Shown: piece by piece, positions 1 to 24,000 of the stretch
Layout of the letters: the number at the start of each line of letters is the position of its first letter
Numbering within the stretch: the first letter of the stretch is position 1
The notes under the pieces: generated by a model
The model's database searches: none
Told to the model about the DNA's origin: nothing
What the model saw: the letters and a program-made list of their open reading frames with translations, nothing else
Program-made: the position numbers and the translations under genes
Source of the DNA: Tahibacter aquaticus
Lineage (GTDB): Bacteria; Pseudomonadota; Gammaproteobacteria; Xanthomonadales; Rhodanobacteraceae
DNA: 24,000 bases
Direction: 5' to 3'
Assembly: GCF_004363655.1 (NCBI RefSeq)
Contig: NZ_SNZH01000019.1
Coordinates: forward strand, 1-24,000

Positions 1-44
1 GCACGCTCGCGCACTTCCTTCGGAAAATTTGCTGACTTGCTCAT
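1..44 (-). CDS. First 14 codons of an IS3-family OrfA-like transposase (partial, continues off window)
   Basis: ATG at 44-42 lies shortly after GGAG. The translation MSKSANFPKEVRERA resembles the HTH start (..FPxExRERAV..) of IS3-family OrfA proteins. It is absent from the ORF track because the window edge truncates it. Confidence 0.35.
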   Translation of the reverse strand, partial: MSKSANFPKEVRER

Positions 45-94
45 TGCTCCATCCTCTCAAGAGATGGAGTCTCCGGGGAAGCCGGGGCGGTTCA
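1..94 (-). mobile_element. Partial IS3-family-like insertion sequence: left terminus only, body lies beyond window start
   Basis: The minus strand from 94 reads TGAACCGCCCCGGCTTCCCCGGAGACTCC, a TG-initiated terminus as in IS3-family inverted repeats. It is followed by SD GAGAGGATGGAG and an ATG at 44. The family call rests on ~90 bp only, so it is tentative. Confidence 0.4.
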
Positions 95-532
95 CAACCT
101 CACGTCAAAGAGGCTCAGCGTTTCTCTAATCTGATGCGTGATACGCCTATCCGACTCGGATGGCTCACATACACCGCTCGGATGGTTGTGCGCCACAATG
201 ACTGCTGCGGCGTTATGCAGTAGCGCATATCGTGCAATGACACGCGGATGTACGGCGCAGCCATCAATCGATCCGCGAAACAGGATTTCGCACGCGATGA
301 CCCGGTGTCGACTGTCCAGGAATACACACGCGAATAGCTCCTCCGGGTTGCCGAGCAGTCGCAGCATGAGTAGCTCGCGTGCGGCACGCGGATCTCGTAC
401 ATGGAGCCGTCCGCTCAATCGCCGCTGAGCGATGCTCCGGGCCTCTGCCAGTATCCGTTCCTCGTAGTCGGTCTCGAACTCTTCCGGGAAAACCACGCGG
501 TGCCACAAAAGCCCTGCGGGATTGTCGAGCAT
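92..532 (-). CDS. radC: RadC-like JAB/MPN domain protein, apparently 3'-truncated by the adjacent IS terminus
   Basis: Part of track ORF 92..874. The realistic start is ATG at 532, preceded by GGAGG with a 6-nt spacer; the upstream extension is Arg/Ser-rich junk. The JAB motif VIVAHNHPSGVCEPSESD is present. The protein stops at ..LFDVRL*, where RadC-like proteins normally continue ~20-25 aa (LDHxxV..). The TGA stop (94-92) is the first three bases of the IS3-like end. Confidence 0.85.
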   Translation of the reverse strand: MLDNPAGLLWHRVVFPEEFETDYEERILAEARSIAQRRLSGRLHVRDPRAARELLMLRLLGNPEELFACVFLDSRHRVIACEILFRGSIDGCAVHPRVIARYALLHNAAAVIVAHNHPSGVCEPSESDRRITHQIRETLSLFDVRL

Positions 533-740
533 GTTTCGCCTCCAGCCCCGCGTCGCGGGGCATCTGTGGGATGCCCCACGCCGGGATGGCGCGGGAAAAG
601 TGAACTTTGTTTCGACAATATTTCTAGCAGCAACGATCTGCGGCTTCAATCCCACTGTGTAGGTAGTGAACTCCCGGCGCACGTAGCGCGCACCGCATGG
701 CTGCGGGGGATTTTCACAGGCGACTGCGCGAAAGTGATCG

Positions 741-810
741 CGTGATGACCTGGCGACCGTGCTGCGTGATGACCAGGAAGAAAAGTCGCCGTGATGACCT
801 CGGCCATCAC
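741..810. repeat. Three direct copies of CGTGATGACC at 24-25 bp spacing plus an imperfect palindrome, upstream of radC (possible operator/iteron-like sites)
   Basis: CGTGATGACC occurs at 741-750, 765-774 and 790-799. GTGATGACCtcGGCCATCAC at 791-810 is an imperfect palindrome. The region lies in the intergenic gap between the ankyrin gene stop (916) and the radC start (532). Confidence 0.6.
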
Positions 811-915
811 GGGACTGGCACGCTCTTTTATCCCGAGAAAGCAGCGCGTGGCATAGCCGCGCGCTGGCCGTCACTGTCAGCTTGCGCCGCCAGTGACGGC
901 CTCCAAGACAATCGG

Positions 916-2397
916 TCAGCGCGACTTCTCCAACTGGGTACGCGCCGCTACGGCCAGCATTCGTCGGATTTCCGGATCTTCGGCGTAGTCGAGCAGGTGC
1001 CGCATTGAGCCGCTATCTATTGCGTTCACATCGGCACCCTTGTCGATAAGCAGTTGCACGACATCAGCATGACCATTCTGCGTGGCAAGCAATATCGCCG
1101 GCCCGCTTCCATGCTGGCCGTTCAGTGTCGTGTACGAGTAGAAGCCACCGCTTGGGTCAAAGCCATGCTCGACGGCATGGCGCACAATCTCTGTACTGCC
1201 GACAGCGGCAGCGATAGCAAGGATGCTACCCATGACCTTGCCTCGACCTCGCTCGCCGCGAATCGCCGCGTTCATCTGATGCACAGCTGAATCCGGCGGC
1301 CCTTCTTCGATCACGAAGCAGCTATCGCCTTGCGAGAAGAAGCCGCCGTCGATCAGCATTTTCGCCTGAGATATTGTCTGCTGGTCATTGGGTGCTGAAC
1401 GGATAGTCTTCGACACTGCCAAGCACAGCTCGTCGTACTTTGTCCCAGCAGCCGCTTCCAGTCGCCGCAGGGGTTCGAAGGGTGATTTTGCAATGCCGCC
1501 TGACTGCGCCTCCAACCACGAGGCCACTTCGAGCTTTCCCTGGGCCTTTGCGCAATCCTGTGGCTTGAACCCTTGATCGTTCAGGCGGCCCACATTCGCG
1601 CCGTGGCTTGCGAGCAGCTTGACCGTTTCCATGCGACCGGCGCAGGCAGCGAGGAACAACGGAGTTGAATCATGCTCTGCCAGCACATCGACCGGCGTTC
1701 CAAGCCTGATCAGTTCGGCCGCGCTATCGGCTGCGCCTTGTAAGGCGGCAAAGTGAAGCAGCGTCATCTCTCGCGGGCCGGCAAGGAGGTGCCACGGTGT
1801 GCGGTTCCCGAAGCGTTTCTCGTACTCCATCCGATTCAAAAGGTCTTTCGGGCGATTGTTCGAGATGCTCTCGACCACGCCGTTGAACGTCATCTCAGTA
1901 GCGGGATCGGTTATACGCTCCCCACGGCTTTCGCCCTGCCCGCCTTGTCCATCGTCGCTAGCCGCGTCCTGGGCCGTGATGGCAAGGCCTGTGATGCGAT
2001 ATGGCCCAGTATCGGAAACTACAACGCGCTCATTTGCTGTGAGGTTCCCGTACTCGACTGCGATCTTGTCGGTGGGACTCCATGACTTTACGTCCGCGCG
2101 CTTGAATCCACCCGCTGCCTCCTCGAAGTCCCTCATGGCAGCTATCCAGGCCTGTCTGTCGTAGTACCCGCGATAACCCTCGCTTGTCATGTCGTACGCG
2201 GCGGCGTAGTCGCCCTTCGAGCGGTATTCGTAGAACTGAGCCACCGTTGACTGTGGTGTGTCTGCGCTTTCCTTGGCGGTCGATGCTGCCGGCTTGTTGC
2301 TGGCGGCAGCAGTACTCGCGGCTTGGTCTGCGTCTTTCGAACAGCCGGCCACCGTCGCCGCCAGGAGCAAAACGCCGAGGACGTTGGAAATCTTCAT
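916..2397 (-). CDS. Lipoprotein with N-terminal small globular domain and multiple ankyrin repeats
   Basis: The 493-aa ORF has SD GAGAAAGG upstream. Its signal peptide ends in a lipobox (MKISNVLGVLLLAATVAGC|S). ANK repeat signatures are present: TPLFLAACAGRMETVKLLASHGANV, LHFAALQGAADSAAELIRLGTPVD, LLATQNGHADVVQLLIDKGADVNAID. Confidence 0.85.
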   Translation of the reverse strand: MKISNVLGVLLLAATVAGCSKDADQAASTAAASNKPAASTAKESADTPQSTVAQFYEYRSKGDYAAAYDMTSEGYRGYYDRQAWIAAMRDFEEAAGGFKRADVKSWSPTDKIAVEYGNLTANERVVVSDTGPYRITGLAITAQDAASDDGQGGQGESRGERITDPATEMTFNGVVESISNNRPKDLLNRMEYEKRFGNRTPWHLLAGPREMTLLHFAALQGAADSAAELIRLGTPVDVLAEHDSTPLFLAACAGRMETVKLLASHGANVGRLNDQGFKPQDCAKAQGKLEVASWLEAQSGGIAKSPFEPLRRLEAAAGTKYDELCLAVSKTIRSAPNDQQTISQAKMLIDGGFFSQGDSCFVIEEGPPDSAVHQMNAAIRGERGRGKVMGSILAIAAAVGSTEIVRHAVEHGFDPSGGFYSYTTLNGQHGSGPAILLATQNGHADVVQLLIDKGADVNAIDSGSMRHLLDYAEDPEIRRMLAVAARTQLEKSR

Positions 2398-2643
2398 ATG
2401 CCTTTCTCATTCGTCGGATGAGGGACAGCCGCCCGGTGACGCACCCGCGCCGGCGGTCTGTGGCGGCAGACGGAGCGGGGCGCGGCCAGGTTCGCCCTCC
2501 CGCTCCATTGGACAGGCCGTCCGGTTCGGCCTTTCCGCCCTGGCCAAGTCTTGCTATGCCATACCCAAGTGTCAAGCTGTGCCGTACGACAGTAGTGTGG
2601 AACTTCCATACCTTGCGGACAGGTACGTCGCGCAAGGTGCGGT

Positions 2644-2943
2644 ATGAAACGGTTTGGGGATCGGCTGAGGGAGGCGCGCATCGCAGCCGGCATGACGCAG
2701 GAGCAGCTCGGCTTCGAACTCGGCGTCACAAAATCATCGGTATCGGCCTGGGAGAACGGGCGCGAGACGCCCGGCTTCAGGCTGCTCGATACCCTGCGCC
2801 AAGCAGTCGGCCGATCACTCGATGAACTGATATGCGGCGCACCAGCCATCGCGAACATGGACGGGTCGAAAGACGCCCCTGGCGTTGACCCTGCGGCTAT
2901 TGTCACCGACCGCCCCCATGGAGCCATTCCAGGATCGCCGTAA
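2644..2943 (+). CDS. XRE-family helix-turn-helix regulator, disrupted: native sequence to 2900, then reads into the IS21-family element
   Basis: HTH_3-type N-terminus: MKRFGDRLREARIAAGMTQEQLGFELGVTKSSVSAWENG. From 2901 the ORF tail (..VTDRPHGAIPGSP*) is encoded by the IS inverted repeat. Confidence 0.85.
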   Translation: MKRFGDRLREARIAAGMTQEQLGFELGVTKSSVSAWENGRETPGFRLLDTLRQAVGRSLDELICGAPAIANMDGSKDAPGVDPAAIVTDRPHGAIPGSP

Positions 2944-3051
2944 TGGAGCCAGGTGCTGACCGGGGTAATGGAGCCAGCGAATGATCGGGCTATTGGAGCC
3001 AGCCGATGATCGCCGCAATGGAGCCAGCCGAGGATCGGGCTAAAGGCGCCA
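2918..3051 (+). repeat. Six subterminal direct repeats (~25-bp period, core AATGGAGCCA) in the IS21 left end; likely transposase-binding sites
   Basis: Core copies start at 2918, 2942, 2967, 2992, 3017 and 3042, the last being degenerate (AAAGGCGCCA). Only two inverted copies (TGGCTCCATT at 5557-5566 and 5581-5590) occur at the right end. Confidence 0.8.
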
Positions 3052-3122
3052 GCTGATGCCCTGAACGGGCTCTCGAACTCCCATTCACCGCTACCCTCCG
3101 GGCCTTTTGCCTGGGGGGAGCG

Positions 3123-4664
3123 ATGAGCAACCGGAGATTCGAGATGTATGAGTACCGACAGGTCCTGGTGCGATTGCGCCAGGGCGACTCCGATCGCGAT
3201 GTCGCGCGATCCCGTCTGATGGGGCGACGCAAGGTCGCCGAGGTTCGGCAGCAGGCTACCTCGCAGGGGTGGCTGGATGCCCAGCAGCCTCTGCCCGATG
3301 ATGCGGCCCTGGCTGCTGTGTTCAGCGACGCGCCGCGCACGCCGACCGCCGTATCAACGCTGGAACCCTGGCGAGAGCAGATCGTCACGTGGGTCGACGC
3401 GGGCGTGCAGGGCACGACGATCCACGCCACGCTCAGGCGCAACCACGGCTACACCGGCAGCTATTCCGCGGTCCGCCGTTTTGTTCAGCACATGGCCGCG
3501 CAGCGACCGCTGGTGACGACGATGCGGTTGACGTTCTTGCCGGCGGAGGCGGCACAGGTGGACTTCGGCGCTGGGCCGACGATCGTGGACGTGCACACCG
3601 GTGAGGTGATGAAGACGTGGATCTTCGTCATGACATTGGCGTTCTCGCGCCACCAGTACGCCGAGGTGGTGCGCGACCAGACGGTGGCCACATGGCTGGC
3701 CTGCCACCGCCGCGCCTTCGAGCACTTCGGCGGCGTGCCCGAGCGCATCATCATCGACAATCCCAAGTGCGCCATCACGCGGGCATCGGTCACCGATCCG
3801 GTCGTGCAGCGTGCGTATGCCCAGTGTGCGGAAGGCTATGGTTTTCGCATCAGTGCGTGCCCACCGGCAGACCCGCAGAAGAAGGGCATTGTCGAGTCCG
3901 GCGTCAAGTACATAAAACGTTCATTTGTTCCATTACGTACATTCCGCGACGTGCCCGATGCCAATCGCCAGCTGCTGGAATGGGTGTTCTCCGATGCTGG
4001 CACACGCTGCCACGGTACGACACGGGAGCAGCCACTGCGCGTCTTTGCGCAGACCGAACAGGCGCTGCTCAAACCGTTGCCCGACGTACCGCCGGAGCTG
4101 GCGGTATGGGCTCAGGTCAGTGTCCATCGTGACGCGCATGTGCAGTTCGAGAAGGTGCTGTACTCGGTGCCGTTCCGGCTCATGGGGCAGCGCCTGTGGC
4201 TCAAGGCCACGGCGAGCTTGGTCACCTGCTACCGCGAGCACGAGCTTGTCGCCACGCACCCGCGCCACTCGCGCCCCGGCGCGCGCAGCACGGTCCGCGA
4301 TCATCTGCCGCCCGAGGCGTTGGCGTGGTCGCTCGCCGATCCGCAGTACTGCCTGCAGGAAGCCCAACGGATCGGACCGTCGTGTTTGAAGCTCATCACG
4401 CGCCTGTTCGCTGATCGGGTCATGGACAACCTGCGAGCGGCGCAAGGCGTGATCCGTCTGGCCAAAGCCCACGGCCCGGCACGTCTGGAAGTGGCTTGTC
4501 AGCGCGCCATGAGCTTCGACTCGCCACGCTATCGCACCGTCAAGACCATCCTTGCCAATGGACTCGATCAGGCGGCGCAAGCCGACGCCTTCGACGCCAT
4601 GGCAGAGACCTATGTTCACGGCGGCCGGTTCTGCCGCCAGAACGATACCGGTCGGCGGCACTGA
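3123..4664 (+). CDS. istA: IS21-family transposase IstA
   Basis: The 513-aa product has an N-terminal HTH region and DDE-type motifs in IS21 order: QVDFG, IIIDNPKCAI, PQKKGIVESGVKYIK. It sits inside the inverted repeats, upstream of istB. Confidence 0.95.
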   Translation: MSNRRFEMYEYRQVLVRLRQGDSDRDVARSRLMGRRKVAEVRQQATSQGWLDAQQPLPDDAALAAVFSDAPRTPTAVSTLEPWREQIVTWVDAGVQGTTIHATLRRNHGYTGSYSAVRRFVQHMAAQRPLVTTMRLTFLPAEAAQVDFGAGPTIVDVHTGEVMKTWIFVMTLAFSRHQYAEVVRDQTVATWLACHRRAFEHFGGVPERIIIDNPKCAITRASVTDPVVQRAYAQCAEGYGFRISACPPADPQKKGIVESGVKYIKRSFVPLRTFRDVPDANRQLLEWVFSDAGTRCHGTTREQPLRVFAQTEQALLKPLPDVPPELAVWAQVSVHRDAHVQFEKVLYSVPFRLMGQRLWLKATASLVTCYREHELVATHPRHSRPGARSTVRDHLPPEALAWSLADPQYCLQEAQRIGPSCLKLITRLFADRVMDNLRAAQGVIRLAKAHGPARLEVACQRAMSFDSPRYRTVKTILANGLDQAAQADAFDAMAETYVHGGRFCRQNDTGRRH

Positions 4665-4733
4665 CAATAACCAACAAAGATTTATTGCAATCTGTTCACC
4701 TATATACACAAACTTATTGAAGGAATTGACACC

Positions 4734-5522
4734 ATGAACCCGATCCCACAGCTCAACCCCGCTCTCAAGCAACTGCGCCTGTCCGGCATCCTCGACTCCC
4801 TCGAAGCCCGTAACCGCCAGGCCGTCAGCGAACACCTCGCCTATACCGACTTCCTTGCCTTGCTCATCCACGACGAGATCGCACGGCGTGACCAGAAGAA
4901 ACTCGCCTTGCGTCTACGCCGCGCAAGCTTCCGCGCCGAGAAAACCCTCGATGGCTTCGACTTCGACCGAATCCCCTCGCTCAATCGCGCTCAGATCCAC
5001 GACCTGGCCACCGGTCGCTATCTCACCGAACGAGCGCCGGTTCTCATCGTCGGCCCCTGCGGCACCGGCAAAAGTCATCTCGCCCAGGCACTCGGCCACG
5101 CCGCCGCTCGCCACGGCCACGATGTGCTCTTCACCACACAGACCCAGCTCACCGGCACCCTGCACAAGGCGCGCGCCATCGGAACCTACGAACGGCGATT
5201 GCAGCAGCTGGCCAAGCTCGACCTCCTCATCATTGATGATTTTGGTCTCAAACCCCTGCGCACACCCCACGACGAAGATCTCCACGAACTCATCGCCGAA
5301 CGCTACGAGCGCAACTCCACCATCGTCACCAGCAACCTCGACTTCGACGAATGGCACGACGCCTTTCCCGCCAACCGCATCCTCGCCGAGGCCACCATCG
5401 ACCGCCTACGTCACGGCGCCTACCGCATCGTGCTCGACGGCGATTCCTACCGGGCTCCGCGTGATGCCAAATCCGCCCCGAAACCCCCTCTTGCCAAAGC
5501 CCCGAAATCCCCCGCATCCTGA
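4734..5522 (+). CDS. istB: IS21-family ATP-binding helper protein IstB
   Basis: The 262-aa product carries Walker A GPCGTGKSHLAQALG and Walker B DLLIIDDFG. SD GAAGGA lies 8 nt upstream of the ATG. Confidence 0.95.
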   Translation: MNPIPQLNPALKQLRLSGILDSLEARNRQAVSEHLAYTDFLALLIHDEIARRDQKKLALRLRRASFRAEKTLDGFDFDRIPSLNRAQIHDLATGRYLTERAPVLIVGPCGTGKSHLAQALGHAAARHGHDVLFTTQTQLTGTLHKARAIGTYERRLQQLAKLDLLIIDDFGLKPLRTPHDEDLHELIAERYERNSTIVTSNLDFDEWHDAFPANRILAEATIDRLRHGAYRIVLDGDSYRAPRDAKSAPKPPLAKAPKSPAS

Positions 5523-5606
5523 CCCTGTTCGAGAGCCCTTTTTAGGGCACTTCTACTGGCTCCATTAGCCCGATCTTGGGTGGCTCCATTAGGGCGGTCG
5601 GTGACA

Positions 5607-5708
5607 GCTATTGCGCGCAACCCCGACGAGCGCGCGCTGCTCGTGCACTACCGCCGTCTTCCGGCCAGCAAGCGTGGCGCGTGGCTGGAGCTGATCCGGC
5701 GCGAATAG
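5607..5708 (+). pseudogene. 3' fragment of the IS-split XRE regulator gene
   Basis: Reading GCT ATT GCG CGC.. from the duplicated GCTAT gives AIARNPDERALLVHYRRLPASKRGAWLELIRRE* (stop 5706-5708). This is in frame with 2644..2900 once the IS and one target duplication are removed. Confidence 0.8.
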
Positions 5709-5789
5709 CCTCGAAACACGCGAGACGCCTCCGCAGCAAAACTCGTCAACTCTGCTCGCCTAACGTGGAGTGAGAGGTTCGGCGCGCTC

Positions 5790-6794
5790 GTGACACCTGC
5801 CTTCCCAATGCTCGGGTACTACACCGGCGAGCTTCGGGGAATGGCAATGTGGAAACGCTGGAGAACCTGGGTAATGCTTGCCCTGTTGGTCTTGCTGAAC
5901 ATTGCGGCCTGGGACATACGGACTGCACCTCAGCAGCATGCAGGAGTGATCCCGCTGTATCAGCACCAGCAGGATGGTGTCACTCAGTACACCGACCTAA
6001 AGCCCGATAGCTTCTATTATCGAAGCATCTGGTACTCCTGGGCTGTTGCCCTGTTCACCGGTTTCGTATTGCCCTTCATTGTGGCTTACCTTCTGCCGTG
6101 GCTGTGGCACCGAAGGAAGCACCTCATGCGAGGTATTTGGCGCGCTTTGGACAGCAGGAAAAAAAGGGCCCTTGCCACCTGCGTTGTTCTGTTTGTTGTA
6201 CTCAACATTCTTGCTTGGGACATAAAAACTTCGCCCTTTGAAGTTGCCGGGCCCATCACGCTCTACCAACACAAGATGGAGGCAGACGGCACGGCACCGT
6301 ACACGCAGCTATGGCCAAGTAAAATAGTTTACCAAAATCCTTGGCTTACTTATGGTTGGGCGATCTTCGTTGGCTTTGTCTTGCCGTTCGCACCCGTCGT
6401 CTTGCCTTGGCTATGGCGACGGTTCCGGCATGGCCCCGGTCGATCAACCTCAAGCTCTCTACAGGGAAGCAAAGTGGGGGCCGCCCTGGGCACCTTGACC
6501 CTGCTCATAGCCTTCAATGTCCTAGCTTGGAACTGGGCCGAATCCAGCGAGAAGGGCAAGTTGCTCATCGTGCTGGAAGAGCGGGTAGCTCGTGAAAATG
6601 TAGGGTTTCAGAGGTACGACGCTACGTACTACTCTGGCATCGCCCCAGGAATCCGCTTTCCCGACGTGGGCACCTCTGTGCTCGCCTCGTTCTTCGTCGG
6701 CGAAATCCTGCCTTTCCTGCTTGCCATCGCGCTGTTTCGACGCCGACAGCCGCCGGCCCTTCCGCTGCCCCCTGTCGCGGGAGCACCGCGATGA
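5790..6794 (+). CDS. Integral membrane protein, three tandem two-TM modules (6 TM); family not recognised
   Basis: 334-aa ORF with a GTG start at 5790 (GAGAGG ~12 nt upstream); alternative ATG starts at 5808 or 5841 are possible. Six hydrophobic helices carry the repeated motifs LNIAAWD/LNILAWD/FNVLAWN and GFVLPF/GFVLPF/GEILPF. The stop overlaps the next gene's start (ATGA at 6791-6794). Confidence 0.8.
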   Translation: MTPAFPMLGYYTGELRGMAMWKRWRTWVMLALLVLLNIAAWDIRTAPQQHAGVIPLYQHQQDGVTQYTDLKPDSFYYRSIWYSWAVALFTGFVLPFIVAYLLPWLWHRRKHLMRGIWRALDSRKKRALATCVVLFVVLNILAWDIKTSPFEVAGPITLYQHKMEADGTAPYTQLWPSKIVYQNPWLTYGWAIFVGFVLPFAPVVLPWLWRRFRHGPGRSTSSSLQGSKVGAALGTLTLLIAFNVLAWNWAESSEKGKLLIVLEERVARENVGFQRYDATYYSGIAPGIRFPDVGTSVLASFFVGEILPFLLAIALFRRRQPPALPLPPVAGAPR

Positions 6795-8746
6795 ACTTAG
6801 ATACCCTTTGGATGACGCTTCAAGTCGTCATCATTATTGTTCTCGCCATCTTCGTCGCGTATGCCGTGTCAGTTTGGCGTGATCGACGTGCCATTCAGGC
6901 CCTGCTAGACGCGGTAGATTTTTACTCTACGGTCGCCCATGGAACTGCCGACTGGAATCGCAATGCCTTCCCCGGCATCAAGCCTGGTCCGCTCTTCTTA
7001 GGCGCAGCCAATGGCAGCGCGATGTACTACGACGGTGACCAGCACCTGATAACCATTGCCCCGACTAGAACGGGCAAGGGAACCTGCCACATCATTCCCA
7101 ACCTGCTGACCTACCCGGGCAGCATGGTCGTAAACGACATCAAGGGAGAGAACTACAAGCTGTCCGGAGAGAGACGCGGCCACTTCGGTAAGGTCTTCCG
7201 ATTCGCGCCCTTCGAGAACGACACCAGTGGCTTCAACCCGCTGGACTTCGTACGACGAGGCACGCCCGCCGCATTCGATGACGCCATGCTCATCGCCGAC
7301 ATGCTCATCGTGCCAGGGAAAGATGAAGAAGAGGGCAATCACTGGAAGGAAGCCGCCAAGAACCTATTGGCAGGCCTCATCGGCTACGTCAGCGAAACTG
7401 AGGAAGGCGAGCGGAACATGCAGCGCGTCCGCCAGTTGCTGACGCTCAATCAGAAAGCATTTCTTGAATTCGTCCGAGACAAGATGACGGCTTCGAAATC
7501 CGCCTTCGTCGTGCGCGCGGCCAACATACTGCTACAGAAGGCTGACCGCGAGCGTAGCGGCGTTGTCTCGACGGCACAGGCGCAGACCACTATATGGGAT
7601 AGCGAACATCTGTCGACAGCAACAAAAGTTAGTAGTTTTGGCCTTGAAGAGCTGCGTGACCAGGTGGCGACCCTCTACATCATTATTCCCCCGGAACATC
7701 TGAGCACCTACAAGGGGGTGCTGCGCGTCGTACTCGGACTAGCCCTATCGACGATGACCAGGCAGTTGCCAACACGGAACGACCGACCACCGCTGACCTT
7801 CCTGTTCGATGAGTTCCCGAGCCTGGGCTATATGCAGCCCATCGTAGACGGCATGGCCTACCTCGCTGGCTACGGCTGTCGGCTTTGGCTCTTCGCGCAA
7901 GACCTCGGCCAAATCCGTGAGACTTACGGCGACAAGGCCACCTCGCTACTGGCCAACTGCGGAGCGCGCTCCTTCTTCGGCGTTGCCGACTACGAAACTG
8001 CCGAATATGTCTCGAAGATGGTCGGTCAGAAAACCATTCGAACTTCATCCAGAACCTTCAAGACCAGCAAAATTTTGTTCTGGGCTGACGTTTGGGGCGT
8101 TGAAACCCAGAGTCTGCAATATGTCGGCGTGCCGCTTATCACGCCCGACGAAGTCATGCGAATACCGACTTGGGGCGATCAGCAGCGGCAAATCGTATTC
8201 CTACAAGGACAACGCCCGGTCTTGGCGTACAAAATCCCTTACCAGGATGTAGCAGTCTGGGCTGCTGCTGCGGTGCGTGCGCCGGTGTCGGTGCAGCTCA
8301 ACCAGTCGCCTATGCCGCCAAGCGATGTGCCAGAGGCTTCACAACAACCGGAGGTTGTAGCTGCAACTGGCACGGCTAACAGGGGGGTGAAAATACCCCT
8401 TGCAACCAAGCCGGGGTCTGCTTACATAAAAGGAGGCAACAAGCGAAAGGGTCAGGGGATGACCGCGACTTACGAACTCATTGAAGAATCCGAGGCCAAC
8501 TCGGAGAAAATGCACGAAAGCATGGTTCAATCAGCACAGCGTGCCCGCGAGGCAGAGCAAAAAGCAAAAGTACTGCAAAATGAACTTGCGACGTTGCCGT
8601 CTCAAGACCCAAGACGAGAAGGCTTGCTAAAACATATCGAGCTTTTGCAACTCATCGTCCAAACCGCTCGCGAAAACGTGTCGGATGGCCGCCTGGTATT
8701 GGATGCCGAGAGTGCTTTTGCAAAACGCCTCAAGGATGGATCATGA
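6791..8746 (+). CDS. traG: Type IV secretion coupling protein (VirD4/TraG family ATPase) with single N-terminal TM helix and long charged C-terminal tail
   Basis: The 651-aa product shows these motifs: HGTADW, Walker A ITIAPTRTGKGTCHIIPNLL, VVNDIKGENYKL, NPLDF, Walker B-like PLTFLFDEFPSLG, and RLWLFAQDLGQIRETYG. One hydrophobic segment spans residues ~8-28. The C-terminal ~150 aa are rich in E/K/Q/A heptad-like sequence. Confidence 0.92.
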   Translation: MNLDTLWMTLQVVIIIVLAIFVAYAVSVWRDRRAIQALLDAVDFYSTVAHGTADWNRNAFPGIKPGPLFLGAANGSAMYYDGDQHLITIAPTRTGKGTCHIIPNLLTYPGSMVVNDIKGENYKLSGERRGHFGKVFRFAPFENDTSGFNPLDFVRRGTPAAFDDAMLIADMLIVPGKDEEEGNHWKEAAKNLLAGLIGYVSETEEGERNMQRVRQLLTLNQKAFLEFVRDKMTASKSAFVVRAANILLQKADRERSGVVSTAQAQTTIWDSEHLSTATKVSSFGLEELRDQVATLYIIIPPEHLSTYKGVLRVVLGLALSTMTRQLPTRNDRPPLTFLFDEFPSLGYMQPIVDGMAYLAGYGCRLWLFAQDLGQIRETYGDKATSLLANCGARSFFGVADYETAEYVSKMVGQKTIRTSSRTFKTSKILFWADVWGVETQSLQYVGVPLITPDEVMRIPTWGDQQRQIVFLQGQRPVLAYKIPYQDVAVWAAAAVRAPVSVQLNQSPMPPSDVPEASQQPEVVAATGTANRGVKIPLATKPGSAYIKGGNKRKGQGMTATYELIEESEANSEKMHESMVQSAQRAREAEQKAKVLQNELATLPSQDPRREGLLKHIELLQLIVQTARENVSDGRLVLDAESAFAKRLKDGS

Positions 8747-9081
8747 CCACGCTGCAAGAAGAAGAGGTCCGCTGTAAGCGACGCTTACTAGATGCCGTGG
8801 AGCAGAAGAAGAGCGTGGAAGACCAGCTCGTAGCGAAAGAAGACGAGCTAGAAAAAAAGGGCTTCACGCCTGAGCTTTGGGCGAAAGTCGATAAGCTACA
8901 AAAGCAACGCGCCGAACTCATTTCTTTAGTGAGTGCCCGAGGAGCCGAATGGCGAGAGGCAAAAGCAAACCTAGACGCTGAGCATCAGCTTGAAGAACGG
9001 CGCGCCCGTGAAGCCGAAAGCCAGAAGGCGCGTGAGCAAGAACGCGCTAAGGGAAAGGAAATAGACGACCTGGAACTTTAG
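8743..9081 (+). CDS. Small highly charged coiled-coil protein, translationally coupled to the T4CP gene
   Basis: 112-aa ORF. Its ATG overlaps the T4CP stop (ATGA at 8743-8746), with AAGGATGGA upstream. The sequence is dominated by E/K/R/Q/A/L (EDELEKKG.., LEERRAREAESQKAREQERAKGKE). Confidence 0.7.
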   Translation: MTTLQEEEVRCKRRLLDAVEQKKSVEDQLVAKEDELEKKGFTPELWAKVDKLQKQRAELISLVSARGAEWREAKANLDAEHQLEERRAREAESQKAREQERAKGKEIDDLEL

Positions 9082-9117
9082 CGGCGTAGATACACCGCCG
9101 TAATCTGCTCGCGCTCG
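9078..9117 (-). pseudogene. 40-bp relic of the 3' end of a tyrosine-recombinase gene
   Basis: The minus strand reads EREQITAVYLRR*. Positions 9088-9117 are 30/30 identical to 10073-10102 and 27/30 identical to the 3' end of the intact integrase (10621-10650). Confidence 0.65.
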
Positions 9118-9269
9118 GTTTCGGGAAGGCATAGATTGGGCAGCATATAGCTGCCGCCAGCGCGACAACGGCCCGCGCGGCACACTTATGTGGGAAGATT
9201 ACTCTTGCAATTAGGCTCAAGGAAAAGCGCAGCAGTAAGGAGCGAGAGATGATGGATTCGAAGTGGTTT

Positions 9270-9932
9270 TCATGCACCGCGGTCGGCGACCTCGCGGGCA
9301 CGATGCGCAACTAGGGTGATTTTTGCCCACAACTCTTCTGCACTTTTTGCCAATTCTTGTATCTTCTCATCGTCGGTATCTGACCATATGTCAAGGACGA
9401 GCAATGCCTTCTTCCCCAGGAGCAAGGTGTCGCGATCAAAGTCTCGGCCTAATTCGATTGCTTCGGCAAACGTCGCCTCTGATCCTCCTAGCAAGTGCGC
9501 CCGCTCTAAAAACGTCACCAGCTCCTGCTGCGCAGAAAATTCAATACGCGCATCGCCGCTCAAGTATTTGCCCGCGATCTCCCGACTGTTTCCGTAGGCT
9601 AGAAAACGTCCGCCGATCCCGACCCGCGCGCCCCATTCTTCGAGGGGTGGGAGTATTCGCCTCGCGAATGCCCGAGCGGCTGTGACCTCCACTCTGCGTA
9701 GGTCAGCTAGTGCGTGCCCTCGCTGTATGGCGAGTACTAAAAACACTGCCACCAACGTGCCTGCGGACAGCAAGGCTTGCGCCCAGGCCGCGCAGGCACT
9801 TAACCAGCTTGGGTCTTTCATGCATAGCGGCTTGGCGATTCCCCAGAGCTCTAGGCAAAAGATGCCGAGACCAACGACCAGCCCGCCCCAACCAAGTCCC
9901 GCGCTCGCAATCTTCAATGCCCTGCGAATCAC
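9270..9932 (-). CDS. Hypothetical protein with two N-terminal TM helices and a soluble C-terminal domain
   Basis: 220-aa ORF with a GTG start preceded by a strong SD (GGAGGAG, 6-nt spacer). Hydrophobic segments: GLGWGGLVVGLGIFCLELWGI and ALLSAGTLVAVFLVLAI. No family was recognised. Confidence 0.7.
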   Translation of the reverse strand: MIRRALKIASAGLGWGGLVVGLGIFCLELWGIAKPLCMKDPSWLSACAAWAQALLSAGTLVAVFLVLAIQRGHALADLRRVEVTAARAFARRILPPLEEWGARVGIGGRFLAYGNSREIAGKYLSGDARIEFSAQQELVTFLERAHLLGGSEATFAEAIELGRDFDRDTLLLGKKALLVLDIWSDTDDEKIQELAKSAEELWAKITLVAHRAREVADRGA

Positions 9933-10062
9933 AATTCACTCCTCCAGACCGGTCGGGCTGATATGCATTCCGCGATTTACGTTGGGCTTTGGCGGAACAA
10001 ACTTTTGCATTCTACGCCTCACAGAAGGCGCGCAGAGCTAGCGGTGTACTCTCTCATGACCA

Positions 10063-10195
10063 CTATCGCCCAAGATACACCGCCGTAATCTGCTCGCGCT
10101 CGTGGCCGAGCTAGCAGAAAATCCGCAACCTGGCCTCGCGTTCACGAGCCTCGCCGTCGCTCTCGCCACCAAGAAGCGGCTTGAAGTAGGTCCAA
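10063..10195 (-). pseudogene. ~130-bp relic of the 3' end of a related tyrosine-recombinase gene, with an internal stop
   Basis: The minus strand reads ..LGGESDGEAREREARLRIFC*LGHEREQITAVYLGR*. The intact gene reads ..QLGIDDKARDRDARLKISRELGHEREQITAVYLGR*. Nucleotide similarity is clear over the first ~90 bp and then fades. Confidence 0.75.
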
Positions 10196-10332
10196 AATTA
10201 GAAGCTCAACAAGAACAAAGGTGCAGAGATACACTTCGGATGCTAGCGGTTCGAGACAGGTTGACGTAGTCTACTAGCAGACGCACCGCTGCTGAATGAG
10301 TACTTCCAACCGCAAGCCTGGAGGATGCAACA

Positions 10333-10590
10333 ATGGCCAAAGGTTTTCGTTGCCCTGCATGTGGCAAATCTACTGCCACACAGGATAAGGGGGCATATCA
10401 CTGCGGCAACAATGCGTGTGGCACTGTCTGGTGGACTGCGTTCGATAGACCGTCCGCCGGAGCAAAGAAAAAGGGGTTCGAATGCACGTCTTGTGGAAAG
10501 CAAACAGTGCATTCAATCGCCACGGTTGCTGCCGCTGAAATATGGCGTTGCAGTACATGTGCATGGACCCGGATTAGCCCGGTTCAGTAG
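10333..10590 (+). CDS. Small double zinc-ribbon protein (internal duplication)
   Basis: 85-aa ORF with SD GGAGGA 7 nt upstream. It has two CxxC..CxxxC/CxxC units: FRCPACGK..YHCGNNACG and FECTSCGK..WRCSTCAW. Confidence 0.7.
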   Translation: MAKGFRCPACGKSTATQDKGAYHCGNNACGTVWWTAFDRPSAGAKKKGFECTSCGKQTVHSIATVAAAEIWRCSTCAWTRISPVQ

Positions 10591-10610
10591 ACGAGAGCTT
10601 CAATACCAGC

Positions 10611-11492
10611 CTATCGACCGAGATAGACCGCCGTTATCTGCTCTCGCTCGTGGCCCAGCTCGCGAGAAATCTTCAACCTGGCATCGCGGTCGCGGGCCTT
10701 GTCGTCAATACCGAGCTGACGTGAGGTCGGGCCGCCGGCAGCAGGGCAAGGAAAGCCCGTTTCCTCCAGGTAGCGACGCTGCGCATACTGATGCCGTAGG
10801 CCGTGGGTTTTCGAGAGGCCAGCCTTCGCCGTCTGGTGCTTGAAGGTGTTGAGCTGTTCAACATAGAGCTTGTTGGACGGAATCAGCGAGCCGCCTTTGG
10901 CGAAGCCAGCGACCTCCTGGAGCAAGGCCACCTGTTCCGCCGTGCGTATCGGAACCTCGCGCGGCCTTCCGCCCTTGCACCAGGACGCCTTGAGCTGTAC
11001 GACCTGGCCGACTTCAATGGCGACCAACGCGACCTTGGGGCGAAACTTCAGGGCTTCTTCGCGGCGCAGGCCAAAGGCGGCCTGCAAGCGCAGGGCATAC
11101 CGCGTCCAGGGATCAGTGACCCGCTCCAGGCCATCGCCGCCCAACTCAACAGCCTTGGTCTTGTTGGTGACGTACTTGCGGTCAGCAATGCCGTAAAAGG
11201 CGTTGTCGCTGGCAATGATGCCCGGCTTGCCGACCTTTTCGGCCCACCACCGAAGGGCCGCCATGCGGTTCTTCACCGTGCCGACTGACAGGTCTTGTCC
11301 ACGCCAGGACTTCACCAACGCCTCGACGTGCTTCGGCTTGAGGCTGTCGGCAGTCATATTCTGATAGCCCAACCCCTTCAGGTCGTCGGCCATCTTGGTC
11401 AGAGTCTTTAATCTCTCTGCCTGGGTGCCAAAGCTCCCGTCTTTGTTGCGGTAGGCCAGGTGTCGCAGGTCGTATTTCAAGCTCACACGCAT
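10611..11492 (-). CDS. Tyrosine recombinase / phage-type integrase
   Basis: The 293-aa product has an N-terminal SAM-like region (KPKHVEALVKSW..TVKNRMAALRWW). The catalytic signature reads AFGLRREEAL (Arg), KGGRPREVPI, THGLRHQYAQ (His-x-x-Arg), and LGHEREQITAVYLGR* (His..Tyr), with the Tyr four residues from the C-terminus. Confidence 0.9.
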   Translation of the reverse strand: MRVSLKYDLRHLAYRNKDGSFGTQAERLKTLTKMADDLKGLGYQNMTADSLKPKHVEALVKSWRGQDLSVGTVKNRMAALRWWAEKVGKPGIIASDNAFYGIADRKYVTNKTKAVELGGDGLERVTDPWTRYALRLQAAFGLRREEALKFRPKVALVAIEVGQVVQLKASWCKGGRPREVPIRTAEQVALLQEVAGFAKGGSLIPSNKLYVEQLNTFKHQTAKAGLSKTHGLRHQYAQRRYLEETGFPCPAAGGPTSRQLGIDDKARDRDARLKISRELGHEREQITAVYLGR

Positions 11493-11684
11493 TGCCGGAG
11501 TTCCGGTAAGTGTTCACGCCGTCACTGGTGGCTCCGGGAGCCAGCCAGCAACCCCACCTCGATCAGATCGAGGCAGGCAGGGGCTATTGAGCTTGGGCGC
11601 ATCGACCGATGCACCCGCGTTTGTGCCTGTTGGCACCTCCTTTCTACGCAGGTTGTTGACCTGATTGGTTTTCATACGACGGTG

Positions 11685-11960
11685 CTAGCTCCCCTCCTGG
11701 CCGGAAGGGGAAAGCACCCGATGCAGGTTTTTCGCGTGGGCCTGTCCACGTTGAGGGTTTCCCCTCGAACCGTCCTGAAACGCCTGTAGGTTTCGTTTCA
11801 AGCGTTCCGCCTTGCCCCGGCTCATATCGCGTTCGTGGCGCGCCTGGGCTGTCTCCTGATGCGCTTCCATGAGCGCGACCAGCAGACGCGCGTTCTCGCG
11901 GCGGAGGGTTCCGACTTCCGCACGGAGGGCCGCGAGCTGTTCCGCGACGCTGGTCGTCAT
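11685..11960 (-). CDS. Hypothetical small coiled-coil protein upstream of the integrase (start uncertain: ATG 11960 or TTG 11987)
   Basis: Track ORF 11685..11987. The N-terminal half is heptad-like (AEQLAALRAEVGTLRRENARLLVALMEAHQETAQARHE). The C-terminal third is low complexity. No convincing SD was found. Confidence 0.4.
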   Translation of the reverse strand: MTTSVAEQLAALRAEVGTLRRENARLLVALMEAHQETAQARHERDMSRGKAERLKRNLQAFQDGSRGNPQRGQAHAKNLHRVLSPSGQEGS

Positions 11961-12015
11961 GCCTCCATCATTCCGAAATCGTGCCAAAAAATCAATGTAT
12001 ACCGAGGTGTTTCAT

Positions 12016-12052
12016 GCGTCGTCATTGTCAGCTTGGCAGCCAATGACGACGC
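12016..12052. repeat. Perfect 12-bp inverted repeat with 13-nt spacer in ORF-free DNA
   Basis: GCGTCGTCATTG (12016-12027), then tcagcttggcagc, then CAATGACGACGC (12041-12052). Confidence 0.85.
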
Positions 12053-12891
12053 TGCGTGTTGCTACGCCCCCCCGAAAACGCCACGCCGGTTTTGGACAGG
12101 CACGCCGGTTCTTCAGTTTTGTGAAGACTGTTCACGGGCGTCAGGCGGCCAGTACGCCTTCAGACAACAGAGGAGATGAACGCTTTCGTCTAGCGGCAGG
12201 GGGGGGCTCACCCTTCCCCCTTTGTCGTATCCGACAACAGCCGTCTGAGTTCTGTCGGCTACAACCATCCCGAAGCGGTCGGCATCTTGCGGTTCACGCT
12301 ACGCGGCTCGCAGCCGCCTCCGCAGGTGCGTTTCGCAGACCATATAGCTGAGAGGATCGGCGCCTTCACCGCAGCGAGGCATACCGGAGCGTGGTCGAGC
12401 AATCCTCTCACCGCTGTCTGGCCAGCTATTGCCGTAGTAACCGTTGCGTGCTTCTGCGTCCAGCGCACATCGCCTTCTTCTGCCTGGGGTCGTCGTGTTC
12501 TAGGGCTAGCCACCAAATTCTTCCTGACCTAGGCCCTTACCCCCCCCGTGCCGTGTGGCCAAGAAATGGACTCGTTGCCCAACCCGAATCACGCAGATCA
12601 ATCGCGACTACGGCGGAATGCAAAGGAATCACGAAAACTTGTGCTGTCGACGGACGTGTCGGATAGTCGCCCTACTAGCGAACCGCGCTCTCACGCTACG
12701 CTTCAACTGCTGGAGCGATTAGTTCGCAGAGCCTAACGGATGGCGGCAATTTTTGGTGCACGCTCACATTCAAGTTCGCCAGTGTTCGAAAAGCGACTGT
12801 TCAGTTTGGCTCTATCTGCGATTCAAGAATCTGCATAGGAAACCACCAAGCCGGTTGCGTTTTATGATTATCCTTTTAAAAGGACATTCTT

Positions 12892-13530
12892 GTGACTCGC
12901 TCTTACTATCGTATTTATCAGTACCGTCCAGATAGTCAACCACGCGACTTTGATACTTTTTTGGCGAGCCGCGTATGGTCAGCATCTATTGAAAGTCTGA
13001 ATGATCCATTTGAGTTCCATGCCTTTAGTACCCTCGCGTCAAGACCAGAAATGCATGCACAGTTCGCAAGTGCTGGCGTGACATGCTTCTGTCGTGCGCT
13101 TACAAATCCGCTGCTCTGGTCACACTACGCCAACGGCCATACCGGATTTTCTGTTGGATATGATCCTGCACATCCATTCTTCGGTGGCGATAAGGAAATG
13201 CGTATGCGAATTCTGCACGACGTTCGCTACGAAGACATTCCTCCAAACGCCGATTTTCTGGAGGGTGATGACCTGGCTATGGCGGCAGTTCTTACAAAGC
13301 CAACTTGCTGGGCGTATGAGCAGGAGGTGCGACTCATTACGCGAGAATCTAAACGACTTGTCGATATCCCGACGGATGCGATTAAAGAGTTGATATTAGG
13401 TGCTCGAATGTCGTCTGATCGGGTCACTGAGATTGTCAATAAGATCCAATCGATCAACATGAATGTGAAGATTGCCAAGATGCAGTTCTCCAGAGAGAGC
13501 TATGGCGTTAGACCGCAGTGGATCGCATAG
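12892..13530 (+). CDS. DUF2971-family protein
   Basis: 212-aa ORF with a GTG start and AAGGA 8 nt upstream. Motifs YRIYQYR, SLNDPFEF, LWSHYA and CWAYEQEVRL match my recollection of PF11185. It lies in a more A/T-rich segment. Confidence 0.8.
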   Translation: MTRSYYRIYQYRPDSQPRDFDTFLASRVWSASIESLNDPFEFHAFSTLASRPEMHAQFASAGVTCFCRALTNPLLWSHYANGHTGFSVGYDPAHPFFGGDKEMRMRILHDVRYEDIPPNADFLEGDDLAMAAVLTKPTCWAYEQEVRLITRESKRLVDIPTDAIKELILGARMSSDRVTEIVNKIQSINMNVKIAKMQFSRESYGVRPQWIA

Positions 13531-13599
13531 CTTTGGTATGCGCGCAGGTAAGCATTGGCCTACTGGAGGCTGAACCTAAGCCCTAAAAGGACTACGGAT

Positions 13600-14304
13600 A
13601 TGTCGTCGCGCACAAAGGTTCCAGGCTCGACTCAGGCCGAGGTGCTTGTCCAATCTCGTCGCCGATGCTGCATTTGCTACGGACTATCCAAAGACTCCTC
13701 CGTCAAAAAGGGGCAAATTGCCCACCTCGACGGTGATCGGAACAACAACGCATCAAAAAATCTAGCCTTTCTGTGCTTCGACCATCACGACGAATTCGAC
13801 TCACGGACAAGTCAGAGCAAAGGACTTCAGACGACGGAAATAGAGATCTACCGAGAGGAGCTCTACTACACTTTTGGAAGTTGGAGTGCTCAGCTTCATC
13901 GAGACGAGCTACTTAACTTTCTAGCATTCTACGCTGCGGACTACGATGCTATGGCGAAAGCTGCGATCAAGGCCGGACATTCTGTCGTCTTCTATGGAGA
14001 AGAGCTTGCATTTGATGTACTTGTAACTGACCAAGTCGACTACTGTGACGGAGATCTATATCTTCCGCATATTGCTGTACTCGAACTCTTTGCCGCTTGG
14101 GGTTGGCTAACGTTCTCATACGAAGAGCAAAAGGATGAGAATGACATTACGTCAAGGGTTTTAATAAGAGCTGATCGGAAGCCTATTTGCGACGAGGTTG
14201 CGAAACGCCTTCTGACTGCACTTGAGTCCAAGCAAGACGTTTACCAAAGCCTTGCTGCCAAAGCCAAGCATCGAGGGTGGTCGCGTGATGAAGGTAGCCC
14301 CTAA
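13600..14304 (+). CDS. HNH-type nuclease domain protein with unassigned C-terminal domain
   Basis: The ATG at 13600, with AAAGGA 8 nt upstream, is preferred over the TTG at 13555. The N-terminal signature is RRRCCICYG..GQIAHLDGDRNNNASKNLAFLCFDHHDEFD (CxxC, His, Asn-rich, CxxHH). The remaining ~150 aa are unassigned. Confidence 0.75.
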   Translation: MSSRTKVPGSTQAEVLVQSRRRCCICYGLSKDSSVKKGQIAHLDGDRNNNASKNLAFLCFDHHDEFDSRTSQSKGLQTTEIEIYREELYYTFGSWSAQLHRDELLNFLAFYAADYDAMAKAAIKAGHSVVFYGEELAFDVLVTDQVDYCDGDLYLPHIAVLELFAAWGWLTFSYEEQKDENDITSRVLIRADRKPICDEVAKRLLTALESKQDVYQSLAAKAKHRGWSRDEGSP

Positions 14305-14593
14305 CGGCAACTACCGCCACGTCACGAGTCACCGACTGGCTGAACGTCAACCGTCATTACCTCTAGTACGAACGCGATCAAGGCTGACCTCAGGCCACTG
14401 CCCCTTGAAACAGCCCCGATAGGGGCAAGTAACTGCCGTCCGCCTCTCTGCCTTCAATCTGTGGGCTGTGCGGTGAAAATGTTCTACACAATTCCTGCAC
14501 AGGCTTTTTTCTGTCAATTTAATCTTGTAAAAACAAATAGATGCGAATGCATCCTTCCACCGCTGGAAGGACCGACCTTCGCAAACCCAGGAA

Positions 14594-15382
14594 TTGGTCG
14601 CCCTTGATGTGGACTCGATCCACCGCATTGTGTATGACCCGGAGCGGTTTTCCGAAGTCTCCGTTCTCGTCGTCGACTACTTCATGCCGGAAATGGACGG
14701 CGTCACCTTCTGCAAGCGGCTCAACAATCCGCTGATCGGCAAGATCCTGCTCACCGGCCGCGCGGAAGACTCGGTCGCGATCGAAGCCTTCAATTCCGGC
14801 GTGATCGATCGCTTCATTCGCAAGAGCGATCCGCAGGCCATGGCCAAATTGCAAGTCGCCATCCGCGAATTGCAGCAGCGCTATTTCGAGCGCGCCGGCG
14901 CCTTCGTCGCCGAAGCGTTGGCGATGGGGCGATTCTCGTTCCTGCGCGATCCAGCCTTCCGTGCCGTATTCGATTCGGTCGTGGCTACCTTCCAGCCGAT
15001 CGAATCGTATGTGGTGTGCAATCCCACTGGCGTGCTCATGCTCGACGCCTGGGGAGTGGGCCGCTTCTTGCTTGTACAGACCGACGATGATCTGCGCGAG
15101 CAACACGATGTGGCCGAAGATCGCGGTGCCCCGGACAACCTGCTGCGTGCCTTGCGCTCCGGCAGTGCCTTGCCCTGGTTCTGGTCCAGCGGTGGCTTCT
15201 ACAGCCCGCAAATTGCCGACCCTGGCGCAAACCTGTTTCCGGCCACCGCGATACAAGGCGATAACTGCTACTACTTCAGCCTTATCGATCACCTTGAACC
15301 GCTGCAGCTGGCCCATGTGAAGTCGTACCGCAACTGGTTGCGCGAACAGGACAATATCGACATCCCGCCGCGCGCGGGATAG
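14594..15382 (+). CDS. Receiver-domain (LqsR-like) response-regulator protein, apparently 5'-truncated at the island junction
   Basis: The phospho-acceptor region VLVVDYFMPEMDGVTF, followed by GKILLTGRAE..AFNSGVIDRFIRK, lies only ~28 aa after the first possible start (TTG). The frame is closed by a TAA at 14528-14530. The N-terminal acidic-pocket part of a receiver domain is absent. Confidence 0.75.
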   Translation: MVALDVDSIHRIVYDPERFSEVSVLVVDYFMPEMDGVTFCKRLNNPLIGKILLTGRAEDSVAIEAFNSGVIDRFIRKSDPQAMAKLQVAIRELQQRYFERAGAFVAEALAMGRFSFLRDPAFRAVFDSVVATFQPIESYVVCNPTGVLMLDAWGVGRFLLVQTDDDLREQHDVAEDRGAPDNLLRALRSGSALPWFWSSGGFYSPQIADPGANLFPATAIQGDNCYYFSLIDHLEPLQLAHVKSYRNWLREQDNIDIPPRAG

Positions 15383-15511
15383 TCGCGCATCATCGCAAAC
15401 CCTCTCGATTCCGACCGGCCCAAGGCCGGACCGGTCGTCCCGCTGCGGCGCCGTAACCGCAGCCAGCCAGGGATGGCTTGGTCCATAAACTCCCGTGAGA
15501 GGTTTGCAGTC

Positions 15512-16798
15512 ATGTCTATTTCCTTCCCGTCTGTTGTCACCCCTTCCTTCCAGATGCTGCCGGTGCGTTCGCCGGAGCTGCCGGAGTTCGCCCGCCAGCG
15601 CGTGGAGCGATTCCATAACGAGCGCGTCGCCACGAGCTGGAACGGCCGCCATATCCTGCGCGGCGCCAAGCCCGGCGCCAATGCGCTGATGTTGCAGAGC
15701 AATGACTATCTGGCCATTACGCGGCATCCGGAAATTGTCGCCGCGCAGCGCGAGGCACTCGCCTGCGCCGGCAACGGCGCAATGATGTCCGGCCTGTTTC
15801 TGCAGCATGACGACGATCCGCTGCACGTGGTCGAACGCGAACTCGCCCTGGCCCTGGGCAGCGAAGAAACCATCCTCTGCCAGTCGGGCTATGTGGCGAA
15901 CATCGGCCTGGTGCAATGCCTGGCCGGAGAGCGCACGCCGGTCTATATCGACATGCTGGCGCATGCATCGCTGTGGGAAGGCATCAAGGCTGCCGGCGCG
16001 CAGTCGGTGCCGGTTTTCCACAACGATCCGGAGTATCTGGAGCGGCAGATCCTGCGCCACGGCCCCGGCCTGATACTGGTCGACTCTATCTACAGCACAA
16101 ACGGCAGCATCTGCCCGCTGGCGGAATTCGCCACTATCGCACAGCGCCACGGCTGCATCTTCATCGTCGACGAATCGCACTCGCTGGGCACACACGGCGT
16201 GCATGGCGAAGGGCTGGTCGCCAGCCTCGGCCTGAACGACCGCGTGCATTTCGTCACCGCCAGCCTGGCCAAGGCGTATTGCGCGCGGGCGGGCCTGATC
16301 AGCTGCAGCCGCCGCTTCAAGCCGTACTTCGCCTTCGAGTCGATGCCAGCGATCTTCTCCTCCACCCTGCTGCCGCCGGAGCTGGCTGGCATCGACGCTT
16401 CGCATCGCGTGATCCAGCGCGAAGGCTGGCGCCGTGCACGCCTGCAGCACGTCACCCGGCGCGTGCGCGAAGCGCTGCTGGAACTGGGCTATCCGGTACG
16501 CGAAGGCACCGAGCAGATCATCGCGCTGGAAGTCGGCACAGAAGCTGCCGTGATGAAGGTGCGCGATGCGTTCGAGGCGGAAAACATCTTCGGCGCGATC
16601 TTCTGCGCACCGGCCACGGCGAAGAACCGCGCGCTGCTGCGCCTGACCCTGCACGCCGGCCTCGACGACGATGCGGTCAATCGCCTGATCGGCGCCTGCA
16701 CGCGGCTGCGCGACAAGATCGACCTGGCCGACTGGAGCGCATCGCGACGCGAACGGCGTACGGTGAACAAGCCGCAGGCGGCTCTGGAGGTGGCCTGA
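15512..16798 (+). CDS. cqsA: CqsA/LqsA-family alpha-hydroxyketone autoinducer synthase (PLP-dependent, class II aminotransferase fold)
   Basis: Motifs shared with Vibrio CqsA: LQSNDYLA, CQSGYVANIGL, VYIDMLAHASLWEG, HGPGLILVDSIYSTNGSICPL, IVDESHSLGTHG, HFVTASLAKA, PAIFSSTLLP. The ATG at 15512 has GAGAGG 9 nt upstream; the track start at 15473 is possible but has a weaker SD. Confidence 0.9.
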   Translation: MSISFPSVVTPSFQMLPVRSPELPEFARQRVERFHNERVATSWNGRHILRGAKPGANALMLQSNDYLAITRHPEIVAAQREALACAGNGAMMSGLFLQHDDDPLHVVERELALALGSEETILCQSGYVANIGLVQCLAGERTPVYIDMLAHASLWEGIKAAGAQSVPVFHNDPEYLERQILRHGPGLILVDSIYSTNGSICPLAEFATIAQRHGCIFIVDESHSLGTHGVHGEGLVASLGLNDRVHFVTASLAKAYCARAGLISCSRRFKPYFAFESMPAIFSSTLLPPELAGIDASHRVIQREGWRRARLQHVTRRVREALLELGYPVREGTEQIIALEVGTEAAVMKVRDAFEAENIFGAIFCAPATAKNRALLRLTLHAGLDDDAVNRLIGACTRLRDKIDLADWSASRRERRTVNKPQAALEVA

Positions 16799-16847
16799 GG
16801 CCCGAGCCCCATCGCGCTGTTGCACTGGTTGAATGAGTGAAAACCGG

Positions 16848-16872
16848 GCGGCCCGAACAGGGCCGCTTTTTT
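16848..16872 (+). terminator. Rho-independent terminator after the autoinducer synthase gene
   Basis: GCGGCCC (16848-16854), loop gaaca, GGGCCGC (16860-16866), followed by TTTTTT (16867-16872). Confidence 0.75.
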
Positions 16873-16885
16873 CGTGCCTGTCGTG

Positions 16886-17008
16886 CGGTGGCGGTGCAAT
16901 TCGCCTTGCTCATCGCACCCGACGAAAGCAGCGCGTGTCGAGCAGGGCGCGATGAGCGCAGCGAATTGCGCCGAACGATCGTGCGCCGCAATTCGCGCGG
17001 CTCATTGC
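16886..17008. repeat. REP-like intergenic cluster: three ~21-bp units (direct, inverted, direct)
   Basis: The three units are GCAATTCGCcttGCTCATCGC (16886-16906), GCGATGAGCgcaGCGAATTGC (16949-16969, inverted) and GCAATTCGCgcgGCTCATTGC (16988-17008). They lie between convergent genes. Confidence 0.6.
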
Positions 17009-17041
17009 CCGTCATGCGTGCCGCGGTTTGCAGCAAGGATT

Positions 17042-17908
17042 TCAGTGCTCGGGCAGCGGAATGAATTCTGTCTCATCCGGTACAGATGGAAAACGCTGCG
17101 CGGCCCAATCCTGCTTGGCCTGCTCGATGCGCTCGCGGCTGCTGGCCACGAAGTTCCACCACAGGTGACGCGGACCATCCAGCGCATCGCCGCCGAGCAG
17201 CACGACACGGCTGTCGACAACCGCAGTGAAGCTGTCGGCTTGCGCCGCCAGTACCGCCAGTTCGTTCGCCGGCACGGCCTGGCCATCCACCTCGATGCCG
17301 CCGCTGACGACATACAGTGCGCGCTCGGCGTAGTCGGCCTGCAGCGACACGCGGCTGCCGGCGCTGACGTCCATCCACACGTACAAGGTCGGCGACGGCG
17401 CCTGCACCGGCGACTCCACGCCGAAGGCGCGCCCCATCAATACGTGCAGGCTGGCGCCGTCATGCTGCACCCGCGGCAGGCTGCTGCCGGGGTAATGGCG
17501 GAACCAGGGTGCGGACTCGGCCTGGTCCTGCGGCAAGGCCAGCCAGGTCTGCAGGCCGTGCAGGTACTGGCCCTCGGCCTTGGCCTGCGCACTGCCGCGC
17601 TCGGAATGGACAATGCCGCGTCCCGCACTCATGAGATTGATGTCGCCGGGACGGATCGCCTGCACCGTGCCAAGGCTGTCGCGATGCACCATCTCGCCGG
17701 CCATCAGATAGGTGACAGTGGCCAGGCCGATATGCGGATGCGGCCGTACATCGGTGCCGCCGCCCGGCGCCACGTCCAGCGGGCCGAACTCGTCGAGAAA
17801 GACGAACGGACCCACCGCGCGGGCACGCAGATGCGGCAAGGCGCGGCGTACGATCAGGCCACCGCCGATATCGTGGATGCGCGGCTCGATCAGGATGGTC
17901 TGGCTCAT
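17042..17908 (-). CDS. Pirin family protein (bicupin)
   Basis: 288-aa product. The signature GPFVFLDEFGP..RPHPHIGLATVTYLMAGEMVHRDSLG..NLMSAGRGIVHSE is the typical pirin N-terminal cupin metal site. Confidence 0.92.
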   Translation of the reverse strand: MSQTILIEPRIHDIGGGLIVRRALPHLRARAVGPFVFLDEFGPLDVAPGGGTDVRPHPHIGLATVTYLMAGEMVHRDSLGTVQAIRPGDINLMSAGRGIVHSERGSAQAKAEGQYLHGLQTWLALPQDQAESAPWFRHYPGSSLPRVQHDGASLHVLMGRAFGVESPVQAPSPTLYVWMDVSAGSRVSLQADYAERALYVVSGGIEVDGQAVPANELAVLAAQADSFTAVVDSRVVLLGGDALDGPRHLWWNFVASSRERIEQAKQDWAAQRFPSVPDETEFIPLPEH

Positions 17909-17950
17909 GGCTCAACCCTGTATGGCGCCGACCGCACTGGCGCATTAATG

Positions 17951-17978
17951 AAAAACGCCACGAATCGCTTCGTGGCGT
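17951..17978 (-). terminator. Rho-independent terminator downstream of the cold-shock gene
   Basis: ACGCCACGAA (17955-17964), loop tcgc, TTCGTGGCGT (17969-17978). The plus-strand A-run at 17951-17955 gives TTTTT after the hairpin on the minus strand. Confidence 0.7.
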
Positions 17979-18008
17979 TTCGGACTCCCCCACGCAACGG
18001 CAGTTTCT

Positions 18009-18218
18009 TCAGACGGCGCTGACTTCGTCGGCCTGCAGGCCCTTCTGGCCCTGCACTACCTTGAAGCTGACCTTCTGGCCTTCCTGCAGGCTCTTGAAAC
18101 CATTGCCGACAATGGCGCGGAAGTGGACGAAGACGTCCTGGCCATTCTCACGGGCAATAAAGCCAAACCCCTTGGCATCGTTGAACCACTTGACGGTACC
18201 AACCTCACGATCCGACAT
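18009..18218 (-). CDS. CspA-family cold-shock protein
   Basis: The sequence [36 protein letters not shown] contains the RNP1 and RNP2 motifs. The ATG at 18218 has GGGAGAG upstream; the track start at 18233 adds 5 unlikely residues. Confidence 0.93.
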
Positions 18219-18449
18219 GAAACGCTCTCCCAAGCTCGAAACATAGATGGCCAGGCCATCGCCTTACTGGTTGCAGGGCTCAAGACAAAGCGATGACGCG
18301 GATCAGCCGATCGGTGGCATCGGGTCAAACGTTCAGACCGTGCAAACACAGCGCGAGCAGTCTACTCAAGCTTTTTAACAAAATCGACAGTGTCTGAACG
18401 GCAGCCGACCAGGTCGAAGCCGGCAGCGCCCGTGGGATACCATCGGCAC

Positions 18450-19343
18450 ATGCCCTTGCCCTCTGCTGCGCCCGAGCCGGCGCCCGAATCCTTGTGCGTT
18501 GCCGCTGCCGACGGCCACGCCGCCCAACTGCTGTTGCTGCGCGGCGAGCCCGGGCGAAAGCTGGGCCTGCTCTGGCTACCGGCCATGGGCGTGCCCGCCC
18601 GCAAGTACCGTCACTTTGCCGCTGCGCTGGCCGGGCGCGGCTGGAGCGTGGCCCTGCACGAATGGCGCGGACAGGATTCAAGCAACTGGCGCGCTGCACG
18701 GGCCTGCGACTGGGGTTATGCGCAATTGCTCGCCGACGTAGCCGCCAGCCGCGAGCAACTGGCCGAAGCCGCTGCCGATACGCAATGGATCGTCGCCGGC
18801 CACAGCCTGGGCGGACAGCTCGCCGCTCTGGCATTGGCGCAGCGACCGCAGGACTTCGCCGGCTATGCGATCGTCGGCAGCGGCCATCCCTGGTGGCGCA
18901 CGTTTCCGGGCTGGCATCAGGGCGTGTTGCTGGCGGCAATCGCCGGGTTCCGCCTGGTGTCGGCGGTATGCGGTTACTTCCCCGGCGACAAAGTCGGCTT
19001 CGCCGGACGCGAAGCCCGCGGCGTGATCCGCGACTGGGCCGACAGCGCCGCCAGCGGCGAGTACCGCCCGGCGGCGCTCGATTTCGCCGCGGAAGCACGC
19101 CTGCGCAAAGTGGTCACGCCGGCGCTGGCGCTGCGCCTGTGCAGCGACTGGTATGTACCCGCCGCCTCGCTGGACTATTTGCTGGCAAAGCTGCCTTTGC
19201 TGCAATTGCAGCGCGGCGAGATTGCCGACCGCGAGTTCAGTGGCGGGCGTGCCGGACATTTCGAATGGATGCGCGAGCCGTTGCCAGTGGTGGCGCGTAT
19301 CGATGCGTGGCTGGCGGGGATCGAAGCAACCACGGGGTCCTGA
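18450..19343 (+). CDS. Alpha/beta-fold hydrolase
   Basis: The nucleophile elbow is IVAGHSLGGQLAAL, preceded by LLWLPAMGVPARKY. The start is uncertain: ATG at 18450 is preferred, GTG at 18390 is the track start. Confidence 0.8.
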   Translation: MPLPSAAPEPAPESLCVAAADGHAAQLLLLRGEPGRKLGLLWLPAMGVPARKYRHFAAALAGRGWSVALHEWRGQDSSNWRAARACDWGYAQLLADVAASREQLAEAAADTQWIVAGHSLGGQLAALALAQRPQDFAGYAIVGSGHPWWRTFPGWHQGVLLAAIAGFRLVSAVCGYFPGDKVGFAGREARGVIRDWADSAASGEYRPAALDFAAEARLRKVVTPALALRLCSDWYVPAASLDYLLAKLPLLQLQRGEIADREFSGGRAGHFEWMREPLPVVARIDAWLAGIEATTGS

Positions 19344-19441
19344 TCGGCGCAACAGCGCTTTACGCCTTCCCCTTGCGCAGGCAGGCGTAGTTCCGACAAT
19401 CCTGCAATGGCCCCTGCTCGGCGCTCAGCGCAGCGAACCGC

Positions 19442-20956
19442 TCAAGCCACCACCACCGGAATCTTGCCGATACGCGCCTGCCATTCCCTGGGCCCGGTCT
19501 CGTGTACCGAACTGCCGCTGCTGTCCACCGCCACGGTGACCGGCATGTCCTTGACCTCGAACTCGTAGATCGCCTCCATGCCCAGGTCTTCGAAGGCGAG
19601 CACGCGCGCGGCCTTGATTGCCTTGGACACGAGATAGGCCGCACCGCCGACCGCCATCAGATAGACGGCCTTGTTGTCGCGGATCGCCGCGATCGCCGAG
19701 GGACCGCGCTCGGACTTGCCGACCATGCCCAGCAGGCCGGTCTGCTCCAGCATCTGCCGGGTGAACTTGTCCATGCGCGTGGCCGTGGTCGGGCCAGCCG
19801 GACCGACCACTTCGTCGCGCACCGGATCGACCGGGCCGACGTAGTAGATGAAGCGGTTGGCGAAGTCGACCGGAAGCTTTTCTCCCTTGTTCAACATTTC
19901 CACCATGCGCTTATGTGCCGCATCGCGGCCGGTCAGCAGTTTGCCGTTGAGCAGGATGGTCTCGCCCGGCTTCCAGCTGACGACTTCCTCGCGCGTGATG
20001 GTATCCAGGTTGACGCGACGGCCTTTGGACGCGTCGTAGGTGAGCGTGGGCCAATCGTCCAGCGACGGTGGTTCCAGTGCCACCGGGCCAGAGCCGTCGA
20101 GCACGAAATGCGCATGTCGCGTGGCCGCGCAGTTGGGAATCATCGCTACCGGCAGGTTGGCGGCGTGGGTGGGATAGTCCAGCACCTTCACGTCCAGCAC
20201 CGTGGTCAGGCCGCCCAGGCCCTGTGCGCCGATGCCCAGTGCGTTGACCTTCTCGTACAGCTCCAGGCGCAGCTCTTCGGCGCGATTCGTGGCGCCGCGG
20301 GCGATCAGGTCCTGGATGTCGATCGGCTCCATCAGCGCTTCCTTGGCCAGCAGCATGGCCTTTTCCGCGGTACCGCCGATGCCGATGCCGAGCATGCCCG
20401 GCGGGCACCAGCCGGCGCCCATGGTGGGCACGGTCTTGAGCACCCAGTCGACGATGGAATCGGACGGGTTGAGCATGGCGAACTTGGACTTGGCCTCGGA
20501 GCCCCCGCCCTTGGCCGCGACGATGACGTCGACCTGGGCACCCGGCACGACGCGCATATTCACCACGGCCGGCGTGTTGTCGCGGGTGTTGCTGCGCTTG
20601 CCGGCCGGATCGGCCAACACCGAGGCGCGCAATTTGTTGTCCGGATGGTTGTAGGCGCGGCGCACGCCTTCGTTGACCATCTCCTCGACACCGAGGCTGG
20701 CTTGCCAGCGCACGTCCATGCCGATGGTCAGGAATACGGTGACGATGCCGGTGTCCTGGCAGATAGGCCGGTGGCCTTCGGCGCAGAGGCGCGAATTGAT
20801 CAGGATCTGCGCCATCGCATCGCGCGCCGCCGGCGACTCTTCGCGCTCGTAGGCGGCAGCAAGATTCTTGATGTAGTCGACCGGGTGGTAGTACGAGATG
20901 TACTGCAGGGCATCGGCGATGCTCTGGATGAAGTCTTCCTGCTTGATCGTGCTCAC
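19442..20956 (-). CDS. fumA: Class I (Fe-S dependent) fumarate hydratase, FumA/FumB type
   Basis: Supporting motifs: STIKQEDFIQSIADALQYISYYHP, ICQDTGIVTVF, and the C-terminal beta-domain GPVDPVRDEVVGPAGPTTATRMD. A GTG start at 20956 gives ~504 aa, the usual length for this family. The 37 residues further upstream in the track ORF look non-coding. Confidence 0.93.
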   Translation of the reverse strand: MSTIKQEDFIQSIADALQYISYYHPVDYIKNLAAAYEREESPAARDAMAQILINSRLCAEGHRPICQDTGIVTVFLTIGMDVRWQASLGVEEMVNEGVRRAYNHPDNKLRASVLADPAGKRSNTRDNTPAVVNMRVVPGAQVDVIVAAKGGGSEAKSKFAMLNPSDSIVDWVLKTVPTMGAGWCPPGMLGIGIGGTAEKAMLLAKEALMEPIDIQDLIARGATNRAEELRLELYEKVNALGIGAQGLGGLTTVLDVKVLDYPTHAANLPVAMIPNCAATRHAHFVLDGSGPVALEPPSLDDWPTLTYDASKGRRVNLDTITREEVVSWKPGETILLNGKLLTGRDAAHKRMVEMLNKGEKLPVDFANRFIYYVGPVDPVRDEVVGPAGPTTATRMDKFTRQMLEQTGLLGMVGKSERGPSAIAAIRDNKAVYLMAVGGAAYLVSKAIKAARVLAFEDLGMEAIYEFEVKDMPVTVAVDSSGSSVHETGPREWQARIGKIPVVVA

Positions 20957-21065
20957 GGTCGCTGGCGGTCTGCTGACGAAAGGCGCGCATTGTAAGCCAG
21001 CCCCGACGCCGCGCCAGGGTATTACGACCATGGGCCAAGGCCGCCTGCCGCCCTGCCCTTCGCCC

Positions 21066-21096
21066 AAAAAAAAGAGCCCGGGACCAGCCCGGGCTC
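21066..21096 (-). terminator. Rho-independent terminator of the large surface-protein gene
   Basis: A perfect 9-bp stem is formed by GAGCCCGGG (21074-21082), loop accag, and CCCGGGCTC (21088-21096). The plus-strand A8 run at 21066-21073 gives T8 after the hairpin on the minus strand, about 20 nt past the stop at 21116. Confidence 0.8.
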
Positions 21097-21115
21097 AAAA
21101 CTGCTGCGCTACTGA

Positions 21116-24000
21116 TCAGTTGGCGTTGGTCACCAGGCTCAGCCAGGGCAGATTCTGCTGCGCCGTGACCGCCAGCGTGGCCAGCTTGCCGCGCTCGGCG
21201 CGGTTGCCGCTGGTCTGCGAGGTGTTGCCGCCGGCCAGGTGCAGGTAGCCGTCCTGCGCATCGCCCGAGGCAGCCTGCCAGGCAAACTCGATGCCGTGGC
21301 GGGCCGGATCGATGGCGATCCAGGCACTGCGTTCGGCCAGGCCGTTGGCATCGCGCAGCACGCTGCGCAGCATCACCTGCTGGTTGAAGCGGGCCAGTTC
21401 CAGCGTGAACAGCTCGGCACCGGTATCGCTATAGCCAGTGGCGACCGCGACCGGAGCCAGGTCCAGGCTGCCGAGCAAGGCCGAATCGACGCGCAGCAAG
21501 CCGCCGACAAAGCCATTTTCGTTGCCCACGCCATCCGGAACCAGGGTGATCGGTGCCGTCTCGAAGCCGTTCTTGAAGATGACGATGATGTCTTGCGGCG
21601 TATCCGTTGCGCTGTTGTTGGCCGGGTTCGGATCGCCCGCCGCCGTCACCGTCGCCGTGTTGGTGATGATGCCGTCGGGGCTGCCCGGCTGTACCGTGGC
21701 CGAGTAGACATAGGCCGCTTCGCTGCCGCCCGGCAGCACGGCGTTGTCGCTCAGCGTGTTGCCGGTGCCGGAGGCACAGGTCGCGCCACCGGTGCCGCTG
21801 CAGGTCCAGGCACCGCCCGACAGCTCGCTCGGCAACACGTCACTGACCGCTGCGGTCACCGTGGCCGATCCGGCCGGGTTGCTGACGCGGATCACGTAGT
21901 TGAGCGAATCGCCGACGCGCACGAACTGGCGGTTGTCGGTGATCGTCACCGCCACATCCGGCAGCTGGATCACGGTGTCGGTATCGGTGGCGCTGTTGTT
22001 GGACGGATCGGTATCGCGCTCGCCCGCACCCACCGCCACGCTGGCGGTATTGGCAAGGGTGCCGCTGGCGGCCGGCGACACAGTACAGGTCGCGGTATAG
22101 ACCAGGCTGCCGCCGCTCGACAGCGAACCCGAATCGGCGAAGCTGCCGGCGCCGCTGGCGGCGCAGCTGCCGCCGGTTGCAGCGCAGGTCCAGGTGCAGC
22201 CCGTGAGTTCGGTCGGGAAGGTATCCGTCGTCGTCGTCGAGGCCGCGTTCGGTCCGGCATTGTTCACCGTGATGGTGTAGATCACGCTGCTGCCGGCGTT
22301 GACCGTGCCGGTGCCGTCGGTCTTGGTGATCGACAGATTGCTCAGACGCACCAGATCGTCGATGTCGGTCGCCACGTTATTGGACGGCGTCGCATCGATC
22401 AGGCCGGAGGGCAGGTTCACCACCACACTGTTGCTGACATTGGTCGCCACGCTGACCGTAGCCACGGTGCAGCTCTGCGAATAGGCCACCGTGCCGCCAG
22501 GCAACACGCTGGGCGCGTCATTGATCACGCCCACGCCGGAGGCCGCACCGCAGCTGCTGCCGGCCGAGGCCGAGCAGGTCCATGCGCCGCAGGTCAGGTC
22601 CGGTCCCGGCGACTCGACCACGTTGGCGGCGTTCACGGCGATGCTGCCCGGATTGGTCACGGTGATCGTATAGGTCAGGCTGCCGCCCGTATCGACCGTG
22701 GTGACGCCGTCGGTCTTGCTGATGGCCAGATCGGCCGACGTGCCGCCGCCGGCTTCGGCCAGGCCGAAGTATTCGTAGCCGGTCACGCCGCTGACACTGC
22801 CCAGGTTGGTCGCGGGCGCGATGGTTCCGACCAGGTCGGTATAGACCGTCGGCGGGCTGGGCGTACCGTTGTATACATGCAGGTTCGCTTCGGTGACCGT
22901 GCCGGGCACGTCACCGTCGACATAGGTGAAGCCCAGGTCGGCAGTGGTGCCGGCGGGTGCGAGCACGCGCCAGTAGCGATCGATGGTCTTGTCCGCCGGT
23001 GCGAAGTTCGGCAGCTTGCCGGTCAGCGCGGTCGCTTCGACCGCCAGCGGGAACGTGCCCACCGTGGCGTTCGCAGTCACCGGCGAATAGCCCGTCGAAG
23101 TGCCGACTTCGAAGGTCTTGCTGCCGGCAGCCGTATAGGTCTTGCCCAGATAGCCGTCGACATAGCCGGTAGTGCGCGTGACCGAGCCGGTGCCGCCGAC
23201 AAGGATCGTATCGCTACCCGTCACGACAGGACCATTGGTCAGCGCCAGCGTGGCCGCGACGGTCAGGTCTCCACCGGCCAGAGTCAGCGAGTGGGCCACA
23301 TTGTCGTCGTCGTAGCTGAGGTTGGTCAGCGCTCGCGCCGGATTGATTTCCGGACCGGTGGTCTTGGAATTCACGGTACGCAGGTAGGAAATGGTCTGAC
23401 CGCCACTGCCGAGATTGAACACCGGCGCCACGTCGAAGGTGCCGCCGCCGGTCGGCGTGGTGGTGTTGCCGATCTGCACGATGCCGGTGGAAGTACCGCC
23501 GCTGCCCAGGGTCAGCTTGTTGGCATTGACGAAGCTGCCGCTGAAGATGATCACGCGGTTGGTGACGACATTGCTCACCGCCGGATCGAAGGTGAAGGCA
23601 AGATCGTTCTGCAATTCCAGGCTGTTCATCGGCGCCGTCACCGTTCCGCTGCCCTGGTAGGTGATGGGGGTACCGACCAGGAAGGTGATGAAGCGCGCAC
23701 TGGCACCGGTCGAGGTCAGCGTGCCGTTGTTGGTGATATTGCTGCCGTTGAACAGGAACACCTGGTTACCGGTGTTCAGGATCGCGCCGGCGTTGATGGT
23801 GATATTGCGCGAGACATTGTTGATGCCCGACGGCGCAGCAAAATTCACCGTGTGGTTGGCCGACGTGTTGGTCACCACGAGATTCGGTGTTGCGCCGGCG
23901 ATGGTGAAGATCTTGGCAGCACCGGAACTCGCATTGCCCATCTGCAGCGTGCCGCCGGTGATGCTGGCGGCGCCGGTACCGGCCTGGTGGCGGTAGTCGC
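21116..24000 (-). CDS. Very large secreted/surface repeat protein (beta-helix-like N-terminal repeats, three DUF11-type domains); 5' end off window
   Basis: Track ORF 21116..23941, but the frame stays open to position 24000 (..DYRHQAGTGAASITGGTLQM..). The Gly/Thr/Asn/Ser-rich region resembles an adhesin passenger. Three ~125-aa repeats carry the ISKTDG..YTITVxNxG..WTC..PxNNxATD signature. Confidence 0.85.
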   Translation of the reverse strand, partial: DYRHQAGTGAASITGGTLQMGNASSGAAKIFTIAGATPNLVVTNTSANHTVNFAAPSGINNVSRNITINAGAILNTGNQVFLFNGSNITNNGTLTSTGASARFITFLVGTPITYQGSGTVTAPMNSLELQNDLAFTFDPAVSNVVTNRVIIFSGSFVNANKLTLGSGGTSTGIVQIGNTTTPTGGGTFDVAPVFNLGSGGQTISYLRTVNSKTTGPEINPARALTNLSYDDDNVAHSLTLAGGDLTVAATLALTNGPVVTGSDTILVGGTGSVTRTTGYVDGYLGKTYTAAGSKTFEVGTSTGYSPVTANATVGTFPLAVEATALTGKLPNFAPADKTIDRYWRVLAPAGTTADLGFTYVDGDVPGTVTEANLHVYNGTPSPPTVYTDLVGTIAPATNLGSVSGVTGYEYFGLAEAGGGTSADLAISKTDGVTTVDTGGSLTYTITVTNPGSIAVNAANVVESPGPDLTCGAWTCSASAGSSCGAASGVGVINDAPSVLPGGTVAYSQSCTVATVSVATNVSNSVVVNLPSGLIDATPSNNVATDIDDLVRLSNLSITKTDGTGTVNAGSSVIYTITVNNAGPNAASTTTTDTFPTELTGCTWTCAATGGSCAASGAGSFADSGSLSSGGSLVYTATCTVSPAASGTLANTASVAVGAGERDTDPSNNSATDTDTVIQLPDVAVTITDNRQFVRVGDSLNYVIRVSNPAGSATVTAAVSDVLPSELSGGAWTCSGTGGATCASGTGNTLSDNAVLPGGSEAAYVYSATVQPGSPDGIITNTATVTAAGDPNPANNSATDTPQDIIVIFKNGFETAPITLVPDGVGNENGFVGGLLRVDSALLGSLDLAPVAVATGYSDTGAELFTLELARFNQQVMLRSVLRDANGLAERSAWIAIDPARHGIEFAWQAASGDAQDGYLHLAGGNTSQTSGNRAERGKLATLAVTAQQNLPWLSLVTNAN
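21590..22740 (-). repeat. Three tandem DUF11/conserved-repeat-domain units inside the surface protein gene
   Basis: The units start ADLAISKTDG.., SNLSITKTDG.., PDVAVTITDN.. Each ends with a Pro/Asp-x-NN-x-ATD motif (TPSNNVATDIDD, DPSNNSATDTDT, NPANNSATDTPQ). Each carries a C..WTC..GxxC cysteine motif. Boundaries are approximate. Confidence 0.7.

Follow-up and report, generated by a model that had tools for sequence, protein, structure and literature searches.

A type IV coupling protein operon as the candidate mobilisation module of a genomic island in Lysobacterales

Type IV coupling proteins (T4CPs) that have a separate membrane partner and T4CPs that belong to mobilisable elements are two known categories. 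On the side of DNA processing, a described case is MpsA of SGI1, an atypical, tyrosine-recombinase-like relaxase with an H-x-x-R-H motif and a C-terminal Tyr, for which the Burrus lab uses PF12835 as the signature and whose oriT, rich in inverted repeats, lies just upstream of mpsA. Relaxases of this MOB_M type are reported to be abundant in chromosomal islands, where standard profiles overlook them and annotation calls them integrases, and a survey of the marine mobilome has noted PF12835 in T4CP-bearing elements without a relaxase. According to one paper, MpsA, MobK and TcpM lack an N-terminal domain of the core-binding type.

The window analysed here, the whole stretch of 24,000 nucleotides from Tahibacter aquaticus, carries a three-gene operon with a VirD4/TraG-type T4CP at its centre. 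Our preferred reading, to which we give a probability of roughly 0.55, is that this trio serves a mobilisable genomic island as its coupling module, the island having no type IV secretion system (T4SS) and hijacking that of a helper, with a nearby PF12835 protein (Int1-like) presumably serving as relaxase. If this is true, a genomic island of soil Lysobacterales, the only order in which it has been seen so far, borrows the conjugation pore of another element.

The coupling protein and its operon partners

The operon consists of the following genes:
5847..6794, + strand: ORF-A, a 315-aa inner-membrane protein in which a unit of TM helix, ~40-aa beta loop and TM helix occurs three times in tandem (hydropathy, repeat alignment, AF2)
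6791..8746, + strand: VirD4/TraG-type T4CP, 651 aa (Pfam, NCBIfam, hydropathy, AF2)
8743..9081, + strand: ORF-C, 112 aa, K/E-rich, fast-evolving and clade-restricted, translationally coupled to the T4CP gene

As reported in the preliminary description, the three plus-strand ORFs (5790/5847..6794, 6791..8746 and 8743..9081) are translationally coupled through ATGA at both junctions, each preceded at 8-12 nt by a Shine-Dalgarno-like GGAG/AGGA. Conservation places the start of ORF-A at the ATG at 5847 (MWKRW) rather than at the GTG at 5790, and the codons for its invariant C-terminus, PPALPLPPVAGAPR, share nucleotides with the ribosome-binding site and start codon of the T4CP gene.

Assignment of the 651-aa protein to the VirD4/TraG family is solid on sequence grounds. 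The two Pfam families proposed beforehand as a check on the ATPase, T4SS-DNA_transf (2.3e-84) and TraG-D_C (7.6e-28), both match, as does TrwB_AAD_bind (9.7e-23), and all the hallmark motifs listed earlier (HGTADW, APTRTGKG, VVNDIKGEN, LTFLFDEFPSLG and WLFAQDLGQ) are found in the translation, with Walker A (K96) and Walker B (D340/E341) intact and invariant among the clade loci. The protein stays under every NCBIfam cut-off, the best match being IncP TraG, with 276 bits where 674 are required; of the sequences with a solved structure, Cag-beta (8DOL, 2e-17) is nearest, the identity to the closest plasmid T4CPs does not exceed 41% and extends over residues 50-484 only, and the nearest outgroup T4CPs reach ~45-46% identity. 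The gene evolves at a dN/dS of 0.16-0.20.

One N-terminal TM helix is followed by the NBD and an all-alpha domain; after a disordered linker, a C-terminal helical hairpin completes the protein. Hydropathy gives one TM segment (residues 10-28) ahead of the NBD, and the AF2 model, in which the core is unreliable (mean pLDDT 41), confidently predicts a single N-terminal helix over residues 3-45. Residues ~497-554 are modelled with low confidence and are probably a disordered linker, and the C-terminal tail remarked on earlier is predicted as two long helices (555-601 and 607-649, pLDDT 66-88). The membrane domain of canonical T4CPs is the part that contacts the T4SS. Compared with theirs, that of the window T4CP is reduced: TM1 and the periplasmic loop are missing, the alignment to IncP TraG beginning only at TraG position 84. 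The single N-terminal helix of the preliminary description is thus upheld by hydropathy and AF2, but its presumed rarity is not borne out among the nearest relatives, since a crude hydropathy count over 108 of them gives one TM segment in 34, two in 31 and none in 11.

ORF-A indeed has six TM segments in three clearly alignable 2-TM repeats, each predicted by AF2 to form a TM helix, a 3-stranded sheet and a second TM helix (pLDDT 72, pTM 0.35). No relative was found in Pfam, NCBIfam or PADLOC or by PDB fold, similarity to T4CP membrane domains was undetectable in what is a weak test, and only 14 homologues exist among 5.8e9 proteins; every one examined is encoded upstream of a T4CP gene with a 4-bp overlap. 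ORF-C, strongly charged as first described and probably helical to judge from its composition, has no family match in Pfam, NCBIfam or PADLOC searches and two cluster representatives in 1.8e9 proteins. Values of dN/dS are 0.23-0.30 for ORF-A and about 0.3-0.4, near saturation, for ORF-C, and the whole trio is under purifying selection (0.16-0.43). A neighbourhood comparison ties both flanking genes strictly to the T4CP, and they are best regarded as probable clade-restricted accessories to it. The earlier statement that no described system has this trio holds insofar as ORF-A and ORF-C lack relatives outside the clade, but the T4CP would fall within the known categories mentioned above.

Island backbone and the Int1-like module

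The backbone order RadC / XRE / ORF-A / T4CP / ORF-C ... Int1-like / 91 aa recurs in L001-L006, L011 and L027, and remains constant although the genomic contexts of the sister loci differ. The trio is intact in every locus, across T4CP identities of 67-99%, and is always accompanied by XRE and RadC. A convergent module (site B, the 91-aa ORF and the Int1-like gene) is present wherever the contig extends far enough; the Int1-like module lies 1.5 kb downstream of the trio. Around the operon, the window contains:
92..592, - strand: RadC-like JAB-domain gene, backbone (Pfam RadC, 1e-31)
865..902, + strand: site A, inverted repeat GGCCGTCACTGTCAGCTTGCGCCGCCAGTGACGGCC with 10-bp arms and a 13-14 nt spacer, in every clade locus
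916..2397, - strand: ankyrin-repeat protein, 493 aa, in a cargo slot that varies between loci and lies between site A and XRE (Pfam Ank_2, 2e-18)
9079..9117, - strand: Int1-like gene remnant, last 12 codons, ...EREQITAVYLRR*, abutting the ORF-C stop (repeat family D3)
9270..9932, - strand: ORF of 220 aa in a variable slot between two Int1 3'-end remnants (from the ORF list)
10063..10158, - strand: second Int1-like 3'-end remnant, 96 nt, 81% identical to 10611-10706 (repeat family D2)
10611..11492, - strand: Int1-like tyrosine-recombinase-like protein, 293 aa, with PF12834 (N-terminal) and PF12835 (catalytic) (Pfam)
11685..11960, - strand: ORF of 91 aa, immediately upstream of the Int1-like gene and conserved along with it (locus comparison)
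12016..12052, + strand: site B, inverted repeat GCGTCGTCATTGTCAGCTTGGCAGCCAATGACGACGC, candidate oriT at the edge of the conserved backbone (repeat search, fold, homologues)

RadC lies beside the operon in all clade loci (dN/dS 0.12-0.19); its longest ORF reaches 874, and gene callers give 146-166 aa. Site A, paralogous to site B and oriented alike (DNA fold z = -2.0), is upstream of RadC here and, in sister loci, upstream of a whole series of RadC, cargo and a left-hand Int1-like paralogue, with inter-locus homology stopping immediately to its right. In L003 and L005 the place of the ankyrin gene is taken by genes unrelated to it, of 226 aa and 300 aa; where the window has the 220-aa ORF, L005 has a 336-aa gene and L027 has four other genes. 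Further cargo is of defence type, namely Gabija-like OLD/UvrD, ParDE, restriction enzyme, FRG, DUF2971 and HNH-like genes. Since the Int1 remnant of 12 codons directly adjoins the stop codon of ORF-C, the T4CP operon and the Int1-like unit were once directly convergent; the remnant is the footprint of that earlier arrangement and of later insertions.

The Int1-like protein retains a complete catalytic set (R143/K173/H230/R233/H281/Y290), and has no NCBIfam name. It keeps 94-100% identity between loci where the aligned T4CPs share only 67-70%, and its dN/dS is 0.05. Its R-to-H spacing is 86-87 residues against 85 in MpsA, and its Tyr, three residues from the C-terminus, recalls the C-terminal Tyr of MpsA. 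In two respects it departs from that system: judging from the published description, the core-binding-type N-terminal domain is present only in the Int1-like protein and not in MpsA, MobK and TcpM, and the small ORF lies upstream of the Int1-like gene, as opposed to mpsB, which lies downstream in the SGI1 MpsA system. The 91-aa product is probably helical, with an N-terminal heptad-like A/L/R-rich stretch. From the family signature and published descriptions of MpsA, we infer that the 293-aa protein is a candidate MOB_M/MpsA-type relaxase of the module.

Site B forms a predicted DNA hairpin (z = -4.0; 0/200 shuffles as stable), and homology to sister loci stops just past it. It is a cis site typical of the Int1-like family: on alpha- and gamma-proteobacterial plasmids the same conserved inverted repeat, GCGTCGTCAYTR...YARTGACGACGC, precedes Int1-like genes at a distance of 430-1440 bp, and it is single and intact in 27 of 31 long metagenome loci with such genes. 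A separate canonical recombinase commonly adjoins Int1-like genes (11 such ORFs among 121 neighbours at 37 loci), and hence the Int1-like protein is usually not the integrase of its element. Int1-like and T4CP genes are adjacent, with no T4SS gene in the stretch viewed, on pSIO1 (4.9 kb, four annotated genes), on a Pleionea plasmid, in metagenome locus L038 and on four Rhizobiaceae plasmids. The T4CPs so paired represent at least four lineages, mutually 21-32% identical, and their Int1-like partners are 50-58% identical to that of the window; among metagenomic Int1-like loci, a T4CP is present at only 1 of 80. The preliminary description had regarded the T4CP as an orphan with no relaxase nearby. 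Both views are probably mistaken, given that the downstream "integrase" belongs to PF12835, that the inverted repeat is family-wide and that the Int1-like/T4CP pairing recurs.

Mobilisation and its alternatives

Among the large ORFs of the window, Pfam identifies none of the VirB/Trb, pilin or canonical relaxase families, in agreement with the initial reading, and in related loci it reveals no T4SS or canonical relaxase gene within ±10 kb (for the T4SS, in five of them). The nearest outgroup T4CPs sit in integrase / 150-aa / T4CP / MobA_MobL islands devoid of T4SS genes (IMEs). Together with strict linkage, these observations partly support, and lead us to favour, the first of two alternatives raised at the outset, a minimal mobilisation module using a helper T4SS. 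Under this reading, the PF12835 protein, alone or together with the 91-aa protein, would be an atypical relaxase of the MpsA/MOB_M type, binding and nicking at site B, the putative oriT of the island; the T4CP would recognise the relaxase-DNA complex, probably via its C-terminal helical hairpin, and dock it on the inner-membrane platform of an MPF_T-type (VirB/Trb-like) T4SS that a helper ICE or plasmid in the same cell would supply. As to ORF-A and ORF-C, we purely infer that the former would replace or extend the reduced membrane domain of the T4CP as its dedicated membrane partner, and that the latter is perhaps an adaptor in recognition of the nucleoprotein complex. The XRE regulator would hold the operon silent until induction.

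It is possible, if rather doubtful, that the trio mobilises the island while the Int1-like protein is a site-specific recombinase only (integrase/excisionase, or a resolvase at the inverted repeat), the relaxase being provided by the helper in trans or lying unrecognised elsewhere in the island. Its complete tyrosine-recombinase active site and core-binding-type domain would fit, as would the 3'-end remnants that bracket small cargo genes as if insertions targeted that point, and the breaks in homology exactly at both inverted repeats. The four Rhizobiaceae plasmids, moreover, carry a canonical MobA/MobL relaxase alongside the Int1-like gene, so the latter need not be the relaxase there, and no other integrase is visible for the island: neither a canonical integrase nor an att pair or tRNA target was found, the left end lying beyond every contig view. 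Nonetheless, the repeat is single and intact even beside a separate integrase, which is unexpected for an attP core split by integration, and its spacer ranges from 3 to 20 nt across the Int1-like family, a variation atypical of tyrosine-recombinase crossover sites. On pSIO1 and the Pleionea plasmid, in addition, the T4CP adjoins no other candidate DNA-processing enzyme.

The second initial alternative, a T4CP-fold translocase working without a T4SS but with its own membrane partner as an anti-plasmid, anti-phage, exclusion or DNA-handling device, found little support and is unlikely. The wealth of defence-type cargo, the confinement of ORF-A and ORF-C to the clade and the lack of a T4SS nearby are compatible with it, and PADLOC returns one weak match, to mad8 (2.2e-5, 22 bits), but the trio belongs to the conserved backbone and the defence genes to variable slots. 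The T4CP also keeps all conjugation-type domains, TraG-D_C and the all-alpha domain included, its closest relatives reside in IMEs beside MobA/MobL, and recurrent Int1-like/T4CP pairs on tiny plasmids are hard to explain in this way. An accessory coupling protein that delivers island proteins through a resident effector T4SS is very improbable. The host clade fits, for the bacteria-killing X-T4SS exists in Xanthomonadales, and potential substrates are at hand in the adjoining ankyrin-repeat protein, which weakly resembles Dot/Icm Ank effectors, and in a large S8 peptidase (subtilase) further left in sister loci. Yet both are variable cargo missing from several trio-bearing loci, the NCBIfam Ank matches are generic repeats far under their cut-offs, and the conserved partners (the Int1-like gene and the inverted repeat) are of the DNA-processing type. 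Finally, a decaying ICE remnant that has lost T4SS and relaxase, leaving the trio without current function, might be suspected from the absence of T4SS and canonical relaxase genes and from the IS in the window copy; the selection data largely refute it, the trio being intact and constrained throughout, with the same gene order in different genomic contexts and invariant Walker residues, and we consider it scarcely credible.

The XRE regulator and its IS21 insertion

Between the ankyrin gene and ORF-A, the window contains:
2644..2902, + strand: XRE-family HTH regulator, 5' part, HTH kept (junction alignment to L002)
2901..5606, + strand: IS21-family IS, with istA at 3123-4664 and istB at 4734-5522 (Pfam rve, Mu-transpos_C_2 and IstB_IS21, 8.7e-63)
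5607..5708, + strand: XRE gene 3' remnant, stop codon at 5706-5708 (aligns to L002 6015-6116)

Disruption of the XRE gene upstream of the operon, already proposed, is proven by the IS-less sister contig L002 with its intact XRE and by the 26-nt terminal inverted repeats of the IS (2901-2926 and 5581-5606), which also has multiple subterminal repeats (the repeat search gives inverted repeats I1-I7 and direct repeat D1). The intact XRE protein has 117 aa in L002 and L006 (HTH_3, 6e-14). The IS truncates this gene and parts the operon from its upstream DNA, and hence the copy in the window may be misregulated. L002 is otherwise 99.9-100% identical, so the insertion is polymorphic, and the comparison gives a target duplication of 5-7 bp.

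The coupling protein and its partner genes

The preliminary description had placed a VirD4/TraG-type coupling ATPase in the middle of three coupled genes on the same strand, an arrangement that was recovered in full:

Genes of the trio
5790/5847..6794, + strand: ORF-A, first gene; six transmembrane (TM) segments
6791..8746, + strand: T4CP gene, middle gene; coupling protein of 651 aa
8743..9081, + strand: ORF-C, third gene; 112 aa, K/E-rich

Both gene junctions read ATGA, each with a Shine-Dalgarno-like sequence closely upstream. Profile searches bear out the identity of the middle protein, with matches to T4SS-DNA_transf (PF02534, 2.3e-84), TrwB_AAD_bind (9.7e-23) and TraG-D_C (7.6e-28). Judged by this domain content, it belongs unambiguously to the VirD4/TraG family of coupling proteins: its nucleotide-binding domain is of the T4SS-DNA_transf/TrwB type, the all-alpha domain and the TraG-D_C region are both present according to Pfam, and the Walker A (APTRTGKG) and DEF motifs are invariant throughout its clade. 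Domain content notwithstanding, the protein departs from its family in TM number, in equivalog score and in linkage to a T4SS. The canonical family has two TM helices and a periplasmic loop, whereas the trio T4CP has a single TM segment (residues 10-28), and its alignment to the IncP TraG model begins at model position 84. All 12 NCBIfam matches fall under their cut-offs, the best among the equivalog and subfamily models considered (IncP TraG, VirD4, Ti TraG and TraD) being IncP TraG, with 276 bits against a cut-off of 674. Cognate T4SS genes (VirB/Trb, VirB4) are absent from the 24-kb window and from ±10 kb around the T4CP in five related loci (L003-L006 and L027), which bears, for these homologues, on a question raised in the preliminary description. 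The single N-terminal helix, contrasted there with the two of canonical members, is upheld, and one-helix T4CPs are common among the nearest relatives.

The members recovered of the clade to which this T4CP belongs (61-99% identity, 651-683 aa) all come from Lysobacterales-type metagenome contigs, from Tahibacter soli or from one Lysobacteraceae MAG, and outside it identity falls sharply to about 45%. The nearest T4CPs (45-46% identity) reside in two outgroup islands, L007 and L008, which are IMEs devoid of T4SS genes with the order integrase, 150-aa ORF, T4CP and MobA_MobL. Unlike these 507-aa outgroup proteins, the trio T4CP has a long C-terminal helical tail and is flanked by two clade-specific genes. 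Plasmid T4CPs are at most 41% identical to it, over residues 50-484 only, and the nearest solved sequence is Cag-beta (2e-17). The shallow AF2 model has a mean pLDDT of 41, so that only the terminal helices can be trusted and fold comparison is not usable; for the termini it predicts, with reasonable confidence, one N-terminal helix and two long C-terminal helices past a disordered linker.

The partner genes are far more restricted. Only 14 homologues of ORF-A were found in 5.8 billion proteins, and each one examined overlaps a downstream T4CP gene of the clade by 4 bp; their common start is the ATG at 5847 (MWKRW). For ORF-C, a search of 1.8 billion proteins gave two cluster representatives and there is no family match, and scans of NCBIfam, PHROGs and PADLOC gave no informative match for either protein. 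The proposal that ORF-A is built from three modules of two TM segments holds, in that its six segments fall into three alignable repeats, each modelled by AF2 as a TM helix, a small three-stranded sheet and a second TM helix (pLDDT 72, pTM 0.35). A Foldseek comparison of the ORF-A model with the PDB returned nothing under E = 0.7. ORF-A and ORF-C, the latter as strongly charged as had been described, are hence new proteins, with no relatives beyond the clade and, for ORF-A, no fold match.

Several candidate identities for ORF-A were set aside. A 'holin' PHROG match was a mere 20-residue TM match, and the notion of a split-off T4CP membrane domain is unsupported (hhalign probability 0.4%, in a weak test with one qualifying template). 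The outgroup 150-aa ORF, although it also lies upstream of a T4CP, is unrelated to ORF-A: it is a non-membrane protein without a TM segment and looks by eye like a tandem repeat of the HTH/excisionase type. Within ORF-A itself, the last 14 residues (PPALPLPPVAGAPR; 6750-6794) are near-invariant in the clade, whereas identity over the remainder of the protein is no more than 45-76%. Their codons extend over the ribosome-binding site and the start codon of the T4CP gene, so that the constraint on them may act at the RNA level or reflect a contact peptide.

Estimates of dN/dS amount to 0.16-0.20 for the T4CP, 0.23-0.30 for ORF-A and about 0.3-0.4 for ORF-C, values that indicate purifying selection on all three genes. 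Because of this selection, the trio is best read as a functional, co-inherited operon rather than as the remnant of a decaying ICE, and the latter was rejected on these grounds.

Island backbone, cargo and insertion sequence

The elements around the trio that enter into the comparison of loci are the following:

Features of the island in the window
865-902: site A, inverted repeat
2901-5606: IS21 (istA/istB), splitting the XRE gene; terminal inverted repeats at 2901-2926 and 5581-5606
9079-9117: first Int1-like 3'-end remnant, abutting the ORF-C stop codon
10063-10158: second Int1-like 3'-end remnant
10611-11492, - strand: Int1-like gene, 293 aa; PF12834 (7.1e-19), PF12835 (2.6e-10)
12016-12052: site B, inverted repeat upstream of the Int1-like gene, candidate oriT

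Across eight loci (L001-L006, L011 and L027) a common order is kept wherever the contigs extend far enough: RadC, site A, a variable gene, XRE, ORF-A/T4CP/ORF-C, a variable slot, the Int1-like gene, a 91-aa ORF, site B and variable cargo. The variable gene next to site A is an ankyrin gene in the window, and to the left of RadC, beyond the window, lie ParDE, an Int1-like paralogue and cargo such as an S8 peptidase. Cargo is largely of a defence type (Gabija-like OLD/UvrD, FRG, a restriction enzyme; in the window a DUF2971 and an HNH-like gene). Pfam families of canonical relaxases, like those of T4SSs, were detected neither in the window nor in the ±10 kb around the T4CP of the related loci, and in this respect the earlier view that T4SS and relaxase genes are missing from the vicinity stands; what it overlooked is a candidate relaxase, the tyrosine-recombinase-like protein encoded at 10611-11492.

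The insertion inferred to have disrupted an XRE regulator upstream of the operon is real and polymorphic: IS21 is present in the locus of the window and absent from a sister contig (L002) that is otherwise 99.9-100% identical and in which an intact 117-aa XRE gene lies 165 bp upstream of ORF-A. In the window copy the element cuts XRE off after its HTH, and this may deregulate or silence the operon. Its left end (2919-3058) carries four subterminal repeats at 25-nt spacing, with matching copies at the right end.

The two Int1-like remnants, the first of which abuts the stop codon of ORF-C, imply that the T4CP operon and an Int1-like gene were formerly directly convergent and that small cargo genes were inserted between them afterwards. 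In the window, copies of the Int1-like 3' end bracket a 220-aa ORF without informative matches in the NCBIfam, PHROGs and PADLOC scans; in L005, copies at 609-704 and 3761-3856 bracket an acetyltransferase/C39 peptidase block. The ends of Int1-like genes appear to be the target of serial insertions.

Between site B and the chromosomal genes lies a low-GC cargo block (~12100-14450, about 0.50). It encodes a DUF2971 protein (phrog_1762, 5e-37) and another of 234 aa that matches HNH endonucleases weakly. At the same insertion point the sister loci hold a Gabija-like OLD/UvrD pair, a metallophosphatase or a SEC-C protein, and since the cargo thus differs from locus to locus, the point to the right of site B is a defence-cargo hotspot. 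The right-hand 9.5 kb (14594-23941, GC 0.63-0.69) resembles ordinary chromosome, with genes for a partial response-regulator-domain protein, a class I/II aminotransferase, an alpha/beta hydrolase, a class I fumarate hydratase and a 941-aa DUF11-repeat protein; a long opposite-strand ORF at 14519-16825 probably reflects high GC content and no real gene. On the right, the conserved backbone stops at site B, around 12055; the left end of the island lies beyond the contigs viewed. Neither tRNA genes nor a convincing flanking long direct repeat were seen at the island ends, and the only recombinases observed for the island are Int1-like, with no PF00589-only integrase. One further clade member, L026, has a rearranged order, with RadC (7091-7591) between XRE and ORF-A; site-A-type repeats at 3612-3649 and 4881-4918 flank a 1.2-kb segment, an arrangement consistent with recombination at these repeats.

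The Int1-like protein and its cis site

The Int1-like protein scores 40.9 bits against PF12835 (Integrase_1; cut-off 23) and possesses the full catalytic set of tyrosine recombinases (R143, K173, H230-x-x-R233-H234, H281 and Y290), invariant both in 7 and in 15 aligned sequences. It is 94-100% identical, with a dN/dS of 0.05, over loci whose T4CPs are 67-70% identical in alignment. Synonymous divergence between loci is likewise lower at 10611-11960 (dS 0.13-0.72) than at 6791-8746 (0.99-1.22). This lower divergence, synonymous sites included, suggests that the recombinase module, that is, the Int1-like and 91-aa genes, has been exchanged among islands or acquired later than the T4CP operon. 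The 91-aa ORF, which gave no informative match in the NCBIfam, PHROGs and PADLOC scans, is co-conserved with the Int1-like gene and lies upstream of it across a 192-bp gap, and plasmid homologues of the Int1-like gene have ORFs of 70-110 aa directly downstream. In L003, L005 and L006 a second Int1-like paralogue is found left of the window range, on the same strand as RadC. It is 57-60% identical to the right-hand copy, is followed directly by a 51-aa ORF (L003-L005), with ParDE beyond (L003, L004, L006), and has its own small inverted repeat (ACTCCCGG...CCGGGAGT) 300-400 bp upstream. The island as a whole gives the impression of two related modules arranged one after the other.

When the window is aligned with its sister loci, homology ends immediately to the right of site A and of site B, and site B folds much better than shuffled sequence (z = -4.0). 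A survey covering the window together with loci L012-L024 and L029-L099 revealed, 430-1440 bp upstream of Int1-like genes, an inverted repeat whose core is GTCAYT...ARTGAC. It occurs in the window (as site B), in alpha- and gamma-proteobacterial plasmids and in 27 of the 31 long metagenome loci, these having one intact copy each. It usually reads GCGTCGTCACTR...YAGTGACGACGC, with arms GCGTCGTCAYTR / YARTGACGACGC and a central loop of variable length and sequence. Given that integration would split an attP core, a single intact site seems to fit an oriT or a resolution site better. The window island is atypical in its second, paralogous copy; a reading of sites A and B as attL and attR of one element was considered and set aside as less likely, the wider family having a single intact site per gene and site A going with the left-hand Int1-like paralogue.

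The Int1-like family is very large, with more than 7,900 matches of about 288 aa, and it occurs on 236 plasmids, 143 of which are scored as non-mobilizable by MOB-suite. Within 4 kb of its members (121 neighbour ORFs in 37 metagenome loci) there are eight canonical PF00589 integrases and three large serine recombinases. As separate recombinases are commonly nearby, the Int1-like protein is usually not the integrase of its element, which echoes the description of MOB_M relaxases. A general association with T4CPs was expected and not found, only 1 of 80 metagenomic Int1-like loci having a T4CP. The association is therefore restricted to particular lineages, yet within these it is both tight and polyphyletic. 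So low a rate is also to be expected of relaxases, as most mobilisable elements rely on the T4CP of their helper.

The pairing takes several forms. The 4.9-kb Vibrio plasmid pSIO1 has four annotated genes (hypothetical, Int1-like, 73-aa ORF, T4CP). In the stretches viewed, no T4SS gene is seen on pSIO1, on Pleionea plasmid unnamed2, where the Int1-like and T4CP genes are 2 bp apart, in metagenome locus L038, where they adjoin, or on four Rhizobiaceae plasmids that combine both genes with a MobA/MobL relaxase. The T4CPs involved represent at least four lineages with a mutual identity of only 21-32%, and their Int1-like partners are 50-58% identical to that of the window. That such divergent T4CPs pair with much more similar partners argues for a functional link, whether the pairing was assembled repeatedly or is ancient. 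A marine survey has noted PF12835 in relaxase-less T4CP elements, and a literature search on pSIO1, pHS-Rec and pCCK13698 yielded nothing on the function of the Int1-like gene. The literature searched contains no description of a mobilisation unit that consists of a PF12835-type recombinase and a dedicated T4CP.

A mobilisation model and its alternatives

The island thus combines an intact coupling ATPase and two obligate clade-specific partners, on a backbone devoid of T4SS genes, with an adjacent module of recombinase, small ORF and inverted repeat. From these elements a mechanism can be proposed, to which we assign as a whole a probability of about 0.55. Alone or together with the 91-aa protein, the Int1-like protein would nick site B as a MOB_M-type relaxase. 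For relaxases of the tyrosine-recombinase type, the covalent link is expected at the 3' end. To recognise the nicked complex, the T4CP would use its C-terminal helical hairpin, with ORF-C perhaps serving as an adaptor, and it would then hand the complex to a helper T4SS of the MPF_T type. ORF-A would serve as a dedicated membrane partner, making up for the reduced membrane domain of the T4CP, and XRE would repress the operon.

The closest functional parallels are CloDF13 (MobB/MobC) and other IMEs and plasmids that carry a VirD4/TraG-family T4CP without a T4SS. By analogy with the mobilisation modules of such elements, the trio, whose T4CP also lies beside a DNA-processing gene and a candidate oriT, would work in the same way, as the first of the two readings in the preliminary description had it. 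Unlike CloDF13 and the two outgroup islands, the island lacks a relaxase of the HUH (MobA/MobL) or MobC type, its candidate relaxase being tyrosine-recombinase-like. The plasmid pSIO1 shares the GTCAYT...ARTGAC inverted repeat, about 530 bp upstream; in Pleionea plasmid unnamed2 the strongest upstream hairpin has a different sequence. Both plasmids are scored as non-mobilizable by MOB-suite, and in both the Int1-like gene precedes the T4CP gene on the same strand, whereas the two genes are convergent in the window. T4CPs of the pSIO1 type belong to another lineage (24-25% identity to that of the trio, at least two TM segments), are not accompanied by ORF-A or ORF-C homologues and are borne by a plasmid rather than an island.

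With regard to DNA processing, the island appears to resemble the mpsA-mpsB-oriT module of SGI1. PF12835 is the 'INT_DTR_like' signature used by the Burrus lab for MpsA, the atypical SGI1 relaxase (PMC10484663). Kiss et al. showed that SGI1 mobilisation requires mpsA and mpsB as well as an oriT, rich in inverted repeats, that closely precedes mpsA, and they list R162, H247, R250, H251 and Y319 among MpsA residues. More generally, a 2026 preprint (bioRxiv 10.64898/2026.01.13.699239) unites the tyrosine-recombinase-like relaxases TcpM, MobK and MpsA as MOB_M and reports that they are the commonest in the chromosomes studied, are missed by standard profiles, are annotated as integrases and usually adjoin a true integrase. 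Both systems comprise a chromosomal island without its own T4SS, a PF12835-type protein annotated 'integrase' that has the R, H-x-x-R-H and C-terminal Tyr residues, next to it a small ORF that is probably helical, and, some hundreds of bp upstream, a GC-rich cis site with abundant inverted repeats. SGI1 differs in having no T4CP of its own, relying on that of IncA/C plasmids, and in the position of mpsB downstream of mpsA, the 91-aa ORF lying upstream of the Int1-like gene. The 293-aa protein also has a recognisable SAM-like N-terminal domain of the core-binding type (PF12834), a type of domain that MpsA, MobK and TcpM lack according to one paper; against this, Kiss et al. modelled 91-94% of MpsA on XerH and Cre. 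By this analogy, we infer a relaxase role for the Int1-like protein.

For ORF-A, the parallel is with two-partner T4CPs (TraG-TraJ pairs, TraJ/TraI of pIP501, the classification of Llosa and Alkorta), which like the trio T4CP have a reduced or absent membrane domain and an adjacent gene for an integral membrane protein thought to complete the membrane-proximal coupling complex. Such a role would be in keeping with the importance of the membrane domain that has been demonstrated for MobB of CloDF13. The membrane proteins of two-partner T4CPs come from self-transmissible systems and are unrelated in sequence to ORF-A, which has homologues only in the clade and a unique architecture of three TM/beta loop/TM repeats; a partnership would be by analogy.

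Several features speak against a relaxase role: the core-binding-type domain, the upstream position of the small ORF, the additional MobA/MobL relaxase of the Rhizobiaceae plasmids and the single T4CP among 80 metagenomic loci. It is conceivable, if rather unlikely, that the trio still mobilises the island and that the Int1-like protein is an integrase or resolvase only; the homology breakpoints at the inverted repeats, together with the Int1-like 3'-end remnants, favour some recombination activity there, and the common presence of separate recombinases beside the family has to be set against a role as integrase. A T4SS-independent or defence function, akin to the second reading in the preliminary description (a repurposed translocase for nucleic-acid handling, exclusion or defence), strikes us as improbable. 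Its surroundings are rich in defence genes and the T4CP has a weak mad8 match in PADLOC-DB (2.2e-5, 22 bits; none for ORF-A and ORF-C), but the pattern of the loci, in which the trio is backbone and the defence genes are cargo, contradicts it. A specific version, somewhat less probable still, would make the trio a self-sufficient membrane DNA translocase, its hexameric ATPase anchored and gated by the 3x2-TM partner, which either delivers recombinase-nicked island DNA to a non-T4SS route or is a pump for the exclusion of, or defence against, conjugative DNA entering the cell; such a T4SS-free machine, if real, would be a new functional class among those based on T4CPs. There is little to recommend an accessory coupling protein of an effector T4SS, for the ankyrin and S8 neighbours that might evoke one are variable cargo, and a decayed ICE, refuted by the selection data, is scarcely credible.

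Should the mobilisation mechanism hold, the island, along with small plasmids like pSIO1 that are non-mobilizable by standard scoring, would be hitch-hiking elements equipped with their own T4CP and an integrase-look-alike relaxase. Estimates of conjugative gene flow, and with it of how defence islands spread, would then be too low wherever the PF12835 family occurs, and our findings indicate a class of mis-scored mobilisable elements that is probably large. The island would also provide a compact model for how a T4CP recognises a relaxase of the tyrosine-recombinase type and passes it on to a T4SS, and ORF-A would become a clean candidate for a separately encoded T4CP membrane adaptor, with a bearing on docking to heterologous secretion systems.

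The inverted repeat itself shows a one-sided difference in many loci (L036, L040, L049, L056, L064, L066, L074, L079, L089 and L090), where a left arm GTTACT faces a right arm AGTGAC; this recurrent C-to-T difference would produce a G-T mismatch in a hairpin, and the asymmetry might mark the strand or the position of the nick.

What the first reader, a model, noticed from the sequence alone, without database searches (positions are those of the whole stretch)
9078..10700. Three direct copies of the integrase 3' end (including the catalytic-Tyr codon) bracketing single-gene cargo segments
Seen in the sequence:
- The final ~30 nt of the intact integrase gene (plus strand AGATAGACCGCCGTTATCTGCTCTCGCTCG, 10621-10650; minus strand ..EREQITAVYLGR*) recur twice in the same orientation.
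- The copy at 10073-10102 extends into a ~130-bp relic (10063-10195). That relic reads ..EAREREARLRIFC*LGHEREQITAVYLGR*, with an in-frame stop.
- The copy at 9088-9117 breaks off abruptly after 40 bp and reads EREQITAVYLRR*.
- The two relic cores are 30/30 identical to each other but only 27/30 identical to the live gene. They therefore derive from a second, related integrase allele.
- Each interval holds exactly one strong-SD gene: a 2-TM protein in the 985-bp interval, and a double zinc-ribbon protein in the 548-bp interval.

Inference, two alternatives:
(a) Related elements insert repeatedly at a site inside the 3' end of a resident integrase gene, each bringing a replacement 3' end. This would be analogous to islands that target and restore tRNA 3' ends.
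(b) The relics are deletion remnants of tandemly accreted islands.

Either way this is a cassette-like accretion zone 3' of a tyrosine recombinase, which is not the integron layout.
Basis: partly seen in the sequence, partly recalled or inferred. Interest (0 to 1): 0.7.

Follow-up and report, generated by a model that had tools for sequence, protein, structure and literature searches.

The report
Recombinase-gene stumps marking a cargo hotspot
The three repeats are real: two are leftover 3' ends of earlier copies of a recombinase-like gene, showing that unrelated single genes were repeatedly added at one spot in a mobile element, probably not by an integron-like enzyme reaction.

Summary
The last 39 nt (9079-9117) and 131 nt (10063-10193) of the live 293-aa gene (10611-11492, minus strand) recur as direct repeats. 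The 30-nt cores of the two relics are identical. The same layout occurs in four independent assemblies.

The gene belongs to the PF12834/PF12835 tyrosine-recombinase-like family. It is syntenic with a VirD4-type coupling protein. In three related elements its stop codon overlaps the stop of a convergent small gene by 4 nt, with no cargo. Eight other lineages carry at least seven unrelated cargo sets at that junction.

Relic A is the ancestral gene end, still joined to the convergent gene. Relic B is the stump of an earlier allele that once sat intact upstream of the 2-TM gene, as it still does in a Lysobacteraceae genome. A third stump of about 155-180 nt lies inside another element's cargo.

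Catalysed insertion at the gene's 3' end is not supported. Stump lengths differ, stumps decay elsewhere, and live genes show no extra synonymous conservation there. 158 wider-family loci have no relics. The family's conserved DNA element is a hairpin upstream of the operon.

Best reading: a permissive cargo hotspot filled by recombination between related elements.

The parts
9078..9117 (-). Relic A: the last 13 codons plus stop of a recombinase-like gene. Its stop (TAA, 9080-9078) overlaps the TAG stop (9079-9081) of the convergent small gene. This is the ancestral gene end.
   Evidence: Together with the end of the convergent gene it aligns to the cargo-free junction of L007 (87% over 54 nt) and of L166.
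9270..9932 (-). Cargo 1: a 220-aa protein with two N-terminal transmembrane-like segments, a GTG start and a GGAGGA Shine-Dalgarno sequence. No family match.
   Evidence: A homologue (75% nt identity) sits directly after an intact recombinase-like gene in L010/L087. GC content of the segment is 56% against 61% for the recombinase-like gene.
10063..10193 (-). Relic B: a 131-nt stump of an earlier allele of the recombinase-like gene. It has an in-frame stop and a 9-nt insertion.
   Evidence: nhmmer E 1e-21 and translation. The spacer between it and cargo 1 shares blocks with the L010 spacer between the intact gene and the same cargo gene.
10333..10590 (+). Cargo 2: an 85-aa double zinc-ribbon protein, convergent with the live gene. 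There are 20 nt between the two stop codons.
   Evidence: Homologues (58-70% aa identity) lie in arrays of small co-directional genes; L169 has attC-like repeats between the genes. Segment GC is 52%.
10611..11492 (-). Live 293-aa tyrosine-recombinase-like gene (PF12834 N-terminal domain plus PF12835 catalytic domain). The catalytic-type Tyr is 5 residues from the C-terminus.
   Evidence: Pfam 68.6 and 40.9 bits, both above the curated cut-offs; PF00589 reaches only 19.2 bits against a cut-off of 27.1. Translation. 7921 homologues found. No PDB sequence relative.
11685..11987 (-). Conserved small ORF (about 91-100 aa, coiled-coil-like) immediately upstream of the recombinase-like gene and co-directional with it.
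   Evidence: 99% aa identity in L001 and 59% in L007. Called as a 91-aa gene in the related contigs.
12017..12056 (.). Perfect 12-bp inverted repeat (GCGTCGTCATTG-N13-CAATGACGACGC) upstream of the operon. It is a candidate cis site (oriT or att) for the protein.
   Evidence: Invariant across the clade, including L007, which is 75% identical at the nt level. Folds at -20.6 kcal/mol, z = -5.5. A related GTCAYT..ARTGAC repeat lies upstream of 98 of 127 family members, against 2 of 127 downstream.
12111..12127 (-). Small conserved motif TTCACAAARCTGAAG. Beyond it all related elements become unrelated, so this is a second variable-cargo boundary.
8743..9081 (+). Convergent 112-aa coiled-coil gene, the last gene of the coupling-protein operon. 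Its stop overlaps the stop of relic A.
   Evidence: Equivalent genes overlap the intact recombinase-like gene by 4 nt in L007, L166 and L168.
6791..8746 (+). VirD4/TraG-type type IV coupling protein (651 aa).
   Evidence: PF02534 E 2.3e-84. Synteny with the recombinase-like gene is conserved in all long contigs of the clade.

Best explanation
The locus is the transfer-type module of an integrated mobile element. Its order is: hairpin, small ORF and tyrosine-recombinase-like gene, converging on a small coiled-coil gene, a VirD4 coupling protein and a 334-aa gene.

In the ancestral state the two convergent operons end in overlapping stop codons. That junction is the only place in the module where DNA can be added without breaking an operon, so it has become a cargo hotspot.

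Because the stops overlap, any insertion that keeps both genes intact must leave a duplicated piece of the recombinase-like gene's 3' end.
- Relic A is the original gene end, left attached to the coiled-coil gene by the first insertion, which brought the 2-TM gene.
- Relic B is the stump of the allele that then sat intact upstream of the 2-TM gene.
- A later recombination with a related element brought in the present allele together with the zinc-ribbon gene. The join fell about 131 nt before the old stop.

The inferred mechanism is ordinary recombination between related elements. One crossover uses the long homology of the small-ORF/recombinase-like gene module. The other is an illegitimate or short-homology join. 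The encoded enzyme is not thought to act on the repeated core.

Shown: the ancestral overlap, the variable cargo, the stump identities and the order of events. Inferred: the recombination mechanism.
For: 1. Cargo-free junctions with a 4-nt stop overlap occur in three lineages: L007, L166 and L168.
2. Relic A plus the end of the convergent gene is collinear with those junctions.
3. Eight filled lineages carry at least seven unrelated cargo sets.
4. L010/L087 keeps the arrangement intact gene, spacer, 2-TM gene. The window's spacer between relic B and the 2-TM gene shares blocks with that spacer.
5. A second internal stump lies in L001 at 6500-6654. It covers about 180 positions of the gene profile, with deletions (E 3.5e-14), and its core has decayed to about 79% identity.
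6. Stumps beside the convergent gene range from pristine (window) through half-decayed (L008, E 4e-4) and barely detectable (L002, E 0.65) to unrecognisable (L010, L001).
7. The recombinase-like gene tree and the coupling-protein tree are incongruent. The recombinase-like gene with its upstream small ORF is 87-92% identical at the nt level between elements whose coupling-protein regions are only 65-81% identical at the nt level. This shows frequent module exchange by homologous recombination.
8. There is no excess synonymous conservation at the 3' end and no structure in the cores.
9. None of 158 wider-family loci has a relic.
10. Cargo GC is 52-56% against 61% for the recombinase-like gene.
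Against: The stump next to the convergent gene begins about 40 nt before the stop in both the window and L008, and probably also in L002, although their cargo is unrelated. This fits one ancient event followed by cargo turnover, but it equally fits a fixed site.

Cargo-free elements are interspersed with filled ones in both gene trees. This requires either repeated gains or repeated precise losses between the repeats.

The window's relic A core is 30/30 identical to relic B, although the 2-TM block is old (75% nt identity to L010). In L008 the distal half of the relic is 18/18 identical to its own live gene end. Both cases need gene conversion or recent recombination between the repeats.

No donor element for the zinc-ribbon segment was found, so the illegitimate join is not directly documented.
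Confidence: 0.55

Rival explanations
1. Site-specific cassette capture. The encoded tyrosine-recombinase-like protein recombines a site spanning its own last ~40 nt (and the first few nt of the convergent gene) with the same site on small circular DNAs. This stacks single-gene cassettes, with the newest nearest the gene. The repeats would then be attL/attR-like hybrids, and recombination between them would regenerate cargo-free elements.
For: Three direct copies share a 27-30/30 core.

The distal relic starts about 40 nt before the stop in the window and L008, and possibly L002, with unrelated cargo.

In L008 the two copies share an exact 18-nt block flanked by diverged arms, and a possible short echo of the convergent gene's end follows the live stop. 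That is the pattern expected of attL/attR.

Cargo-free and filled elements are interspersed on the trees.

The newer cargo lies proximal to the gene in the window, and probably in L001.
Against: Repeat lengths are unequal: 39, 131 and about 155-180 nt.

Cores decay freely in L001, L002 and L010.

There is no synonymous constraint on the core in ten live alleles.

The core has only a 4-5-bp dyad and no fold (direct reading).

Four near-identical assemblies show no cassette gain or loss.

No relic occurs in 158 other family loci, although cargo also abuts their 3' ends.

The family-wide conserved cis element is the upstream hairpin.
Confidence: 0.2
2. Tandem accretion of whole related elements followed by large deletions, as with cis-mobilizable elements (CIMEs). 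A second element recombined with the resident one in or near the recombinase-like gene. Most of the duplicated backbone was later deleted, leaving gene stumps and a few accessory genes.
For: Accretion and deletion are documented for ICESt1-type elements (Pavlovic et al. 2004, listed in the references of bioRxiv 10.64898/2026.01.13.699239).

Stumps of unequal length are what deletions produce.

Elements of this clade carry a second paralogous recombinase-like gene about 9-10 kb away in L002, L166 and L167.

L037 carries two full copies of the recombinase-like gene in direct orientation, about 7.3 kb apart.
Against: No fragment of any other backbone gene (coupling protein, coiled-coil gene, small ORF or hairpin) lies between the repeats. 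Only unrelated cargo is there.

The junction is internal to the conserved module, not at an element end.

Each stump would need a separate, conveniently placed deletion of more than 10 kb.
Confidence: 0.15
3. Relaxase-type recombination. The protein is a MOB_M (MpsA-like) relaxase, and the repeated core is a secondary nick or termination site. Initiation at one copy and termination at another would then move or delete the intervening genes.
For: One published classifier uses PF12835 as the signature of MpsA-type relaxases (PMC10484663).

The gene is syntenic with a coupling protein.

Against: The known oriTs of TR-like relaxases lie upstream of the gene (PMC8152469, PMC6414798). The conserved hairpin here is also upstream.

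The core shares no sequence with that hairpin (direct reading).

There is no constraint on the core.
Confidence: 0.05

Closest known systems
Variable-DNA hotspots in the conserved backbone of integrative conjugative elements such as SXT/R391 (from my own knowledge)
   Same: Unrelated accessory genes, some defence-related, occupy one fixed intergenic position in an otherwise syntenic transfer backbone. Content differs between close relatives, and some members are empty.
   Different: Here the hotspot lies between two genes whose stops overlap, so filling it leaves nested stumps of one flanking gene. To my knowledge such stumps are not a described feature of those hotspots.
ICESt1/ICESt3-CIME accretion in Streptococcus thermophilus (Pavlovic et al. 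2004, cited in bioRxiv 10.64898/2026.01.13.699239)
   Same: Three direct repeats bracket recombinase-less cargo segments beside an element's recombination gene. The growth is stepwise.
   Different: There the repeats are equal-length att sites at the element's end inside a host gene (fda), and they are made by the integrase. Here they are unequal fragments of the element's own gene, they are internal to the element, and no catalysis is evident.
Islands that insert into and restore the 3' end of a host gene (tRNA genes; SGI1 in trmE, PMC8409611)
   Same: A displaced native 3' end lies distal to the insert, and a replacement 3' end keeps the gene intact.
   Different: The 'target' is the mobile element's own recombinase-like gene. 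The inserts carry no integrase. The displaced ends differ in length, and the core shows no DNA-level constraint.
Integrons
   Same: Single-gene units are stacked beside a tyrosine-recombinase-type gene, with the newest apparently nearest. The zinc-ribbon gene family also occurs in arrays with attC-like repeats (L169).
   Different: The cargo lies 3' of the gene and convergent with it, not 5' at an attI site. There are no attC-like folded sites. The protein family is PF12834/PF12835, not IntI.
Tyrosine-recombinase-like relaxases MpsA (SGI1), MobK (pIGRK) and TcpM (pCW3), the MOB_M class (PMC6414798, PMC8152469, bioRxiv 10.64898/2026.01.13.699239)
   Same: The PF12835-type catalytic domain. A SAM-like N-terminal domain of the kind MpsB supplies as a separate protein. 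A position in a transfer module. An inverted-repeat-rich candidate cis site just upstream of the gene.
   Different: Both domains are fused in one 293-aa protein. No activity has been tested. The three described relaxases are reported to share no significant sequence similarity with one another.
Homology-facilitated illegitimate recombination (from my own knowledge)
   Same: A one-sided homologous anchor plus an illegitimate join adds foreign DNA next to a conserved gene. It can duplicate or delete a few tens to hundreds of nt at the join.
   Different: It is described experimentally for natural transformation. Here it is only inferred from the end products.

Membership tests
Integron | IntI-type integrase (PF00589 with the IntI-specific insertion) | tested here: not met
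   PF12834 and PF12835 score above their cut-offs, while PF00589 scores 19.2 bits, below its cut-off of 27.1; no NCBIfam IntI model matched.
Integron | Cassettes inserted at an attI site on the 5' side of the integrase gene | tested here: not met
   The cargo lies 3' of the gene, between its stop and a convergent gene.
Integron | attC sites (imperfect inverted repeats, RYYYAAC...GTTRRRY) at cassette ends | tested here: not met
   The repeated cores do not fold (z = -0.2, +1.5 and -2.1), and no attC-like motif is visible around the cargo. By contrast, L169 shows 8 attC-like repeats.
PF12834/PF12835 tyrosine-recombinase-like family | Both Pfam domains above their gathering scores | tested here: met
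   68.6 bits against a cut-off of 22, and 40.9 bits against a cut-off of 23.
PF12834/PF12835 tyrosine-recombinase-like family | Conserved C-terminal GH-x5-T-x2-Y-LGR motif carrying the catalytic-type Tyr | tested here: met
   GHEREQITAVYLGR* in the window gene. Almost all of the ~90 gene copies listed end in the same or a closely similar motif.
MOB_M (MpsA-type) relaxase | Matches the signature used for MpsA-type proteins | tested here: inconclusive
   PF12835 is matched, and that model is what PMC10484663 uses. The dedicated MOB_M profile (cut-off 84 bits, bioRxiv 10.64898/2026.01.13.699239) was not available.
MOB_M (MpsA-type) relaxase | Located in a transfer module with a coupling protein and/or oriT | tested here: met
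   VirD4 synteny is seen in every long contig of the clade. The candidate cis hairpin is upstream.
MOB_M (MpsA-type) relaxase | Tyr-dependent nicking at oriT and mobilisation | not testable with these tools
   This needs conjugation and nicking assays like those in PMC8152469.
att-flanked site-specific accretion (CIME type) | Repeats of equal extent sharing one identity block | tested here: not met
   Relics are 39, 131 and about 155-180 nt long. The identical block lies in a different part of the segment in the window than in L008.
att-flanked site-specific accretion (CIME type) | Core conserved at the DNA level beyond what coding requires | tested here: not met
   Synonymous difference is 0.45 in the last 13 codons against a gene mean of 0.36, rank 240 of 282 windows.
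att-flanked site-specific accretion (CIME type) | Excision products (circles or precise deletions) between repeats | tested here: inconclusive
   Four assemblies of the same element all carry both cargo genes. Cargo-free relatives exist, but their origin is ambiguous.

The most novel reading that the evidence does not exclude
The PF12834/PF12835 protein recombines a site that overlaps its own catalytic-Tyr codon and the overlapping stop codons of the convergent gene. It would capture and release single-gene circles there. This would be an integron-like cassette system built on a different recombinase family, with the attachment site inside the 3' end of the recombinase gene, embedded in a conjugative transfer module.
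Probability: 0.15. Interest if true: 0.75.

Novelty: new variant of a known kind. Interest (0 to 1): 0.4.

Why it matters
The locus gives an unusually legible fossil record of how a compact transfer module acquires accessory genes. Because the two flanking genes overlap, each acquisition leaves a dated stump, so the order of events can be read directly.

It also draws attention to a very large and almost uncharacterised tyrosine-recombinase-like family, with 7921 homologues found. In these data the family has three consistent features:
- it sits next to variable cargo, often defence genes (type I restriction-modification, RhuM, GmrSD, Gabija-like, CBASS-like);
- it carries a family-wide conserved upstream hairpin;
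- it may correspond to the recently proposed MOB_M relaxases.

If the minority reading (catalysed capture at the gene's own 3' end) were true, it would be a second, independent invention of a cassette platform.

Tried and rejected
- Megablast of 8700-11700 against plasmids found no match.
- phmmer of the protein against PDB sequences found no relative.
- NCBIfam on the window proteins was uninformative.
- PADLOC on ten proteins (nine cargo proteins and the window's convergent coiled-coil gene) matched only the L001 FRG protein, to candidate system PDC-S15. Pfam on further cargo found nothing.
- A second copy of the boundary motif TTCACAAARCTGAAG or of the hairpin, as a possible other element end, was not found in the window or in any locus.
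- A full-text search for the hairpin stem sequence returned only unrelated primer matches.
- A Pfam census of genes upstream of wider-family members found no common family. NCBIfam then named the recurrent 398-aa neighbour as STY4528-family.
- Fetching pIGRK (MobK) by a guessed accession failed.
- Zinc-ribbon homologues were traced in the hope of finding the donor of cargo 2. They lie in arrays of small co-directional genes, and homology is confined to the coding region, so the donor junction remains unknown.
- An apparent gradient of decay along relic B looked like evidence for a composite origin. I rejected it because most differences fall at positions that also vary among live alleles.
- A palindrome centred on the overlapping stops in L007 and L168 was considered as a possible core site. 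It is largely explained by both genes ending in Leu-x-Arg-stop codons, and it is weak in L166 and in the window (direct reading).


Full report
OBSERVATION

The repeats are real. The repeat finder reports a three-copy direct family at 9079-9117, 10064-10102 and 10612-10650, and a 96-nt pair 10063-10158 / 10611-10706 at 81% identity. The 29-nt core occurs three times on the minus strand with 0, 0 and 2 mismatches, against 0.00 expected in shuffles.

A nucleotide profile of live alleles delimits relic B as 10063-10193 (E 1e-21) and relic A as 9079-9117 (E 1.8e-6).

Each interval holds one gene preceded by GGAGGA. One is a 220-aa protein with two N-terminal hydrophobic segments (9270-9932, minus strand). 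The other is an 85-aa double zinc ribbon (10333-10590, plus strand).

The layout is not an assembly artefact. It recurs in independent assemblies L003 (98.8% identical), L004 and L005, and partly in L006.

WHAT THE GENE AND ITS SURROUNDINGS ARE

The 293-aa protein matches PF12834 and PF12835 above their cut-offs. It matches the canonical PF00589 only below cut-off. It has no sequence relative in the PDB.

It lies in a conserved block:
- a hairpin, a small ORF of about 91-100 aa, and the recombinase-like gene, on one strand;
- converging on a coiled-coil gene of about 95-120 aa, a VirD4-type coupling protein and a gene of about 200-334 aa, followed by an HTH gene, an ankyrin gene and RadC.

The closest named genome is a Lysobacteraceae MAG. 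There the block lies inside an 845-kb contig, so the element is integrated.

One published island classifier uses PF12835 as the signature for MpsA-type 'atypical relaxases' (PMC10484663). A recent preprint reports that such tyrosine-recombinase-like MOB_M relaxases are common in chromosomes and usually lie near a true integrase. Whether this protein is a recombinase or a relaxase is therefore open.

COMPARATIVE ANATOMY OF THE JUNCTION

In L007, L166 and L168 the recombinase-like gene and the convergent coiled-coil gene overlap by 4 nt at their stop codons. There is no cargo.

The window's relic A, together with the last codons of the coiled-coil gene, is collinear with those empty junctions: 87% over 54 nt to L007, and near-identical to L166. 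Relic A is therefore the ancestral gene end.

Eight other lineages carry cargo at this junction:
- window: zinc-ribbon gene plus 2-TM gene;
- L001: five genes (55 aa, DUF6338, CyanoTRADDas_TM, 49 aa, FRG);
- L002: a 336-aa gene;
- L008: a 249-aa gene;
- L009/L172: genes of 299 aa and about 231-238 aa, with the contig ending before any coupling-protein gene;
- L010/L087: a homologue of the 2-TM gene;
- L167: a 209-aa gene;
- L173: a 150-aa gene and a 258-aa gene, with the contig ending there.

Cargo GC is 52-56%, against 61% for the recombinase-like gene.

STUMPS

Next to the coiled-coil gene there is a relic of about 37-40 nt in the window (E 1e-8 with the tail profile) and in L008 (E 4e-4). 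There is a barely detectable one in L002 (E 0.65) and nothing recognisable in L010, L001 or L167.

L001 has an internal stump at 6500-6654. It covers about 180 positions of the gene profile with deletions (E 3.5e-14). Its core is as decayed as the rest, at about 79% identity. This stump splits the L001 cargo into two blocks, as relic B does in the window.

In L010/L087 an intact recombinase-like gene is followed by a spacer and the 2-TM gene. The window's spacer between relic B and the 2-TM gene shares sequence blocks with that spacer. Relic B is therefore what remains of an allele that once sat intact upstream of the 2-TM gene.

The present allele and the zinc-ribbon gene arrived later, on the gene-proximal side. 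Relic B is 81% identical to the live gene and at best 86.5% identical to another allele, L008.

IS THE CORE A RECOMBINATION SITE?

Several tests argue against it.
1. Stump lengths are unequal: 39, 131 and about 155-180 nt.
2. In ten live alleles the last 13 codons show a synonymous difference of 0.45 per degenerate codon pair. The gene mean is 0.36, and this window ranks 240th of 282. There is thus no DNA-level constraint. By contrast, the first 13 codons score 0.08.
3. The identical 30-mer of relics A and B is simply the clade consensus.
4. The cores have no significant fold and only a 4-5-bp dyad.
5. None of 158 loci of the wider family (49-59% aa identity) has any relic of its own 3' end. 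Yet variable genes (type I restriction-modification, RhuM, GmrSD, UvrD-type) abut the 3' ends of these genes too.
6. The DNA element that travels with the family is an inverted repeat upstream of the operon. In the window it is GCGTCGTCATTG-N13-CAATGACGACGC (12017-12056; -20.6 kcal/mol, z = -5.5). Related GTCAYT..ARTGAC repeats occur upstream of 98 of 127 family members, against 2 of 127 downstream. This matches the upstream position of oriT in the characterised tyrosine-recombinase-like relaxases (PMC8152469, PMC6414798).

WHAT STILL FAVOURS A SITE

- The distal relic begins about 40 nt before the stop in both the window and L008, and probably also in L002, despite unrelated cargo.
- In L008 the distal half of the relic is 18/18 identical to the end of its own live gene, while the proximal half is diverged.
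- The window's relic A core is pristine, although the 2-TM block is old (75% nt identity to L010).
- Cargo-free elements are interspersed with filled ones on both gene trees.

These observations can be explained by one ancient duplication, later cargo turnover within the spacer, occasional gene conversion, and repeat-mediated precise deletion. They nevertheless keep a catalysed mechanism alive at roughly one chance in five.

MECHANISM PREFERRED

The recombinase-like gene tree and the coupling-protein tree are incongruent. The recombinase-like gene with its upstream small ORF is 87-92% identical at the nt level between elements whose coupling-protein regions are only 65-81% identical at the nt level. 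Homology stops exactly at the stop codon on one side and at the hairpin/motif on the other. This module is therefore exchanged often by homologous recombination.

An exchange whose second join falls inside the resident gene's 3' part, or in the short homology offered by an existing relic, adds the donor's cargo proximally. It leaves a stump whose length depends on where the join fell.

Because the two stops overlap, the only insertions that keep both genes intact are those that duplicate the end of the recombinase-like gene. This explains why every surviving event left a relic containing the catalytic-Tyr codon.

This part is inference. No donor for the zinc-ribbon segment was found. Its homologues lie in arrays of small co-directional genes, and similarity is limited to the coding region.

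VERDICT

'Accretion zone, not an integron' is supported. 'Targeted insertion into the integrase 3' end' is not supported. 'Deletion or recombination remnants' is the better reading. This is a new variant of the known theme of cargo hotspots in mobile-element backbones, and its interest is moderate.

Noticed in passing
window 12017-12056; loci L001-L165, about 450-780 nt upstream of each family member: A family-wide conserved inverted repeat (GTCAYT..ARTGAC; commonest form GGGCCGTCACTGC-CCGCC-GCAGTGACGGCCC) lies upstream of 98 of 127 PF12834/PF12835 genes across many proteobacterial genera, against 2 of 127 downstream. It is a candidate oriT or att site of this uncharacterised family. I found no description of it in the literature searched.
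   Followed up: partly
window 12111-12127 and beyond; L003 1-8000; L166 13900-18000: A second variable-cargo boundary lies just beyond the hairpin, at the motif TTCACAAARCTGAAG. Past it the window has DUF2971 and unknown genes, L003 has an OLD-family/UvrD pair (Gabija-like), and L166 has CD-NTase plus Cap15 (CBASS-like).
   Followed up: partly
window 2903-5606: An IS21-family insertion (IstA 3123-4664, IstB 4734-5522). It is absent from the otherwise 100% identical L005 and from L003 and L001. In the comparison with L003, identity switches from 83% to 98.8% at this same point.
   Followed up: partly
L169 1-4060; L170: Homologues of the zinc-ribbon cargo gene (58-70% aa identity) sit in arrays of small co-directional genes. 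In L169 the genes are separated by 8 attC-like repeats (...CTAAC...GCGTTAGRC), which is the pattern of an integron cassette array.
   Followed up: partly
L002 19875-20732; L166 2533-3372; L167 2801-3670: Elements of this clade carry a second paralogue of the same family (279-289 aa; 57% aa identity to the window protein in L002) about 9-10 kb away, beyond RadC. L167 additionally has a canonical PF00589 integrase at the contig end.
   Followed up: no
L098 8209-9405; L115 8212-9408, and many genome loci: In the wider family the recurrent layout is: a 398-aa STY4528-family 'pathogenicity island replication protein', then the hairpin, a 158-aa ORF, the recombinase-like gene, and convergent defence-type cargo (type I restriction-modification, RhuM, GmrSD).
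   Followed up: partly
window 11454-11492 (first 13 codons of the recombinase-like gene): Synonymous divergence among ten alleles is 0.08 here, against a gene mean of 0.36. This could reflect a translation-initiation constraint or an overlapping cis element.
   Followed up: no
L007 1860-1895; L168 junction: The overlapping stop codons sit in a palindrome (CCGCTAGCGG in L007; GGGCCGCTAGCGGCCC in L168). In L168 both convergent genes end in Leu-Gly-Arg-stop.
   Followed up: partly
L001 6732-7733: The FRG-domain cargo protein matches PADLOC candidate defence system PDC-S15 (E 6e-13). L001 also carries DUF6338 and CyanoTRADDas_TM proteins in the same hotspot.
   Followed up: no
L009 2716-2784 / L172 2577-2645: There is a marginal match (E 0.016) to the middle of the recombinase-like gene profile (positions 309-382), about 1.4 kb downstream of the live gene and on the same strand. 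It may be another old gene fragment.
   Followed up: no

Follow-up and report, generated by a model that had tools for sequence, protein, structure and literature searches.

Two genes lie side by side in an A/T-rich stretch of about 1.8 kb at the junction of a mobile island and the chromosome, raising the question of whether they constitute one dedicated system or two genes that happen to share a location. The window (the whole stretch of DNA that was analyzed, 24,000 nt) contains this stretch at approximately 12.75–14.53 kb according to the original prediction, which took the pair for a compact sensor-plus-nuclease module, or for an addiction pair, that had arrived independently of the remaining island. 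On balance, we favor a different reading, in which the stretch is horizontally acquired cargo in a variable defense slot and the genes are two independent single-gene defense candidates rather than a dedicated pair.

Composition and gene layout

In 500-nt windows, the GC content decreases from 0.60 at 12251–12750 to 0.47–0.51 over 12501–14500 and then returns to 0.57–0.63 and beyond, in agreement with the A/T-rich stretch and higher flanks that had been noticed. GC is 0.485 in gene 1 and 0.495 in gene 2, compared with 0.571 in the island backbone (5790–12082) and 0.653 in the chromosome (14561–24000), confirming that the module is compositionally foreign. Homologs of the two genes are likewise below their own host loci in GC content (15 of 15 cases). 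The predicted layout of two same-strand genes separated by 69 bp was also found:

12892–13530, + strand: gene 1, GTG start, 212 aa, DUF2971 / PDC-S31 family
13600–14304, + strand: gene 2, within the ORF 13555–14304, 234 aa

The start of gene 2 was placed at ATG 13600, which agrees with the N-termini of its homologs. An AAAGGA Shine-Dalgarno-like motif is located 7 nt upstream of gene 1, and a TAAAAGGAC motif lies upstream of gene 1 and gene 2 alike. Because no terminator was predicted in the 69-bp gap by a promoter/terminator scan, the output of which was at background level, gene 1 and gene 2 may share a transcript. Neither a tRNA nor an Rfam family was found in the 24,000-nt window.

A variable cargo slot at the end of an integrative element

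The island is an integrative element, probably conjugative or mobilizable, whose left end lies beyond the window. The features relevant to its structure are as follows:

6791–8746, + strand: backbone gene for a type IV coupling protein (TraG/VirD4), Pfam T4SS-DNA_transf, 2.3e-84
10611–11492, − strand: tyrosine integrase, Pfam Phage_int_SAM_2, 7.1e-19, and Integrase_1, 2.6e-10
12083–14481, no strand: variable cargo slot at the integrase-proximal island end, where backbone similarity to the sister element L171 breaks
14482–14567, no strand: conserved island terminus, 86 bp, 78% identity to L171
14594–15382, + strand: chromosomal LqsR-like response-regulator gene, 5' end removed by the island

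The coupling protein matches NCBIfam TraG/VirD4 families with E values down to 5.6e-82, yet stays under their curated score cut-offs. The tyrosine integrase belongs to the conserved backbone, adjoins the cargo slot, and is identical at the protein level in L171–L174.

The sister element L171 shares the backbone with 98.8% identity over window positions 5607–12082, and the similarity resumes only at 14482–14567. Between these positions, the island contains, in order, 795 bp without a gene, gene 1, gene 2, and a 177-bp spacer, whereas the equivalent interval of L171 encodes GajA (1.5e-298) and GajB (5.9e-265), which together are Gabija, plus four other ORFs. Because L171 carries Gabija at this position, the slot can be regarded as a place for defense cargo, and the defense role originally proposed for the two genes gains plausibility both from this arrangement and from the PDC-S31 match of gene 1 described below. 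The two elements amount to a natural experiment in which one backbone holds Gabija in one case and DUF2971 plus HNH in the other, marking the slot as a defense hotspot. It resembles the defense-cargo hotspots of ICEs, prophages, and further kinds of mobile element in that near-identical backbones carry differing cargo between conserved flanks, with compositionally foreign cargo at the element end. Unlike those hotspots, the present one is known from only two element variants with one alternative cargo, and a single cargo swap underlies the term.

The position of the module at the island/chromosome junction was confirmed by synteny with L170, an island-free Rhodanobacteraceae MAG, which starts at window position 14561. 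The junction is thus at about 14561, inside the response-regulator gene, at codon ~69 of the intact gene, and ~68 codons have been lost. The response regulator is 262 aa here, whereas almost all of the 120 listed homologs measure ~335–354 aa; the closest among those listed is 94% identical and 341 aa long. Together with homologs of 82–87% identity, it points to a Rhodanobacteraceae/Tahibacter-like host. The region of crossover with the chromosomal target (~14556–14572) extends over part of the island terminus, and in a three-way alignment the window stops resembling the island and starts resembling the response-regulator gene around GCTGGAAGGAC. We propose that the element inserted into the LqsR-like response-regulator gene, truncating it, in a chromosome of Rhodanobacteraceae type, and that the variable slot at the integrase-proximal end of the element carries both genes as independent solo candidates.

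A separately integrated islet bounded by a 15-nt direct repeat (12402–12416 and 14551–14565) was also considered. The local-alignment score of the repeat (20) equals the shuffle mean (19.6), and the tandem-accretion idea was therefore rejected.

Gene 1 is a predicted ADP-ribosyltransferase-fold protein

The assignment of gene 1 to DUF2971 holds. The motifs YRIYQYR, SLNDPFEF, LWSHYA, and CWAYEQEVRL are all present, and the protein scores 28.4 bits against Pfam PF11185, above the gathering threshold of 22, with residues 75–148 aligned to the complete profile (1–89). It also matches five PDC-S31 models of PADLOC (best 1.9e-36, 124 bits) and PHROG 1762 (5e-37). Having both the model match and the solitary gene, gene 1 can be counted as a member of PDC-S31, which is itself a candidate only and of which no mention was found in the literature.

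DUF2971 proteins are predicted ADP-ribosyltransferases (ARTs) that share a conserved Tyr and ExE and have DarT/AbiGi as relatives (PMC12522546). In gene 1, Y79 (in LWSHYA) and E143-Q144-E145 (in YEQEVR), which correspond to the motif II Tyr and the motif III ExE of HYE-type ART-like enzymes, are invariant across 34 homologs. The AF2 model of gene 1 has a pLDDT of 88.6, and its best PDB neighbors in Foldseek are the ART-fold proteins CteC, Tpt1, and DarT, all of them non-significant (E 0.08–0.74, TM 0.3–0.42). DarT, the DNA ADP-ribosyltransferase toxin of DarTG, is close to DUF2971 in published profile comparisons, and its structure 7omx is among these neighbors (TM 0.40–0.42, E 0.74, non-significant). 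However, the motif I histidine is not evident in gene 1, which lies outside the DarT family.

Aristaios, a DUF2971 protein, is a single-gene Abi-like antiphage system that, in Lactococcus, prevents transcription and protein production by the phage (PMC11381338, PMC13064643). Gene 1 resembles Aristaios (plasmid pUCCL641_199) and PDC-S31 in scoring above the Pfam threshold for DUF2971, matching the five PDC-S31 models, being solitary without a conserved partner, having the predicted ART-like core (Tyr, ExE), and residing on a mobile element. It differs from Aristaios in length (212 aa versus 316 aa) and in host (a gammaproteobacterium versus a lactococcus). Consistent with a solitary gene, no neighbor conservation was found around 83 gene 1 relatives. 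Gene 1 is better described as a predicted ART-fold enzyme and a candidate single-gene abortive-infection effector than as the sensor suggested originally, given that a DUF2971 protein acts alone in the one tested case. Gene 1 may act as Aristaios does, in which case phage infection would prompt it to modify a target, either nucleic acid or protein, and thereby abort the infection. It adds a short (212 aa) proteobacterial subfamily to a family with one experimentally tested member.

Gene 2 combines an HNH module with a private C-terminal domain

Gene 2 is composed of two domains:

13600–13881, + strand: HNH_3-like beta-beta-alpha-metal zinc-finger nuclease domain, ~94 aa, assigned from motifs and family-level matches
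13882–14304, + strand: alpha/beta domain, ~140 aa, found only fused to a gene 2-type HNH domain

The N-terminal domain contains CCICYG..IAHLDGDRNNNASKNLAFLCFDHHDEFD and the residues C23, C26 ... H42 ... N49, N54 ... C59, H62, H63, with a SQSKGL extension. Across 84 relatives of gene 2, R4, R21, R22, C23, C26, Q39, H42, N54, L55, C59, H63, E80, and L88 are invariant, and H62, N49, and D44 are conserved at 90% or more. The zinc ligands (CxxC...CxxH), the catalytic His, and the Asn/His metal ligands of a beta-beta-alpha-metal nuclease are all present. By itself, gene 2 stays under the Pfam thresholds (HNH_3, the homing-endonuclease type of HNH domain, 15.4 bits versus 24.8; HNH_2, 12.4 versus 21), and HNH_3 is matched by 20 of the 84 relatives at E<=1e-3. 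Weak matches were obtained to the PADLOC models of ZorE (5e-5), a CBASS effector endonuclease, and 'HEase', as well as to PHROG HNH models. Foldseek gave a probability of 0.84 for the HNH domain of Cap5, with the N-terminal domain of gene 2 being modeled poorly by AF2 (pLDDT 44–74). The motifs and the family-level matches thus support the HNH-type domain that was predicted at the outset, while the Pfam check of gene 2 itself is sub-threshold.

The C-terminal ~140 aa, which could not be assigned originally, have remained without a match in Pfam, PDB, or BFVD. Although this domain is modeled with high confidence (AF2 pLDDT >90 for residues 110–230), Foldseek searches against PDB and BFVD returned no neighbor at E<=1e-3, and PDB profile searches with three alignments (A1, A2, and A3) returned nothing or spurious coiled-coil matches. 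Among 1.84 billion representative proteins, only 34 matches were found. They are short proteins or fragments, apart from three long repeat proteins (P0375, P0390, and P0391) that were rejected as spurious, two of which resemble tandem repeats in translation, the third being a helicase-linked repeat protein. In the matches of ~210–280 aa, the aligned region starts near residue 95, which is the layout of gene 2, and HNH motifs lie upstream of the domain in both matches whose sequences were read.

Other proteins with this HNH module, which spans ~95 aa with the consensus RRRCCxCFGL...GQIAHLD...NL.FLC..HHD.YD..TSQSKGL, carry TRADD-N, AbiTii, NERD, WD40, or Tle1-like domains at their C-termini, all of which are conflict-system domains. 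Gene 2 represents an unnamed HNH family, here nominated for testing, in which one module is joined to many alternative C-terminal domains. ZorE (type II Zorya), Cap5 (CBASS), and HNH_3 homing endonucleases (I-HmuI) share with gene 2 the CxxC...H...N...CxxH zinc-finger signature and, as modular HNH enzymes, an N-terminal catalytic domain followed by a variable C-terminal domain. The likeness is confined to the HNH module, however, with gene 2 having its private C-terminal domain and all matches being under the family thresholds. ZorA/ZorB are absent next to gene 2, which is flanked by gene 1 and the truncated response regulator, and no cyclase or SAVED domain of CBASS is found alongside it. We propose that gene 2 may be a stand-alone HNH_3-type zinc-finger nuclease, to which the private domain would give target recognition or regulation. 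Tentatively, the HNH module may even define an unrecognized family of single-protein immune nucleases, with a nuclease head to which sensor or targeting domains are interchangeably joined at the C-terminus (the private domain, WD40 propellers, TRADD-N, AbiTii, NERD, Tle1-like lipase, and others), the member in the window being a functional anti-phage or anti-plasmid gene in the slot that Gabija fills in the sister element.

Given these properties, we considered whether one or both genes might serve a purpose other than defense, gene 2 being either a selfish HNH endonuclease of the homing type or an accessory with which the element processes DNA, and gene 1 an ART effector exported through a secretion system. 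The HNH_3 type of gene 2 and its weak 'HEase' and PHROG HNH matches are compatible with the former, and several of its full-length homologs reside among housekeeping genes rather than in defense islands, some of them as isolated insertions. On the other hand, tblastn with gene 2 found no match in 50,697 phage genomes, and gene 2 is free-standing in a chromosomal or island setting without intron or intein context, so that none of the usual residences of an HNH homing endonuclease (phage genome, intron, or intein) was found. For gene 1, an effector role would accord with the T4SS coupling protein of the island and with the prediction that ~18% of DUF2971 proteins are effectors (PMC12522546). This role is opposed by its strong match to the PDC-S31 models, which derive from defense islands. 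With Gabija in the slot of the sister element and conflict-system domains at the C-termini elsewhere in the HNH family, we consider a non-defense role unlikely and retain that of two defense candidates.

The two genes are largely unlinked in other genomes

The original prediction proposed to examine whether the two genes co-occur elsewhere, and they turned out to be essentially unlinked. A close-family gene 1 profile (HMM) had no match in the 79 different genomic loci that carry a gene 2 relative. A broad DUF2971 profile, rebuilt after a plasmid tblastn had uncovered a DUF2971+HNH pair on pAtC58, detected a neighbor of either gene order in 2 of 82 such loci, leaving 80 without. Conversely, the HNH gene was found in none of 80 metagenomic loci that carry a gene 1 relative, no DUF2971 gene was found near gene 2's own C-terminal class in 10 non-redundant loci, and no recurrent neighbor family was found around either gene. 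On plasmids, 391 records contain DUF2971 relatives, compared with only 10 for the HNH family, all of them Agrobacterium. The nearest homologs, with 72–84% identity, are solitary (P0121 and P0124 for gene 1; P0003 and L006 for gene 2), L006 having no DUF2971 within 4 kb upstream, and the DNA similarity to them ends at the ORF borders (12878–13526 and 13592–14282). Gene 1 and gene 2 have histories separate from each other. The idea that the pair was acquired independently of the remaining island is refined in that the variable slot housing it lies inside the island, flanked by the conserved integrase module and the conserved 86-bp terminus, and in that separate histories apply to the two genes.

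These data bear directly on an unnamed two-gene defense system, in which the products of both genes would work jointly, one of them perhaps recognizing or tagging a target that the other cleaves. The shared strand, the 69-bp gap without a predicted terminator, the TAAAAGGAC motif common to both upstream regions, and the similar GC content would all suit such a system, as would the fact that DUF2971 and HNH-family genes are adjacent in three replicons unrelated to one another (the window, A. fabrum pAtC58, and Sphingomonas contig L030). Between pAtC58 and L030, the DUF2971 proteins are 26% identical over the full length and the HNH partners 50%. By a rough estimate, three adjacencies exceed random gene placement, and a loose functional link is therefore possible. 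However, the gene order is reversed in L030, and neither the DUF2971 subfamilies nor the HNH C-domain class of the partners in pAtC58 and L030 are those of gene 1 and gene 2. Conserved co-occurrence with adjacency, as expected of a dedicated system, was not observed for gene 1 and gene 2. PADLOC moreover lists DUF2971 among its single-gene candidates, and Aristaios works without a partner. Joint action is accordingly improbable, and we infer that each gene would act by itself. What looks like a two-gene system is better understood as a pair of solo genes placed next to each other, which matters for the annotation of defense islands and for the choice of constructs; none of the results on the slot, gene 1, or gene 2 overturns current views.

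Addiction modules are common at mobile-element ends, where this pair is located, and VapBC lies near the pAtC58 pair. A toxin–antitoxin module stabilizing the island, with the DUF2971 ART as a DarT-like toxin (PMC12522546) and gene 2 as the antidote or the reverse, is nevertheless highly improbable, since close gene 1 homologs occur without gene 2 or any conserved neighbor and hence need no dedicated antidote, gene 2 contains no macrodomain or other ADP-ribose-removing domain, the DarG macrodomain antitoxin has no match in gene 2 or the neighboring ORFs, and the sister element persists with Gabija instead of the pair.

More tentatively still, gene 2, as a single-protein immune nuclease, may cooperate loosely with DUF2971 ARTs, at which the three independent adjacencies hint. 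The pAtC58 pair directly follows QatC/QatD.

Cargo slot of the island

The two genes lie on one strand with a 69-bp gap between them and fill a dip in GC content. In 500-nt windows, GC is 0.596–0.608 at 11.25–12.75 kb and 0.47–0.51 at 12.5–14.5 kb, then 0.57 rising to 0.63–0.68, which bears out the A/T-richer stretch predicted at ~12.75–14.53 kb; the peptide motifs quoted for both genes were all found in the translated ORFs. GC is 0.485 for gene 1, 0.495 for gene 2, 0.571 for the island backbone and 0.653 for the chromosome. Homologues of both genes also have lower GC than their host locus (15/15 cases), as expected of mobile accessory genes. Genes for a TraG/VirD4 coupling protein and an integrase belong to the backbone, which also carries an IS21 insertion.

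12892–13530, +: gene 1 (DUF2971), GTG start, 212 aa
13555–14304, +: ORF of gene 2 (HNH-type); the ATG at 13600 gives 234 aa and agrees with the homologues' N-termini
916–2397, −: ankyrin-repeat protein, 493 aa, backbone; conserved in sister elements, with weak NCBIfam matches to MzaA and Legionella AnkY
3123–5522: IS21 element (IstA 3123–4664, IstB 4734–5522), interrupting the backbone; absent from locus L002 and from L171

A look-up with the integrase identified a sister element, L171 (SRR845265), with a backbone 98.8% identical over window positions 5607–12082. The similarity ends at about 12082 and returns only for 86 bp at 14482–14567, the island terminus. Between these points, L171 (4012–7508) carries a complete Gabija system (GajA, 1.5e-298; GajB, 5.9e-265) and four further ORFs, encoding a Gamma_PGA_hydro protein, a VCH_CASS14 protein and two proteins of unknown type. 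The DUF2971 and HNH genes thus sit in a variable cargo slot, which in L171 is occupied by a bona fide defence system; of the contextual evidence, this speaks most strongly for a defence role of the pair. The first part of the slot in the window, 12083–12877 (about 795 bp), is normal in GC (0.59), contains neither a called gene nor an Rfam match, and has only a patch at 12239–12417 (66% identical) in common with the sister element.

Linkage of the two genes

The original prediction treated the two genes as one module, possibly an addiction pair. In the surroundings (±10 kb) of gene 2 relatives at 79 distinct genome loci, a close-family gene 1 HMM gave no match. A search of plasmids then turned up, on A. 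fabrum pAtC58, a DUF2971 gene that lies just behind QatC/QatD and immediately upstream of a gene of the HNH family, and we therefore rebuilt a broad DUF2971 profile. With this profile, a DUF2971 neighbour was found in only 2 of 82 non-redundant gene 2-relative loci, namely pAtC58 and the Sphingomonas contig L030, where the gene order is reversed; the 10 loci that share the C-terminal domain class of gene 2 all lack such a neighbour. In the opposite direction, an HNH-family gene is absent from all 80 metagenome loci examined for gene 1 relatives. The pAtC58 region is itself a defence island:

12059–24346 of the plasmid At record (A. fabrum C58), in order: KAP P-loop protein, QatC, QatD, DUF2971 (ATU_RS24040), HNH-family hypothetical (ATU_RS24035), then integrase and VapBC

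The closest homologues are solitary for both gene 1 (P0121, 74%; P0124, 69%) and gene 2 (P0003, 81%; L006, 84%), and neighbour clustering gave a recurrent partner for neither family. At the DNA level, each gene resembles its closest relatives only within the ORF and its ribosome-binding site (12878–13526 and 13592–14282), indicating that the two genes have separate histories. Among plasmid records, DUF2971 relatives occur on 391 and the HNH family on 10, all Agrobacterium with matching positions on similarly sized replicons.

The three independent adjacencies (the window, pAtC58 and L030) outnumber what chance positioning of genes would produce, roughly estimated at about 0.02 among 82 loci. 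Co-residence in defence islands, however, yields just this, and a true two-gene system is an improbable rival reading. Whether the genes form a dedicated module is thus answered mostly in the negative; in itself, the DUF2971–HNH combination does not constitute a system. Nor is an addiction pair likely, given that homologues of gene 1 occur with neither gene 2 nor a conserved neighbour beside them. Since no terminator was predicted in the 69-bp gap, co-transcription in the window is possible, though not required. Upstream of both genes lies a common motif, TAAAAGGAC (12876–12884 and 13584–13592), which includes a Shine-Dalgarno-like AAGGA; their histories are nonetheless separate.

Gene 1

The DUF2971 assignment held (Pfam score 28.4 bits; threshold 22). 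Five models of PDC-S31, a PADLOC single-gene 'phage defence candidate', match gene 1 (best 1.9e-36), as does PHROG 1762 (5e-37). Close homologues of ~212 aa (40–74% identity) number about 65 and come for the most part from metagenomes. Gene 1 adds a new member to an already known candidate family. In an alignment of 34 homologues, Y79 (LWSHYA) and E143-Q-E145 (YEQEVR) are invariant; they match the Tyr of motif II and the ExE of motif III described in a survey that assigns DUF2971 to the ADP-ribosyltransferase (ART) superfamily near DarT/AbiGi (PMC12522546). AlphaFold models the protein with confidence (pLDDT 88.6), but the best PDB neighbours of the model, the ART-fold CteC, Tpt1 and DarT (7omx), are all non-significant (E 0.08–0.74, TM 0.3–0.42), so that the assignment of an ART fold depends chiefly on the motifs and on published work. 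We propose that gene 1 would work alone, as an ART-type effector of abortive infection. The sole experimentally tested DUF2971 protein found in the literature is Aristaios, a single-gene, Abi-like system of a lactococcal plasmid that stops phage transcription and protein production (PMC11381338, PMC13064643, PMC12967558); it has 316 aa, in contrast to 212 aa in gene 1. Distant relatives (about 27% identity), annotated DUF2971, occur on 391 PLSDB plasmids, 129 of them Klebsiella records; 350 of the 391 are typed non-mobilizable, and the 15 matches listed are all ~110-kb Klebsiella plasmids.

Gene 2

The predicted HNH domain stands at the family level, whereas the protein's own Pfam scores are sub-threshold (HNH_3, 15.4 bits; HNH_2, 12.4 bits) and its HNH-domain matches in PADLOC are weak (best ZorE, 5e-5). 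A homologue search found 526 proteins. Across 84 non-identical relatives, C23, C26, H42, N54, C59 and H63 are invariant, and conservation of H62, N49 and D44 is at least 90%; this pattern is the canonical CxxC...H...N...CxxH zinc-finger HNH signature, and HNH_3 is detected at E≤1e-3 in 20 of the 84.

The C-terminal ~140 residues, which the original prediction could not assign, indeed have no Pfam match and no structural neighbour in the PDB or BFVD; they are predicted as a confident fold (pLDDT >90 at residues 110–230). Searching 1.84 billion representative proteins gave only 34 matches to this domain, all short proteins or fragments except three long repeat proteins, which were rejected as spurious. 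Matches of about 210–280 aa align from about residue 95, like gene 2, and HNH motifs lie upstream in both of those read at sequence level. Across the wider family, many other C-terminal domains follow the ~95-aa HNH head: WD40 propellers, a Tle1-like lipase, TRADD-N, AbiTii, NERD, DUF4143 and, frequently, an unnamed ~130-aa domain with GPNxG...GMNVxFxGxY (genome loci L006–L084 of gene 2 relatives).

Gene 2 and its kin are an unannotated, unnamed modular HNH family with no conserved neighbour, and gene 2 is a reasonable new defence candidate. It may act as a solitary HNH nuclease, with the C-terminal domain providing recognition or control; tentatively, the family might represent unrecognised single-protein immune nucleases with interchangeable C-terminal domains. 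A homing endonuclease is unlikely, as gene 2 has no phage match.

Island/chromosome junction

The junction itself was correctly placed: synteny with an island-free Rhodanobacteraceae MAG (L170) begins at 14561, 204 nt into a response-regulator gene. The pair, said to lie exactly at this junction, is cargo inside the island, as the L171 comparison indicates, and was not inserted between island and chromosome. The segments compared were window 14561–16798 and L170 8631–12593.

14594–15382: response-regulator gene, 262 aa

Nearly all of 120 listed homologues of the regulator have about 335–354 aa, the nearest (94% identity, 341 aa) being from the same Rhodanobacteraceae MAG. The gene order in L170 is HisKA kinase, response regulator, aminotransferase. 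The insertion has cut short an LqsR-like response regulator (262 against about 340 aa) and parted it from its HisKA kinase, and the island disrupts a Cqs/Lqs-type quorum-sensing cluster. The gene after the truncated regulator encodes an alpha-hydroxyketone autoinducer synthase (NCBIfam NF005526, 548.8 bits; cut-off 428).

Follow-up and report, generated by a model that had tools for sequence, protein, structure and literature searches.

A probable clean insertion of a mobile element splits the LqsR-type regulator gene of a quorum-sensing operon in Tahibacter aquaticus

Results

An intact autoinducer synthase gene lies beside a shortened regulator gene

The window (the whole 24,000-nucleotide stretch analysed here) covers positions 1–24,000 of contig NZ_SNZH01000019.1, hereafter C19, in the draft genome GCF_004363655.1 of Tahibacter aquaticus. 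Tahibacter belongs to the family Rhodanobacteraceae. The left part of the window is island DNA (GC content 0.49–0.61, versus 0.62–0.70 in the flank), and the right part is chromosomal flank carrying genes of an alpha-hydroxyketone quorum-sensing locus. The features of interest are as follows.

1–95, minus strand: end of a multicopy IS3-family element; several other contig ends share these 95 bp with 100% identity
96–14558, plus strand: right-hand 14.46 kb of the island, with radC, an ankyrin protein gene, an XRE gene carrying an IS21 insertion, a T4CP operon, an Integrase_1-like gene, a DUF2971 gene and an HNH-like gene (Pfam)
14484–14502, plus strand: two CTRCACAR repeats, 11 bp apart, at the right end of the island; putative arm-type integrase sites
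14559–14566, plus strand: attR copy of ACCGCTGG, the putative crossover core, within regulator codons 68–70
14561–15382, plus strand: 3' part of an LqsR-family regulator gene (codons 69–341 plus stop)
14675–14677, plus strand: codon of the predicted phospho-acceptor Asp (in VLVVDYFMPEMDG), D107 of the intact protein, aligned with the Asp of VVDYAMPGMDG in PDB 6SY9
15396–15511, plus strand: conserved structured leader of the synthase gene, in which an anti-SD (CCUCUC) pairs with the SD (GAGAGG), with two hairpins between them
15512–16798, plus strand: intact gene for a 428-aa PLP-dependent autoinducer synthase of the CqsA/LqsA/JqsA type (NF005526, 3HQT, full-length relatives)
16846–16868, plus strand: terminator-like hairpin with a T run, between the synthase gene and the convergent pirin gene
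17042–17908, minus strand: convergent pirin gene of the chromosomal flank (Pfam Pirin and Pirin_C), syntenic in relatives

An earlier note, made from the sequence of the window, described an intact CqsA-like synthase, and this description holds. The synthase scores 548.8 bits against the NCBIfam model NF005526 ('alpha-hydroxyketone-type quorum-sensing autoinducer synthase'; cut-off 428) and matches the Vibrio cholerae CqsA structures 3HQT/2WK8 with E=3.7e-103. The CqsA alignment spans residues 32–410 of a 441-aa query and includes the conserved PLP-lysine motif: HFVTASLAK here aligns with HFMTASLAK in CqsA, the Lys being residue 254 (codon at 16271). Relatives align over the full length and from residue 1, which supports the start at 15512, and an identical protein is encoded in the intact loci of other sequencing runs. 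The leader is present in a single copy per genome, always in the gap between regulator and synthase genes, and is confined to two genera. This RNA leader is conserved and unannotated; an Rfam scan of positions 14300–17100 returned nothing relevant and no match for it. A consensus scan of 14200–17100 found no sigma-70-like promoter, a result that says little at 65% GC. A 768-aa open reading frame on the minus strand (14519–16825) was rejected as a GC-rich shadow of two real genes.

Upstream of the synthase, the longest open reading frame with a possible start runs from a TTG at 14594 to 15382 (plus strand; 262 aa), and its frame stays open upstream as far as a TAA at 14528–14530. The gene caller's product is 257 aa long, which fits an in-frame GTG at 14609. 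Compared with the intact gene, the 262-aa reading frame is without the first ~79 codons, acidic pocket included. Pfam Response_reg matches it at profile positions 41–106 of 111 only (29.5 bits), so the part of the receiver with beta1 and the acidic pocket is missing from the window copy. As the note had remarked, the Asp in VLVVDYFMPEMDG falls close to the first start, at residue 28, with 234 residues after it. The LqsR-specific C-terminal output domain is present; the alignment of the intact allele with 6SY9 reaches residue 332 of 341. From codon 69 onwards the window copy is the same sequence as the intact allele, and the 262-aa product is 93–96% identical to regulators of the same genus, with similarity starting at query residue 8.

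The intact allele aligns with the LqsR structure 6SY9 over residues 7–332 (E=1.9e-52); on this alignment, the regulator is an LqsR homologue along its whole length. Among 15 sampled genomes of the same genus, 12 have the regulator gene, and every one of the 12 has it with the full-length 5' end (MxPGAA..FPTTTVLVDDHEEY..GGGWLYRWKDR). Could the shortened protein nonetheless be a naturally short, receiver-less member of the LqsR-like family? The frame is open and offers TTG and GTG codons as possible starts. However, direct reading of the sequence reveals no convincing SD before either the TTG (14594) or the GTG (14609), all same-genus homologues and conspecific alleles are ~341 aa long with a full receiver, and identity with them stops exactly at the att repeat, beside island DNA. 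We regard the probability of a naturally short protein as practically nil. The note's view of an LqsR-like regulator shortened at its 5' end thus agrees with the domain match and with the 341-aa length found in relatives and conspecific contigs.

The regulator 5' end and the kinase gene lie at the other end of the island

In relatives, a gene for a HisKA/HATPase kinase lies directly 5' of the regulator gene. Within the window, the synthase is followed by the terminator-like hairpin and the convergent pirin gene, and neither regulator nor synthase adjoins a kinase gene, as the note had said. Both missing parts are found on a second contig, C25, at the far end of the island, where the note had proposed to search for them.

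C25 9921–8554, minus strand: intact gene for a 456-aa sensor kinase of the CqsS/LqsS type, 82% identical to a relative's kinase, with zero stops
C25 8551–8342, minus strand: regulator codons 1–70, at the island's other end

Regulator residues 1–72 match C25 8551–8336 (minus strand) with 96% identity. Several hydrophobic segments in residues 45–200 of the kinase would fit about six TM helices; the protein also has an H-box at H221 and HisKA and HATPase_c domains, and it is without a receiver domain. Its homologues carry the JGI name CqsS, which is an annotation rather than a demonstrated function. No CqsS-specific NCBIfam model matches the kinase; the best match, to the LuxN kinase core, is far below that model's cut-off. 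The note's claim that the locus has no sensor kinase therefore fails, and its picture of a signal producer without a local response arm stands for the broken regulator but not for the sensor. The acidic-pocket residues D21 and D22 are encoded on C25, 24 kb from the Asp codon, and the strain's regulator product does not combine pocket and Asp in a complete receiver. No second LqsR-like gene or CqsS-like kinase gene was found in this genome's contigs. A 480-aa reading frame 5' of the kinase gene (C25 9918–11360) is unlikely to be real: on Logan contigs the gene calls show a 138-aa gene there instead, together with a gap of ~245 bp.

The island is flanked by an 8-bp repeat and the empty site is intact in conspecific sequences

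An 8-bp direct repeat, ACCGCTGG, borders the island on both sides and covers regulator codons 68–70. One copy lies in the window and the second at C25 8349–8342 (reverse complement), adjoining island DNA; uninterrupted relatives and conspecific contigs have a single copy. The junction of island and chromosome is at 14558|14559. The note had placed this boundary at the TAA at 14528–14530; that codon does close the frame, but the 28 bp that precede the junction are island DNA and supply the in-frame codons KQIDANASFH. Chromosomal synteny extends up to C25 8342 on one side and begins at window position 14556 on the other, and left of 14556 the window shows no homology to the corresponding syntenic region in relatives. 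On a relative's sequence the two flanks overlap by ~10 bp, which indicates that no host DNA was deleted.

When joined with one copy of the repeat, the flanks match Logan contig SRR845265_128361 over 4193 bp with 100.000% identity; their identity to a contig of SRR13608731 is 99.98%. The open reading frame of the joined flanks encodes the 341-aa protein called on the contigs of both runs. The SRR845265 contig carries an intact operon of kinase, 341-aa regulator and synthase genes; in empty-site contigs the kinase gene is adjacent, whereas in the window no kinase adjoins the synthase. The exact intact regulator sequence was retrieved in five runs, and wherever a contig extended far enough to include the neighbouring genes, the locus was uninterrupted. 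The exact integrase sequence was found in SRR7174585 only, and contigs of that run show both junctions.

These comparisons bear on two rival explanations. The first, proposed in the note, is that the insertion or an accompanying deletion removed the regulator 5' end and the kinase gene, leaving an orphan synthase. In its favour, neither part is visible within the 24-kb window. Against this, kinase gene and 5' fragment are intact on C25, and the flanks join with zero bases missing, matching the empty-site contig; we consider a deletion highly improbable. What survives of the note's proposal is that the island cut the regulator gene; its terms 'truncated' and 'decapitated' give way to a clean insertion in which 8 bp were duplicated and all host DNA was kept. 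The second is that a chimeric assembly has joined island and chromosome artificially. The draft genome comprises 82 contigs, with a contig break within the island, which gives the idea some footing. However, the junctions lie 8.3 and 14.5 kb inside their contigs, they share the matching 8-bp repeat and matching arm repeats, and the independent Logan assembly of SRR7174585 gives both of them too. An artefact has a negligible chance of being correct. The comparisons argue strongly for a clean island insertion that split the regulator gene and kept the kinase gene and the regulator 5' end at its other end.

The island has the features of an IME

The inserted element is ~24 kb long and encodes a tyrosine integrase, ParDE and a T4SS coupling protein, with two IS insertions. 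The IS3-family element at window positions 1–95 accounts for both the contig break and the split in radC: the radC C-terminus (LLDHFVIGG...) resumes at C25 97, with a 4-bp duplication (CAAC/GTTG). A single IS3 copy joins both contig ends and closes the island (8246 bp + IS + 14463 bp); this C25–C19 join is based on the split radC and the 4-bp duplication rather than on a spanning read.

The integrase is full-length (429 aa, PF00589), and its gene starts ~140 bp inside attL. In addition to the CTRCACAR pair at the right end of the island, two more pairs, spaced by 11 bp as well, are present on C25 in the interval from attL to the integrase start (8285/8274 and 8235/8224). The motif occurs genome-wide at 0.36 per kb and is kept in 77 related elements. 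Of the conjugation machinery, the island's open reading frames include the TraG/VirD4 coupling protein but no T4SS mating-pore genes, and this combination places the element with the IMEs rather than the ICEs. In line with that class, a recombinase gene lies at one end, direct repeats (8 bp) flank the element, and kin carry the empty site. No relaxase was recognised among the island's open reading frames by Pfam, though two Phage_int_SAM_2/Integrase_1 proteins are present, and Pfam recognised no excisionase on the small island reading frames.

These features suggest how the arrangement probably arose. The ancestral chromosome would have carried a three-gene alpha-hydroxyketone quorum-sensing operon in the order kinase, regulator, (leader), synthase, made up of (i) the gene for a 456-aa membrane kinase, (ii) the gene for a 341-aa regulator, its start overlapping the kinase stop (ATGA), (iii) a ~115-nt structured leader, and (iv) the gene for the 428-aa synthase. 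The ~24-kb IME would then have integrated within regulator codons 68–70 by tyrosine-recombinase site-specific recombination. The crossover probably fell in ACCGCTGG, common to the attP of the element and a fortuitous chromosomal site, and now present as the direct repeat. With up to 3 mismatches allowed in 20 bases, or 5 in 28, no better attP-like site was found elsewhere in this genome.

The split is predicted to inactivate the regulator

On the attL side, the strain retains the kinase gene and an 80-aa stub (regulator residues 1–70 plus 10 island-encoded residues), reading into the integrase gene. On the attR side, 24 kb away, regulator codons 69–341 and the synthase gene are severed from the operon promoter 5' of the kinase gene, and signal synthesis would require either transcription that reads through from the island or an internal promoter, as yet unmapped. 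A protein made from the 3' fragment would be without beta1, alpha1, beta2 and alpha2 of the receiver and without its Asp-Asp acidic pocket. With these elements missing, we infer that it should neither fold nor be phosphorylated; there being no paralogue in the genome, the strain is most likely LqsR-null.

Residual or deregulated activity of the 3' fragment is possible, since neither the phospho-acceptor Asp nor any of the output domain is missing from it. In its strongest form, this reading holds that the fragment is translated and that its output domain, no longer under a functional receiver, is constitutively active—a gain or change of function. The C-terminal LqsR-type domain is indeed intact as a whole. 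The upstream island genes (DUF2971, HNH-like) are co-oriented with it and no plus-strand terminator lies within 14304–14594, so read-through transcription could occur. Against this, the fragment comprises about half of a receiver (beta3 to alpha5) without the central strand beta1, and CheY-fold fragments without beta1 usually misfold. The start codons are also weak and without a well-spaced SD. A structural study of LqsR reportedly ties dimerisation to phosphorylation. Constitutive output is, on balance, very unlikely, and the strain is better described as a recent natural lqsR knockout of the ordinary insertional kind, with a predicted loss of function.

The element does not appear to be a dedicated switch

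Precise excision, modelled in silico, would restore the regulator gene exactly. This raises the question of whether the insertion is a programmed, reversible switch, in which the element excises under defined conditions to restore lqsR, perhaps coupled to operon activity. Several features are compatible with a switch: in silico excision gives the exact wild-type reading frame, the integrase is full-length, repeats are present in both att arms, and kinase gene, stub and integrase gene lie on the same strand with ~105 bp from the stub stop to the integrase start. However, the closest integrase relatives (80% identity) adjoin unrelated DNA. Regulator sequence is found at the junction in 0 of 77 integrase relatives, and the family has at least three other junction types; with the junctions of relatives lying elsewhere, the regulator gene is not a dedicated target. 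Only a single sample shows the insertion, the IS insertions in the island (in radC and the XRE gene) suggest decay, and no excisionase was recognised.

A search for attR, using the island right arm against the genomes of the two closest integrase relatives, returned chance-level matches only. At the integrase-proximal junction of 12 related elements no tRNA genes were found; one junction class resembles a tRNA 3' end.

We therefore hold a programmed switch to be improbable, and regulated, reversible switching is unsupported. Little credence is due to the more specific version, in which a kinase–stub transcript runs into the integrase gene and operon activity sets the excision rate, making the island a reversible switch of quorum-sensing responsiveness. 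If this were true, excision would restore lqsR and the population would be heterogeneous for signal blindness.

Discussion

The locus resembles several known systems. It shares with the Lqs system of Legionella pneumophila (lqsA-lqsR-hdeD-lqsS) a regulator with the DD pocket, the VVDYxMPxMDG motif and the LqsR-specific C-terminal domain, and a synthase of the same PLP family. The kinase here is without a receiver domain, as is LqsS to our knowledge. It differs from the Legionella system in that kinase, regulator and synthase genes follow one another on one strand with an ATGA overlap, in that hdeD and a second, LqsT-like kinase are absent, and in that a mobile element splits the regulator gene in this strain. 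The V. cholerae CqsA/CqsS system has a similar synthase with a conserved PLP-lysine motif, and homologues of the kinase described here are named CqsS. V. cholerae CqsS is a hybrid kinase that feeds LuxU/LuxO. Here, in contrast, a receiver-less kinase is paired with a dedicated regulator, whereas the V. cholerae cluster is without an LqsR-type regulator (PMC3566124).

The JQS system of Janthinobacterium and Duganella (jqsA-jqsS-jqsR), which governs secondary metabolites and proteases in these bacteria (PMC3566124, PMC5080296), likewise belongs to environmental, non-pathogenic bacteria and has one synthase, one kinase and one LqsR-type regulator in a single cluster. Its gene order is A-S-R, compared with S-R-A here, and the present host belongs to a different class (Gammaproteobacteria, Lysobacterales). 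Descriptions of JQS (PMC3566124, PMC5080296) mention no structured leader 5' of the synthase gene, a feature that is present here. PhcX of Ralstonia solanacearum, an LqsR-family regulator no longer coupled to lqsA/lqsS, shows how labile the LqsR arm is in evolution, being open to decoupling, relocation or loss (PMC10653808). In that case the regulator was kept and rewired while synthase and kinase were lost; the present strain retains synthase and kinase and has a broken regulator.

The element itself resembles IMEs and ICEs with tyrosine integrases in its terminal integrase gene, short direct repeats, empty site in kin, and cargo of T4CP and toxin-antitoxin genes. Prophages and other elements that act as 'regulatory switches' disrupt comK, sigK and mutL. 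The present element resembles these in that its precise excision, in silico, is frame-restoring. It differs from the known IMEs, ICEs and switches in that its target is a coding sequence unused by its relatives and that it has no T4SS; it is also itself interrupted by IS3 and IS21.

What appeared to be an orphan synthase with a decapitated regulator is thus corrected to what is probably a clean, recent and potentially reversible insertional knockout, showing that a 24-kb window can give a false impression of the losses in a genome. In other respects the biology is ordinary. The strain and the public runs carrying the intact locus form a natural near-isogenic pair, with zero mismatches over the 4.2 kb compared. 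As far as we found, the Lqs-type systems of Lysobacterales are uncharacterised in the literature; the pair could be used to probe the role of an LqsR-type regulator in a soil member of this order.

A separate observation concerns another Tahibacter genome, which carries an independent nonsense mutation. This second case hints that loss of the response arm is recurrent, as loss of lasR is elsewhere.

The regulator gene in the window lacks its 5' part

The regulator gene lies on the + strand of the window, in an open frame that runs from a TAA at 14528-14530 to a TAG at 15380-15382; the earliest codon at which translation could begin is the TTG at 14594, for a product of 262 aa. The earlier note saw that the N-terminal part of the receiver is missing, and comparison with known proteins bears this out. 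Firstly, the Pfam receiver match begins at profile position 41. Secondly, a close homologue (76-96% identity) is found in 12 of 15 sampled same-genus genomes, and its frame runs 5' to a conserved start wherever the 5' region is readable. Aligning these homologues puts the missing N-terminus at ~69 residues, FPTTTVLVDDHEEY among them; similarity to the relatives starts only at residue 8 of the window open frame.

Over its entire length, the intact 341-aa allele can be aligned with PDB 6SY9 (E=1.9e-52), an entry titled 'Response regulator' that we take to be L. pneumophila LqsR. The acidic pair of 6SY9 aligns with D21/D22, and its phospho-acceptor Asp with D107. This alignment identifies the window gene, at the level of sequence, as an LqsR-family regulator; its copy in the window is missing beta1 through alpha2 of the receiver.

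The kinase and the missing 5' fragment lie on a second contig

In the relatives, a 456-aa HisKA/HATPase kinase sits directly 5' of the regulator, with an ATGA overlap. Using this kinase as a query against the window's own genome, both it and the missing 5' fragment of the regulator were found on another contig, C25:

C25:8554-9921, minus strand: sensor kinase gene (single strong, full-length, stop-free match)
C25:8551..8336: regulator residues 1-72, directly 3' of the kinase gene

The kinase is therefore intact, and the 'no sensor kinase' of the earlier note does not hold for the genome. The first 200 kinase residues contain several hydrophobic segments, consistent with ~six transmembrane helices; the H-box is H221, and no receiver domain is present in the sequence. 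Homologues in Luteibacter, Dyella and Frateuria carry the name CqsS in JGI annotation. Elsewhere in the strain's genome, neither another LqsR-like gene nor another CqsS-like kinase was found.

A mobile element has inserted without loss of host DNA

At each end of the inserted DNA, where it meets a regulator fragment, lies one copy of an 8-bp direct repeat (window 14559-14566 and C25:8349-8342).

Junctions of the island and the corresponding intact site
Left junction (attL; C25, gene direction): ...GGCTCT ACCGCTGG / GGAGACGAGG...
Right junction (attR; window): ...CATCCTTCC ACCGCTGG / AAGGACCGACC...
Intact site in relatives: ...GGCTCT ACCGCTGG AAGGACCGG...

Synteny with four relatives extends up to C25:8342 and begins again from window 14556, the two sides overlapping by ~10 bp on the relatives' sequence. 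Exact-sequence look-ups retrieved the identical 456-aa kinase and 428-aa synthase from contigs of other public sequencing runs, bracketing an intact 341-aa regulator. The two flanks, with one repeat copy, were joined in silico by script. The joined flanks match contig SRR845265_128361 over 4193 bp (0 mismatches, 0 gaps) and a contig of SRR13608731 with 1 mismatch, and their ORF is the 341-aa protein called on the empty-site contigs. The overlap and this match to the empty site refute the deletion that the earlier note had offered as one possibility; no host bases are missing.

The exact regulator sequence was retrieved from five runs (SRR845265, SRR13608731, SRR13608734, SRR25400228 and SRR27977634), and the locus is uninterrupted in all of their contigs that are long enough to show its neighbours. 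An exact-sequence look-up with the island's integrase returned only SRR7174585, the Logan contigs (independent assemblies) of which reproduce both junctions. Together, the uninterrupted locus in other runs, the restriction of the integrase to one and the reproduced junctions show that the insertion is a recent event confined to this strain, and no artefact of assembly. Every element that the earlier note observed is real; its interpretation stands only in part. The case is a well-documented but ordinary insertional inactivation, and it strikes a member of a known quorum-sensing family. It also yields a natural wild type that is useful for comparison and, as a by-product, a small RNA leader that lacks annotation.

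The inserted element and its choice of site

The element encodes a tyrosine recombinase of 429 aa (PF00589), whose gene (int) begins ~140 bp into the island from the left junction. The kinase and the 80-aa 5' stub of the regulator share its orientation, and only ~105 bp lie between the stop of the stub and the start of int (C25:8342-8203), so that transcripts of the operon may extend into int. Paired CTRCACAR repeats with 11-bp spacing are found in the stretch from attL to int, and a further pair lies at 14484-14502, on the island side of attR. Given this placement at both ends, a genome-wide frequency of 0.36 per kb and conservation across 77 related elements, the repeats are probably arm-type integrase sites.

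Both contigs break off at position 1 within a multicopy IS3-family element, each in a different end of it (window 1-95; C25:1-95). The island's radC is split by that element with a 4-bp duplication, reading '...FDVRL*' on the window minus strand and resuming 'LLDHFVIGG...' at C25:97; one IS copy therefore bridges the window and C25. The reconstructed island measures 8246 bp + IS + 14463 bp, or ~24 kb. Its cargo includes ParD/ParE, a subtilase, two Phage_int_SAM_2/Integrase_1 proteins, an ankyrin protein, an XRE-type HTH gene adjoining an IS21 copy, a TraG/VirD4 coupling-protein operon, and a DUF2971 protein with an HNH-like protein. Mating-pore genes are absent among the island genes, so it is classed as an integrative mobilisable element.

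The integrase family is widespread, at 57-80% identity in Lysobacteraceae, Tahibacter soli, Sphingomonadales and Caulobacterales. When the int-proximal ends of 77 members were aligned, conservation was sharp up to the junction (~140 bp upstream of the integrase starts, L027-L106), and at least three junction/core classes emerged:

TGGAGCGGGTGAAGGGAT: resembles a tRNA 3' end
CGCCGGGATGAG: often within REP-like palindromes
GGGGAGAC: includes this element and its closest relatives

Some related elements appear to interrupt other coding genes; in L039, an open frame, apparently an RND-transporter fragment, extends into the junction. Among the junctions inspected, no integrase relative lies inside an LqsR-type gene, and apart from the 8-bp core the reconstructed attP has little in common with attB (15/30 positions agree). 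The regulator gene is thus a fortuitous secondary site rather than a dedicated one. Precise excision would restore the regulator gene, and the operon would read into int, raising the idea that island excision serves as reversible control of the regulator. We consider this very improbable: the insertion target is not common to related elements, the element bears IS insertions, and no excisionase was recognised among the island ORFs.

Predicted consequences of the insertion

Fortuitous insertion leaves a 5' stub consisting of regulator residues 1-70 plus GDEVLLNIRK. Translation of the 3' fragment could start at the earliest at the TTG of codon 80 or the GTG of codon 85; a well-spaced SD precedes neither. 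Any product would be without beta1, the central strand, and without the acidic pair that binds metal. Most likely, then, the strain is LqsR-null, with sensor and synthase kept. The island now stands between the synthase and the promoter region 5' of the kinase, and expression of the synthase would have to come via (i) read-through from the island, or (ii) an internal promoter (unmapped). Read-through is plausible, since the two island genes nearest the junction point the same way and no + strand terminator intervenes.

Regulator changes were also seen elsewhere. In a complete same-genus genome (G011; L014:12326-13351), an in-frame TAA replaces the CAA (Gln) of its kin at ~codon 248; here a second species has lost this gene independently. 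LqsR-like regulators with 58-60% identity occur in two other genera of the family (G016:C1:2923053-2923853 and G020:C8:570581-571381); neither genome has a synthase match at E<=1e-60, and these may be orphan LqsR/PhcX-like regulators.

A structured leader precedes an intact synthase

Downstream of the regulator, the synthase, hairpin and pirin gene of the earlier note were all recovered:

15512-16798, + strand: autoinducer synthase gene (428 aa; NCBIfam equivalog model and CqsA structure matches)
16846-16868: terminator-like hairpin with T run, 3' of the synthase
Downstream of synthase and hairpin: pirin gene, convergent

The synthase is intact and CqsA-like: it passes the NCBIfam alpha-hydroxyketone autoinducer synthase equivalog model (548.8 bits, cut-off 428) and shares the PLP-lysine motif with the V. 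cholerae CqsA structures, to which it aligns at E=3.7e-103.

The 129-bp regulator-synthase gap is not a loose spacer; it holds a conserved leader of ~115 nt (15396-15511). Its consensus structure brings the SD, GAGAGG, together with an anti-SD, CCUCUC, at the 5' side; two hairpins lie between, one of which has kept its pairing while its sequence has fully turned over. In all, 93% of cells are paired, versus 34-46% with partners slid; five pairs show double changes, and the covariation score was reached by 0/500 shuffles. For the window copy, the computed folding energy is -51.3 kcal/mol (z = -3.3). The leader has no match in Rfam.

A covariance model found exactly one leader per genome in 6/6 Tahibacter and in 2/2 genomes of one sister genus; 28 further genera of the family gave no hit. 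It always lies between regulator and synthase (window; L124-L132), as does one match from outside the training set. A(N)GGA motifs are present, and control by RsmA/CsrA is a speculation. In L010 (genome G001), ~140 bp of extra DNA separates the regulator stop from the leader, which still starts at GAAACCTCTC; this unchanged start suggests that the leader is a discrete unit.
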